DNA from: Lytechinus pictus
Lineage: Eukaryota
Assembly: GCF_037042905.1 (NCBI RefSeq)
Contig: NC_087245.1
Location: forward strand, 8,558,001-8,622,000
Direction of reading: 5' to 3'
Length of the DNA: 64,000 nt
Below the pieces are notes generated by a model. It ran no database searches, was not told the origin of the DNA, and saw only the letters and a list, made by a program, of their open reading frames with translations. Made by a program: the position numbers and the translations under genes. Positions 1 through 64,000 of this stretch are shown in pieces (positions within the stretch are counted from its first letter, which is position 1; each line of letters starts with the position of its first letter).

Positions 1-187
1 AAGTTCATTGACCCTAAATGACCTTTGACCTTAATCATGTGACGTTAAACTCATGCAAAAAGTTCAGTAATACTTGATTAACCTTATGGCCAAGTTTCAT
101 GAACTAGGTCCATATACTTTCTAAGTTATGCTGTCATTTCAAAAACTTAACCTTTGGTTAAGATTTGGTGTTGACGCCGCCGCCGTC
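1..187 (-). mobile_element. HINE family A, partial copy
   Basis: Same ~120-bp unit and GCC microsatellite as the other copies; terminal hairpin missing. Confidence 0.8.
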
Positions 188-2468
188 TTTACATCTCTAA
201 ATCCATGAAATGGCCATCTATTTTCCATAATTCCTTGAAATTAGTTTTATTTTAATAGTTGAAAGCTGTCAGGAAAAATGAAGAATATTCAGCTCTTTCT
301 TGACTCTGATTGATGTTACAATCGGTAAATATTGTAGTCCCACATGTAGTCTTCCATGGTGTTGCAAACATTAACTGAAAACGATCGTTGATCGTTTTGA
401 TCATTTTACACTTGGTCAACACCATGTAATAACCACATAATAATTACAAGCTTTAAAGTTAACTTTTATCATAAATTAAATACAGGTCAAATTATCACTA
501 CATGTACAATAAATAGTATCCAAATAAATTACAATCTAACACTTCATTATTTCATTTGCCTGAAAGCAGACTGGAACAATCACAAATGTTAATATTTGAA
601 TCAAATCGAATAATTACCAATAAGTTATACAAAATTCTTTTTAAAAAACTCCTTCTCATTGTTCCTTTCATTTAAATGTCCAACTCTGCTCTCCTAATAA
701 GCAGCAGTAGCAGTAATTGTAGTTGTAGATGTACATAAAATTTTAATTTTTAAAAAGGAAGAAGACATTTTCCCTAATTGTGTGCAATAAAGAACTGAGC
801 CCTATGGAAAATAGGCCTTGCCCTAGAAATATCAAAACTTAAGACCTGGGATGTGATTTGCTGTCTTATTCTCAGATTTCAGAAGCATTTAAAAATTTAT
901 AATTGTCAACCATTTTTAATTGTACATAATCCAACCTTGTATCATGTGTATACGGTTGCAATAAAGATTGAATTGAATTGAAATAATTTCAAGAGTATTT
1001 CAAGGTTCAGCAAAGTGGTTATCTTCTTTCCACTGGAGCCCCCGTTTTCAACCCCCTTCTTATTTAGATTTGATTATCCACATGATAATTAACTATTTGA
1101 GACTTGATGAAAATTGAGCTGCATAGCCTTTAATAAGGGATATTTGTACATGTTCATGGCATTACAGAATTATGATACAATCCTGAAAATATAATGTCAG
1201 CATATCCTTAAAAAAACATGTACAATATGCTTCACTGAAAGTGATAAAAGAGAAGTGATGAGAAATACCAGAATATTATTTCCCACAAAGTATTCTTTTT
1301 AAACAGTTCACTTTCAGGATTTAAAAGAACAAAAATACCACAAATCATTTCCAATCCTGGATATCTATATATCATACAATCAACAGTTACATACTATGTT
1401 CATGTAACTTTTTTCCCTTTTGTCATGCTTAAGCTTTATTAAAGGTGAATGACATCAAGAACATTCTTATGAGGAAAATGCATATGCATGAGATTTTGCA
1501 TGTATCTAGAAATTTTGAGTTTGTATGAGCTTTTAAAAAATGTTATTTTCCTTTTTTTTCTCACTATACAATCATTCTTACAAGTTTAAAAATCCTATTT
1601 CTCAGGGAAAATCCTATATAGTGTCATTTTCCCCTTGAAAAACCTGTTAAATAGAATTAAAACCTACTTATTGGCAGCTGTGTTTATATTAACATAACCA
1701 CACATTTCTTCCGAATGGAATTGCTGAGATGAAACAAAGGAGAAGAAATGTTCAGAATATACCCATCACATATGTGAGTTTATCTACAGATAATGAAATG
1801 CAACCTGCATGAAAAATATGCTGAAAATATGAGGCTGAATACTTATCTAGAACTATAGATTTATATATTCTAGGTGGATATTAAATAGCTCTCTTGTTAG
1901 TTATTCCCCTATTAAACATCTTTACAGTATAATTTCTGCTCAGTTAGTAAAAAATGATATAGTATCGACAAATACATGTACATACCAGATTTTATTTTCT
2001 TAGAAAAATCTAATTTCCAAGAACTCCAATGTAGAAGAAGTATTAAATGAATTTTTAAGAAAAAGAAAAAGAAAAGAACTGAACATATGAAACAATTGTT
2101 GGAGGAATGCTATGTGAATTTTGAAAGAAACCTTAAAAGCATATTCCGAACTTTTTTTATACTGCAATGAAGGCTGTGTAAGTGGAATGCTTTAACAGAG
2201 TGCTTATAAATTCTATCTTTTGCTAATAAAGCTTTATTTTTTTTAAACCTGGAGCTATTCTTTCTTTATATGGTAATTCTGGTTCAATAATATTCAGAGC
2301 TATTAGTATGATTAAAACTATAAATACGTGCATATAAAAAATATATCAGAATTCCTCCCAAAACTACTCTTGTTTATATAACCCTTTATTATTAAAGGTT
2401 TGAGTTATAAGACTTGAAATATGTAAGATCTCATATTAAGATTAAATTCTAACGTTACATTTACTTAA

Positions 2469-3151
2469 ACCTAAGGAGACATTTTTAGCGATAAATCTGC
2501 TTTGCAAAATTTTTTTGACCGCGTTGCTCGCTAACTTTTTACTTTCAAGTCTCGTGCAACATTTGATACCAAAAATTGACATCCCGGGTACGTGGTTTTT
2601 ACAATTATGCAATATTTTGTACGTGCATGCAGACCCAAATTGCTCAAAAACTGGAATTCATGTACAAATCCAATGCAAATAATGTTTTAAGCCAAAATTC
2701 ATAAATGTATCATCATTTTTAATTTTACTGATCAAAATCAATTAATTCCATCTTGTTTATGGTCAAAATAAATCCCCGACAATTTCCATTGAAAAAAAAT
2801 AAATAAATAAGACATTTAGAAAATATTAAAATACATAACAAAATAAATATGATATTGAATTTTTTTAAAGTATATTTGATCAGATCCCTATAAAGGGTCT
2901 TTGTACCAAAAATTAACAATTTAAAGGCATTATTTAGTTAATTGGAGCAAAATTTTCGTTTTATGCATAAATTAGCATAATTAATTAGAAATGAGATTCT
3001 TCACAGAATTTGATCTTAAATTTTTATAGATTATGCCATGGGTAACGCGCGTGTCAATTTTTCGTCGCAATCACGCGATCGATGGCCGAGATCTTAAGGG
3101 GGCTGACACCCCAGTCTTCTTAGGCATCGAAATAGCCCAGTCTATCTAGGG
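2469..3151. mobile_element. piggyBac-like TTAA MITE
   Basis: TTAA-flanked and ends ...CTAGGG; homologous to 49941-50275. Confidence 0.6.
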
Positions 3152-3523
3152 TTAAACTTGATGATAGGACTTTATCTCTAAATCATTTTGCAACCTAACC
3201 TACTTTCTTTTTATCTGAATGATCCCAAGATGTAACTGTTATTAAAAAGTACAATATGCGTTATCTCAAGAGCCTGTGCATGGTCAAAATGCATTGGGCT
3301 TTTAAATTATAAAGTGAGATGCCTATTCAGATATCAAAACTGGTCTAGACAAATTGCTGTTGATACAAATTGACTGGTGCATTAAGTTTGTAGAACTAAT
3401 GAAAATATATACAACTCATTGATACAAGAAAAAATCTATGAAAATCTATGGGGAAATGAAAGTGGAACAGAACCAAACATATCATTTCAAATGAGGTTTA
3501 ATAATAACAAAGGCAATACTTAC

Positions 3524-3608
3524 TTGTTGGTTGAGAGATAGTAATGTTTCTTCATTAATATCATTGCTGGCTACAATCATCAGTTTCTCCAACCAAGGTA
3601 AACTGAAT
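3524..3608 (-). CDS. NAPRT: NAPRT coding exon 7 (gene continues beyond the left edge)
   Basis: [34 protein letters not shown] donor; cumulative CDS of 1194 nt is in frame. Confidence 0.93.
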
Positions 3609-3648
3609 CTATAGACAATATAAACAAAATGAGAATAGTTATGCCTTG

Positions 3649-3987
3649 TGGAGGTGCTGTGGTGTAGTGGTTCAGTCACTTAACTCTTAAACCAAGGATT
3701 GAGGGTTCAAATTCCATCTGGTGCTAACATCCTTTGGCAAGGCACTTATCCACGTTTGTCACTCTCCACCCAGGTGTTAAATAGGTTCTCGGTAGGATGT
3801 GAAGGTCAATGTGATTAGATTGGCATGTGTTCACCAAAAACGGTTGCCTGGCCAGGACACTCCCCAGGGAGTGGAGATGGTGCACTTGACGTGTGGAACA
3901 GTGATGGATCCTATGACCAGGGTAATAACTATAATGTAAAGCGTTTAGAAACCAACATATGGAGCACTATATAAATGTAACTATTAT
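3649..3987 (+). mobile_element. tRNA-derived SINE
   Basis: A box (TGGTGTAGTGG), B box (GGTTCAAAT), core CCTTTGGCAAGGCAC...CTCCACCCAGGTG, AT-rich tail. Confidence 0.75.
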
Positions 3988-4378
3988 CAAAAGGGGACTA
4001 TTGGTGGTACTGATAAAGGGTCCTATATGATCTGAGATGAAGTCAACTAATCACTCCTGACACACAGTCAGATGACTACTATTATAACATTCAAATTTGA
4101 AGTGGACATAGTTACATTGGGTGATTTTAAGTATGGTGTTGAGTTTTACTTGAAGTTACTTCGGCCTTTGCATTCTGTACAATTATATTTTACTGAAATT
4201 TCTTCCCAATTTTTACTTTCATCATCAAGACTTCTCGCGTGAAGTTGAGATGATCAGCAGCGCAGAGGCGTGACGTCATGACCTATCAATAAAACGCAAT
4301 CTGTATTATTCTTCTAAACCCAGCTCAGTGTTGGAGCTTGGTTCAGTACGCTTTTCCACTCTCTCAACACCAACAAAA

Positions 4379-5781
4379 AACAAGAGTGTCGCTAGGGCCA
4401 GCACATAGTACGCCCGCTTGTAACACGGAAAATGGAGTTATTGATCAAGCTAGAAAAGTGAAAGATGGCACCTTGACCTTTTGACCTAACAAGTGGAATG
4501 CCTCTGGCCGTCTCACCTGCATCACGCGATTCAATATAGCAGCAGTGCTGATTTTGAAAACTACTATAACTCGCACAAGATGTTCAGTGATACTTGGTTA
4601 CTCTTATTTCCACGTTTTATGAACTAGACCCATACACTTATAGAGATATGATGGTAATTCAACAAATACCCCCAACGTGGCCAAAGTTCATTGACCTTAC
4701 ATGACCTTTGACCTTGATCATGTGACCTGAAACTCGCACAGGATGTTCAGTGATACTTGATTACTCTTATGTCCAAGTTTCAAGAGAAAGATCCATCAAC
4801 TTTCCAAGTTATGATGGTAATTCAACAGATACCCCCATTATGGCCAAAGTTCATTGACCTTTGACCTTGGTCATGTGACCTAAAATGCGCAAAGGATGTT
4901 CAGTGATACTTCATTACTCTTATGTCCAAGTTTTATGAACTAGACCAACACACTTTCAAAGTTATGGCGGTAATTCAACAAATACCCCAATTTGACCAAA
5001 GTTCATTGACCCTAAATGACCATTGACCTTGGTCATGTGACGTGAAACTCATGCAGGATGTTCAGTGATACTTGATTAACCTTATGTATAAGTTTCATGA
5101 ACTAGGTCCATATATTTTCTAAGTTATGATGACATTTCAAAAACTTAACCTTAGGTTAAGATTTTGATGTTGATTCCCCCAACATGGTCTAAGTTCATTG
5201 ACCCTAAATGACCATTGACCATGGTCATGTGACATGAAACTCAGGCAGGATGTTCAGTAATACTTGATTAACCTTATGGCCAAGTTTCATGAACTAGGTC
5301 CATATACTTTCTAAGTTATGCTGTCATTTCAAAAACTTAACCTCAGGTTAAGATTTGGTGTTGACGCCGCCGCCGCCACCGTCGCCGTCACCGCCGCCGT
5401 CGGAAAAGCGGCGCCTATAGTCTCACTCTGCTATGCAGGTGAGACAAAAATCAATAGGCTTCCTGGGATCCACGCTGGTATCATACAAACCAAATTATAT
5501 GAGCCTAGGCTAAAATAACCTGAAGTTATCACGTTTACAAGGACTTCAGTAAGATGAAAACATGTCACTGTGACCTTGACCTTTGACCTAAAAATCATAA
5601 GGCTTCCTGGGATCCATGCTAGTATCATACATACCAAATTATATGAGCCTAGGTTAAGTTAAACTGAAGTTATCACGTTTACAAGGAAAAGTTAACGGAC
5701 GAACGGACAGACAGACAGACAGACGGACGGACACCGAGCATGATACCATAATACGTCCCGTCTAGACGGGCGTATAAAAAA
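4379..5781 (-). mobile_element. HINE-like family B (host of the family A copy)
   Basis: AACAAGAG end; subTIR TACGCCCG versus terminal hairpin ATACGTCCCGTCTAGACGGGCGTAT-AAAAA; (GACA/GACG)n microsatellite; internal duplicated unit. Confidence 0.7.
4488..5448 (-). mobile_element. Helentron-associated non-autonomous element (HINE/DINE-1-like), family A
   Basis: AACAAGTGGAATGCC end; subterminal inverted repeats GTCTCACCTGCAT/ATGCAGGTGAGAC; ~120-bp tandem core; (GCC)n; terminal hairpin and A-run; no TSD. Confidence 0.8.
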
Positions 5782-5862
5782 CACTGTACTTGAAATCACC
5801 CAATCTATCAGTGTTAGTGTGATAACTTTAATTTTTTTTTAAAGGAAAAGAAAATAGCTCAC

Positions 5863-6003
5863 TCAGTTCCGACTTTCTTGAAGATATCTCTAACACAGAG
5901 AGACAGGTAGGCAAGGTCACCACTGTCAATACGAACGCCTTTAGCCTTGTAGCCTACCTCATCAAGGGCTAATGTAACAGCTAGGAAATTGGCAACTCCA
6001 CTC
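5863..6003 (-). CDS. NAPRT: NAPRT coding exon 6
   Basis: SGVANFLAVTLALDEVGYKAKGVRIDSGDLAYLS, containing the conserved RxDSGDL motif; phase 2/2. Confidence 0.95.
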
Positions 6004-6548
6004 CTGGAAACAAGAAAATACTCATGTAAAGATCAACAATTTATATTGTGACAAACATCAAGGGAAGCAGATTCCACTATAAATAGATTCCATACAACAT
6101 CACTTGTTAAGGAGCACTTTACTCAGATTTAAGTCAAAATCATAAGATTTTGGATGCTAAATTTGTTGATTAGAGGAAGAAGTACATTTACAGCCTTTTT
6201 TTTGTCTGAAAGCTGTGTAAGATCAAGTAATTTGAGCAGATCACGAAAAAGCTTTCAATTTCCTGTTAAGGAAAATAATATGTATTTTTTTAAATCCCAG
6301 AGCAAGCTATAAAGGAAGAACTGATGAAAATATCATCAGACACACATTATAATTTCAGAAATCAGCCAGAATTTGAAATTCATTTTGAAGGTTGGATTCT
6401 TGATCCCTCCTACGATTTAAAAAAATATGTTAATATACATCCACTTTTTTCATACTGTATGCTTTCTTGCAATCATATCTGAAAGAAGTACAATTACTAC
6501 TGAATGAATAGTCGAGACTGAAGACTGTCACTCTTCATTCTTACTCAC

Positions 6549-6745
6549 TTGAGTACTTCATATGTGTCCACAAGCGCCAGAAAGCCTGTAGGAAAGGAAA
6601 CTGCATATGCAATGAATGCAGCAAGCTCGCCCTCATTTGTCTGTTCTTGGAGAACATTAATGACATCACAGATCTTCTTACGACATCGGAGACAGATCTC
6701 TACAAAGTCAACAGGTTTCTTGCTTTCATCTGCTGGTTGAATCAT
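6549..6745 (-). CDS. NAPRT: NAPRT coding exon 5
   Basis: MIQPADE...NEGELAAFIAYAVSFPTGFLALVDTYEVLK; AG and GTGAG boundaries. Confidence 0.93.
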
Positions 6746-6774
6746 CTGCACAAAGGATTTGCATAGTTGTTATC

Positions 6775-6854
6775 GTCATTACATCATCACTTAAATTATC
6801 ACCATCATAAGCATCATAATAGTCATCATCATCATCACCATCTTCAACATTACT

Positions 6855-6888
<34 letters not shown>

Positions 6889-7022
6889 CATCATCATAAC
6901 AAACATCATCATCTTCATCATCATCATCATCATCATCACCATCATCTTCAATATTACTATCATCATCATCATTATCATCGTCTACATCATCACCATCATC
7001 ATCATTAACCATCATCATCATC
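6775..7022. repeat. (CAT)n microsatellite
   Basis: Imperfect CAT repeats just upstream of the NAPRT exon 5 acceptor. Confidence 0.95.
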
Positions 7023-7970
7023 TCATGAATTTCATTATATTTAATATGGAACATTTCAACTTTATCCCTCCAATAATATTTGGTTAAGTGTGACATGGCA
7101 TCGGCTCCTTCATTTACATACAGCCCATGATGCGAAAATAACTGTCGTGTGAAAAATACAAAACTGACAAATGTAGTAACTTTCTTGTTTTATAATCAAT
7201 TTTGATGCACTATGTTTTTTTTCTTTTAATTTGTTACAATTAATTTGTCATCAGGAGGGAATTGGACTTAAGGGAAAGTTCACCCTGATGTAAAGATGGT
7301 TTTAAAGAAAAACAAACTAAAAGAAAAATTAATGAAGGTTTGGCTAGTATCTGTAAAAGGATAACTGGATCTAATTTTGCCACGCAACACTCGGGCAGCT
7401 CCCACAAATGTCTTGCGATATCAATTCCATAAAATACCATTTTCTCAGAAAACTGAGAAATACTTGTACCTGTTCATTCAATGCAATCAATTCAATCATC
7501 AGACACATTATTATCATACATGCTTCTATGAGAAAAAACAATATTTTAATCAAATTTTTCTGCTTTTAATTTCAGTCATCAAAAACCGTTAAATAATATT
7601 AATAAGAGAAATATTATCGCTGGGTATTAAAACTTCATATTTCAAAATTTAAATACTTTGAAGGTAGCTCAGAAAAAGCTGTAGAAATATGGTAATGGTG
7701 GCAACCTCATATTGTCTGAATACCTGTAGAGAACTCTTTCTAGCAAAAAGAGGTTGCCACTTATGTTATAACTCTAATATCAAGCTGTTTTTTAATTTTG
7801 AGATACAGAATTTTATCATACCATAAACAATATTTGGTAACATTTCATGGCCCAAATTTTATAGGTCAAAAACTTGTGCCTCTCTTTATCCTTTGATGTA
7901 TATTCATCAACCTTCACCAATTTTGTTCTCAAATTTTTCTGCTTTATTTAATCCAACTCATCATTAGCAT

Positions 7971-8268
7971 GGAGCATTGCGGCCCAGTGGATTAGTCTTC
8001 TGACATTTGAAACAGAGGGTCGTGGGTTCGAATCCCAGCCATGGCGTAATTTCCTTCAGCAAGAAATTTATCCACACTGTGCTGCACTCAACCCAGGTGA
8101 GGTGAATGGGTACCCGGTAGGAAGAAATTCATTGAATGCTTTGAGCGCCTAGGCAGCCCAACTAAAGCCTGGGTAATAATAATAGCAGGGCCCGCTGGGA
8201 GAACAGTTTTCAGAACTGAAGTGGCTTCCCTGGGTAAATATACCTTTATTATTATCATTATTATTAGT
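7971..8268 (+). mobile_element. tRNA-derived SINE
   Basis: A/B boxes (GGCCCAGTGG, GGTTCGAATCC), related core ACCCAGGTG...ATGGGTACCCGGTAGGA, (ATT)n tail. Confidence 0.8.
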
Positions 8269-8312
8269 AGGGTAAACTTCACCTTTAAGATGCATCTAAG
8301 TACTGTACATAC

Positions 8313-8428
8313 CCTATTCTTGACTTCACTCAGTCCACCAAATGACATAACAAAGGAATGTGCGTGAGTTCCAGTGATTGGAATGCCAAATAGCTTTCCT
8401 GCTAGTACATTACTGGTCCCATTGAAAC
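8313..8428 (-). CDS. NAPRT: NAPRT coding exon 4
   Basis: [30 protein letters not shown], containing the conserved GTHAHS motif; AG and GTATG boundaries. Confidence 0.95.
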
Positions 8429-8810
8429 CTGTGTAAAGTAAAGCAAAACTAGAATCACCATTTCCATCAGTGTGCATAGTTTGCCCTCAAGGCAAGCAGA
8501 AAATAAAACTGTCAAATAATAGCGAAACAAGAACCTTTACATTTACCTTTGATTTATTTTGTATTAAAGCTACTGACTAATTCATCCTTATACAAACTAA
8601 GCAAATTTTACTCTTACCAAGCATGTAATTTGTGGTACACAGACTGCCAGCAGAATCTAGTTGTACCATGTATATCATCTATTATGGTAAAGTACATATC
8701 GAATTTCAAATTCTACCATACATTTTGTTATATACATGCATTACATAAAACACGTTCAAAACTCAAGTCTGGTCAGCATTCCCCAAACTACCTCATTTTC
8801 TTTAAGACAT

Positions 8811-10140
8811 AACAAGTGGAATGCCTCTGGCTGTCTCACCTGCATCACGCGATTCGATATAGCAGCAGTGCTGACTTTGAAAACTACTATAAAATAATTA
8901 TTAACAAAAAACACCATTCATATAATGATACAATACTACATTCATTGACATTTGACCTTGATCATGTGACCTAAAACTTGTCAGTGATACTTAATTACCC
9001 CTATATCCACATTTTATACTCTATCTATAAACTTTGAAAGTTATGACAGCAATCTAATAATTACCTCTAAATTGGCCAAAGTTCAATAACCTTAAATGAC
9101 CTTTGACATTGGTCATGTGACCTCAAACTCGCATGAGATGTTCAGTGATACTTGATGACTCTTACGTCCAAGTTTTATGAACTAGTCCAATATACTTAGA
9201 GTTATGATGGTAATTCAACAAATACCCACAACATGGCAAAAGTCCATTGACCTTTGAACTTGGTCATGTGACCTGACACTCGCACAAGATGTTCGGTGAT
9301 ACTTGGTTACTCTTATGTCCACGTTTTATGAACTAGACCAATACACTTACAGAGATATGATGGTAATTCAACAAGTACCCCCATTATGGCCAAAGTTCAT
9401 TGACCTTTGATGCTGGTCATGTGACCTGAAATTCGCACAGGATGTTCAGTGATACTTGTTACTCTTATGTCCAAGTTTTATGAACTAGACCAATATACTT
9501 TCAAAGTTATGATGGTAATTCAACAAATACATGTACCCCCAATTTGGCCAAAGTTCATTGACCCTAAATTACCTTTGACCTTAATCATGTGACCTGAAAC
9601 TTGCACAGGATGTTCAGTGATACTTGATTACTATTATGTCTGAGTTTCATAAATCAGATCCATAAACTTTTAAAGTTATGATGGTAATTCAACAGATACC
9701 CCCAATTTGGCCAAAGTTCATTGACCCTAAATGACCTTTGACCATGGTCATGTGACGTTAAACTCATGCAGGATGTTCATTTATACTTGATTAATCTTAT
9801 GTCCAAGTTTCATGAACTAGGTCTATATATTTTCTCAGTTATGATGACATTTCAAAAACTTAACCTTAGGTTAAGATTTTGATGTTGATTCCCCCAACAT
9901 GGTCTAAGTTCATTGACCCTAAATTACCTTTGACCTTGGTCATGTGACCTGAAACTCCGTCAGAATGTTCAGTAATACTTGATTAACCTTATGGCCAAGT
10001 TTCATGAACTAGGTCCATATACTTCTAAGTTATGCTGTCATTTCAAAAACTTAACCTTAGGTTAAGATTAGGTGTTGACGCCACCGCCGTTGGAAAAGCG
10101 GCGCCTATAGTCTCACTCTGATATGCAGGTGAGACAAAAA
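8811..10140 (-). mobile_element. HINE family A copy
   Basis: Same termini and tandem core as 4488-5448. Confidence 0.82.
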
Positions 10141-10195
10141 ACACTAAAAGTCAGGAATATAAAAAATATTTTATGACAAAGATTTTTTTTCTCAC

Positions 10196-10326
10196 CTCCC
10201 ATATAGCAGTATCTTGATGCTGATAGTCCACCATCAGGCCCTTGCGCTCTCCTTAGACCAAACTCTAGAAGTACCTTCTCTTTACCTGCTGCTAACCGGA
10301 ATCTTGCAGCATTGGTTGTTACCAGA
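10196..10326 (-). CDS. NAPRT: NAPRT coding exon 3
   Basis: [14 protein letters not shown]...[27 protein letters not shown] acceptor and GTGAG donor. Confidence 0.95.
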
Positions 10327-10898
10327 CTGTGTTTGGGGGTAGGGATCGAAAGGATGAAGCAATGGTTGATATGATATTCAAATTTTGAAATTGAATAGGA
10401 GATCAAAATCAAGGTCAGGGTTATCTCCTACAATTCAGAATTAATTGGTTCTTTCCCTTTATGTTTGCCCAAAATTTGAATTCAACATTGAATCTTTCAA
10501 CAGCTAATCATTTAATATTGCACTCAATTCTTTTATTGAACCATATGTAAATGATGAGAGAATCCCTTCATCTTTATTGTTGTTGAAATATTTTTTTTTT
10601 AAATAAGACAGTAACAATTATTTTAGACGGGTGAAAGCACCTGTATATCACAGAAAAATTGCCATATCTTTTTCCCATTTACAAGTATTTATTGCAGTAA
10701 ATTTGTCTCATCATTAATTACAATATTTACTTCCATGCTTCAAGAAACACATTTTGTAGCCTTTATAGTGCAGGCTATGATATCAAAATCCAAACCACAA
10801 TGTAAAACAACTATATAGAATGATAATGGAGTCTGCAAACAAGAAAACAAACATTCACATCTACATGTATAGAGAAATCTGAATGCGACATTCCATAC

Positions 10899-11109
10899 CT
10901 TGCAAAATTGATAAGTGTCAAGAGTGGTGTCTCAATCAACTGCAGCAGGGGCAAAGGTCCTTCAAGTCGTAAGAGTGGCATTCTGGGAAATACAACACTG
11001 CCCTCAGGAATGGCATAGACTTCAATGTTAGAGCAATCAAGGGTCTTAAGGTATTCAAAGAATCCCTCCTCTGTTGAAGGGGGTAGGGTTGTCTTCAGGT
11101 ATGCAATGT
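10899..11109 (-). CDS. NAPRT: NAPRT coding exon 2
   Basis: [10 protein letters not shown]...[44 protein letters not shown] boundaries keep the frame. Confidence 0.93.
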
Positions 11110-14100
11110 CTGTAACAACAAAAAAAAAAAGTGAAGTACAAACAATTAGAAAAGTTAAAAGGGCTATGAGAAATCAGTGTGTGCATTGATTTTTCCACTG
11201 GATGTAAAAAAAATGACATATCAAGGGCAAATCAAACTACACGAGAGAGAGAAGATGGCAGAGAGAGATAAGAGGGTAGAAAGAGAAAGAAGGAGGATAT
11301 GAGGGAGACAGCTTAGGCAGAAAAGGAAAAAGAGCAAATGAAAGTAAGAGAGAAAATGAAAGCAAAATAATAGGGGAAGGAAACCTCATAAGAATTAGTA
11401 GTTTTAAAGACAGAACTTGAGAAGAGTCCATGTGTGAAAAAGTGAGACATACTGCATTGATATTGTGAGTCATAATGATCACTGATTGATTACATGTATA
11501 TGAAATTTAACATTTACCTGGTAACTGCGTAAATATTGAGTACCAGTAATAATTATACATGTATGTATGGCATTATTTGGCAATAGCAGTGCATAATTTT
11601 GCAGCCATGTGTACATAATGACAGTTGACCATATTCTAATCAATTTCTGATTAATAATTCAAACCATCATCATGAAGACTCCATTTCATTACATGATGAT
11701 ATTAAATATCATGCACAGTACACATACACGTACTTGTGCCAAACAAACTAAAGGAAAAGAAATTATATGGAGGCCCATATGAAGTTTAATATTTCACTGT
11801 ATGGAGGGAAATACATTTTAGTCGGTGGCATACTGAATCAAACTATTTAGAGGCATTATAATGTGAAGGAAGGAGAGAAATGTATAAATCTCCTACATGT
11901 ACACCTCCCCCCCATCTGCACACCAGTGCATGTACATAGTCTTCTCTTGTTGACCCTAACACGGAACTTCAACGTTAGAGAATGATCCTTGATAATTTAC
12001 AAAACCAATGATTTTGTGTATGTGTTTTGATAATTGACAAGTTTCAAGAAAAACAAAAAAACATTCAAATGAATTCATGATAAATCTAAAATCTTATCTC
12101 CATTTAAATCAATAGATAAAAATGAAATTGGTCTGAAAATAAACAAACATGAATTATGAAAAACAGACTTGCTTTAAATAGGGGTAATGTCCCAATGTTA
12201 ATGTCCACTGTCTGATGTCAAAATTACATCTTTGACTTAATGTAAAAATTACGACTATGATAATGTAGCCAGAGTTGCTGAATCTACTTGCAGCAAAGAA
12301 AAATTTAAATTTGCAAATTAATTCAAGAATGGATGCACTAATTTGCATCATTTAAAACTGCCTAATTTATCTATAAAGCTGAATTTTTTTTTATCTAGCT
12401 CCTTTAAAATGGACATGGACCCTCTATGGTGTTTATGAGTGCAATGGACAGAATATTTCATGAGGTGAGAGATGAAATGATACAGTCAATGAATGAAGTA
12501 TTTTTTCACAAAATGCAGTTTCTTTTCATCAATTCTTGATTTGCTGTCATGGAATTCTGTAAAGACAAGATACATCTACATGTTGAGTAAATAGCTTCAT
12601 TCTTTTCTGTTGTTGTTTGAGGTGAGATTCAACTCACATAATCGGCTGTGTCTACCTGGTATATAGTTAATTTATTTAACTTACTGCCTGAATATTATAC
12701 CATGAATACCGGTAATGAAATCAGGAATCTTTTTTTTTATGATGTCTCTCAAAATAACCGACCAATTATAAAAAGGGCTTTAGTTGCTTGACCTTTTTGT
12801 AGCTTGTTATCACAACAGATCAAACTACAAAGAAATTGTTCTTCCTGTTATGAGAAGTTTTGTGTTTCTATTCTGTACCTTTTATGGTCTAATAACACAA
12901 CTAACCAGGATATCAAAATGAATCACTTTGCTAAGAATTTGGCGTATATTTCTAAAAAGCCTTGATATCTTTATGTTTTGACACCAAAGTAAATTTCAAT
13001 CAAGATTTAATATAAGGGCTGAATCAAAATGTTTAACTGCCTCTCAATTGATCGTTTAAAACATAAAATGTTTTCCTGCCAAATGTACATGTTATGTATG
13101 ACTAAAAAAGAAAAGAAGAAACTTCCCCCAAAGATCCAGATCATGTCAAATTTCTCTTAAATTATGAAATATCAATCTATGTTTTATACCACATTGATCT
13201 CATCTTTATTTAATAGTTGGAAACTATAAATTAATTGAGGTATATCCTTTTTTATTCTTGATTCCAAAATATTGACTTCAGGTAATGTCACACTGTGGGA
13301 CCAGTATAGTAAATGGCATATTCTGGCAAAGTAAAGTATGATTTCATTCTTACAGACTTTATTAAAAAAGAAATAAATTTTATGCCAATAGATAGTTCAA
13401 GAAGAATTTATTGAATCAAACCATTATACTTTCTTATGAGTTTAGGTTCCATTTATACAAAATCATATTCAGCTTTAATCAAGATGGAGTAGGCCAAAGT
13501 AACTTTTGCATTTACACAAAAAGGCCTACAGATCCATCTTGAAGGTATGTACACGTACAATCTATTTTTCTTCAAATCAAGAAAAGGAGCTCAAAGGCAT
13601 AAATTATAAGTTCCAAATCAATGATTCAAAAACTTATTCTTCACAGATCCATTGGCATTATTAAATGCATTTTTTAATTTATAAACAATCTTTACTTTCT
13701 GATAAATTTCATATATTATAATTGAGGAAGATAATATTATCAAATGAGAGCACTAAAATGAATAATGAAAATTAAAATTTTAATTTAAGATTCAATCAAT
13801 GACCCTGAACTACATTGTTTAAAATTATCGACCCCGTACCAAAACTTTTATTTCACAAATTTAGATGCATGTATATATATGTTCATTTTGCTGATCTGTT
13901 TTCACTTTTCAGATGCTTATTTTTTGCTCATCTTGTATATCAAATATTTCTTCCTGTTCACCTTCACACCTTCCAAGTATTGTACATGTAATGCACAGGG
14001 ATATTATCAATCATAATATTTGGGTTTTATTATACGACCCTTTATCAACTGATACAGGATCTAAATACATTTGCAAATTACTAGGTAGTGTACAGAAATT

Positions 14101-14606
14101 CATTTGATCCCAAGAGAGAGGGAAATAAAAACTTCTTTTTAAATCATTATTTTGCATCAGATTTCAAAATCACTATTTAGATTGAGTTTACCTTGAATCT
14201 TTGGAGGATTGGATTCATTTCTTTTCCTCTTTATTTTTTCACTCATAATTTTGTGTATTATCAATATTATCTTATTTTTATATTTTCGTTTTTTTCTACT
14301 GTTTCTGGCAGTATTTGACCTCAGGAATAACATACTAAAAATCTGCCAAAATCCGCACATGGGAAACTAGTTATTTTCAAGATGGCGTCCAAGATGGCCG
14401 CCATTCACTGAAAATGGATATAACTCACTCATTATCCAGCCTAGAATCCTATTTGGATTCATATTCCATGGTGCAGTGGGTAAACAAATTTATTGATACA
14501 AGTTAGAGTGAATATTAGCACTCCAGGGTACCAGGAAAATCAAAGATGGCGCCCATAATGGCTGCCGTAGGCGAAAAAATCCAAAATTCATCTATTACTT
14601 ACTTAA

Positions 14607-14769
14607 AGGGATGGTCCAGGCTGAAAATATTTATATCTTAATACATAGAGTAGAATTCACTGAGCAAAATGCCAAAAATTTCATCAAAATCGGATAACAA
14701 ATAATAAAGTTATTGAAGTTTAAAGTTTAGCAATATTATTAAAATACAAAAGAACAAGTGGGGATATGA
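14607..14769. mobile_element. Fragment of a TTAA MITE (family of 48959-49563)
   Basis: TTAA|AGGGATGGTCCAGGCTGAA matches the terminus of 48959-49563. Confidence 0.65.
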
Positions 14770-15310
14770 ATTCTACTTTTTCTCACAGCAACTTTGGTTA
14801 CCAATGAAGACGATTATTTTTGAAACTATGAAAAGTTAAAAACGTCGAAAGAATGTTGATTGCGTGTGTCATGTTGTTTCTTGTAATTTATTCATCAAAT
14901 GCAAAATGAATTCTACTTTTTCTCACAGCAACTTTGGTTACAAATGAAGATGATTATTTTTGAAACTATGAAAAGTTGAAAACCTCGAATAAATGTTGAG
15001 TGCATGTGTCATGTTGTTTTTGTGATTTATTCATCAAATACAATATGAATTCTACTTTTTCTCACGGCAAATTTCGTTACAAATGAAGATGATTATTTTT
15101 TTAACTATGAAAACGTCGAATGAATGTTGGCTGAGTGTGTCATGTTGTTTTTTGTAATTAATTTAAATTGAAATGCGTAACGAAATATTAATTTTCAGTA
15201 TTTTTTCTCACATCAACTTTCGATATGAATGAAGAATGAAGATAATTTTGAAATCATGTAAATGTCAAATACATGTTGATTGGCCATTTTATTTTGTTTC
15301 TTTTGATTTA
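14766..15310. repeat. ~140-bp tandem repeat, 3-4 units
   Basis: ATGAATTCTACTTTTTCTCAC...CATGTTGTTT repeated. Confidence 0.85.
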
Positions 15311-15419
15311 TTTATCAAATCCGAAATAATGAATCATCCCTTTTCTTTCTTGAACGGTCATTAATAATGATTAATTAGAATGAAACTGTCCATTATCTCT
15401 TTCATGAATTAATATTTAA

Positions 15420-16003
15420 AGGAGAATGAAACTCTTGGAGCAAGTTAGCTTTTGTGAAAGCAGAAAAATCAAAGAATAAGATCAACAAAAGTTTGAGTAA
15501 AATAGGACTAGCAATAGAAGAGTTATGAGCATTTGAATTTCGAGATCACTAATGCTATGGAGATCCTCCCATTAGCAATGCGACCAAGATCTATGATGTC
15601 ACAGATGAACAACTCTCCCCTTTTGGACACTGAAAATATACCCCAAAACATCTCTTTTTGCTCATTCTAATCATATGACAAACGATTCATCAATGATATA
15701 ATGTTGTGAAACCTCTGTACTTGTCCTCTCATAAAGAGAACACATCACCTTGTGATAGACTCTATAAAAGTGAGAATATAAGTGAAATAAGTACTAAAGT
15801 AATGAGGGAGTTGTACGTGTGTGACATCACAGATCTTGGTCGCATTGCCAATGGGAGGATCTACATGGCATTAGTGATCTCAATATTCAAATGCTCATAA
15901 CTTTCTTATTATTCATTCAATCTTCCACAAAATTTCAACAATATGTTTCTTTGATTTTTCTCTTTGATATGGATTCAGCTGGTTTCAAGGGTTTCATTCT
16001 CCT
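15420..16003. mobile_element. Palindromic TTAA-flanked MITE (Kolobok-like)
   Basis: TTAA|AGGAGAATGAAAC...GTTTCATTCTCCT|TTAA with long imperfect arms. Confidence 0.8.
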
Positions 16004-17255
16004 TTAATATATAAATTACAAAACACACATTTTCCTTTATTTCAGTTTAAATGGCATATCCACTATAAATTTTGATATCCATCATCACGTAAACAACAAT
16101 ACTTAAAAGGCGGTATCGTGCCAGAAAGGTTTATGATGTGCGCCCGCCGAGTATGCGGTCGGTTGTGAATCGACGTGTTTTGCAGTAAAACTTACTGGTG
16201 ATGAATGTAAGTGATTAGTTACTGTTACTGTGATTAAATCTTGTCTTGAATCTTTGTTAGAAGTGTGATTATGTTTCAGAAGTTGAGAAATGAGAAGCTT
16301 GGCTATAATTTGGGGAATGGGGAGAAACCCGACATGAAAATGAAAATATTCCAAATACGATCCCATTTGAAGGTGTAGCGAGTGTAATGTGACCAAATAT
16401 ATATCGGACGATTCACTCCAGACACGTCCAGACAGGACAGCACGTGCGTGAGCTGAAAGATGTAGGCCTGTCTGGTTTTAGACTTTTAGTAATACTGTAG
16501 AAGCTGTTATTTTCGCGGGGGTTTTATTTTCGCGGATTTCGCGAATTGCCGATCGGCCGCGAATTTAACAACACGCGAAAATATTGACACATTTCTTAGT
16601 CAGTGCCAATGTCCCCAACAGCAAAGCTTTCCTGTAGAAAACATCCTTTGTAGTGAGTAAATGGAGATATGCACCTGTATATGTACAAAAAAATAAGGCT
16701 TAGAAAGTACAGTTAGTGATTCAAAAAGTTAGCTAGAATTTCACTTTTTTTAATTTCTCAAACAAAATCAGAGCCTAAACTATTTTCTAATATTATTTTA
16801 TCAATATTTATATACTCTCTGTAATATCAAAATGTATTTTTCATGAAATAATTTGATTTTATTTTCATCTGATTGACTCTATACACACGTATTGGCAGCT
16901 ATTTGCATACTCATTAATATTCATAAGTCACATGACCAGATCTTTTCAAGGTGAAGATTCTGTTCACAAAATTCCACATTTTTGCATTTTTACCAACTTT
17001 TTGAAAAATGAATCGAACAAATCACAAATTCCAAAGATTGATTAACCCTGTAGATTACAGATCTAATTGTGGCATGATGAATTTTCAGATCTAAAGGTAA
17101 AAAAAAGTGAAATTCAAGCCACCTTTTTCCACAGTTTGTAACTGTTTTTACAGGGACATATTTATGTACAAAAGACACATCAGCCTTTCATTTCATTCGA
17201 TCTGAACTAAAAAATAAACACACATTCTCTCGCAACCATTGAATGGGATCGTAAC

Positions 17256-17628
17256 TAGGCCCGACTTGTATAACTCAAATAATAGTCATTTACTAATAGC
17301 TTACACAGTCATACAATCTACATTTGTAGCCGCAGCCTCACACTAACTCACATTACTCAAATCCGATTACAAAACAGATTCAACCCAAAATATTCAGCTT
17401 CTCGTAATTTCGTGGTTTTCAGAAATATCTTAATTAGCGCACGCTGACTCTCGCCATCATTGGATAGGTTCAAAACTCAAATATAACTGAAAATCTTAAT
17501 ATAACTCAAATGAGTGCAAATGGATATTATTTTTTATATTTCAGGGTAAAATTTCGGATACCCGTCCGCCGTCCGGTTTTCAGTGTCGGGTATCCGAATA
17601 TTGAAATATCCGTTTCAAGTCAGGCCTA
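17256..17628. mobile_element. Short TIR element
   Basis: TIRs TAGGCCCGACTTG / CAAGTCAGGCCTA; no TSD seen. Confidence 0.5.
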
Positions 17629-17747
17629 GTTTCAATGGTTGAATAAAAAATTGGGACAAGTTACAAGGACAGTCAGTGGTCCAATATGTTCAAAAATCCA
17701 AGATGGCTTCCAAAAATGGAGTAAAAAAAATGCTGTTGCTACTTTAA

Positions 17748-18885
17748 AACAAGTGGAATGCCTCTGGCCGTCTCACCTGCATCACGCGATTCAATATAGC
17801 AGCAGTGCTGATTTTGAAAACTACTATAACTCGCACAAGATGTTCAGTGATACTTGGTTACTCTTATTTCCACGTTTTATGAACTAGACCAATACACTTA
17901 TAGAGATATGATGGCAATTCAACAAATACCCCCAACGTGGCCAAAGTTCTTTGACCTTACATGACCTTTGACCTTGATCATGTGACCTGAAACTCGCACA
18001 GGATGTTCAGTGATACTTGATTACTATTATGTCCAAGTTTTATGAACTAGACCAACACACTTTCAAATTTATGGCTGTAATTCAACAAATACCCCAATTT
18101 GGCCAAAGTTCATTGACCCTAAATGACCTTTGACCTTGATCATGTGACCTGAAACTTGCACAGGATGTTCAGTAATACTTGATTACTATTATGTCCAAGT
18201 TTCATGAATCAGATCCATAAACTTTCAAAGTTATGATGGTAATTCAACAAATACCCCAATTTGGCCAAAGTTCATTGACCCTAAATGACCTTTGACCTTG
18301 ATCATGTGACCTGAAACTTGCACAGGATGTTCAGTAATACTTGATTACTATTATGTCCAAGTTTCATGAATCAGATCCATAAACTTTCAAAGTTATGATG
18401 GTAATTCAACAGATACCCCCAATTCGGCCAAAGTTCATTGACCCTAAATGACCTTTGACCTTGGTCATGTGATGTGAAACTCATGCAGGATGTTCAGTGA
18501 TACTTGATTAACCTTATGTATAAGTTTCATGAACTAGGTCCATATATTTTCTAAGTTATGATGACATTTCAAAAACTTAAACTTAGGTTAAGATTTTGAT
18601 GTTGATTCCCCCAACATGGTCTAAGTTCATTGACCCTAAATGACCTTTGACCTTGGTCATGTGACATGAAACTCAGGCAGGATGTTCAGTAATACTTGAT
18701 TAACCTTATGGCCAAGTTTCATGAACTAGGTCCATATACTTTCTAAGTTATGCTGTCATTTCAAAAACTTAACCTCAGGTTAAGATTTGGTGTTGACGCC
18801 GCCGCCGCCGCCACCGTCGCCGCCGCCGTCGCCGTCGGAAAAGCGGCGCCTATAGTCTCACTCTGCTATGCAGGTGAGACAAAAA
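17748..18885 (-). mobile_element. HINE family A copy (inserted in a foldback element)
   Basis: Same termini and tandem core; near-identical to 4488-5448. Confidence 0.82.
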
Positions 18886-21501
18886 AACCTAGGTTGTTCA
18901 ATATCCGGGAATATGATTTTTGTGCTTATTCCATGGTTAAATGGGTCAAATAATACATTGGGGTAGGTTACAAGGACGATGGGTGGTCAAGTATGTCCAA
19001 AAGTCCACAGTGGCTTAAAAAAAATAGTAAGTTAGCCGCTGGTATTTACAAATTGGCATAGTTCATGTAATATCCGTCAAGGGAATATGATTTTGATGTC
19101 TGTACCATGGTTTTAAAAGTCAGAAAGTCAGATACAAGGACAGTCAGTTGTCCAGTATGTCGAAAATCCAAGATGGCTTCCAAAAGATCAGAGTCTAAAA
19201 TGACTGCTGTTACTTAAAAAATGGACATAGTTCATTTAAAATCCACCAAGGAGATATGATTTCGGTGTCCACACTATGGTTCATGGTTAAAAGAATACGT
19301 TTGGACTAGTTACATTTATATGCAGTTGTCCATTTTGCCTAAAAATCCAAGAGGGTTTTCAAAAAAGGCATCTAAAACGACTCATATCACTCAATAATGG
19401 TCAGAGTTCTACAACATCTATCTGTAAGAAATAATGTTGGTGACTAGATTGTGGTATGAAGGGTCAAATAATACATTCGGACAAGTAACAAGGATGGTTA
19501 GTATTCCATTTTGTCAAAAGAAATCCATGGCGGATTCTAAAATTTCATCAAATTGGGTGCTTTTACCAGCTCATGAAACGATATGATAACTTATCCCCAT
19601 GCATTTAAGTGTAGGCACCAAGATTATTTCTCACAGGTGGATATTGTATGAACTATGTCAATTTTTAAGTAACAGCAATCACTTTAGAACCCCTTTTTTG
19701 AAGCCAAATTGGATTTTAAGGCAAAATGGATAATCGCATATCATGGTAATCAGTCCCAAAGTGTTTTTTACCCTTGAAGCCCTAGTGTAGACACCAAAAT
19801 AATATCCCAAGGTGTATTTGTATCCACTTTTAAGTAACAATCAGTCATTTTAAGACCCCTATTTTTAAAGCCATCTTCGATTTTTGGACATATTATGACA
19901 CCTGACTGTCCTTTCAACTTAACCCAATGTATTACTTAACCCTCTAAACTCTAGTGTAGACAGCAAAATCATACCTCGAAGGTATATTTCTAATAAACGA
20001 TGTATACTTTTAAGTAACAAAAGTCAATTTACACCCCATTTTTTAAGTCATCTTGATTTTTTTAAACATACAGACAACTGACTGGTCTTGTAACTTACCC
20101 TAGTGTATTACTTGACCCTTTAAACCATGTTTTAGACACCGAACTCATATTCGCCAGACAGATATTGAACAAACTATGTCCTATTATAAGTAACATCAAA
20201 CATTTTTTTACTCCATTTTTGGAAGCAATCTTGGAATTTTGGACATATACTAGATCACTGAATCTCATTGTAACTTGTCCTAATACATAATTTGACCCTT
20301 GAAACCATAGTTCAGACCCCATAATCATATCTCACAGGCGGATATAAATGAGCTTTGCCACTTTTAAGTAACATCAGTCAATTTAGAATCAATTTTTGGA
20401 AGCCAACTTAGATTTTTTGACAAACCAGGCCACTGACTGTCCTTGTAACTTATCCTAATATATTATTTGACCCTTGAAACCAGTGGTTTAGACATCAAAA
20501 TCACTTCTCCCTGGCCAAAATGGAATGAGCTATGTCCGCTTTAAGTATTAGCAGCCATTTAAGAATCTATTTTTGGAATCCATCGCAGATTTTTGCACAT
20601 ACCAGACCACTGGCTTTCTTTGTAATTTGTCCCAATTTATTATTTGACCTATTTAACCATGGTATAGACACAGAAATCATATTTCTGGATATTGAGCAAA
20701 CTATGTCGGTTATTTTTAAATTAGCAACAGCAATTTTAGACTCATTTTTGGAAGCCATCTTGGATTTTTTAACATATTGGACCACTGACTGTCCTTGTAA
20801 CTTGTCCCAATGTCTTATTTGACCATTGAAAACATGGTCTTGATACCAAAATCATTATATCCCAGGCGGATATGAAATGAAAAATGTCCCTTTTAATTAT
20901 CAACAGCCATTTTAAACTCCATTTTTGGAAGCCATCTTGGAGTTTTGGACACCATTTCGGATTTTTGGACACACCAGACAACTGGCTGTCCTTGTAACTT
21001 GTTCCAATGTACTACTTCACCTTTAAAAGCATTGAATAAAAAACAAATTAAAGCCACTTAGATGAATTGTGGATTTTCAGCCTACGGCAGCCATTTTGGA
21101 TTTGCTAGGTACACTGGAGGGCTTATAAATCACTCTAGCCTGTATCAACAATTTTTACCCCTTAGACCATTGAATATGAACCGAAATAGGATTCAAGGGT
21201 GGATAATGAGTCAGTTGTATCCATTTTGAGTGAATGGCGGCCATCTTGGACGCCATCTTGAAAATAACCACTTTCCCAGATGCGGATTTTGGTAGATTTT
21301 TAGTATGTTATTCCTGAGGTCAAATAGTACAAAAAAACGTTGAAAAATCATTTGTTGCAATTTGTTCCGGGTAAGGGTATTTTTGGTCGTATATTGACCC
21401 GTCTACTGACTTCTTTACTTTTCAGAAGTACAATGCATAAAAGAGTCAGTTCCTCATCAATTTTTGGCACATTACACCTCTGCAAAGATAATCCAACTTA
21501 C

Positions 21502-21814
21502 CAGAATCACTGAATTCAAAATCCTGGAGGAACTTCAAGCATTCGCTCAGTCCTGCAAAGATAGTGAACTCTCCATCAAATGGGTTCTTCCTAAAGAAGA
21601 AGTCAAAGACAGCACTGTCATTGTTCCGATCACTCTTCCAGTAAGCATAAGCCATGGTCACCTGGTATTGATCTGTGAGCAAGGGCTGGACAAGTCCATA
21701 GGGGTAGCTGGCTGCCCTCCGCAGCTCAGCAGCTGAAAGGCCATTCATCACAGGATCTTTGCTGCCGCTGCTGCTGTTGTTAAGGGATGTGTTGGGGTTT
21801 GCATCCCCAGACAT
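21502..21814 (-). CDS. NAPRT: Nicotinate phosphoribosyltransferase, coding exon 1
   Basis: ORF MSGDA...[16 protein letters not shown]...[22 protein letters not shown] matches the NAPRT N-terminus; GTAAGT donor at 21501 (phase 1); candidate acceptor AG at 21838-21839 upstream of the ATG. Confidence 0.93.
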
Positions 21815-23165
21815 CTTGGGTTCTCACCGTGACAGACCTAGATTTTGCTGGATGTGAAAGAGAAGGCCTGGTAATCACAAAAGCTTTTATCTACTGCATT
21901 CACTGTTATGGCCTATACAATGCAAGCTAAATCATGGTCCCAAGCCCTTGGACAAGGACGCCCATTTTTTTTAGCAAATCATGGCCCACATCACTCTCTC
22001 CTAAATAAATGCAGTAAAGAAATAAATTTACCTAAAGCTCGGAATAAATCCAAGTTTACATGTATCTCAGGAAGAATGCCCCCATTAGGATAAATACTTT
22101 CATCTCACATAATGATTTCTTTAAGAATGAAGTTTGTTGTAGTATTTTTGAATAACACATTTGTTGAAGCAGGACTGGATACATAATGATTCATAACACC
22201 AAACATTTATAAGTATCACAAACCATGAAAATGTACGTTGCCAACCCTGCGCCAATGGCAAAATCATACATCATAGACCATTTAACCGAGATCTTCTTGT
22301 TGAGTACAGACTGCCATTGGTAATCTACTAATAATATTAATAGAATGTACAACTAGTATGAAATTTCATCTATGTGATGAATTGCGATACACAAAAACAG
22401 TAATGGTCCAATTTCATGAGCATATACATGTACATGTACCTCTAAAGGGGTGGTGGAATTACCTTTTTCAAAAAGTTTAACAATAAAAACAATTTGTAGT
22501 GCAATTTACTTTGTTGTCCTATCAACTACATCTCATTTTAAATCTAAACAACAAAGCTACTTAATGTGAAAAATATCATTTAATAGAAGGCTTAAAATAC
22601 TATTAAAAAAATCATATGGCAGCAGAATGTATTTCATGAGGCAGGGGTGATGGAGAAAGTGGATTATATATACCCTTGTTGGAAAAATGTTTTTTTAATA
22701 TAAATTCATAGTCATATTTTCAATAGCACCAGTTTGTACAATCAGGACAAGTTCTGGAGACATTAATTTCATAGCATATGGCTATCCTAATTTACACAAA
22801 ATTTGTGCAAGATTATTTTACGGAGAAGTGGAGAACACATTTGAAATTTGTAATAAACATTGCTGTGGAAAACTAGATCACCAATTACCTATTATGGTGT
22901 AAATATTAAAGGTGATATTTGGTTAAAACCTAGTTTGAACTGAAATGGGGTGATAATTTGTAATACTTGCTAACTGTAGATATGATCTAGATCTTTGCCC
23001 ATTTTATATGTATTACTTTCTTTCCACAAGTATTTTGAGGGTGTAAAGGGTATGTACATGTAGCTATCATCACAATTTTCTGTTAAATCCTTAGATCCTG
23101 GGTTACAGCAAAGATACTGCAAGGGAAAGATCGGACACTTCAACGTTTTTTTGAAACGCTCAATT

Positions 23166-26100
23166 AATGCTCATGGGGAAGGGCGCCAACTAGAGTCGAG
23201 TAAGTAAACCTTCGCACATCAGCATGCTACTGTGAGTACACTGATGCAAATGTATATCTATTCTGTAACAAACTGCAAGCCACTAACTGGTCATTTCTAG
23301 AAAATGAAAAAGATGTAAATAAGCAATTTGAAATGTTTATACACATGTATTCAAAACTCCATGATGATAGTTTCCCTATAAAAGTAAAAAAGAAACAATA
23401 CTTTAAGAGAGATAAACCTTGGCTTACGAAATCATTGAAAAAAATGTGCAAAAAGAAGCATTTACTTTGTAAAAAATATGTTATAAATCCTACCGTTACT
23501 AACCATATGAATTATAAAGCACATAGAAATAAGGTTAACAGTGAAATAAGATATGCAAAACGTAAATACTTTGATGAAAAATTTCAGCATTTGAAAAATA
23601 ATCCTAGAGCCACTTGGAAAGTCATCAATAAAATACTAAACAGAAAGCCAAAATGTCAGAATATTAAGAACATAAACTGTGACGGAAATTATACCAGTGA
23701 TGCTCATACAATTGCTGAATCCTTTAATATGTTTTTCACTTCTATTGGCAGTACCATACACAATAAAATTGCTGAAAATACCGATTGTATACATGACCAC
23801 ACGCAATACCTTAAAGGTAACTATGTAAACTCAATGTTTTTCACTGATATTACAGAAAATGATATTCTGAAAAATTGTATTAAAACTACAGTTAAAGAAG
23901 AGTCACGGATACGACGGCTTTACTACTAAACTTATAAAGTCAACTATCCATTTTATTATTCGCCCCCTGCATGTTATTATAAAAAATTCGTTAGAATCGG
24001 GTGTCTTCCCTGATAGCCTTAAAACCGCAAGAGTTACTCCCGTTTATAAAAGTGGTGACACGGATATTTTGAATAATTATCGCCCCATTTCGGTATTGAG
24101 TGTATTTAGCAAAATATTTGAAAAAATTGCTTGTGAAAAATTAATGTCGTATTTAAGAAAAGCTGATATTTTATCTCCAAAACAATATGGATTCAGACAA
24201 GGCTATGATACAAATTTAGCTTTCATTGAGCTTGTTGACAAATTAGTGAAATCTTTTGAACAGAAGAAGATAACAGTTGGGATATTCCTTGATCTGTCGA
24301 AGGCTTTCGATTGCATGGACCATCGTATTCTATTTGACAAATTATATTTTTATGGCATTAGAGGGTTAGTTCTTAACTGGTTTAAAAGTTATTTATCAAA
24401 CCGAAAACAATATGTTGCAATTAGAAATATTAAATCTTCACCGAAAATTATTACTACCGGGATCCCTCAGGGTTCAATTCTAGGGCCAGTGTTATTCCTA
24501 ATATACATCAACGACCTTCAAAATATTAGTACTAATACATCAGTGATACAATTTGCTGATGACACTGGTTTCTTCCTGTCAGGCAATAATATTGAATTGA
24601 TAAAAAATAACTTACAAAATGAGTTGAGAATCTATGAGCAATGGTTTTTATGTAACAAATTACAAATCAATGCTAAAAAAACTTCATATGTTATATTCCA
24701 CACGAAAGGCAGATCCATCAACTGTGATATGCAATTAATGATAAATAACTTCGAAATAAAACGAGAAAATACTGTGAAATTTCTTGGCATATGGATAGAC
24801 TCACAATTAACTTGGAAAGATCATGTCGGCTATATTTCAGGGAAAATATCAAGATTTACTGGAGCATTATACAGAGTAAGGGACCTCCTCCCACTGAGGG
24901 TCCTTGTAAATTTATATTATTCGATGATTTTCTCGCATCTTACTTATGGTATAACTGTATGGGGACAATGTCATAGATACCTTTTCCAAAGATTATTTCA
25001 ACTTCAAAAACAGTCTATCCGTATTATAACAAACTCAAATTATCATGCTCACTCCGAACCATTATTCAAAAAACTACAAATCATCCCTTTGAATGACCTT
25101 TATAAGTTTCACGTTGCAGTCTTTATGTATTCTATTATACATAATCTACTTCCTCTCTCAATTAATGAATATTTCCTCTATAACTATAACGTAAATAAAT
25201 ATAACTGCAGAAATTCTACAGACCTATATATTCCACTTCTTAAATATGATGTTTCCAGAGCAAGTATATGCTATCAAGGGCCCCAGATTTGGAACAGCCT
25301 TCCAAATCATTTAAAAGATAGTCAATCATTAAACATATTCAAGAGAAAATACAAACATGCTCTCTTACATACTGTACTATAGCTTAATCTGCCTCTTATG
25401 TCATACAGCATGTTGGTGCAAATATTATTATTTTTTTTTTTTTCTTCTTTTAATTCATATTTATCATAAAATATAGAATAATTAAGTGAAATTCTAAATG
25501 TTATATATACATCTGTATCAGTATATTTATGTGTATATACGCCATAATGACTTATTACAATACAATATTATACAATATTAAATAATTAACACTTGTGTCC
25601 CCTCCTTTGCCTGCCACCCCCCCCCCCCTCTCCCCCGTTAGTTAGGATTTTAATTCCTCTGTTATCCCCTTTCTTGCATTGTGTTTGTTTTGTTTTTCCT
25701 GTTGTACGGTAATCAGGGGGATAGACCTCGATAGGCCAATGGCTTTCTGTCTTTCCCCCACATCCGCCGTACAGCGGAAATCATTGTTTATATTTACTGT
25801 GTTTTACTATCTGTTTATGACTACTTATACTTTATACTTGTCAATATCTGTTCTGTCGTATAAGATTTTTATTTGTATTTATGTATTTTTGTATTTTAAA
25901 GAGGTGTGAAATAAATGAATCTGAAATCTGAAATAAAACATATGTATGGGAAATGAGAGAGGGGATTTGGGAGAGGGCACAACCGCACAAGGGCAACTTG
26001 TGGATAATTCCACCTTTTTCTTTCCCAGAAACCTCTAAAATATATTCATCTCTAATTTTAGAGAGAAAAAATTTGGAAAAAAAAATCTTTATGTAAAAAT

Positions 26101-26217
26101 CGTCTATTCCTCCAACCCTACACAATTTCCCTCATATGTATGTTTTGTACACAACCCAAAATGGCGATACGCGAAGATTTACTTACTCAACGTTGTGGGG
26201 CGCTCTTCCCAAGCATT
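23166..26217. mobile_element. Old imperfect palindromic MITE interrupted by a LINE
   Basis: 23166-23240 joined to 25935-25954 aligns to the reverse complement of ~26125-26217. Confidence 0.6.
23241..25934 (+). mobile_element. 5'-truncated non-LTR retrotransposon (L2/Crack-like, CR1 group); RT ORF2 with one frameshift
   Basis: RT motifs YRPISVLS, FLDLSKAFD, GIPQGSILGP, FADDT, KFLG. ORFs 23333-23929 and 24069-25382 join after removing one A at ~23870. 3' end AATAAA followed by (CTGAAAT)n. Confidence 0.9.
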
Positions 26218-26738
26218 TCATTGCGCTCTCTATGTATAGTCACGTATTGTATTACTGGACACTATCATGATCCGGACGTGCATATTACTGCGTAAAAAAA
26301 CAATTCTGTACCATAGGACTACGCAGGTCAATTTTCACAGACCGATACATTAACAAGATTGCAGAAACAAAGCGAGAAAATAGATTTTTTAATTCATTTA
26401 TCTCTAAAATTACAGAAAATGCTTAAAATATCATACAGGCCTACAGAGTTTTACATTTTTAACAATCGATATATTTTCTGATGAAAAGATGGGCCTGATT
26501 TGCCGAATTTCATTTCAATCTCATCCACGCCTTCGATCGAATGTTAATCGAGGTGTGGTGTATCTATGATCGTCGACGGCCGGCCAGCTGTACTACCGTG
26601 CGCACTGTACTACCATACCGTGCGCACGGTTTACCGTGCCGTCGACGATCGATAGAACTTGTTGAGCTTCACGAGCGAGCATTATAAATATTGAAAAGAT
26701 ATGCCGGGATACATACGGAACAAGCATCTAACATGAAA

Positions 26739-27768
26739 AACAAGTGGAACGCCTCTGGCAGTCTCGTCTGCGTTACGCGATTTGATATACCAGCAGTGCT
26801 GACTTTGAAAAAGACTATTGAATAATTATTCATAAAAGAAAACACTCATATGATAATAAAATACTATGTCCATTTACCCAACATGACCTTTGACCATGAT
26901 CATGTGACCTCAGACATGTGCAAAACAACTCGATTACCTTAATATGTCTATGTTTCATGAACTACATGTGTAGATCCATAAACTTTTTAAGTTATGATGC
27001 CAATTCAACAAATACCCCCAACATGGCAAGTTCATTGACCCTAAATGACCTTTGATTTTGGTCATGTGACCTGAAACGAGCAAGGGATACATGGTTACTC
27101 TTATGTCCTAAGTTTCTATGAACTAGATCTATAAACTTTTAAAGTTATGACAATTCCACAAATACCCCCAACATTATCAAAGTTCGTTGACCCTAAATGA
27201 CCTTTGACCTTGGTCATGTGACCTGAAAATCGCACAGGATGTTCAGGGATACATAATTGCTCTTATGTCTAAGTTTCATCAACTAGATCCATAAAATTTC
27301 AAAGTTATGATGACGATTCCACAACTACCCCCAACATGGTCAAAGTTAGTTGACCCTAAGTGACCTTTGACCTTGGCCATGTGACCTGAAACTTAGGCAG
27401 GATCTTTAATGATACACTATCACCCTTATGTCCAAGTTTCATGAACTAGGTCCATACGCTTTTGAAGTTATGGCGACATTTCAAAAACTTAACCTTTGTT
27501 AAGATTTCGATATTGATTCCCCCAACATGGTCTAAGTTCATTGACCCTAAATGACCTTTGACCTTGGTCATGAAACTCAGGCAGGTTGTTCAGTAATACT
27601 TGATTACCCTTTTGTCCAAGTTTCATGAACTAGGTCCATATACTTTATAAGTTATGATGACATTTCAAAAACTTAACCTTGGTTAAGATTTCAATGTTGA
27701 CGACGCCGCCGCCGCCGTCGTAAAAGCGGCGCCTATAGTCTCGCTCTGCTATAAAGGCGAGACAAAAA
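26739..27768 (-). mobile_element. HINE family A, divergent subfamily copy
   Basis: Same architecture; subTIR variant GTCTCG/CGAGAC. Confidence 0.8.
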
Positions 27769-29039
27769 TGACATAAGTTAGCAAATAAAAATTTATTACA
27801 ACATCAGCTGAAGATTCAATATGAAAAATAAAAAAACAAAACTTACGCATATGATATAGACCTACAGGTATGAAGAAAAAAATCATACATAAGTTTAAAA
27901 GTAAAGAATATTACCATCTGACCATATCCCTAGAAAATTGTTACAAGAAAGTTTGAAACATGACAGAAAATTAGACACCAATTGGTGAAAAAAAATCACA
28001 AAACAGGTGCGACAACTCGGCCCGCGATCGGTTGTCCCGACCCCCTATCCCCACCTGTACGGCGCACGTCCGGGATCATGATGTAATTTGTCATCCACAA
28101 AATATTTGTTTTTCGTGGAGGGGTATGCGGCAAGTGCGATGCAAAAAACACAGTTGGTAAATATGTAATTATTTTACCATATTCCTATTTTCATATCTGG
28201 AATAGCAAGTGTTAAGATTAGAATGCATTTCCTCTCATTGTTCTTTTTTATGCAGTGAAATAAAGGTGTCCGGCAAAGGCGGAAATAGGATTTAGGCCTA
28301 CTGTCCAATCTTCCCCTGGTTCTGTAACCAAACGCTTTTTCGGTATTGATATTTTCAATACCGGTATACCGACTAATACCGTGTAAATTCCCATTGTGCA
28401 AACAGTGTCCAATGTTTGTTTAGCCCTGGTCAGCTGAGGAATGCCCAGCATGGTCCGTTCTCATTGACAGAAACTTTCTCCAACACATTTTCATAGATTT
28501 AAAAAATAATGACGAAGTCAAGACTTGTCTCGAGCCTTGCCAGTCACCACTAACCTTAGATTTTCAAATGGAAATAATCCTGATTTGTTTATAAAAGAGA
28601 GAGTAGAAACCCAACTATTACAGACCTGAGCAAAAAGTTTGCCAACAAGTTTCTTTGCCAAAAGTTATACGATCATGCTCTCTCCCCACCGAGAGGGAGT
28701 TACCTATGCATGTGCGCGAAATTATCTCAGCAAGCATGTGGTACAATTAATCCTATCTCCATGCTGAAATCAATTAATGAAGTTACCAAATGCTATACCG
28801 CACCTACTCACTGCTACTTTACTAAACGTGTGTACATGCCCCAAGTTCCAAGCACCAAATTCCCTGCTGAAACAGTCAAGGAGATTTGCATGATTTTCCC
28901 TTCACCAATTTGGCCACACTCATTCACATTCAGATTCGCCCCTTTTGATTACCACTCACATCAACAAATGTTCGTCGAAGGTTCAAAGTTTGTTGACCTC
29001 AATTTTTCTTTTTTTTAAGTGCACACCTAGTTACCAATA

Positions 29040-29192
29040 ATGCATACAGCATTTCCATTTATTTGAAAGCAGGATAAAAGAGCATTGTAGATTAAATGCC
29101 TTGCTCACGGGCATAGGTGCCACGGCCGGGAATCGAACCCTGGACTTTCCATGTATAGCCAGGTGCCTAGACCACTCGGCCACGGCACCTCC
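29040..29192 (-). mobile_element. tRNA-derived SINE (head plus partial body)
   Basis: Minus strand reads GGAGGTGCCGTGGCCGAGTGGTCT...GGTTCGATTCCCGG, then GAGCAAGGCATTTA core. Confidence 0.7.
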
Positions 29193-30044
29193 ACGGTCAA
29201 ATTTTGACGTCTCGTAAATAACTCTGCTTATGTCCATTGTGTTGAACTCCCCACCCCCACTAGTTAGCTAACGTCCCTTCAGGCCATGTTTTCTCCTTCT
29301 TGTGAATCTCCACATGTCTAAAACCCTCCCCCTTGATTTCTTATCCCTGGCCTCTTTCTCACTCTTTTTTTCTTGATTTTGGTTTTCTTTATCTCCAAAG
29401 CCCTTAATTCCTCACTCTCTTTCCAATCGGCCCATCCTCTCCCCGTCACCACCCCTCTCTTACCACAAATAATCTACATCCTCCTCTTCTCTGAGTCTTG
29501 ATCTTCCCCTCTTTTTTTTTCTATTTCTCTCTTCTCTCACCCCCAAGTCCTGGTCATAAATACTCTTTCATTTTAATAATGTCAATTCTATCTTTCACAC
29601 ATGCCAAAATTAAGTTGATCATCTTATCATCACGCCACCGGTCCATCATAGATTTAAATCACAATCAATCCAATAGTTTATTTTATTTTATTCATGACTG
29701 CACATGCACAAAAAGGATACAGCACCCATCACAAATCACACAAACATTCCCAGCAACTTTCTTTCTTCCATTCGCGATCAATTCACAGATCATTTTCAAA
29801 ATAAAGCAAGAGGGATGGCGTAACGTTTTTTTTTTTCCTGTTTTCAACATTTTTCTGTCTTTCTAAAAATAATTTTTATTTAAAATTATTATTATTCTAA
29901 TTATTTACTTATTGTTATTTTTTTATTTTTTATTTTTGGGAGGGGGTCAGACGACTTTTATAGTACTTTAGTATGAAAGTAAACTTGTCATAATAGGCCT
30001 ACATAGGTATAATATTATTATAAAGAAGTCGCACCCCCCAACAA

Positions 30045-30305
30045 AAATTAAATAAATAAATAAAAACTCAGTGAAAATCCCATTGAAACAAATTAAGAGC
30101 AGTCCGAGAAAAAAAACTTGCATAAAGGAAAAAAAAGTGTTAATCCCTGTGGTTTGTCTGTCAATTCCCACCCCCCCCCCCCCCAAGCAAAAAAATTGAA
30201 ATAAAAACTCAGTGGAAATCCCATCGAAACAAGTAAAGAGCAGTCCGAGAAAAAAAACTTGCATAAAGAAAAAAAAAGTGTTAATCCCTGTGGTTTGTCT
30301 GTCAA
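30045..30305. repeat. ~140-bp tandem duplication
   Basis: AAAAACTCAGTG...GGTTTGTCTGTCAA occurs twice. Confidence 0.85.
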
Positions 30306-30956
30306 CGCCCCAAGGTTGTACTTTGTTGAAGCCTGCATTACACCACGTAGTCAAAAGGCAGGCTAGGGAGTGTTTCAAAAAGAGTTTGTCAGTGATTTTG
30401 CTTGTATATATATACAAGCTATGGCAAACCCTCGCATGTGATAGACGGAAAGCAAATCCGTTGTTGAAACCACTGAAAAACTCTTCATGAAATGTTCCCC
30501 TTCTCGATCGGCTTCGTTTGTTTACTGTAGCTGTTTACACAAGAGTATGGAGCCGACATGCACCCTATGTACGTAGCGCTGGGGCCGAGGCCTTATGCAG
30601 CGGCTAGCGGAGCTCAGACATCAGTTCAGGGGCGATGTATTCATTTCGAGGTTAGATTATCGGATTCTGATTCCATTAAATACGTTGAAAGAGCCCAACA
30701 TCTTGTTTTGGCTTAATTTCACTGTAAAAATACCCATAGATGACAATACAGAAGAAAAATACTGGTATATTTTCAACTTTTGGTATGACGGTATTTCGGT
30801 ATTGAAATTTTAACGGCGGTATCCATACCGGTATGAAGTTCATACCGAACGATATTACTGATACCGGTATACCGAAAAAGCTTAATCATTGGTTTGGTTA
30901 CAGCACCAGGCAACAAGTCGGCAACATTAATCTTTCAAAAGGTCAATATGACCTTT

Positions 30957-33900
30957 CATCATCATCGTCATCATGTTACGAGGTGAGGTAATCCTGTTGA
31001 CCTCGATCTCTTCATCTGAAATTGCAGTCCATCTCCATACGATGTGTTATTACATAAGAACAAAAACTTGCACACGTGGAGGGTAGAGACGGTTTTGATC
31101 ATTGAAGATTGAAACGCTCAGACCACCAAAACTTATCGAGTCTTAATTTGAATACATCGATGGAGCCTGAGTCAATAACTTCTTGGGGGAGGCTATTCCA
31201 GTCATTCACTACCCCGTTACTAAAAACGCATTTGCGTATGTCGAGTCTAGATCGTTCTTTGAATATCTTTAACTTATGACCTCGAAGATGTGAACTTGTC
31301 GATGGCAAGAAAAAGTGACTTGAGTCCATCTTGACCATTCCTTTCAGTATTTTAAATACCATAATGGCATCTCCTCTCCTTCTATAATACAGGGAGTGTG
31401 AGTCCAATACTTTTAATCTATCTGTGTAGGGGAGTTCTTTTATCTCCTGCACCATCTTAGTTGCTCTTCTCTGGACCTTCTCAATGTCATCTGCATCTTC
31501 TTTCCATCGAGTGTTCTACAAGAGTTGCCATACTCTAGGTGTGGTCTTACCAATGTCTTAAACAAAATCGGTAGGGTCTTTATGTCCAGTTGAGTGAAAG
31601 TCCGTCTGATAATACCAAGGAGCTGATAAGCTTTGCTTACTTCCATTGATACATGCTCATGAAATTTGAGTTCCGAGTCAATCAATACTCCCAGGTCCTT
31701 TTCTCTGGTGGATGAGGCAACTTCATCTCCATTCATGTGATATTTATCTTTCTTGTTATTTCTCCCAAGGTGAAGAACTGTACACTTATTCTGGTTAAAG
31801 GAAGTTGCCATATTTCAGCCCACATGGTAAGTTTGGACAGGTCTGCCTGTAAGGCCAGGGATTCTTCATCATTCCCAACTGCTCTGTACATCTTAGTATC
31901 ATCCGCAAAGAGTAAGATCCTGGAGTTTATGTCACTGGGCAAGTCATTAATAAAAATGACAAATAGGATGGGCCCGAGGATACTCCCTTGCGGTATGCCA
32001 CTCTTAACATCTGTCCAAGATGATGTCACTCCATTTATAGCCACTCTTTGCTTTCTGCCTTTCAGGAAGGTACTAATCCAGGCAAGAAGAGGGTTCTCAA
32101 TTCCATAAGCTTTCAGCTTCAATAAGTCTTTCATGAGGTACTGCATCAAAAGCCTTCTTAAAGTCTAGATATAACACATCAATAGGTTGGCTATCGTCTA
32201 ATATCCTAGTCCATTCTTCAATGACCCATAAAAGCTGGGTCATACACGACCGTCCATTAACAAAGCCGTGTTGACAGTCAGAGAGAAGGTTATTCCTCTC
32301 CAAGAATTTCATCACGGCATCTCTAATGATACTCTCAAGCTGCTTCCCAACAACTGATGCTAGAGTAACTGGTCTGTAGTTCTCCACAGCTTTCTGACTT
32401 CCCTTCTTGTGAATTGGCGTGACATTTCCTGCTTTCCAGTCCTCAGGAAGTTTTGCCTCTTCTAATGATCTGTTGAAAAGGACTGACATTGGTTCTGCCA
32501 GTTCTCTAGCCAGTTCCTTTATAAGTCTGGGATGAATGTTGTCTGGTCCAGCAGACTTGTTATCATTCAGGTTCCTGAGTTTCTTTTCTACTATGTCTGG
32601 ATTTACCGTCACTTCCTTAATGTCTGCCTCACTGTGATTAATTCCTGTTAGATCAGGCAGGTAATTCACAATTTCACTGGGAAAGACACTAGCAAAGTAT
32701 GTGTTCAAAGCCTCTGCCTTTCCTTGGTCTGATTGAATGGGACTCCCATCATCATTATTCAAGTCTCCAATTCCAACTCTTGCTTTTTTCTTGTGGCTAG
32801 CATAGTTCCAGAAACCCTTTGGATTCGATCCAATATTACTGATGGGATCATCATGATCCTTCCTGAGCAGTCGTGTAAGACTCCGAAGTTCATTACTAAC
32901 TTCTCTATACCTGTCATAATAATATCTTGATCTTGACTTCCGGTACTTATCCCACAAGTGGCATTTCCTCTTTTGGAGAATCAATGCATCTTTGGTCATG
33001 TAAATACTCCTTTTCTTTTGCTTATTATTACTGGCTTTAGGGATATACTGCTCCATCAAAGAATGTACGTAGCTTGTCTAAATCGCTGTCCATGTCTCAG
33101 TGCAGCATTTACCCTTCAATATATTGTCCCAGTCAACAGAACAAAGATCTTTCATTTTTTCAAAATCTCCCTTATACATTACATATCGATCTGGTCTTTT
33201 CTCCTTCGGAAGTTCATCATCAATGCAAACATCAATAAGGAGGCTGCAGTGATCACTCTTTCCTATAGGTGACTGGTGGGACAGTTCCTGAATGATATGG
33301 TCAGCATCAGTAATGACCAGATCTAGAATGTTTGCTCTCTGTCCTTCCCGATATCTAGTAGGGTCTCTTACATGCTGGACCATATCCATGCTTTGTAGTG
33401 CGTCAAGAAACATATATATGTGCTGAATGATTACTAGGTGCTTCTACGTGCAAACTTTTCCAGTTTATTTCAGGTAAGTCTCCAACTATCGTGTGAATCC
33501 TGACTATCGCTTATTATACCTATAACTTCACAAAGTTTGTCAGAGTTTGCTTTTTCACTAGACGGGCTGCGATACACACAACCAAGTAAGAGATGCTCCT
33601 TCTTAAGCAAATTTATCTTGCACCAAATCATTTCCTGAAAATTAGAGTCGAAATGCACTTGCGTTGCTTTCAAGGCTTTCTTACAGTATATAGGCACCCC
33701 TCTCTTAGCACTAGTGTCAAGATTGGAAAATATATCATAACCTTCAATACTGTACGAAATTGCTGAATGACTGAAGGCACTTGATTTTGGTAGTACTTAC
33801 TTCATTTATCATCACAATGTCTGGATTGTTCTGTGCTATTGCCAGAGTAAGCTGCTCCATTTTGTTACTTAAAGAATCTGCATTTGTGTACAATACTGTC

Positions 33901-35690
33901 AATTTTCTATTTGCTGCATGAGTAGTTTCTTGCACTACTTAAAAATCTTTCACTTCTTCATGATCCTGTACTTGTGTGTGAACACGCTCATTCAGTCATT
34001 GCTCATCCTCCGAACCTCCCACGGCTCCGAGCAACTCTTCCTCGGCTTCACTGTCATTACTATCACAGATCACTTCAGCACCATTCTGACTATTGGATTC
34101 ATTCTCGGTCATAACCTGCTCATTTCCCTTTCTTGATTGCTTGGTATTTCGGTTGGCCATTTGAACTATCCTTCCTCTACGTATGACGAGATTCATTTCC
34201 CCACCTTCTCGTCTTTGTTTAAGTTCTTGTCTGAGTTCGTATCTTTCCTGTCGCTCAAGTCGTGTGAAGTCAGGGGAAATGTAGGTATTTTTCCATGTCT
34301 CAGAATCTTTTAGGCTTTTAGCTTTCTCCAGAATCTCCCTCCTCTTTCTTGTCGACTCCAGCTCTACTAAAAGAACCCTTGGCTTGGTCCTTTTGTTTTG
34401 GTTTCTTCAACCGAGTCTAATGGATTTGACTGGCTTCACATTTTTGATATTCAGCTCTTTCAGAATGTCCTGGAAAGTACAGATATCTGCTTCTTGCCTC
34501 TCTTGATACTGGTCAGAGGACGATTCCTAAACGTTGTGGATTATCAAGTTGTTCTTTCTCTTTTCCCTTCAACCACTTCTTCCATCGTCACCATATTCAC
34601 CACATCAGAGGGTTTGCTAATATTCAGATCATCCTTATGACCATGTTCAGAGAAGGCCTGTGTGGTGCCTGATTTTGTATTCAGGCTAACAGTATGGCTA
34701 GCTAAGTTAGAACTTGCCACTTCCGCATATGATTTTCTCAATCTCTTCTCTCCTTCGCCTATCATGACCTTGATCGACTGTTGGGCTTGGGATATGATTT
34801 TGGCAACACTTTCATTAACTTTTTCTCCTACTTTGTTTGCCAACTTATCAACATCATCAGAGTTAATTTGAATTTGACTTCCTTCCTGGTCTATGTTCTT
34901 TGATGTCAGAGCATTCTTGGCTACTTTCAGTGCTTTTTTGTCACAGTCAATACAGAACCAGTGTACTTGCTTGTTATTGCATGAACTAATAAATGAATAC
35001 ACTTCATCATTCATCTCTTGACATGGTAAGCAAGACCACTTATCACAAAGTTCACATTCAATCATACGGTTTGTCATCGTATTACACTTGGAACATTTGA
35101 ATCCATTCTTGGTATGTCATTTCTGGGTTTAGATTTTGGTTTTACAGACTTACTGGTTTCTGCTTTCTTTTTACCCTTGCTTGTCTTGTGATCCTTCTTC
35201 CTGTCAATCTCTGGGACTGATGAAAAATCAACATCTCTTGCTTTCTTTGTGTCCTCTTCATTTACTGTGTTATCGCTGATGTTGATTTCAGACGAATCTG
35301 CAGCAGTTAAATCGGCAGTATCTTCCACTTCGGCCAGTATTGGATTCGGCGTGCCAACATCGTCTCCCGATCTTTGCCGATTCTCAGTGCCCGAGCTGCC
35401 GGCGTCCGCCACCGGTTATGCTTCCGGCGTTTTCTTGCCGAAGGGTGACAACTTTTTCAATTTCCTCTGAACTTTCTCCATGATCAGAATCTAGCTTGAA
35501 TCCTCTGAAAATATGCCAATCTCAATCCAAAATGAAGCACACCGCTGTCTTGAAACCAATCTTATGAAGATATTCACTTATGATACTCCAATCCGATAAG
35601 AAATCACAAATTTAAAGTCAAATCTGAGAGGTATGATAAAAAAACGTACACCACCATGACCACCCGCACGCGCGCATGTTCTCACCAGCT
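30957..35690 (-). mobile_element. Near-full-length decayed CR1-clade LINE (ORF1 with PHD finger; ORF2 with APE endonuclease and RT)
   Basis: ORF1 CELCDKWSCLPC...HWFCIDC; endonuclease LYTNADS and SDHC; RT YLDFKKAFD, PQGSILGP, FADDTK; CR1-type C-terminus RLDIRK...WNSLP; (GAT)n 3' tail; multiple frameshifts. Confidence 0.9.
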
Positions 35691-36100
35691 CTTAATTAAA
35701 GGGCTGGTAGATAATAAAATAATATATTAGACTACATGGTCATGGTTTGAATTGAAGTTTGAACATTAATTATTATGATTATGAAGAAAAATCAGGAGAG
35801 CCAAAAATCAGACAAACATTCCCTCATCCTGGCCTGGCTGCCTGGATTTGGCAACCGCTAATTCAGATCTTTGACTTTGGACTGATTACGCGTACGGTAT
35901 ACGCTTCGGTTAAGTTGCTGTGCAGATATGATGTAACTTTAAAGCACTTGTTCACTGCAACCATCCTGCCTGTGGGGAATCTACAGGTAGGACAATGGTA
36001 TGCTGTACAGAGCACACACTTTAAAAAATCATTAAAATATCACTTTTGTGACCAAAATTACTAATTTCCTTACAGTACCAATTCATTTTTCATTAGTAAA

Positions 36101-36378
36101 CGGGTCGTGTGGTCCAGTGGTTAGAGCATTGGACTCATAATCGCAAGGTTGTGAGTTCGAATCCCAACTCTGCCATTGTCTCCACTTTGTTAAAAAGGCC
36201 CAAGAGTGATATCTGTCGTCTATTACGTCAGCCACTATGACTGATTAACCTAGACGTAAAATGTTTCCAAGGTAATTGGTTATATACCAGCTTGGCGTTT
36301 ACCAGCAAAAAATGCTGTCCTGCCGAGTTCCTACGGGAGTTACCACAAACAGAAACAAACAGAAACAGAAACAGAAAC
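36101..36378 (+). mobile_element. tRNA-derived SINE with (GAAACA)n tail
   Basis: A/B boxes; absent from the paralogous hAT copy (empty site near 42315). Confidence 0.8.
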
Positions 36379-36467
36379 TTGGGAATAATTTTTGTATTCA
36401 CCAGAGCGCTCAAAGACTTGAATTTTGGGCATATTTTTGTGTACGCCCTCTATTGGTGGAAAGTATG

Positions 36468-37746
36468 CAGAGATGCCAACCTAAAGGGATGGTTGTCAGG
36501 AATATTTACCATATTTGTCAGGAACAAATGGGAGTTTCTCAGGAACATCCCGCGAAGTAGCATCGTTTATACAGGGATGCCACTAGGTGTCCTCCAAAAA
36601 TACTGAAACTCATCGCGGGCCGGGACAGTGTCCAAGAAAAAAAAATTTAGGGGGGTCCACCTTTAATTTTCGGATTGTCACAGGTATAAAAAAAAAAAAA
36701 AAAAAAAAAAAATTAGGAGGGGGGGTCTGCCCCCACCTCAAATTTAGGGGAGGGGGGGGGGAGGACCAAGTGGCTTCTTACCTTGTTGTGATCGATGACT
36801 TTGAAGTCAATTAGGTTTGAAAAACTGACGGTAGTTAGTTGTGTGTTTCTCATAGAACGCTAGACCAAAAGCTTCAGTCTCTGTATTTTGGTTGTTCAGC
36901 TGAACCGCGTTGGCTCCACTCACCAATACATAGACTGAAGAGTTGTTGGCCCGTACATTAAGACAACGTATCAGCTAACCCAGGGAGCTCTGGGCTAGCT
37001 GATACGTACGTAACCCAAGGAGCTCCGGCCCGCTTTTCGGGCCGGAGCTCCCTGAGTTCCGTATCAGCATGCAGCAGTAACGTTAGATCTAACATTCGGC
37101 GGAAACCTGATTTCGGATCGTTTTTGGTACATCAAATGTCACATTATGAAAAAATAATTACATCCAAACTTACGAGAAAATATATAAAATTCAGAAACAT
37201 CGTACCTTAGACCGCAGTTACCGCTAATTCCTTTCAAATGATGATCAAAACTTAGTCATCCTCGATTCCTTCGTTGGTCATCGTAAGTTGCCATCTTGGA
37301 TGACGTCATCATCTTTACAGTCGTATTTACCAGTCGCTATTATACCGCGATTCGTGCCGCTGATTTGTGCTTGTCTATGTGCGTGCGTTCGGAACTTGTC
37401 GCTCGCATTGATTGGCCAGGATATCAATAATTCTAATCAGAAAGCCTTGATAAAAGCATAACTCAATGAACGTAGTAGGCAGTGCGCGCGTTTATAAATT
37501 ATAGTAGAGAAACTCCCGTTGGTTTACCGTTGGCCACACACACGCTGCATGCACGATACATGTATACACAATACACGCATATACATGCACAATACACGCA
37601 TATATACACATGCACAGCAAAGCAATACACAATACACATGTATTGTGGTTGTTTTTTCCGTAACCTTTTTATTGTTGCCGTAACACCGTAATTGGAGGAA
37701 TAAAATCAGAACAAATACGGCGAATCCCTAACGGTTGGCATCTCTG
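36468..37746. mobile_element. hAT-like TIR element
   Basis: Perfect 14-bp TIR CAGAGATGCCAACC/GGTTGGCATCTCTG; flanking duplication AAGTATG. Confidence 0.8.
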
Positions 37747-38624
37747 AAGTATGTATGGCAAGAAAATTTTCATTTTTCAATCTCTATTTTAAATTAAGAA
37801 AAAAATAATTTAAAGAATCAAATTTACTGAAGAGCCAATTTGTATGATAAATAGGTGTAATGGAAACTGTCAGTGTAAAGAAATCAAGCATTTGTCCCAA
37901 AGAAAAAGAGAAAATAAGCCAAACATTGCCACCCTTATTTTGCCACACATGGAGATACAACAGAGAACAAGGTTATATCATAACCTTGTTCATTGAATGA
38001 GTGCTTTAAAGTGGCGCCTGGGCGGACATCGCATCATTCTTCAGCACTTCAGTTAGACCTAGATCTACCCGGTAAGTCTTCTCGGCATAATCGTGAAATA
38101 GTCCCCAAATCCAAAAGTGGGGATTATCAGAATCACACCTACTAGAACGCATGAAAATCACCTCCTTTCTCCAGAACACAGTCCCCAACTCTCGCACAGC
38201 TCTTTAGCTTGCGAAATGATAACACACACAAATGAACACACACTGTATTCCGGTACATAAACTTGGGTTCTCTCCCTATCATATACTCGTGATACAGTCC
38301 CCACTCAACGGGAATCAAGTTTGAATTTCACGGCGGTGGGGACAGTTTCAACAGTATAGTATACTCGTGATGCGGTCCCCACGCTATGGGATACACAGTT
38401 CACTTTGCACGCAGTGGGGACAGTTCCAACAGTATAGTATACTCGTGATCCAGTCCTTACGCTATGGGATACACATTTCGTTTGGGACGCAGTGGGGATA
38501 GCTCCAACAGTATATTATACTCGTGATACCGTCCCCTCACAACATAAAATCGTACTCGTTCAACAAGGGGATGGGGACAGTTTCCCAATGCAATGTGACA
38601 AGGAAAAAACACCTTTGGGTATTA

Positions 38625-38781
38625 CAGGGGCTTCGGAAGCTGGGGGGGGGGGACACTTCAGCCCCTACCTTATTCCAAAACCGTGTACATAAACGTAAAA
38701 ATATGACCATAGGATTGTGATTTTTTGGCATGGTCAGCACCCCCCCCCCCCCCCACTTTGAAAACCGTTCCACAAACCCTG
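38625..38781. mobile_element. Small hAT-like MITE (left-arm copy)
   Basis: CAGGGGC...CCCTG; mirror copy at 39808-40084 has a near-perfect 8-bp TSD TAATA(A/T)TA. Confidence 0.6.
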
Positions 38782-38789
38782 TATATTAC

Positions 38790-39800
38790 CATCATCATCA
38801 TTATTATTGTTGTCATCATCATTATATTATCGTTACTATAATTATTACTATATCATAATCATAATTATTATCATTATTATTATTGTTATATTGTCAATAT
38901 TATCATTATATGATAATTGTTATTATTATTGTCAATATCATTATTACAATATCATCATCATATATCATTATTATTCTTTATTATATTAGTATTAATGTTA
39001 TTATTGTCAATTTTATTATTATCATTATTATCATTCTTGTCAGTATTATTATTACCATTACTATTATTATCATCATTGTTTATTCCTTAATATTGTTTTT
39101 TTTTATTGTTGTTATATTCTTTAATATAATATTATGAATGTTATCATTATTATTGTCAAATTTATTATTATCATTATCACTATTACTGTTATTATTATTC
39201 TTGTCAGTATTGTTATTACCATTAGGCCTACTATTATTATTATTATCATTGTTATTGAACTATCATCAACATATATCATTATTATTCTTTATTAATGTTG
39301 TTATTATTATATTCTTTATTATATTAATATTATTATAATTATTATCATTGTCAATATTATTGTTATTATTATTATCATTATGATTATTATTATTGTTATT
39401 ATTATTGTCAATATCATGGAGAGAACCCAATAATGATAATATAATTTATTATATTATCATTATTTTGATAATAATAACATTAACAACAACAATTAATAAA
39501 GAATAATAATGATTTATGATGATCTAATAATAACAATGATAATAACAATAGTAATGGTAATAATAATACTGACAAGAATAATAATAACAGTAATAATAAT
39601 AATGATAATAATAAAATTGACAATAATAAATAATAATATAATAAAGAATAATAATGATTTATGATGATAGTAATATAATAAAGAATAATATCAATTAATA
39701 ATAACTACAGTAATAAAGAATAATGATATGTGATGATGATAGTAATAATGAATAATAATAATGATAATATAATATTGACAATAATAATACTGATGATGGT
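38790..39800. repeat. (ATT)n then (AAT)n low-complexity centre of the foldback
   Basis: Strand polarity flips at ~39420. Confidence 0.9.
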
Positions 39801-40365
39801 AATAATACAGGGGCTGCGGAACGGTTTTCAAAGTTGGGAGGGGGTCCCTGGTATGGAAGCAAGCACTTATTGGGCTTGTGAAATATAAACATCACTTTCA
39901 GGTACACCCTCCAAGGGTTAACCTAATCCAAATATGAGTCAGAATAGGGCCATTGACTGCTAGCCACAAGGGCTGACCATGCAAAAAGTCACAATCCTAT
40001 GGTCATATTTTTACTTGTTTGTACACGGTTTTGGAAAAGGTAGAGGGCTGAAGTCCCCCCCCCCCCCAGCTTCCGCGGCCCCTGTAATATTAGTATTACC
40101 CAAAGGTTTTTTTTCCTTGTCACATTGCATTGGGAAACTGTCCCCATCCCCTTGTTGAACGAGCACGATTTTATGTTGTGAGGGGATGGTATCACGAATA
40201 TAATATACTGTTGGAGCTATCCCCACTGCGTGCCAAACGAAATGTGTATCCCATAGCGTGGGGATTGTATCACGAGTATAGTTATACTGTTGGAACTGTC
40301 CCCACTGCGTGCAAAGTGAACTGTGTATCCCATAGCGTGGGGACCGCATCACGAGTATACTATAC

Positions 40366-42036
40366 CAGGGCGCGACAAACCCGCTTGCCCGGGGCAAGTG
40401 AAATTGACGTGTGGGCAAGCATTTTTCAAAGTCAATTGCCCGATCGGGCAAGTGGTTGTTTTGAAAATGCAAAAGATAATTGACAGTAAAAGTTTAATAA
40501 TTGTTTGATAAATTGCACTCATCGGCCAATTATCTCTCATACAATGTCATACCAGTAAAAAAACAGTGGAAACATGTCAAATCAGCGCCAATTTACCGAC
40601 AATTTATCGCCAGCGGTCCCGTTCGATGGGGGCTGCCATCTTACTTTCTTAACTACACTGTGCGCATGCGCTACTAATCGACGAAGGAGCTAGCTGGGAA
40701 AACCCTTCTCTCGCCCTCTGAGCGCTGTACGGACGTACACGAGTGATCGCGAGCCAGTCGACTCTCAAGCTAGATCGCGCTGAATGCATGCAAGCATCGG
40801 ACTGACTCGGCCAGGATCAGGGTGACCAGACGTCCCGTATTTTATTCATTTCTAAAACATTTTAGTTTTTTTTTATTTTAAAAATATTTAAAAAAAACAC
40901 CAAATATCATTAGGATTTTTGTTATATGATTGGATTGTTTTTATTTGCTTGAAGTTTGAACTTTTTCCTCTTTCTTTCTTTTCTATCCTTCCTTCTTGCC
41001 CTTTTTATCTATTTTTATTTCCTGATCCTTTCTCTCTCTCTCTGTTCATTTTCTTTCTTTCCTTCTTTCTCTTGCCTTCTTTATTACATTTCTCTTTTTA
41101 TTTCCTTCTCACTTCCACTCGTTTTTATTTTCGTTCTTTCTCTCCTTTCATTATTTTCTTCTTTTTTTTCATTCTGGCCTCCCTTCATTCTTTCCTCCTT
41201 TCTTTCTTTCATTATTTTTTCATTTTGTCCTTCTTATTCTTTTCCCTTATACTTTCTTTCCCTTTCTTCCTTCCCTCCTTCCTTCCGGTTTTCTTCTTTC
41301 TTTGTTTCTTTCTTTCCAAGAATGAAGGAAACATTTTCTTTCCTTCATTCTTTCTTTCCTCCTCTTTTTTCTTACTTTCTTTTTGTCTTTCTCTTCTTTA
41401 TTTTGACTTTGACACATTTATTCATTTTCCCTTCTTTTCTTTTTTTTCTTTCTATATTCAATTCAAAGAATGATGGAAACCTTTTTATCTATTTTTATTC
41501 TCTCTCTCATCCTTCTTTTATTACTACTTTCTTATATTTTTTATTATTTCCTTCATTTTCCCCTTCATTTTTTCTTTCTTTCTTCTCAATTCATCTCTTT
41601 TCTTTCTCTCCTTCATTCTTTCGTTCACCCTCCCTTCCAATTCTGTATATTTTTTTCACAAGTCTAACACTGTGTAGCCTTCTTTCTTGATCTTTTTTTT
41701 GTCGATTGTCCTGTATTTCATTTTGTGAAATCTGATCACCCTGGCCAGGACTCGGCTTCAACTTCAAATCAAATAAACAATGAGTCGTCAGACTAAAATA
41801 GGCGACTTTTGTTGTCGTGATCGGCGACCAGAACAACTTGAACAAGAGTCAAGAAAAAGAAATGACAAGGACAGCGCCAGTAAATCAAGTTCAACCAGGA
41901 CAGAAAAGAATATAATTAAGAGCAAAAGAATTTTTGAAAAAAAATCGGGCAAGCAGTTTTTTCTATCGGGCAAGCAAATTTTTTTATCACTTGCCCGACA
42001 GGGCAAGTGATGATTTTTTTTGTTTGTAGAGGCCTG
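40366..42036. mobile_element. hAT-like element with a 6-bp TSD
   Basis: TIR CAGGGCGCGACAAAC/GTTTGTAGAGGCCTG; GGGCAAG subterminal repeats; TSD CTATAC defined against the empty site in the left arm. Confidence 0.75.
40818..41743. mobile_element. hAT MITE with a pyrimidine-rich interior
   Basis: TIR CAGGGTGACCAGA/TCTGATCACCCTG; 8-bp TSD GCCAGGA(T/C). Confidence 0.8.
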
Positions 42037-42407
42037 CTATACTGTTGAAACTGTCCCCACCGCCGTGAAATTCAAACTTGGTTCCCGTTGAGTGGGGACT
42101 GTATCACGAGTATATAATAGGGAGAGAACCCAAGTGTATATACCAGTATACAGCACTTGTTCACTGCTACCATCCTGTCTGTGGAGAATCTACGGGTAGG
42201 ACTATGGTATGCCAATGCTGTATTGAGCACTCACTTTAAAAAATCATTAAAATATCACTTTTGTGACCAAAATTATTCATTTCCATACAGTTGCAATTCA
42301 ATTTTCATTAGTAACTAAGAATAATTTTTGTATTGACCAGAGCGCTCAAAAACTTGAATTTTTGGCATATTTTTGTGTACTCCCTCTATTGGTGGAAAGT
42401 AATATGG

Positions 42408-43054
42408 TGTAACAGTAAATTTTGCTGGGTTTATTTATTTAATCTGTACTCTTACATTTGGCTTTCCATACTTTATTGCTTACATTCAACTTGTTTATTT
42501 CAACTCATCTCATCCTTCTTTCCATCCTCGCAATCCACATACATTGTCATGATCTCATCTTTCATTCCATCTCCACAATACATCTCACATAGCAACACAG
42601 GTTCATTGCATTTCATTCTTTCATTCAGTTTCCCCTCAGTCCTGGTTTTCCATTAGCTTTCCACTCCACATGGTCTTATTGTTTAATTCTCATTAGGATT
42701 CAGTTTAACTCATGATCATCCCTCTCTATTCTCTGATTGGTTCTTATTTTTAAATAGGGTTAGTTCATGTTATAGTTCATACCATTTTCCTTGTATTTGA
42801 TTGGTTGATTTCTATGATTATCCAATGTGGGTACATTGGCAGAACTTCCCGGAAGATTAGATTGGAAAGTAAAGTCAGTGCTGATCTGGACTTCGTGTTA
42901 AGTTCTAATTTATTCTGTGTTCACCCTATCTTCAGTTTAATAATTTTAGTTTAATTAAAGATAGGAGAGCTTTGGAGATTGAATTTACAGGAGAGCATAG
43001 GAGACTGAAGTGCAAGAGTTTATGATTTTGGAGTGTACAAACGGTCATGTTACA
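42408..43054. mobile_element. Solo LTR (Gypsy-like)
   Basis: TGTAACA...TGTTACA termini; 4-bp TSD ATGG; absent from the paralogous hAT copy. Confidence 0.8.
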
Positions 43055-43299
43055 ATGGCAAGAAAATTTTCATTTTTCAAGCTCTATTTTTAATAAAGAA
43101 AAAATAATTTAATTTAAAGAATCAAATTTACTTAAGAGCCAAGTTATATAATGAAAAGCTGTTATGGAAACTGACAGTGTAAAAAAATCAAGCATTTGTC
43201 CAAGAGAAAAGAGAAAATAATCCAAACGCTGTCAACCTTATTTTGCCACACATAGAGATGTAACCGAGAACAAGGTTATATCATAACCTTGTTCATTGA

Positions 43300-43827
43300 T
43301 AACCCAGAGAGCTCCCGCCCGCACAGCGGGCGGGAGCCCAGAAGCTTACCGTGTATTTTACCATTGTCACCGGACTAGGGTGATTTATGGTCTAAATATT
43401 TCTCCAAATGAATTGTGAAAACAGAAAGTATACAATTACCATGATTATATGGATGAAGGTCTAACGAGTGGCAGATTCCTGACATCTGGGCACAGTCTGG
43501 AACCTCAAAAAAACGAAAAGTTCTCTCCTTCTACCCCGTCTCGATCGGCCATTTTTGTTAAAAATCGTAACAAAATGGCCGATCGAGACTGGGTAGAAGG
43601 AGAGAACTTTTCGTTTTTTTGAGGTTCCAGACTGTGCCCAGATGTCAGGAATCTGCCACTCGTTAGACCTTCATCCATATAATCGTGGTAATTGTATACT
43701 TTCCGTTTTCACAATTCATTTGGAGAAATATTTAGACCATAAATCACCCTAGTCCGGTGACAATGGTAAAATACACGGTAAGCTTCTGGGCTCCCGCCCG
43801 CTACGCGGGCGGGAGCTCTCTGGGTTA
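43300..43827. mobile_element. Near-perfect palindromic MITE with a 9-bp TSD (Mutator-like)
   Basis: ~260-bp arms around a ~7-nt loop; TSD GTTCATTGA; empty site near 37990. Confidence 0.88.
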
Positions 43828-46503
43828 GTTCATTGAATGAGTGGTATACAGTGTGTGTTTCATTTGTGTGTGTTATAATTTCGAAAGCTTTTTAGAGCTG
43901 TGCGAGAGTTGGGGACTGTGTTCTGGAGAAAGGAGGTGATTTTCATGCGTTCTGGTAGGGGGGATTCTAATAATCCCCATTTTTGGATTTGGGGACTATA
44001 TCACGATTATGCCCGTAACTACGGGAAGCTCCGGGGGTAGTCGCGACCCAGAAGACGCGGTGCGGCGGAGCTCCTTGCTCCATATACATAGATCTCTACA
44101 TCCACCATTTCGTAAGACTTAACATTCTAAACAATAAAATAAATGTCTACAAATATTCATCACTCCTTCACTCTTTGAAGAAAAGATGATACTCACATTT
44201 ACCGGGCAATTTTTTGAGGGACTTCAGCTGATTGTTTACACTTCCAAGTCATGCAGCTACGCCTACGGTTTACAGGATCCAAATGGATCAATCACGCGCG
44301 CGCGCAAGCTAGCTAGCTAGCTAGCTTAGCTCGTACCGTATGACGACCTCAGCTCCACCTGGTACCATAGCTTTATCCAACTCTGTGGCTCCACCTCAGC
44401 TATGAGCAGAGATGATTATTAACGTTAGACAAGATCTACTGTAGTCGACTAGCCAGAGGTTGCATATAATGATAAAAAATAAGTGATAGTCACTTTCAAA
44501 AAGAGTAAAAAGCAACAATTATAATATGTGGTTGTGTTGTCAATGAATGCCAGTCATATTGAATTCATCGATAATGAAAAAAAATCAGTAGCAAATAAAT
44601 ACTGATCTGTCCAAACTATGAGTCAAATGCCCTCCAAAACCACAATAATTTTGTCTTTTCAGCTCTGACATTAGTCCAATTATTCTTATTTAGAATAGTC
44701 AAATTTTGTAGCTTCCCAATTACTTTAGAGTTGTACGCTTGACAGATTGATTGTAACTAGGGAAGTGGGAGTTAGACTCTGTTGTAACTAAGTTCAGAAC
44801 ATTATAATCATTATCAGGGTAATACTGGTACCATTCAGCATGTATGATTTGGTTTGATAAAAAGCAATACTTTCAACTGCTTTATTGCATTAGTCGTATC
44901 TAAAGTAAAAAAACGTGAAACAAAGATTTCTTTCTCCTCTCTGCCCAAATCTCATTTAATATTTTTACACTGTTCTTCATTCTTTCTACCTCTTCCTCTT
45001 TCCTTTTCTCCATCTTCCCATCTTCTCCTCTTACACTCTCCTTCCCACATTTCGTTCATCTTGCACACATCTTGTTTCAAATCTATTTCAGTGTTTTTCA
45101 CCTAGAAACATACAGCGCATTCAATGACCCGGAGATAGTAAGGAGCTACATGTACGTCCAGAATGAGTGAACAACTCTGGTTACAGACTGATTTTGCAAC
45201 CTCAATGCGAAATGTGTAACAGAGAAGTGTGCCAATTGGTTACTGATTCCACAGAACACATGCAATATAGGGCTTAATGGACATAAATCTGGCAAAGGCC
45301 CAACCAGAATTTGACCTGGTGATCAGTCAGGCTGCTGAAACAAAGACAAATCTCCCTTTTGCACAGTCTATTCTACACCCTCACTGAGATTGCAAAAACT
45401 GCCGAGAACATTACCACAGGAGCTTTTCCTACTGCAGTAGTTTTTATTTATCTTAAGGCACAGGGTTGTTAGGATCAGGATTAGGGTAAAATTTGAGTTT
45501 AGGTTTTATAACTGACTTTAAATACCGAAAACATTTTCTATGATGGCTATTTACAAGAAAGCAAATGTCATAATGTAATTTCAAACCTGTATACTCACGA
45601 TAAAATTACAATATACTTCACACATTTCTTGCATCACTGACTTTATTATCAAATTTACTCACTTTCTTTCAGGAATAATATGCATTGATTTTAATGTACA
45701 CATGTCCTCTTCAGTGAATAAAGTAGATATTTCCATTGTCAATGCATTCCTCAATTACAACATATAAACTTATTTTGAGTTTATTTTTTGAGGCATGAAC
45801 TATTCACTGTCATTTTCTATGTACAATACCTCAAATGTAAAAAATAAGCATTAGAATATTTCATCTTGACAACTACACAATTAAAAATTATTGATATCTC
45901 AGAACATCAAAGCCCATATTCAATTATTTAGTACAATACGGTCCCCTCAGACAACATCATCAAATCATAACAATTCAACACAGATGAACTCAAATTAAGT
46001 CTAATGATGACCATGGTATTTCATTATGTGAGCTAATGAGACAAGGTATGAAGAACATCATATATTTAAATATAGTCTTCAGTGGAAATTAGGCATCTTG
46101 AATGCAAAGGTTTTGTAATTATGCATGGTGGATGGGATATATTCTTCCACATAAATTAGTTTTTTTTAACGAAAAATATAAAATACAAAACAAAAATTGA
46201 ACTATTAATAACTTGCATATATAATTCAAATAAAGGCTTTGGACTAGAACACATGAGGTTTACTTTCATAAAGCAATGGAGATTCAAGTGTCCAACAGGA
46301 TGGAAAACAAATCATAATACAATACACGTACATTTCCAAGAATTAGGCAAACATCTACAAGAGGATAACACAAGTATCAAACACCAACTGCATTTTTATT
46401 TGGAGATATCATGATATGTAAACAATTATCAATTTCTTACTTAGGGTGTGTATTCATCAATGGTGTGATAGATTCAAGACGTACCTCCATAAATCGTAGT
46501 TAA

Positions 46504-47098
46504 AGGGGAATCCAGCCTTTGCCATAAAATGTTGTTTTGGGAAGGAGAAAAATAAATTAAACAGAATGGCGAAAGTTTGAAAGAAATCGGACAAGGGATA
46601 AGAAAGTTATAGCTGCTTTTAAATTGAGATCACTAATAGTATGTAGATTTCAAATTGGCAACTGGGTAAGTAAATTATGGCAAGGGGCAAGGACAACTTT
46701 CCCATAGGCCATGTACTTTATTATCAGGGATTCGTGGTTTTCTCCTAAGTACCCATTCCCCTGGGGCAGTAATCTAAATATAATCCAGGTATATTGTTTT
46801 ATGTCCTCATGATGAAAGAAAAATATAATTTGAAATAAAACATTTTGGGAAAATGACATTTTAGCCATAATATGTATTGGAGTACATGGAAGAGTAGTCC
46901 TTGCCTTACATCACTATGACATCCCATATGCGGCCAATTTGAAGTCTCCATGGGTATAGTGATTACCAATATTTACAACTTTTAAAAAATCATAACTTTC
47001 TTGTTGTTTGTCCAATATTGTTCAAACTTTCACCTATCAACTTGTCTGATTTTTCTTTTTCTTATAAAAACAAGTTTTTATTTGAGTTGGATTCCCCT
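46504..47098. mobile_element. TTAA-flanked MITE (Kolobok-like)
   Basis: TTAA|AGGGGAATCCA...TGGATTCCCCT|TTAA. Confidence 0.8.
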
Positions 47099-48198
47099 TT
47101 AAGCAAGCTCATAATACAAATTGAAATACTTTTAAACCATCAAGGGGCGGACATACTATTGTGTTATTTCAACCATGCACATGATTTTGCATTTTTTTTA
47201 AGTCAGAGAAAGGTAGCTAGCCAACTCTTCAAAATAGAAATACTATTGGTATCTGGATAATATAGAAATAATATTGGTATCTGGATGATATCTGTATAAG
47301 GTAAGATTTGATAAGACACAATTCTATAATTCTCCTTGAAATTACTTGAAACTCTAAGAACTCAAATGTACCCATCCACAAACAGAATTAAGTGTTATGA
47401 TAAAACAGTTAAGCTATGCAGTTTTACACAGTTCCAAAATCTTATCAATTCCCATTAAAAAGAGATACAAGTAATGCAGTAAATCAGGCTACAGAAAATC
47501 AAAAAAGTTCCTTATATCAAAATTTGTCATTATATTTGTAACAGGAAACAATAGCAGCAAGAGAAACCTACTAATGTTTACACAGAATAAATAAGCAATG
47601 GAACCTAAGAGCAATGGTATTACACCAACTCAAAGTGATGATCAGGTGATAATAATAATCTGATAATACCCTATGTAATATCATTCTTTTTATTAAATTG
47701 TATTTGATATAAGAGTGTTCCTGATAAAAGTAAATAAAGACATGTGATATCTCACTCACAGCTGCCAGCTGTTCATATTTGTATTGTTTATTTCTCATAT
47801 TATTGTAGAAATAAATGATTTGATTAGATTTGTTTACATTCTACCATTAAAAAACAGATATACGTTTCTTCCAGTAAAACAATGTGATAAAGGTAGCTCC
47901 ATAGGCTCCACCAAACATTCATTAACTAATAATGCTTCAAAGCACATAACTCCCTATGATCATCAATACTATAAAGACTAATAATTGCCTTTACACAACT
48001 GGAAAGCAGTGTCGGAAACAATAACTGACCATTGAACTGACAATATTTGACAAACTATCGTTCATATTTAAACACTGTCATGAGAATGCCATCATAAATG
48101 TAATGTACACAGAAAGGAAGCAGATATATATATACAAAAATAAGATAGGGCCAATTGACATGGTGATCCTCGGAAGAAAGAGATAGATGAATAGAGGT

Positions 48199-48265
48199 TT
48201 AGAAGATATCACTGTCATCAGGGGCATCTAGGTCCCGGTACTGGATTAGAGAACGTGGGTCACCC
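48199..48265 (-). CDS. SRRT: SRRT last coding exon
   Basis: GDPRSLIQYRDLDAPDDSDIF* carries the conserved Ars2 C-terminal YRDLDAP motif; TAA stop. Confidence 0.95.
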
Positions 48266-48640
48266 CTGAAAAAATAACAAACAAAAGAACGTTTGATTAG
48301 TAAAACAGGCCTGAAATACTGTTGTGGTTAGATTAAAAAACATTTACACTCACTATACCTTAAATGTTGTAGATTTACATGAGGTAAACAAACATTCATG
48401 TGAAAGGCGAGGTGAAAAAACCCGTTTACTGTTACAGTAGTTGCGTTTAGAAGAAATTTTTTCTGTATGGACTCTTGATTAAAACATTAATATTAGGGCC
48501 GAGTCAAACGTCCTGTTAAACACTGTTCGAATGACCAGTTTATTCAAAAGAATAAACATCTTCTTTGGTCTACTCCGTATTCCTACATAAAATTCTACAA
48601 GTGGGACTAAATATTGTGGTCCATATGTGACATGAACTAA

Positions 48641-48747
48641 ACTTTTGGGAAAGTTTTCAGTTTTTTACCCCAGTGGTTAACCCTAACCACCTGTTTTGGG
48701 AAAGCTTTCAGTTTTTTACCCCAGTGGTTAACCCTAACCACCTGTTT
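48641..48747. repeat. ~51-bp direct duplication
   Basis: TTTTGGGAAAG...AACCCTAACCACCTGTTT occurs twice. Confidence 0.85.
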
Positions 48748-48958
48748 ATTAATTGCATCTAAATGATTTTGAAAAACTAAACGTAATTAGTATATTTTTG
48801 TTAAATAAACCTTACCTTTTTAAAATACAGTATATCAGCAACATATTTTACATGTATTCTACTTTTCTTGACTAATGATTAGAAAAATCATATAAATCAA
48901 AACCACAGAGCTAAATCTTGTCATTCCAATCGGAGAAGCTGTTCAGCATATACTTTAA

Positions 48959-49563
48959 AAGGATGCTCCAGGCTGAAGATGTTTATATCTCAATAAACAG
49001 AGTAAAATTCACAGAGCAAATATGCTGAAAATTTTATCAAAATCTGATAATACATAACAAAGTTATCAAATTTTAAAGAGTTGCATTATTCCGGTGAAAC
49101 AGTTCAAGGCATGTCTTCATGAATATTTATTAGATGGGCTGATGAAGTCATATCCCCACTTGTTCTTTTGTATTTTTAAATAATTAAAATTAGGTTTATT
49201 CAAATTTTTTCTACCTAGAAATATAACAATTGGATTGATAACTGATTAGTGCATTAGTTATTCATTGCTGCAACTTATCTCATCATAATGGAGACACATC
49301 AATTACACATTTGTGAAAAAATGAAACAATTATGATTTCATGTAATAACATAAGAAAAAGAAAAGTGGGGATGTGACATCATCAGCCCACCTAATGAATA
49401 TTCATGAAGACATGCCTAGAACTGTTTCACAGGAATAATGCACATCTTTAAACTTCAGTAACTTCTTTATTTGTTATACGATTTTGATGAAATTTTCAGC
49501 ATTTTGTTCTGTGAATTTCACTCTATTCATTTAGATATAAATATCTTCAGCCCAGGTATCCCT
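48959..49563. mobile_element. Palindromic TTAA-flanked MITE (Kolobok-like)
   Basis: Long imperfect inverted arms; TTAA on both sides. Confidence 0.8.
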
Positions 49564-49654
49564 TTAAAAAGATGAGAATTAAGGTATATTGTCCGATAGA
49601 TGAAGACAACTGTATATTCCTAGTCTATTCTCACCAAAAAGCATGTAGTCTCAC

Positions 49655-49748
49655 CTTCGCTGAAAGCTCCTTTGGTTACCACCTTGACTGGAATATCCAC
49701 CTCCACCATATGACTGATCATACCCTCCACGTCCAGATTGATTGAAAC
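49655..49748 (-). CDS. SRRT: SRRT penultimate coding exon
   Basis: FNQSGRGGYDQSYGGGGYSSQGGNQRSFQR; phase 1/2; AG and GTGAG. Confidence 0.85.
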
Positions 49749-49940
49749 CTGAAGTAAAAACAATTTTCAGAATTTTATTAGATTCATGCAATTGTGTTGT
49801 CTACATAGATTCAATACAAGCACTGGAGAAATATTCCATGCCCAATGCAATTTCTTCTGATGCAAGTAATGGGATAATAATTGAATCTTAGAATGAAATA
49901 GTAGTCATTATTACCAATACAAGGCATTTTAGCAGCTTAA

Positions 49941-50275
49941 CCCTAATTAGACAGGGGGGGGGGGGGCACATTTTTCGCGAGAAATCCGTCGCATAACATT
50001 TTTGACCACGTCACTTGCTGACTTTTTAACTTTGAAGTCTCGTGCAACTTTTCAGACCAAAATTGCTACCCCTGGGTACATTTTTTATAATACATATGGA
50101 TCAGATTCCTATAAAGAGTCTGTGAACCAAAAATTAGCATTTTAGGGGCATTATTTAGTTAATTAGTTAGCAATAAGATTTTTCACAGAATTTGATCTTA
50201 TAGTTTTGTAGATTATACCATGGGTAACACGCGTGCCAATTTTCGTCCCGTTGATATAGCTCAGTCTATTTAGGG
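49941..50275. mobile_element. piggyBac-like TTAA MITE (internally deleted copy)
   Basis: TTAA|CCCTAA...TTAGGG|TTAA; shares internal blocks with 2469-3151. Confidence 0.7.
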
Positions 50276-50390
50276 TTAATTAAAAGTAATTATTTCGCAC
50301 ACTACTTTCAATCTGAAACCAAAGCAGTAAATAGTAAGGAAAAAGGCACAAGAAATGAGAATTCCTAACATTATGCCACTATGTCTATAC

Positions 50391-50610
50391 CTCTACTGCT
50401 CTGTGAGAAACCCTGTTGGCCCCTATCTCTTCCTCCATCATAGCTTCCTTGCTGCTGGTAGCCTCTGTAACCACTACTGCTCCTCTGACCATTGTATCCC
50501 TGGTCTGATCCTTGGCTGTCATTGTTACTGGACTGTACTGGCTTTGGCTTAGCAGTTTCTACAACCTTGTGTCTACTTGAATCTTGTAGGTAGTTATTGA
50601 AGAACAGCAC
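50391..50610 (-). CDS. SRRT: SRRT exon
   Basis: VLFFNNYLQD followed by a G/S/Q/Y low-complexity tail; AG and GTATAG. Confidence 0.88.
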
Positions 50611-50969
50611 CTGTAGGCATTCAAATGGTGAATTAAGTAGTCATTTAAATCAAAGAACATGGTTTAAATGGCTTTTATGTATCACATTGTAACCATTAAC
50701 AAAGCATTCAATACATTTTTGCGCAACATTTGAGACCAATTTTGTGATGACTGGATCTGGGTAGGCAGTTGTGATGTTACTCAACATTTCGTAAGTGCAT
50801 GTGAGACAAAAATTGCTCAAAAACAGAATTTCAGGTACAAATCCATTGCAAATTATGTTTCCCCACCAACAAAGGATTAATATGCAGGCATACATACTCT
50901 CTTACCATTAATAAAGATAAAGTTTAGTTTCTATTGGTTTCCATGTTTAATTAATCACATTTGACCAAC

Positions 50970-51123
50970 CTCTTTCTTGACTGCCTCTATCTTGTCGCCA
51001 TGCTTATTGAAGATGTGTTTCCTGACAAACTCTGGTCCCTTGAACTTCTTTCCACTGAGAGGACAAAGCCACTTGTCCTTAGCAAGTTCCTTGGTGTTGG
51101 CCTTGATGAACTTCTCCACCTCC
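50970..51123 (-). CDS. SRRT: SRRT exon (C2H2-like zinc finger)
   Basis: [41 protein letters not shown] is the Ars2 zinc-finger region. Confidence 0.95.
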
Positions 51124-52017
51124 GTACATACCAAAAAGTCAAAATAGTCAAGGAAAAAAAGGATCCGCTTCATTGTAAATTCTAAAGAAATACTGAGACA
51201 TAATTTGTACTCATTTTTCTTTGTTTGAATAAATATTTTGTTTACTATTTACCCTACCTGATATGAATACAATTCAAAATGCCAATCAACACAATACAAC
51301 AATCTTGGAAGTGGTATCGGTACACCATGTGGTGCATCCTGAGACTTAGAAAAGTGGATAGTTCGAAGTGAAATGAAGAGGTGAGAAAGTGGAAGGTTGG
51401 AAGGTAGGGTACTCTTTTTGAAATGGTTAAGTCCTTAAAAGGATTGTGAACCCAAAAATTTGAGAGGGCTTGACTAGATGGAGAGATGAGAGATTGCTGG
51501 TTTGAGTCAGCGAGACGAGCAAGAGAAAAGTTTTGGGCAGGTTGACTGTTCGTATTTCAACAGTTGAGTCTTCTCTCCTGCTCTACAACTCCTCTCACTG
51601 AAACAAGCCAGCCTTCTCTTATCTCTCCAAGCCAAAGCCACTTAATAATAATAATAGCTAGATTTAAATAGCATTTTTTGCCCTAGGATACAAAGCGCTG
51701 CTATTATTACCCCGGCTTTAGTGGCACTGCCAATATAGAGAGCACAGCCATTTTCAGGACTAAACTCATTTCAGAAAATAATACCTGGTACTCTACCTTG
51801 CAACCTTCAACTTTCTGACCTTTCCATTTTATTTCTACCACAACCCACTTTTATTTATCCTTCCAGGTCTCACCAGATGGTAAACTGTAAACCACTTTTT
51901 TTCCATACCACCATGCAAACCTTCAAACATCATCACAGTAAAACAACACCAAGAAGAAAGGAAAGGAGATCACCCTAGGAGTAAAGAGCAAGGAATAGAT
52001 TGCTTTGGAAAGGATAT
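51124..52017 (-). other. U12-type (minor spliceosome) AT-AC intron
   Basis: 5' ATATCCTTT; branch point TCCTTGAC (51147-51154); 3' terminal TAC. Splicing gives in-frame ...KDQEL-EVEKF... Confidence 0.9.
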
Positions 52018-52126
52018 AGTTCCTGGTCTTTCTTCCCAAGCTTGTTGAGTTCTTCATCAGACATCTTGCTTTTGAGGTTCATAAGTGGTTGAACCTTGTT
52101 CTCAAAATTGGTCTGCCAATTATCAA
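52018..52126 (-). CDS. SRRT: SRRT exon upstream of the AT-AC intron
   Basis: DNWQTNFENKVQPLM...LGKKDQEL; ends at the U12-type donor ATATCCTTT. Confidence 0.9.
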
Positions 52127-52704
52127 CTGAAAAGAGAAATAATAACAAAGGGGTGTTCTTTCTACTTTTGTTACATTTTCACCCTTGATAACAATAAAAA
52201 TATTTGAACCATTTTCACCCATATAAGCATACTTCAACATGTTTGAAGTTGATCTATAAACTAATCTTTAGTAATCAACAACAAAAAGAGAGAAAGGAGC
52301 AATGACCCAAAACATAACGCCTCACGTAACAACATATGATGGATGTAGCAATAAAATTGAAATTCAGAATCAAGTCTAGATCACATTAGCCTATAATCTA
52401 GGTGGAGGCTGCAATTATTGAAATTGCTGTCTAATTTACACATAGGCAATACATCTGATACTGTGAGATCACAACCTATTCCCTCTTGTCTTACTTTAGT
52501 CATGATTATATTAAAATGAACTTTGATTCAGTGCGATTATCGTACAAAAAAAGCATACATAGGCTAAGAATACATTAGCACTATTATTTTCGAATACTTT
52601 CAAATGCATATTTAACATATATCTAAATGTGCTGGTAAAAAAAAAAAAAAAAACTCCTTTGTACTCTTTGTTCACAAATGATTTGCCAGTAGCCAAGTCC
52701 GATA

Positions 52705-53129
52705 GGCCCGAATTCACAAAGGTGGTTTTGAAAACCCACGGTTAAATCCATGGTTTATGCAGATTTCCTGTATAAATTACGCTTAATTTAGCGCGTATCG
52801 GGCGCATGTATAAAACATGTCCTATGCTGATGCGCGCTTTTGTCACAGTGCGCCAAATTGACGCCTGTTACCATGGTTAGATACGCTATTTAATTCATGA
52901 GTCCACTGTTTGAAGAGTGGACTCATGAATAAAAACCGTGGATTCATGAATAAAATAGCGTGGATAACCACGGCAACAGGCGTCAATTTGGCGCACTATG
53001 ACAAAAGCGTGCATCAGCATTGGACATGTTTTAATATACGCGGTAAAATAAGCGTAATGTATACAGGAAATATGCATAAACCATGGACTCAACCGTGGGT
53101 TTTAAACACCACCTTTGTGAATTCGGGCC
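52705..53129. mobile_element. PIF/Harbinger-like palindromic MITE
   Basis: TIR GGCCCGAATTCACAAAGGTGG; 3-bp TSD ATA; arms meet at ~52912. Confidence 0.85.
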
Positions 53130-53298
53130 ATAATGTCCCAATACCCTAAAATACAATTCATAGTGAGACTACTCCCTCCTATGTCAGATTCTGAATCCAC
53201 AATGTAAGGGCTCGTTGGATCCAAAGGCCACAGGGTGGGTACTGTTCTGTGCAATATTCAATCTTCAAATGAGCTTGAACTTGCGGCTGGAAACTTAC

Positions 53299-53452
53299 GA
53301 TCTCTTTGAGAGAGGCGATTGGGTGGATTCTGTCCTCTACAATGCATGATACCACACCTATTAGGCATCTCATCTTCTATCTTGTACATGGATGCATTGT
53401 AGTAATCCAGTGAATGCACCACTCGAAGATACAACAACAGACGATCAAGAAC
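53299..53452 (-). CDS. SRRT: SRRT exon
   Basis: [19 protein letters not shown]...[17 protein letters not shown] and GTAAGT. Confidence 0.95.
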
Positions 53453-53866
53453 CTAAAATTAAAAACAATTAGGATAAACGAGTAGAAATATACGCAGAGG
53501 TTACTCTGGTAACATAATTATCTATTGCAAGAAGACAAAATGAAATTGTTCTTCCCAATTCATCTTTACCAAATACGGACCCTACACCCAAGAATTTCAT
53601 TATGTCTAGTATAACAGCTTTTGTTAATGAAGACTATCCTCTCTGACAACCTAAGAATTACCTGTAAAAGAGCAAAGTATCTCTCTCTTACACTAAGCCA
53701 ATACAATACCTCATGTCTTTAATACCTAGCATATTATAAATCAAAAGAGGTTGAGGCATAACAATAGCCCCAGAGAGCCAAAAGGACAAGAATACTACGT
53801 AAAATACAAAGGAAAAAAACTGGTTGATATGTCACTTCCTTCTATTAGCACTGTAGGAAATCATAC

Positions 53867-54052
53867 CTTGCATAGAAGATCATCTTTCTCAAAGGAAATA
53901 TCCCCCATCTCTTGACCCTCTTCCTGTCCATCAGCCTTCATTCCAAGCAGTACCTCTTCCTCAGCACTCAATTCCTCTACAAGGTAATCTGTGATGTTCT
54001 CAAGGATTGGATTCCTTGCTGGCAATGGTTCTTTGGGTTCCTCTTCAGGTGT
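53867..54052 (-). CDS. SRRT: SRRT exon
   Basis: ...NPILENITDYLVEELSAEEEVLLG...; AG and GTATG. Confidence 0.93.
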
Positions 54053-54370
54053 CTGGGGGAATCATAAATATTTCAATTATAGTACTTGCAGTAACTCTCC
54101 TTTAAGAGTATTTTGTAAGACGACAAATTCAAAGTGAAAAGCATAGAATTAAATTTTTTTTCAATGTCAAAGTTATATCCAGGAGAAAGTTACATGCAGT
54201 GCTGGTCTACATCTATACTATTCAGAAATTATCCAAAAACAAAAGAGCAGGAATGTTAATTTACATGAGTGGAAGATCATTCAAGCTGCATAAATAGAAT
54301 TCCACCCCCCCCCAAAAAAAAAAAAAAAATCCCTCATGGTTTAAGTGTAGGAAGCAAGTATGGCAAGTTC

Positions 54371-54815
54371 CCCCAAGTCTGCGCAGTCCCCCTTGTCTGC
54401 GCACTTGCGTATCTGCGCGATTCTAGTAAAAGAAGATACGCAACGAACACAGACTTTACACATGCAATACATAGACAGGTATTCATAAAAAAATCCGACT
54501 CAAAATAGTGGAAAAATAATGAACTTAGGGCATTTCATGTGACAGCCTCAAAATGCAGCCTTTCTCATCAAAATCCCTGAATCGTGTGCAAAGTGAATGA
54601 GTGCGCAGACATAGGGTACCATTTTTTTTTCAATCTGAAAATGACTGCCCGAGGTTTTTTCAAGAAAATCCTATATTTTCTTTCATTTTTCAATGAGAAA
54701 TTTGGTACACTTACTCATAATAATATAAGGAACATTATTAACTGAAAGATTTTGTGAAATAAGAAGGTATTCATGTTAAATCTTAACTCAAATTGTTAGG
54801 TGCGCAGACTTGGGG
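54371..54815. mobile_element. MITE
   Basis: TIR CCCCAAGTCTGCGCA/TGCGCAGACTTGGGG; internal TCTGCGCA repeats. Confidence 0.65.
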
Positions 54816-54955
54816 CCCACCATCATACACTACCTTTTCTCGAGATTTCATCCAAAACAAGGAACAATGTTGTAGTATAAATACTAAATATTCATTCATT
54901 AACTAACATATCCTTTACAAGAAGCAGAAGTGTTTCTACTTGATTTGAAACTTAC

Positions 54956-55315
54956 AGTTTCTTCTTTCTCTTCAATGCTTCCCTCTTCAGTTTTTTCTGT
55001 CTTTTCTGTCTTTTCTGTTTTTTCTCCTTTATCTCCATCAGCTGCTGCTGCGGCAGCTGCAGCCTCTGCTTTCTTTTTCTCCTTTTCCTCCTGCTCTTTC
55101 TTCTTCCTTTTCTCATTCTTCTCTTTCCATTTTTTCAGATCCCATCCAGGCTCGCCAGTGAAGAGCTCATGTTTCTGATCCATGAGCTGAACAAGGCGTG
55201 CTGCCAATTTAAGATCAGATTTGACAATGTTCTTGTGTGCGGCAATGCCACTAACAGCACGGATACGGTGGGCCAAGTCTCGGTTGACTACAGGGCTCAG
55301 TTCACATTCTCTTAG
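54956..55315 (-). CDS. SRRT: SRRT exon
   Basis: LRECELSPVVNRDLAHRIRAVSGIAAHKNIVKSDLKLAARLVQLMD...; GTAAGT donor. Confidence 0.93.
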
Positions 55316-55384
55316 CTAGGAGAGGAAAGAGAATAAACAGTGTTAAAATAAGTCTTGAATATACAGGAGAAGCAGAAAGCAGCA

Positions 55385-55590
55385 CTCGCATCCTTTGGCA
55401 AGGCATTTATCTACATTTGCCACTCTCCACCCAGGTGTAGTAAATGGGTACCCGGTAGGAAGGAATTCCTTGAATGCTCGAGCGTCCGATCAGGATAGCC
55501 GTACTAAAGCTGGGGTAATAGTATGCAGCGCTTAGAGACAAATTTCATTTGTATTAAGCGCTATATAAATGTCGCATATTATTATTATTA
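55385..55590 (+). mobile_element. 5'-truncated SINE
   Basis: Core shared with the SINEs at 3649 and 7971; (ATT)n tail. Confidence 0.75.
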
Positions 55591-55835
55591 AAGTCACATG
55601 AAAGGAGGGGAAGGGGGGGGGGGGGAATACACAAACTTTCCTGCATTTATCTTTAAAAATATGACTGCCATTTAATCCAGTCCACACTTATTTCTACACA
55701 CATTTGCATTCTCACATTTTTCTTTTTTATATTGTCAATCACTCAGACATTAAAAATATCAGAATGAAGTTGTTGAAAGAAACCTAAGGCCATTATCTGC
55801 TCTTCCTATTTTATTTTCAAATCTCGTTTACTTAC

Positions 55836-55976
55836 CCTAATACTACTAAGGTTCCAACAGATTTCCTTGATATTGACTGTCCTGTCGAAGGTAACCCATC
55901 CATGACGCTGAAAGTTTCTATCACGCTGAGGATCAGCTAGGGCAACTCTCATGAATCCCTTGTATCGCTTACAAAG
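55836..55976 (-). CDS. SRRT: SRRT exon (RRM)
   Basis: [47 protein letters not shown]. Confidence 0.95.
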
Positions 55977-56291
55977 CTGTAGAAAACATTCAATGAATGA
56001 GTTATTGATGTGTCAATCAACATTGGTAATACAATGATTTGTGTGGGCTACAAAAAATATGGAAAATGAGATAGTGAAAATTTAAAGAAATTGGACATGA
56101 AATAAGCAAGACAATTGGCAAATTGTTAGGAAACTGTGGTTTCAGGGGTGGTGGTTTGGGATGTAAAAACTAGTAATCTTGTTTATTCAACCCGTTCCCC
56201 TTTACAATACTTGGTCCTGATGGTCTTAGTCTTATGATGCACATGCTCAAAACTCTGTTGAATGTATGATGCTAACATCCTAAGAACTCAC

Positions 56292-56515
56292 CGAAACTAT
56301 CTCCTCCTTCTTTATAATGGGAGCAACATTCCTGATGAAAATAGAGTAGGTCTTATGAAGTGCTCTGGGTTTAGGTTCATCTGGATCTTTCATTTCTTCT
56401 TCACCTTCTTCCCCCTTCTCTCCTTCTTCTCCTTCCTCTCCTTCTTCCTTTGCTTCTCCTTCTTCAAGCTTGTTATCACTCTCTGATGCACCCTTCTCAC
56501 CACTGCTCTCTAAGC
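56292..56515 (-). CDS. SRRT: SRRT exon (start of RRM)
   Basis: ...EPKPRALHKTYSIFIRNVAPIIKKEEIVS is the start of the Ars2 RRM; AG and GTGAG. Confidence 0.92.
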
Positions 56516-56538
56516 CTGGAGGAAAATAACATCCGAAC

Positions 56539-57053
56539 CAGGGTTGGGCTCAATTACTTTCTTCAATTACATATACATTTATGTAATTGAAGAAATGTTC
56601 AATTACAATTACTTTTCAATTAAATAACTTTTTTTTCAATTACAATTACCAATTACTTTTGTCAATTACAATTTCAATTACTTTCTATAAAAGTCATAAA
56701 TGAAATGAATTTGTATTCTGTATGTACAAGCACCAACTATTTCAACAAAATTCTAAGTTCTAGAGAAACTGACAAGATGAAGGTTTATGTTAAATGGCAC
56801 TGATTCTGCCTATTACACTCTTTGATGCTGAAGCAGTTGACATGAAAAAGGTTATGAAATTAAATCACAAATAAGTTTATTGTAAAGTAACTGAATGCGA
56901 TTAAAAGTAATTTGTAGTAATTGAAGTCAATTACATTTTTTTCAATTACAATTACTTTCCCTTTCAAAATTTCACATACAATTACAATTACTCAAAAAAA
57001 AATGTAATTAATCATGCAATTGATCAATTACCTTGTAATTGAGCCCAACCCTG
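56539..57053. mobile_element. hAT MITE with AATTAC subterminal repeats
   Basis: TIR CAGGGTTGGGCTCAATTAC; 8-bp TSD ATC(C/A)GAAC. Confidence 0.85.
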
Positions 57054-57526
57054 ATCAGAACATAGTTTCAAAAATAAAATTCTTTTGTAAGTAATCATGC
57101 AATACATCAAATGTATATCATTTGAACAACATCAAATTTCAATACATAAAACTCAGTTGGAAAAATCTCCAATTTGTATAATTAGCCAAACACTTTAAAT
57201 ATCATATCACATCAAAAAGAATAATTTGCTAATTGATACCTCAATTTTAAATCAAAATCTGAAAAATGTGTCACTTCAAAAACTGGCATTGACTAACCTT
57301 ATCATGAATAGAAGTAGAAGAATATACTCAAGTAATTTTATAGCTAGGTAGAATATTTTTTAAAAAGCACACTGAGCTTGCGGGTCAGATAATCGTATCA
57401 TGTATTTTCATCTTGACATTCTGAGCACATACATATTCAAGTCAAAATCAATAAAAGACATAAGAGTTTAAGCTTTTTCTAACAAACAAACAACGGGAAA
57501 TGTGGTGAAAATGAGCAAATGCTTAC

Positions 57527-57701
57527 CAGGAGGAGCTGGTTCTGGTTCTAGCATTCCTTGTTCATGTCCTGATTCATCTGATTCACTATCACTCCCTGAA
57601 CTGCTACTAATATCACTCTCACTATCACTGTAATCTGGCTCTCGATGCTTGCGCTTCTTGCCTCGCTTTCTTTTCTTACCTTGTCGGCCCACCTCTCCAT
57701 T
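57527..57701 (-). CDS. SRRT: SRRT exon (basic NLS-like segment plus Ser/Asp tract)
   Basis: NGEVGRQGKKRKRGKKRKHREPDYSDSESD...; AG and GTAAG. Confidence 0.87.
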
Positions 57702-58025
57702 CTGTAAAATATAACATCAAAATTGCCAATTAAACAAGATTTGTTGTCCATAAAACTGATTTATGCAGCTGCATACTTAATACATTTTGAAAATTTAACT
57801 CATTACATTGCATTTCCATAGCTAAATCAGATTACTCTCAGACATCAAGAACAATCTTTGCTTTAAAATAACCGGAAATGGTTCTACTGGGTAGTGTCAA
57901 ATAAACATCCCTGAACACTCTTAATCAGAACTAATTACAGCAAAATTGTACAAACTTTATCATTACTTTTTCATCTCTAAAGAATATAAATATCAAAATA
58001 AATGTGATACCAATAAGCATCTTAC

Positions 58026-58109
58026 CTTTTCCTCATCACCGTCTTCCTTCTTTTCATCATCCTGGGGTGGTGGAGGGATTGGATCTGGCAGGGACAACTT
58101 GCTGTCATC
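58026..58109 (-). CDS. SRRT: SRRT exon (acidic/proline linker)
   Basis: DDSKLSLPDPIPPPPQDDEKKEDGDEEK; 84 nt, phase 0/0; AG and GTAAG. Confidence 0.8.
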
Positions 58110-58506
58110 CTAGAAATAAACAACAAAATCAACAATTAAAAGCTACAGGCATCAATCTCCAATTACTTTTTGGGGTAGAAGTATAAGCCGAAGGATAGCC
58201 TATTTCAGCCAGCTCAGGATTTAAACAAATTAGTGCTGTATACACAAGCTATATTTCTTGGATAGAGATTTAGTAAGAGATGAGAAAGTTCGACAATGTG
58301 CAGTTTCCCAAAGCCTACATGTACATTTAAATATTTTTAGGGCAAAGTCATTTTTCTATATTCCTGAAAAAATTTCAATGGGACACCAGGCTTTTCAAAT
58401 GCCATCGAGAGGAACATTATAGCAAAGACTTGGATGGGCTTGGATCAATTCGGGCCCTGTTTTCACAAAATAAAAATACTGATAAAGTTATTCTGATAGT
58501 ACTTAC

Positions 58507-58648
58507 ATCTTTAGGTGGTGGTGGAACAGGTTCATCATCAGTGGATTTGTCAACTATCTCACCATCTCCTTCCATCTTATCTTTCTTATCATCATCATCA
58601 TCTCTCTCTTCACCTTCTTCTCCTTCTTCTTTCTTGTCATCTTGGTGT
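58507..58648 (-). CDS. SRRT: SRRT exon (acidic linker)
   Basis: HQDDKKEEGEEGEERDDDD...PVPPPPKD; phase-compatible AG and GTAAGT. Confidence 0.85.
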
Positions 58649-59142
58649 CTAATATAAAATAAATCATAATGCAAATCAGGACAATGCTCATAATTTGATT
58701 GATTTCTTATTTCTGATGACTCTTCAGTACGGAAAAAAACATTGCATACATAAATAAGGCCCCAAATACAAACAGAATGTCACAGGAAAAGAGAGATATA
58801 ATATGATGAAATTCTTCTTACTTTGAATTTAAAATTGCAATTTTTTTCCACCTCATACCTATAAAACATGAAAGACAACTAATATCAAATTAATGACAGA
58901 CAGCATTTGAATTTCTCTTTGCAAACCATTAAGCTTCATAACACAGCACTCTTTATATGTTGAGCTCATAATTTTCACTAGACACCAAAGAATGAAATTA
59001 ACTATTCCTTTATAAAATGTTCATGTCAACTGATTTCTGTATTGCTTTATCAAAACAGTTGAATTTTTCAAGAAAGGTATGAAGTCAAGACCAATGTTTC
59101 CATCTGAACATTAACTATAATGAAGACATATATTCAACTTAC

Positions 59143-59269
59143 TTATCATCTCCTTTGTTGCTCCGTTGAGACTCTGACATAGTACGGTCTCTATCAAAGG
59201 ATCTTACTGGCTCTGGTTGATCTAGGATGGTGAGGTCGAAATCATTACCTCCTTCCAATCTTATCACAA
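59143..59269 (-). CDS. SRRT: SRRT exon
   Basis: VVIRLEGGNDFDLTILD; AG and GTAAGT boundaries. Confidence 0.92.
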
Positions 59270-59802
59270 CTGAAAGGAATATAACAAGAAACATTTGAGT
59301 TTTTTATGCAACATTTATGACCATAACTGAGGGGAGTGGGTGAAAAAATAATCAAAGAAATTTCCGGCATTTTGCTGACTAATAATTCTATTTATTAGAT
59401 ATAATTATTTTCAGCCTGGAGTACATCTGTTGGACTCAGCAAGAAGAATAAACAGCAAAGAAAAAACGAAAATTAAAAAAAGGTTTCCAAAAAATAAAGG
59501 ACCATACGAAAGTACATAAGAGTTGTGACAAAGCAAAGGGAAAAGAAAATATTTTATCAAACACCAGGCGGATGTTTCATAAAAGTTGTCAGAGCGTACA
59601 ATTTTAGTGAAATACTTGGTTTTGATTGGCTGAAAGGCACTGGCCTCTGACTGTTACTATGGTAACTGTCGGAGAACGACAACTTGTCAGTGCTGTGACA
59701 GAGTAAAGGAAAAAGAAAAAATTTTGTGAAACACCAGTTGTCAGTTCAGACCCCCTGAATACTGTTGCACATCTAACAGAAGAATGTAATGTCATCTTAT
59801 AC

Positions 59803-59972
59803 CTGCATCCAAAAGACGAGTGACTCCTTCTGATTTATCAGCCTGAAGGGTAACCTTGTTGACTTCACCCCTGTCCAACATCTCCAGAAAGACTCTTAGA
59901 CGTCTGTCAATGCCCTCTTCAACATCGGCCTGCTCCCGCTCACAATCATCAGGGTAATACTTTGCACGAAAC
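59803..59972 (-). CDS. SRRT: SRRT exon
   Basis: FRAKYYPD...RRLRVFLEMLD...VTRLLDA; AG/GT boundaries in frame. Confidence 0.92.
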
Positions 59973-62459
59973 CTGTATGTTTAGAAAATGAATAATCATA
60001 AGGATTAGTACCTCAAAGACACATGTAAATGGACCTGAAGATAGAAGAAACAGTGATATTTAACCAACAATTTTCTTCTTTTTTGAAAAAATTGCATCCT
60101 AAAAATGGCACTAAACAAAGACATGCTCAAATCAACCTAGAATTAGTGCTATTCATTTATATCAGAAAATAATAATATGAGTACAGGTTTGAATTGTTTC
60201 TATCTGCACAGAATAGGGTCTGTTAAAATTTTGACCATGTCATCATTATTCAGCAGCATTTTTGGATATTTTGCAACCAAAAAGCTTTGTGAAAAGATTG
60301 AGGACATTAAAGACTCATTCAGACACACTGCAACAAAGCTCAACAAACAGTTTTAGAGTGTTCATACATGGTAAGAAAAATAACTTGATTTAAATGAATT
60401 TGCATTATATGCTATGATTTTAAAAGTCTGTCGAAAATCAAACTCATGATATTGTCATAATCTTGTGTCTTACGAGTTTTGCTTTCTACATGATGAGTCT
60501 GTCGCTTTGTAACATCATGGCTGAATGAGCTTAAACAAAAATAATCAGCACGGTATCTTTTACTTTCTGATAGGATACAACAGTGTATTAATTGAATTTA
60601 CAAATATCATTTTCAACACACATCAATGTTTGCTCTTATAGAATGAATAAAATATATACTAGTATTTTTCAAATATACCATCATTTGAAAAAAAATATAT
60701 GACAAGTCTTCCTGGAGAAATAGTAATAAAAAAGACATCATTTTTTCCTGGCTTTAGAAAAAGTGTTTCCCCCTAAATGATATTAACCCCAACCTTTCGG
60801 AAGACATTACTTGGTTTGAAATACATGTACAGATATATTCTATAAAGGTCGGTATGAAATAGTCATTACAGTGTAGAGGTCAAGAAAAAACTAGGTCCAC
60901 TAGGTCTCAAGTCAAAAATCTAAAAGATGAACTAAAATCTACTACATATGTCATCGCACAGGGACAGCTATTGTCACCCCATAGCATTGCTTGCTTGATG
61001 AATGTAATGTCCCTTGTGTATAAAGCTCTAATTCCCAAAGGATTAAAACCCCAAGTTCATTCAAGGTTCACTTTGCAGCTTAAATTAAACCATTGTGATG
61101 ATCAAACCTTATGCTTTCCTCCACCAGCATCCCCATCTCTGGCAAATCCACAGCCCACTACATGACTCACAGAATCGATTTTTCTGAAATTAAAAGAAAA
61201 CACACCACCATGCCGGAGTTCACATGAACCCTCTCCCAGAAGCTGGCCTGACGTCGTTTTATTCACACTCCTGTTGAACATTCTACGGTGTCTAATATCA
61301 TGGTAGGATATAACAATATAAACGATGTCGCTAACGCAGATATCATGTTGTCTCATGGCAACGTCGATGGTGACTAAACATTTCAGACGGAACCATAACG
61401 CGGTGTGATTCTATGCAACTATGAATGGGTAGTACGCGTTAAATAGTAGAAGTAGGGGTAGTACGCGTATTGTAGAAGAGTAGTACACATATGAGTAGAA
61501 GCCACGATCCACTGCATTGTTTCACAGTGGTGGCTCAAAGCAGATAAATAGAAAGCATAAGACGTGGGTCGTACAAGGAGCCATATCTATAAACGTATCC
61601 AGACAAACGAATGGTTCTTCCTTTTTTTTTGCTGTGGAGTATGAGGGTTAGACATCATAACAAATAATCTATTTTTGTTTTTATAACATTAAAGTTCTGA
61701 TTCCAATCATATCGACATTTCTTTACATTATCTGAATAATCAATAAATTAAAATATAATAAGACAGTTAACTGTAGCTAATTCAGCATGATATTCATCAT
61801 ATATTTTTCTCCCTATCAATCATCACTATCTCTTCATGGACATGCAATTTTCATTCATTTTATGTAATTTCAGTACGTAAATAAATAAATTGGTTGGCAT
61901 TATTAAGAGGGTCCCTCTTGTGAATTACTAACACAAACTCTACCACAGAAACATGCATACACAGGAATTGTTTGGGAGCAATTAATATTTCCTATATGGG
62001 GCTAATTTTTCATGGTATTGTTCAACACAAAATGCTATTTTTCTTGAGCCTTACGGGTCCTAGCTTGCATCTTAATAGGCTAGTTTGGAATTTCACAAGC
62101 AAAATTGCCCTTAGCCCAATGTATATTTTTCCACTAAAAATAAAACCTGATATATTCAAGGTCCATGTATTTTGTTTTCTAATTAAACATCTGAAATGCT
62201 GACATACACATTTGGGAATACAACAATGCAAAATGCATTACATTGCATTACCTGGAATGTTGGCATCATCAAAATCACACCATAATCAAAACATAATGAA
62301 TGTTTGATCAGTAGCACTTATCCTTACATGTTTAAATTAACAAATGAATACACACTGATATTTCTGCCTAAAGAGCGATTAACCCTACACCTAATAACTC
62401 ACTGCGCTAAAGCATAATATATTATATCAATATCTATTCATGGGACCAGCCTTACTCAC

Positions 62460-62657
62460 CATTCTTCATCCTTATGAGCCAAAAAGAACTCGCTAAGTTG
62501 GGCCTTGTGAAACTCCAGCTTGTAAGCGTTGTATTTCTTTACTGCCTCTTGGTCATCAATAGAGTCTTCTTGCTTGGCCAAGAACTGCTTAAAACTAAGC
62601 ATTTGATTGGAACTGCTCTCTCCTCGACCACCAGAGTCCCCTTCCATGCCATGGCTA
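62460..62657 (-). CDS. SRRT: Serrate RNA effector (Ars2) homolog, internal exon (upstream exons beyond the right edge)
   Basis: MLSFKQFLAKQEDSIDDQEAVKKYNAYKLEFHKAQLSEFFLAHKDEEW is the conserved Ars2 N-terminal region; GTGAG donor. Confidence 0.92.
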
Positions 62658-62759
62658 CTAGGAATGTTTGAACCATATTATAAAACATGTTCAGAATTAT
62701 GAATATATGCAGTTCTTTCAACTCACTCAATTAAAAAAAAAACAGGAAGGGGTAGTAAA

Positions 62760-63920
62760 AACAAGTGGAATGCCTCTGGCGGTCTCACCTGCATCACGCG
62801 ATTCAATCGATTCAATAAAGCAGCAGTGCTGACTTTGAAAATAACTATAAAATAATTATTCACAAAAACATCATTCATATAATGATACAATACTACGTTC
62901 ATTGACCTTTGACCTTGATCATTTGACCTAAAACTTGTCAGTGATACTTGATTACCCCTATATCCACATTTTATACACTATATCTATAGACTTTGAAAGT
63001 TACGACAGCAATCTAATAATTACCTCTAAAATGGCCAAAGTTCAATAACCTTAAATGACCTTTGACTTTCGTCATGTGACCTGAACCTCGCATGAGATGT
63101 TCAGTGATACTTGATGACTCTTATGTCAAAGTTTTATGAACTAGACCAATATACGTAGAGTTATGATGGTAATTCAACAAATACCCCGACATGGCCAAAG
63201 TCCAAGTACCTTTGACCACAGTCATGTGACCTGAAACTCGCACAAGATGTTCAGTGATACTTGGTTACTCGTATGTCCACGTTTTATGGACTATATACAC
63301 TTACACGGATATGATGGTAATTCAACAAATACCCCCATTATGGCCAAAGTTCATTGACCTTTGACGTTGGTCATGTGACCTTAAATTCGCACAGGATGTT
63401 CAGTGATACTTGATTACTCTTATGTCCAAGTTTCATGAATCAGATCCATAAACTTTCAAAGTTATGATAGTATTTCAACAGATGCCCACAATTTGGCCAA
63501 AGTTCATTGACCCTAAATGACATTTGACCTTAGTCATGTGACATGAAACTCAAGCAGAATGTTCAGTAATACTTGATTAACCTTATGTCCAAGTTTCATG
63601 AACTAGGTCCATATTTTCTAAGTTATGATGACATTTCAAAAACTTAACCTTAGGTTAAGATTTTGATGTTGATTCCCCCAACATGGTCTAAGTTCATTGA
63701 CCCTAAATGACCTTTGACCTTGGTCATGTGACCTGAAACTAAGGCAGGATGCTCAGTAATACTTGATTAACCTTATGGCCAAGTTTCATGACCTAGGTCC
63801 ATATTCTTTCTAAGTTATGCTGTCATTGAAAAAACTTAACCTTCGTTTAAGATTTGGTGTTGACGCCGCCGCCGTCGGAAAAGTGGCGCCTATAGTCTCA
63901 CTCTGCTTCGCAGACAAAAA
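62760..63920 (-). mobile_element. HINE family A copy
   Basis: Same termini and core; small deletion in the terminal hairpin. Confidence 0.82.
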
Positions 63921-64000
63921 TTGATAGTACAAGCCTGTGAAATGCCAGTCATGAAATAGCAATAATGAAGTTGCAAAAAATAACAATGCAGAAAAGCTGG

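Follow-up and report, generated by a model that had tools for sequence, protein, structure and literature searches.

An ancient U12-type AT-AC intron is efficiently spliced from the SRRT/Ars2 gene of the sea urchin Lytechinus pictus

The minus strand of a 64,000-nt stretch of Lytechinus pictus DNA (the window) encodes SRRT/Ars2, and one intron of this gene opens with AT and closes with AC directly before an exon whose C2H2-like residues we take to be the zinc finger, raising the questions of whether such a junction is used in RNA, which spliceosome would remove the intron, and why it has persisted. The host gene had been named by the initial annotation from the letters alone, and the name is borne out by a match of the downstream exon to Serrate RNA effector homolog (ARS2) chains in the PDB (E 1e-24). 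PF04959 (ARS2) was found on both exons that flank the intron, on the upstream one below the gathering score, and the two exons abut on the Pfam profile. The best named relative, Lytechinus variegatus RefSeq SRRT isoform X3 (P0002), to which the window exons align, contains both PF04959 and PF12066 (SERRATE_Ars2_N), the pair of domains by which we recognise a SERRATE/Ars2 (SRRT) gene. Its 51-residue exon is 100% identical to that of the window, and of its 13 tblastn segments, 10 share 94-100% identity with the window and the remaining three 91, 81 and 75%. The coding region is arranged as follows, with about the first 150 amino acids lying beyond the right end of the window:

48199..62659 (-): part of the SRRT/Ars2 coding region within the window, with 16 exons and 868 codons open to a single stop
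52018..52126 (-): coding exon before the intron, 109 nt, covering positions 16-49 of Pfam ARS2
50970..51123 (-): coding exon after the intron, 154 nt, covering positions 51-101 of Pfam ARS2

The AT-AC intron is the 12th of the 15 SRRT introns in the window, the other 14 being GT-AG, and its ends and internal signals are these:

51124..52017 (-): U12-type AT-AC intron, phase 2, 894 nt (sequence and RNA joint)
52009..52017 (-): U12 5' splice site ATATCCTTT (sequence and orthologous donors)
51147..51155 (-): best U12 branch motif, TTCCTTGAC, with its candidate A at 51148 (motif match)
51138..51146 (-): second, weaker branch-like motif TATTTTGAC, A at 51139 (motif match)
51124..51126 (-): 3' splice site TAC (sequence and RNA joint)

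The upstream exon ends in CAG GAA CT at 52018 (-), the intron starts with ATATCCTTTCC at 52017 and ends in TATGTAC at 51124 (-), and the next exon begins with G GAG GTG, so that the exon end, the intron start, the branch motif about 23 nt from the intron end and the closing TAC were all read correctly by the initial annotation. The donor at 52017 agrees with the U12 consensus (A/G)TATCCTT (PMC3291851, in excerpt), and TTCCTTGAC supplies TCCTTRAC near the 3' end, with 23 nt remaining 3' of the motif and 24 nt 3' of the A at 51148. A U12 AT-AC intron is expected to have no distinct polypyrimidine tract; in the last 24 nt, two short T runs are interrupted by GAC and GG. Removal of the intron joins the reading frame across 52018/51123, as had been claimed and as a translated 28-residue junction peptide confirms, while unspliced read-through meets a stop 13 codons inside the intron. 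Neither signal is above chance by its frequency in the window, where ATATCCTTT was seen three times against 1.5 expected and TTCCTTRAC twice against 1.6 expected. What is beyond chance is that the motifs flank a junction for which protein and RNA give independent evidence: from base composition, the 9-mer donor would fall at this named site with a chance of ~1e-5, and the branch motif within a 23-position range with a rough chance of ~7e-4. A search of the whole window with Rfam returned no matches, so that at the gathering threshold the intron contains neither snoRNA nor snRNA.

To follow the junction in RNA, four of 24 listed runs, from three studies and under two organism labels, were mapped on positions 48000-54200, with about 6% of the raw reads used for X19 and X20 and about 25% for X22. 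A joint from 51123 to 52018, which skips 894 nt, ends in GT..AT on the plus strand (AT..AC on the minus strand) and has 0 bases of ambiguity, was present in all four, and the split reads that the initial annotation had proposed to seek therefore exist. They number 14 with 10 starts in X19, 13 with 12 starts in X20, and 28 with 15 starts in X22, which carries the second organism label and fixed exon differences, and the joint lies in one contig of depth 739 in X1. Five neighbouring GT-AG joints drew 6-17 reads in X19 and 4-25 in X20, counts that the 14 and 13 reads of the AT-AC joint resemble, so that this joint is not visibly under-used. Joints were seen in RNA for the last six introns of SRRT, and exon reads in the stranded runs X19 and X20 had their first mate on the plus strand only, which fits minus-strand RNA.

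Unspliced RNA was scarce. In X1, whose RNA status is guessed, contigs within the intron had depths of 7.7, 10.8 and 15.4, one of them crossing the 3' boundary, which is about 1-2% of the spliced depth of 739, and repeat-free bins of neighbouring U2 introns had depths of 0-3. In the raw reads, the repeat-free part of the intron was covered to less than one sense read. A mild excess of retention is known for U12 introns (PMC4066798, in excerpt), and the small unspliced signal is compatible with it and does not imply regulation. Read depth at 51519-51725 was rejected as a product of retention and comes from a repeat with loose ends, which lies within a broader foldback:

51350..51852 (no strand assigned): degenerate foldback in the intron, arms 51365-51412/51788-51835 and 51479-51519/51589-51629
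51642..51722 (no strand assigned): short repeat fragment in the intron, 72% like 55503-55591, presumably SINE/LINE-tail-like

The repeat draws reads from copies elsewhere and has its loose ends at 51721 and 51675. It and a longer element at 55380-55591 are copies of one repeat family, and in each of the runs X19 and X20 over 400 reads continue past 51721 into one consensus with a strong strand bias, indicating that the family is highly transcribed elsewhere. The fold of the intron (z -7.9, or -9.3 with 6 shuffles) was considered as a splicing aid and dropped as not special to this intron, because z values of -4.3 to -44.6 were also obtained for four of the 13 GT-AG introns that were folded. 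Strong foldback repeats at 52705-53130 and 48830-49600, which we take to be MITE-like, lie in neighbouring GT-AG introns with fold z of -20.9 and -44.6, and attract many reads from copies elsewhere. Farther out in the window, a long near-perfect inverted repeat with arms of ~270 nt was noted by eye at 43300-43840, downstream of SRRT, and long open frames in pieces at 23204-25379 (+) and 31100-35116 (-) are presumably reverse-transcriptase/endonuclease-like and LINE-like. Further U12-like motifs, a donor-like GTATCCTTTT at 29720 (-) and TTCCTTAAC followed by a close AG at 6273 (-), lie near a possible other gene (open frame 8486-8091) and are candidate sites only.

From the consensus signals and their conservation we infer that the minor spliceosome does the cutting. 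U11 would read ATATCCTTT and U12 would pair with the CCTTGAC branch region, the U11/U12 di-snRNP being known to recognise donor and branch motif jointly (PMC3584512, in excerpt), and cleavage at TAC would then join both halves of the ARS2 domain, while a failure of splicing would give a truncated or decayed product. The machinery is on record for Strongylocentrotus purpuratus, which has U11, U12, U4atac and U6atac and where 274 of about 147,000 introns are minor (PMC11347168 Tables S4, S7). Three nearby alternative acceptors and three exon-skips that we tested were all frame-shifting, and the shifts would remove the zinc-finger exon together with the C-terminal peptide, through which Ars2 binds the cap-binding complex (PMC5670239, in excerpt). 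On paper, 27 in-frame GT/GC-AG pairs exist near the junction, and all of them add residues to the conserved domain or delete residues from it. Given these frame shifts and domain changes, full-length Ars2 needs the exact AT-AC cut.

To learn how widely the intron is shared, an alignment of the zinc-finger exon was scanned against metagenome contigs, where at least 587 stretches matched, 169 were confirmed and the best 80 were kept, and the end of the upstream exon was located with a protein profile of the 22 residues that precede the junction, without regard to splice motifs. The comparison of intron position and type among orthologues that had been suggested at the outset supports the U12 AT-AC class, as do the splice signals and the RNA joint: 28 of the best 80 loci have an AT-AC U12 intron at the same phase-2 position with ATATCCT donors (ATATCCTT in 27, ATATCCTC in one), and another 4 have there a GT-AG U12 intron with GTATCCTT donors and the branch motif, so that both position and signals are conserved. 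Short U2 introns (GTAAG..AG) occupy the position in 3 of the 80, in the Daphnia clade, and 23 have no intron there; in 21 the upstream exon was unplaced, and the branch motif is followed by AC (19) or AG (2). Donor and acceptor are strictly paired, AT with AC in 28 of 28 and GT with AG in 7 of 7. The best 80 loci are redundant: at 95% exon identity they collapse into 59 clusters and at 85% into 38, and among the 38 the AT-AC form occurs in 9, the GT-AG U12 form in 2 and the U2 form in 2.

At least 5 of the 23 intronless loci (L010, L015, L023, L041 and L055) are genomic and keep their other introns and are thus true losses, while most of the others resemble transcripts and are thus uninformative. 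L037 lacks the U12 intron and instead has a GT-AG U2-like intron of 776 nt, 11 nt upstream in phase 0, between KK and DPET (770-1559, just before the match at 1559); L030, with a similar upstream exon, has its AT-AC intron at the usual site, and the proteins P0190, P0199 and P0303 show a shifted acceptor as in L037. Intron sliding coupled to a U12-to-U2 replacement is possible in L037. In L025, L061, L063, L068 and L073, the intron that follows the zinc-finger exon starts with GC, not GT.

A tree was built from 47 of the best 80 loci and 31 named proteins, leaving out 11 near-duplicates, L037 and the 21 acceptor-only loci; with only 85 columns and 39 of 75 inner branches open, it is too shallow to order events. 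Within it, the AT-AC loci L017 and L021 fall in an anthozoan clade (SH-aLRT 95), a coral placement shared by the exon of L021, 96% identical to Montipora, and the AT-AC loci L001 and L007 group with Mercenaria (SH-aLRT 97). The U2 loci L011, L016 and L020 group with Daphnia, Macrothrix and Eulimnadia (SH-aLRT 97). L046 stands among arthropods, with insects as its best matches, and one large AT-AC clade is free of any named protein. For the vertebrate state of the position, one mammal-like fragment was obtained (P0121), seemingly derived from a transcript.

All four known states, AT-AC U12, GT-AG U12, U2 and lost, thus occur at the SRRT position in animals. Since corals, bivalves and sea urchin all have the AT-AC form, it is the simplest candidate for the ancestral state, one that would predate the cnidarian-bilaterian split provided that parallel gain is rare, as it is for U12 introns according to PMC10639083 (in excerpt). 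The published route runs from AT-AC through GT-AG U12 to U2, with loss commoner than conversion (PMC2831892, in excerpt); the pattern at the SRRT locus matches it, and the changes there would have followed the same order. Taking these observations together, the intron is very probably a constitutive U12 AT-AC intron, inherited from at least the cnidarian-bilaterian common ancestor.

One feature of the Lytechinus intron is unusual. Its best branch A lies 24 nt from the intron end, against 10-18 nt in the orthologues under a permissive pattern and an optimum of 11-13 nt for U12 introns (PMC3584512, in excerpt), and it falls inside the 8-30 nt accepted by Sheth et al. (PMC1557818, in excerpt). 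The weaker TATTTTGAC, with its A at 51139, 15 nt from the intron end, resembles a tandem duplication of TTCCTTGAC, and the AC that closes it lies 10 nt past the first branch A, where it would be an out-of-frame acceptor; this acceptor is absent among the joints listed. Either TATTTTGAC is the real branch point, or its GAC is passed over for TAC. Three close relatives have the stretch translated as LDYLDLLV, which hints at a better second branch motif in them.

An AT-AC intron might nevertheless be removed by the major spliceosome, as a U2-dependent ('AT-AC II') intron, of which 15 are known in human (PMC1557818, in excerpt). The T-rich 3' end and the unusual distance of the best branch motif from the end would suit such an intron. 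However, U2-type AT-AC introns have a G at +5 (PMC1557818, PMC2831892, both in excerpt), whereas this donor has C there and ATATCCTTT is unlike GTRAGT past +2, and corals and bivalves alike retain the donor motif along with the branch motif, which leaves removal by the major spliceosome very unlikely. That the AT-AC junction is no true junction at all, the RNA instead using nearby GT-AG sites or the joint being an artefact of assembly or mapping, is almost certainly wrong. The 27 in-frame pairs offer such sites, and some public models of other species use sites of this kind; none of the 27 is among the joints listed, the use of nearby GT-AG sites that the initial annotation had named as its refutation was not seen among them, and no rival joint appears near either intron end among the joints listed, besides which there are 203 weaker joints. 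An unambiguous AT-AC joint in four of four runs, three studies and two organism labels refutes this reading, barring rare isoforms among those 203.

It is also conceivable that the intron has been retained because it limits the rate of Ars2 production in a feedback, in which minor-spliceosome levels would set Ars2 output and the reverse, since Ars2 with the cap-binding complex helps to process and export snRNAs (by inference including U11, U12 and U4atac). Knock-down of ARS2 affects snRNA 3'-end processing (PMC5670239, in excerpt), a U12 intron is also found in the gene of its partner CBP20/NCBP2, in sea anemone as well as in human and mouse, every mis-splicing that we tested loses the zinc-finger exon and the C-terminal tail, and the unspliced depth of 7.7-15 against 739 in X1 exceeds the 0-3 of neighbouring U2 introns. 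Yet retention is only ~1-2% in X1 and almost nil among raw reads, subtype switch, conversion or loss of the intron has happened repeatedly (including the five or more genomic loci without it), SRRT is not a human or mouse minor-intron gene, and Larue and Roy regard such patterns as largely neutral (PMC10639083, in excerpt), so that a feedback role is unlikely. An extended form, in which the U12 introns of Ars2 and CBP20 would make the snRNA-maturing cap-binding/Ars2 machinery depend on the minor spliceosome, as an ancient feedback loop kept from coral to sea urchin whose Ars2 half was given up by mammals, cladocerans and further lineages, with a Lytechinus poison acceptor (the duplicated branch motif and its out-of-frame AC) tuning Ars2, is slightly more doubtful still. 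Support for the loop is circumstantial, and repeated loss and conversion weaken it. Most likely, the constitutive U12 intron persists by inheritance and not as a regulated switch.

The initial annotation had predicted that the junction would be mis-modelled by gene predictors confined to GT-AG introns, which held in part: five named public models are broken, whereas the RefSeq models checked, including L. variegatus P0002, are correct. Of 24 named proteins at the junction, the five are broken at or beside it, one is broken a few residues upstream and 18 are intact; the affected models are these:

Apostichopus P0254: upstream exon skipped
Actinostola P0239: 7-8 residues missing
Tegillarca P0115, Branchiostoma P0042 and Haemaphysalis P0013: start just before the junction
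Papilio P0247: broken a few residues upstream of the junction

The AT-AC junction is the presumed cause of the six breaks. As to earlier records of the intron, SRRT is absent from the tables of human and mouse minor-intron genes (PMC6717393), which contain NCBP2 as a control, and from the supplement of PMC11347168, where NCBP2 stands in the responsive-intron table. Ars2 is not named in the excerpted account of 71 insect U12 introns (PMC3291851), two of which are labelled 'unknown', and full-text searches, in a literature with few subscription papers, turned up none that describes a U12 intron in SRRT/Ars2/SERRATE. Because the 263 classified species include S. purpuratus and the junction is modelled in RefSeq, catalogues such as MIDB, IAOD or that of Larue and Roy probably contain the intron already, without comment.

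The SRRT intron is therefore a real, efficiently spliced and ancient U12 AT-AC intron and an ordinary member of a well-known class. For annotation, it would explain several split or shortened public models of invertebrate Ars2 at one junction. For evolution, it offers a single locus at which an ancient minor intron outside the mammalian lists is found in AT-AC, GT-AG U12, U2, shifted and lost states, and it implies that human-centred catalogues understate the ancestral set of minor introns. In sea urchin embryos, RT-PCR across the intron could further serve as a simple read-out of how active the minor spliceosome is. The picture of the minor spliceosome and Ars2 is unchanged unless regulated retention is found.

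Human and mouse ARS2 have a non-canonical site of their own in intron 18, which we take to lie downstream of the zinc finger and hence not at the position of the sea urchin AT-AC intron. That site, a GT-TG acceptor in the same gene, belongs to a U2-type intron of 182 nt with a TG/AG tandem acceptor (PMC1557818, PMC2374985, both in excerpt). Another likeness is the minor intron of CBP20/NCBP2, which also sits in the cap-binding/Ars2 machinery and is shared by sea anemone and bilaterians (PMC5932401, in excerpt; PMC6717393), although it belongs to another gene and is of the GT-AG subtype and kept in human and mouse, whereas SRRT is unlisted as a mammalian minor-intron gene. With animal U12 AT-AC introns in general, the SRRT intron shares the ATATCCTT donor, CCTTRAC, YAC, the pairing of AT with AC and GT-AG neighbours (PMC1557818, PMC3584512, both in excerpt); it departs from the 11-13 nt optimum (PMC3584512, in excerpt) in its 24 nt, with a weaker motif at 15 nt, and in its T-rich 3' region. 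The surveys in PMC2831892 and PMC7367187 (both in excerpt) rest on human-, fly-, plant- or Ciona-seeded sets or on 24 genomes, whereas the SRRT position holds no minor intron in human or mouse, so that human-centred lists miss it. In its history, SRRT nonetheless resembles the cases in those surveys, namely the 8 clusters with both U12 subtypes and a U2 form described by Lin et al. 2010 (PMC2831892, in excerpt), and the switch, conversion and loss at one position described by Moyer et al. 2020 (PMC7367187, in excerpt).
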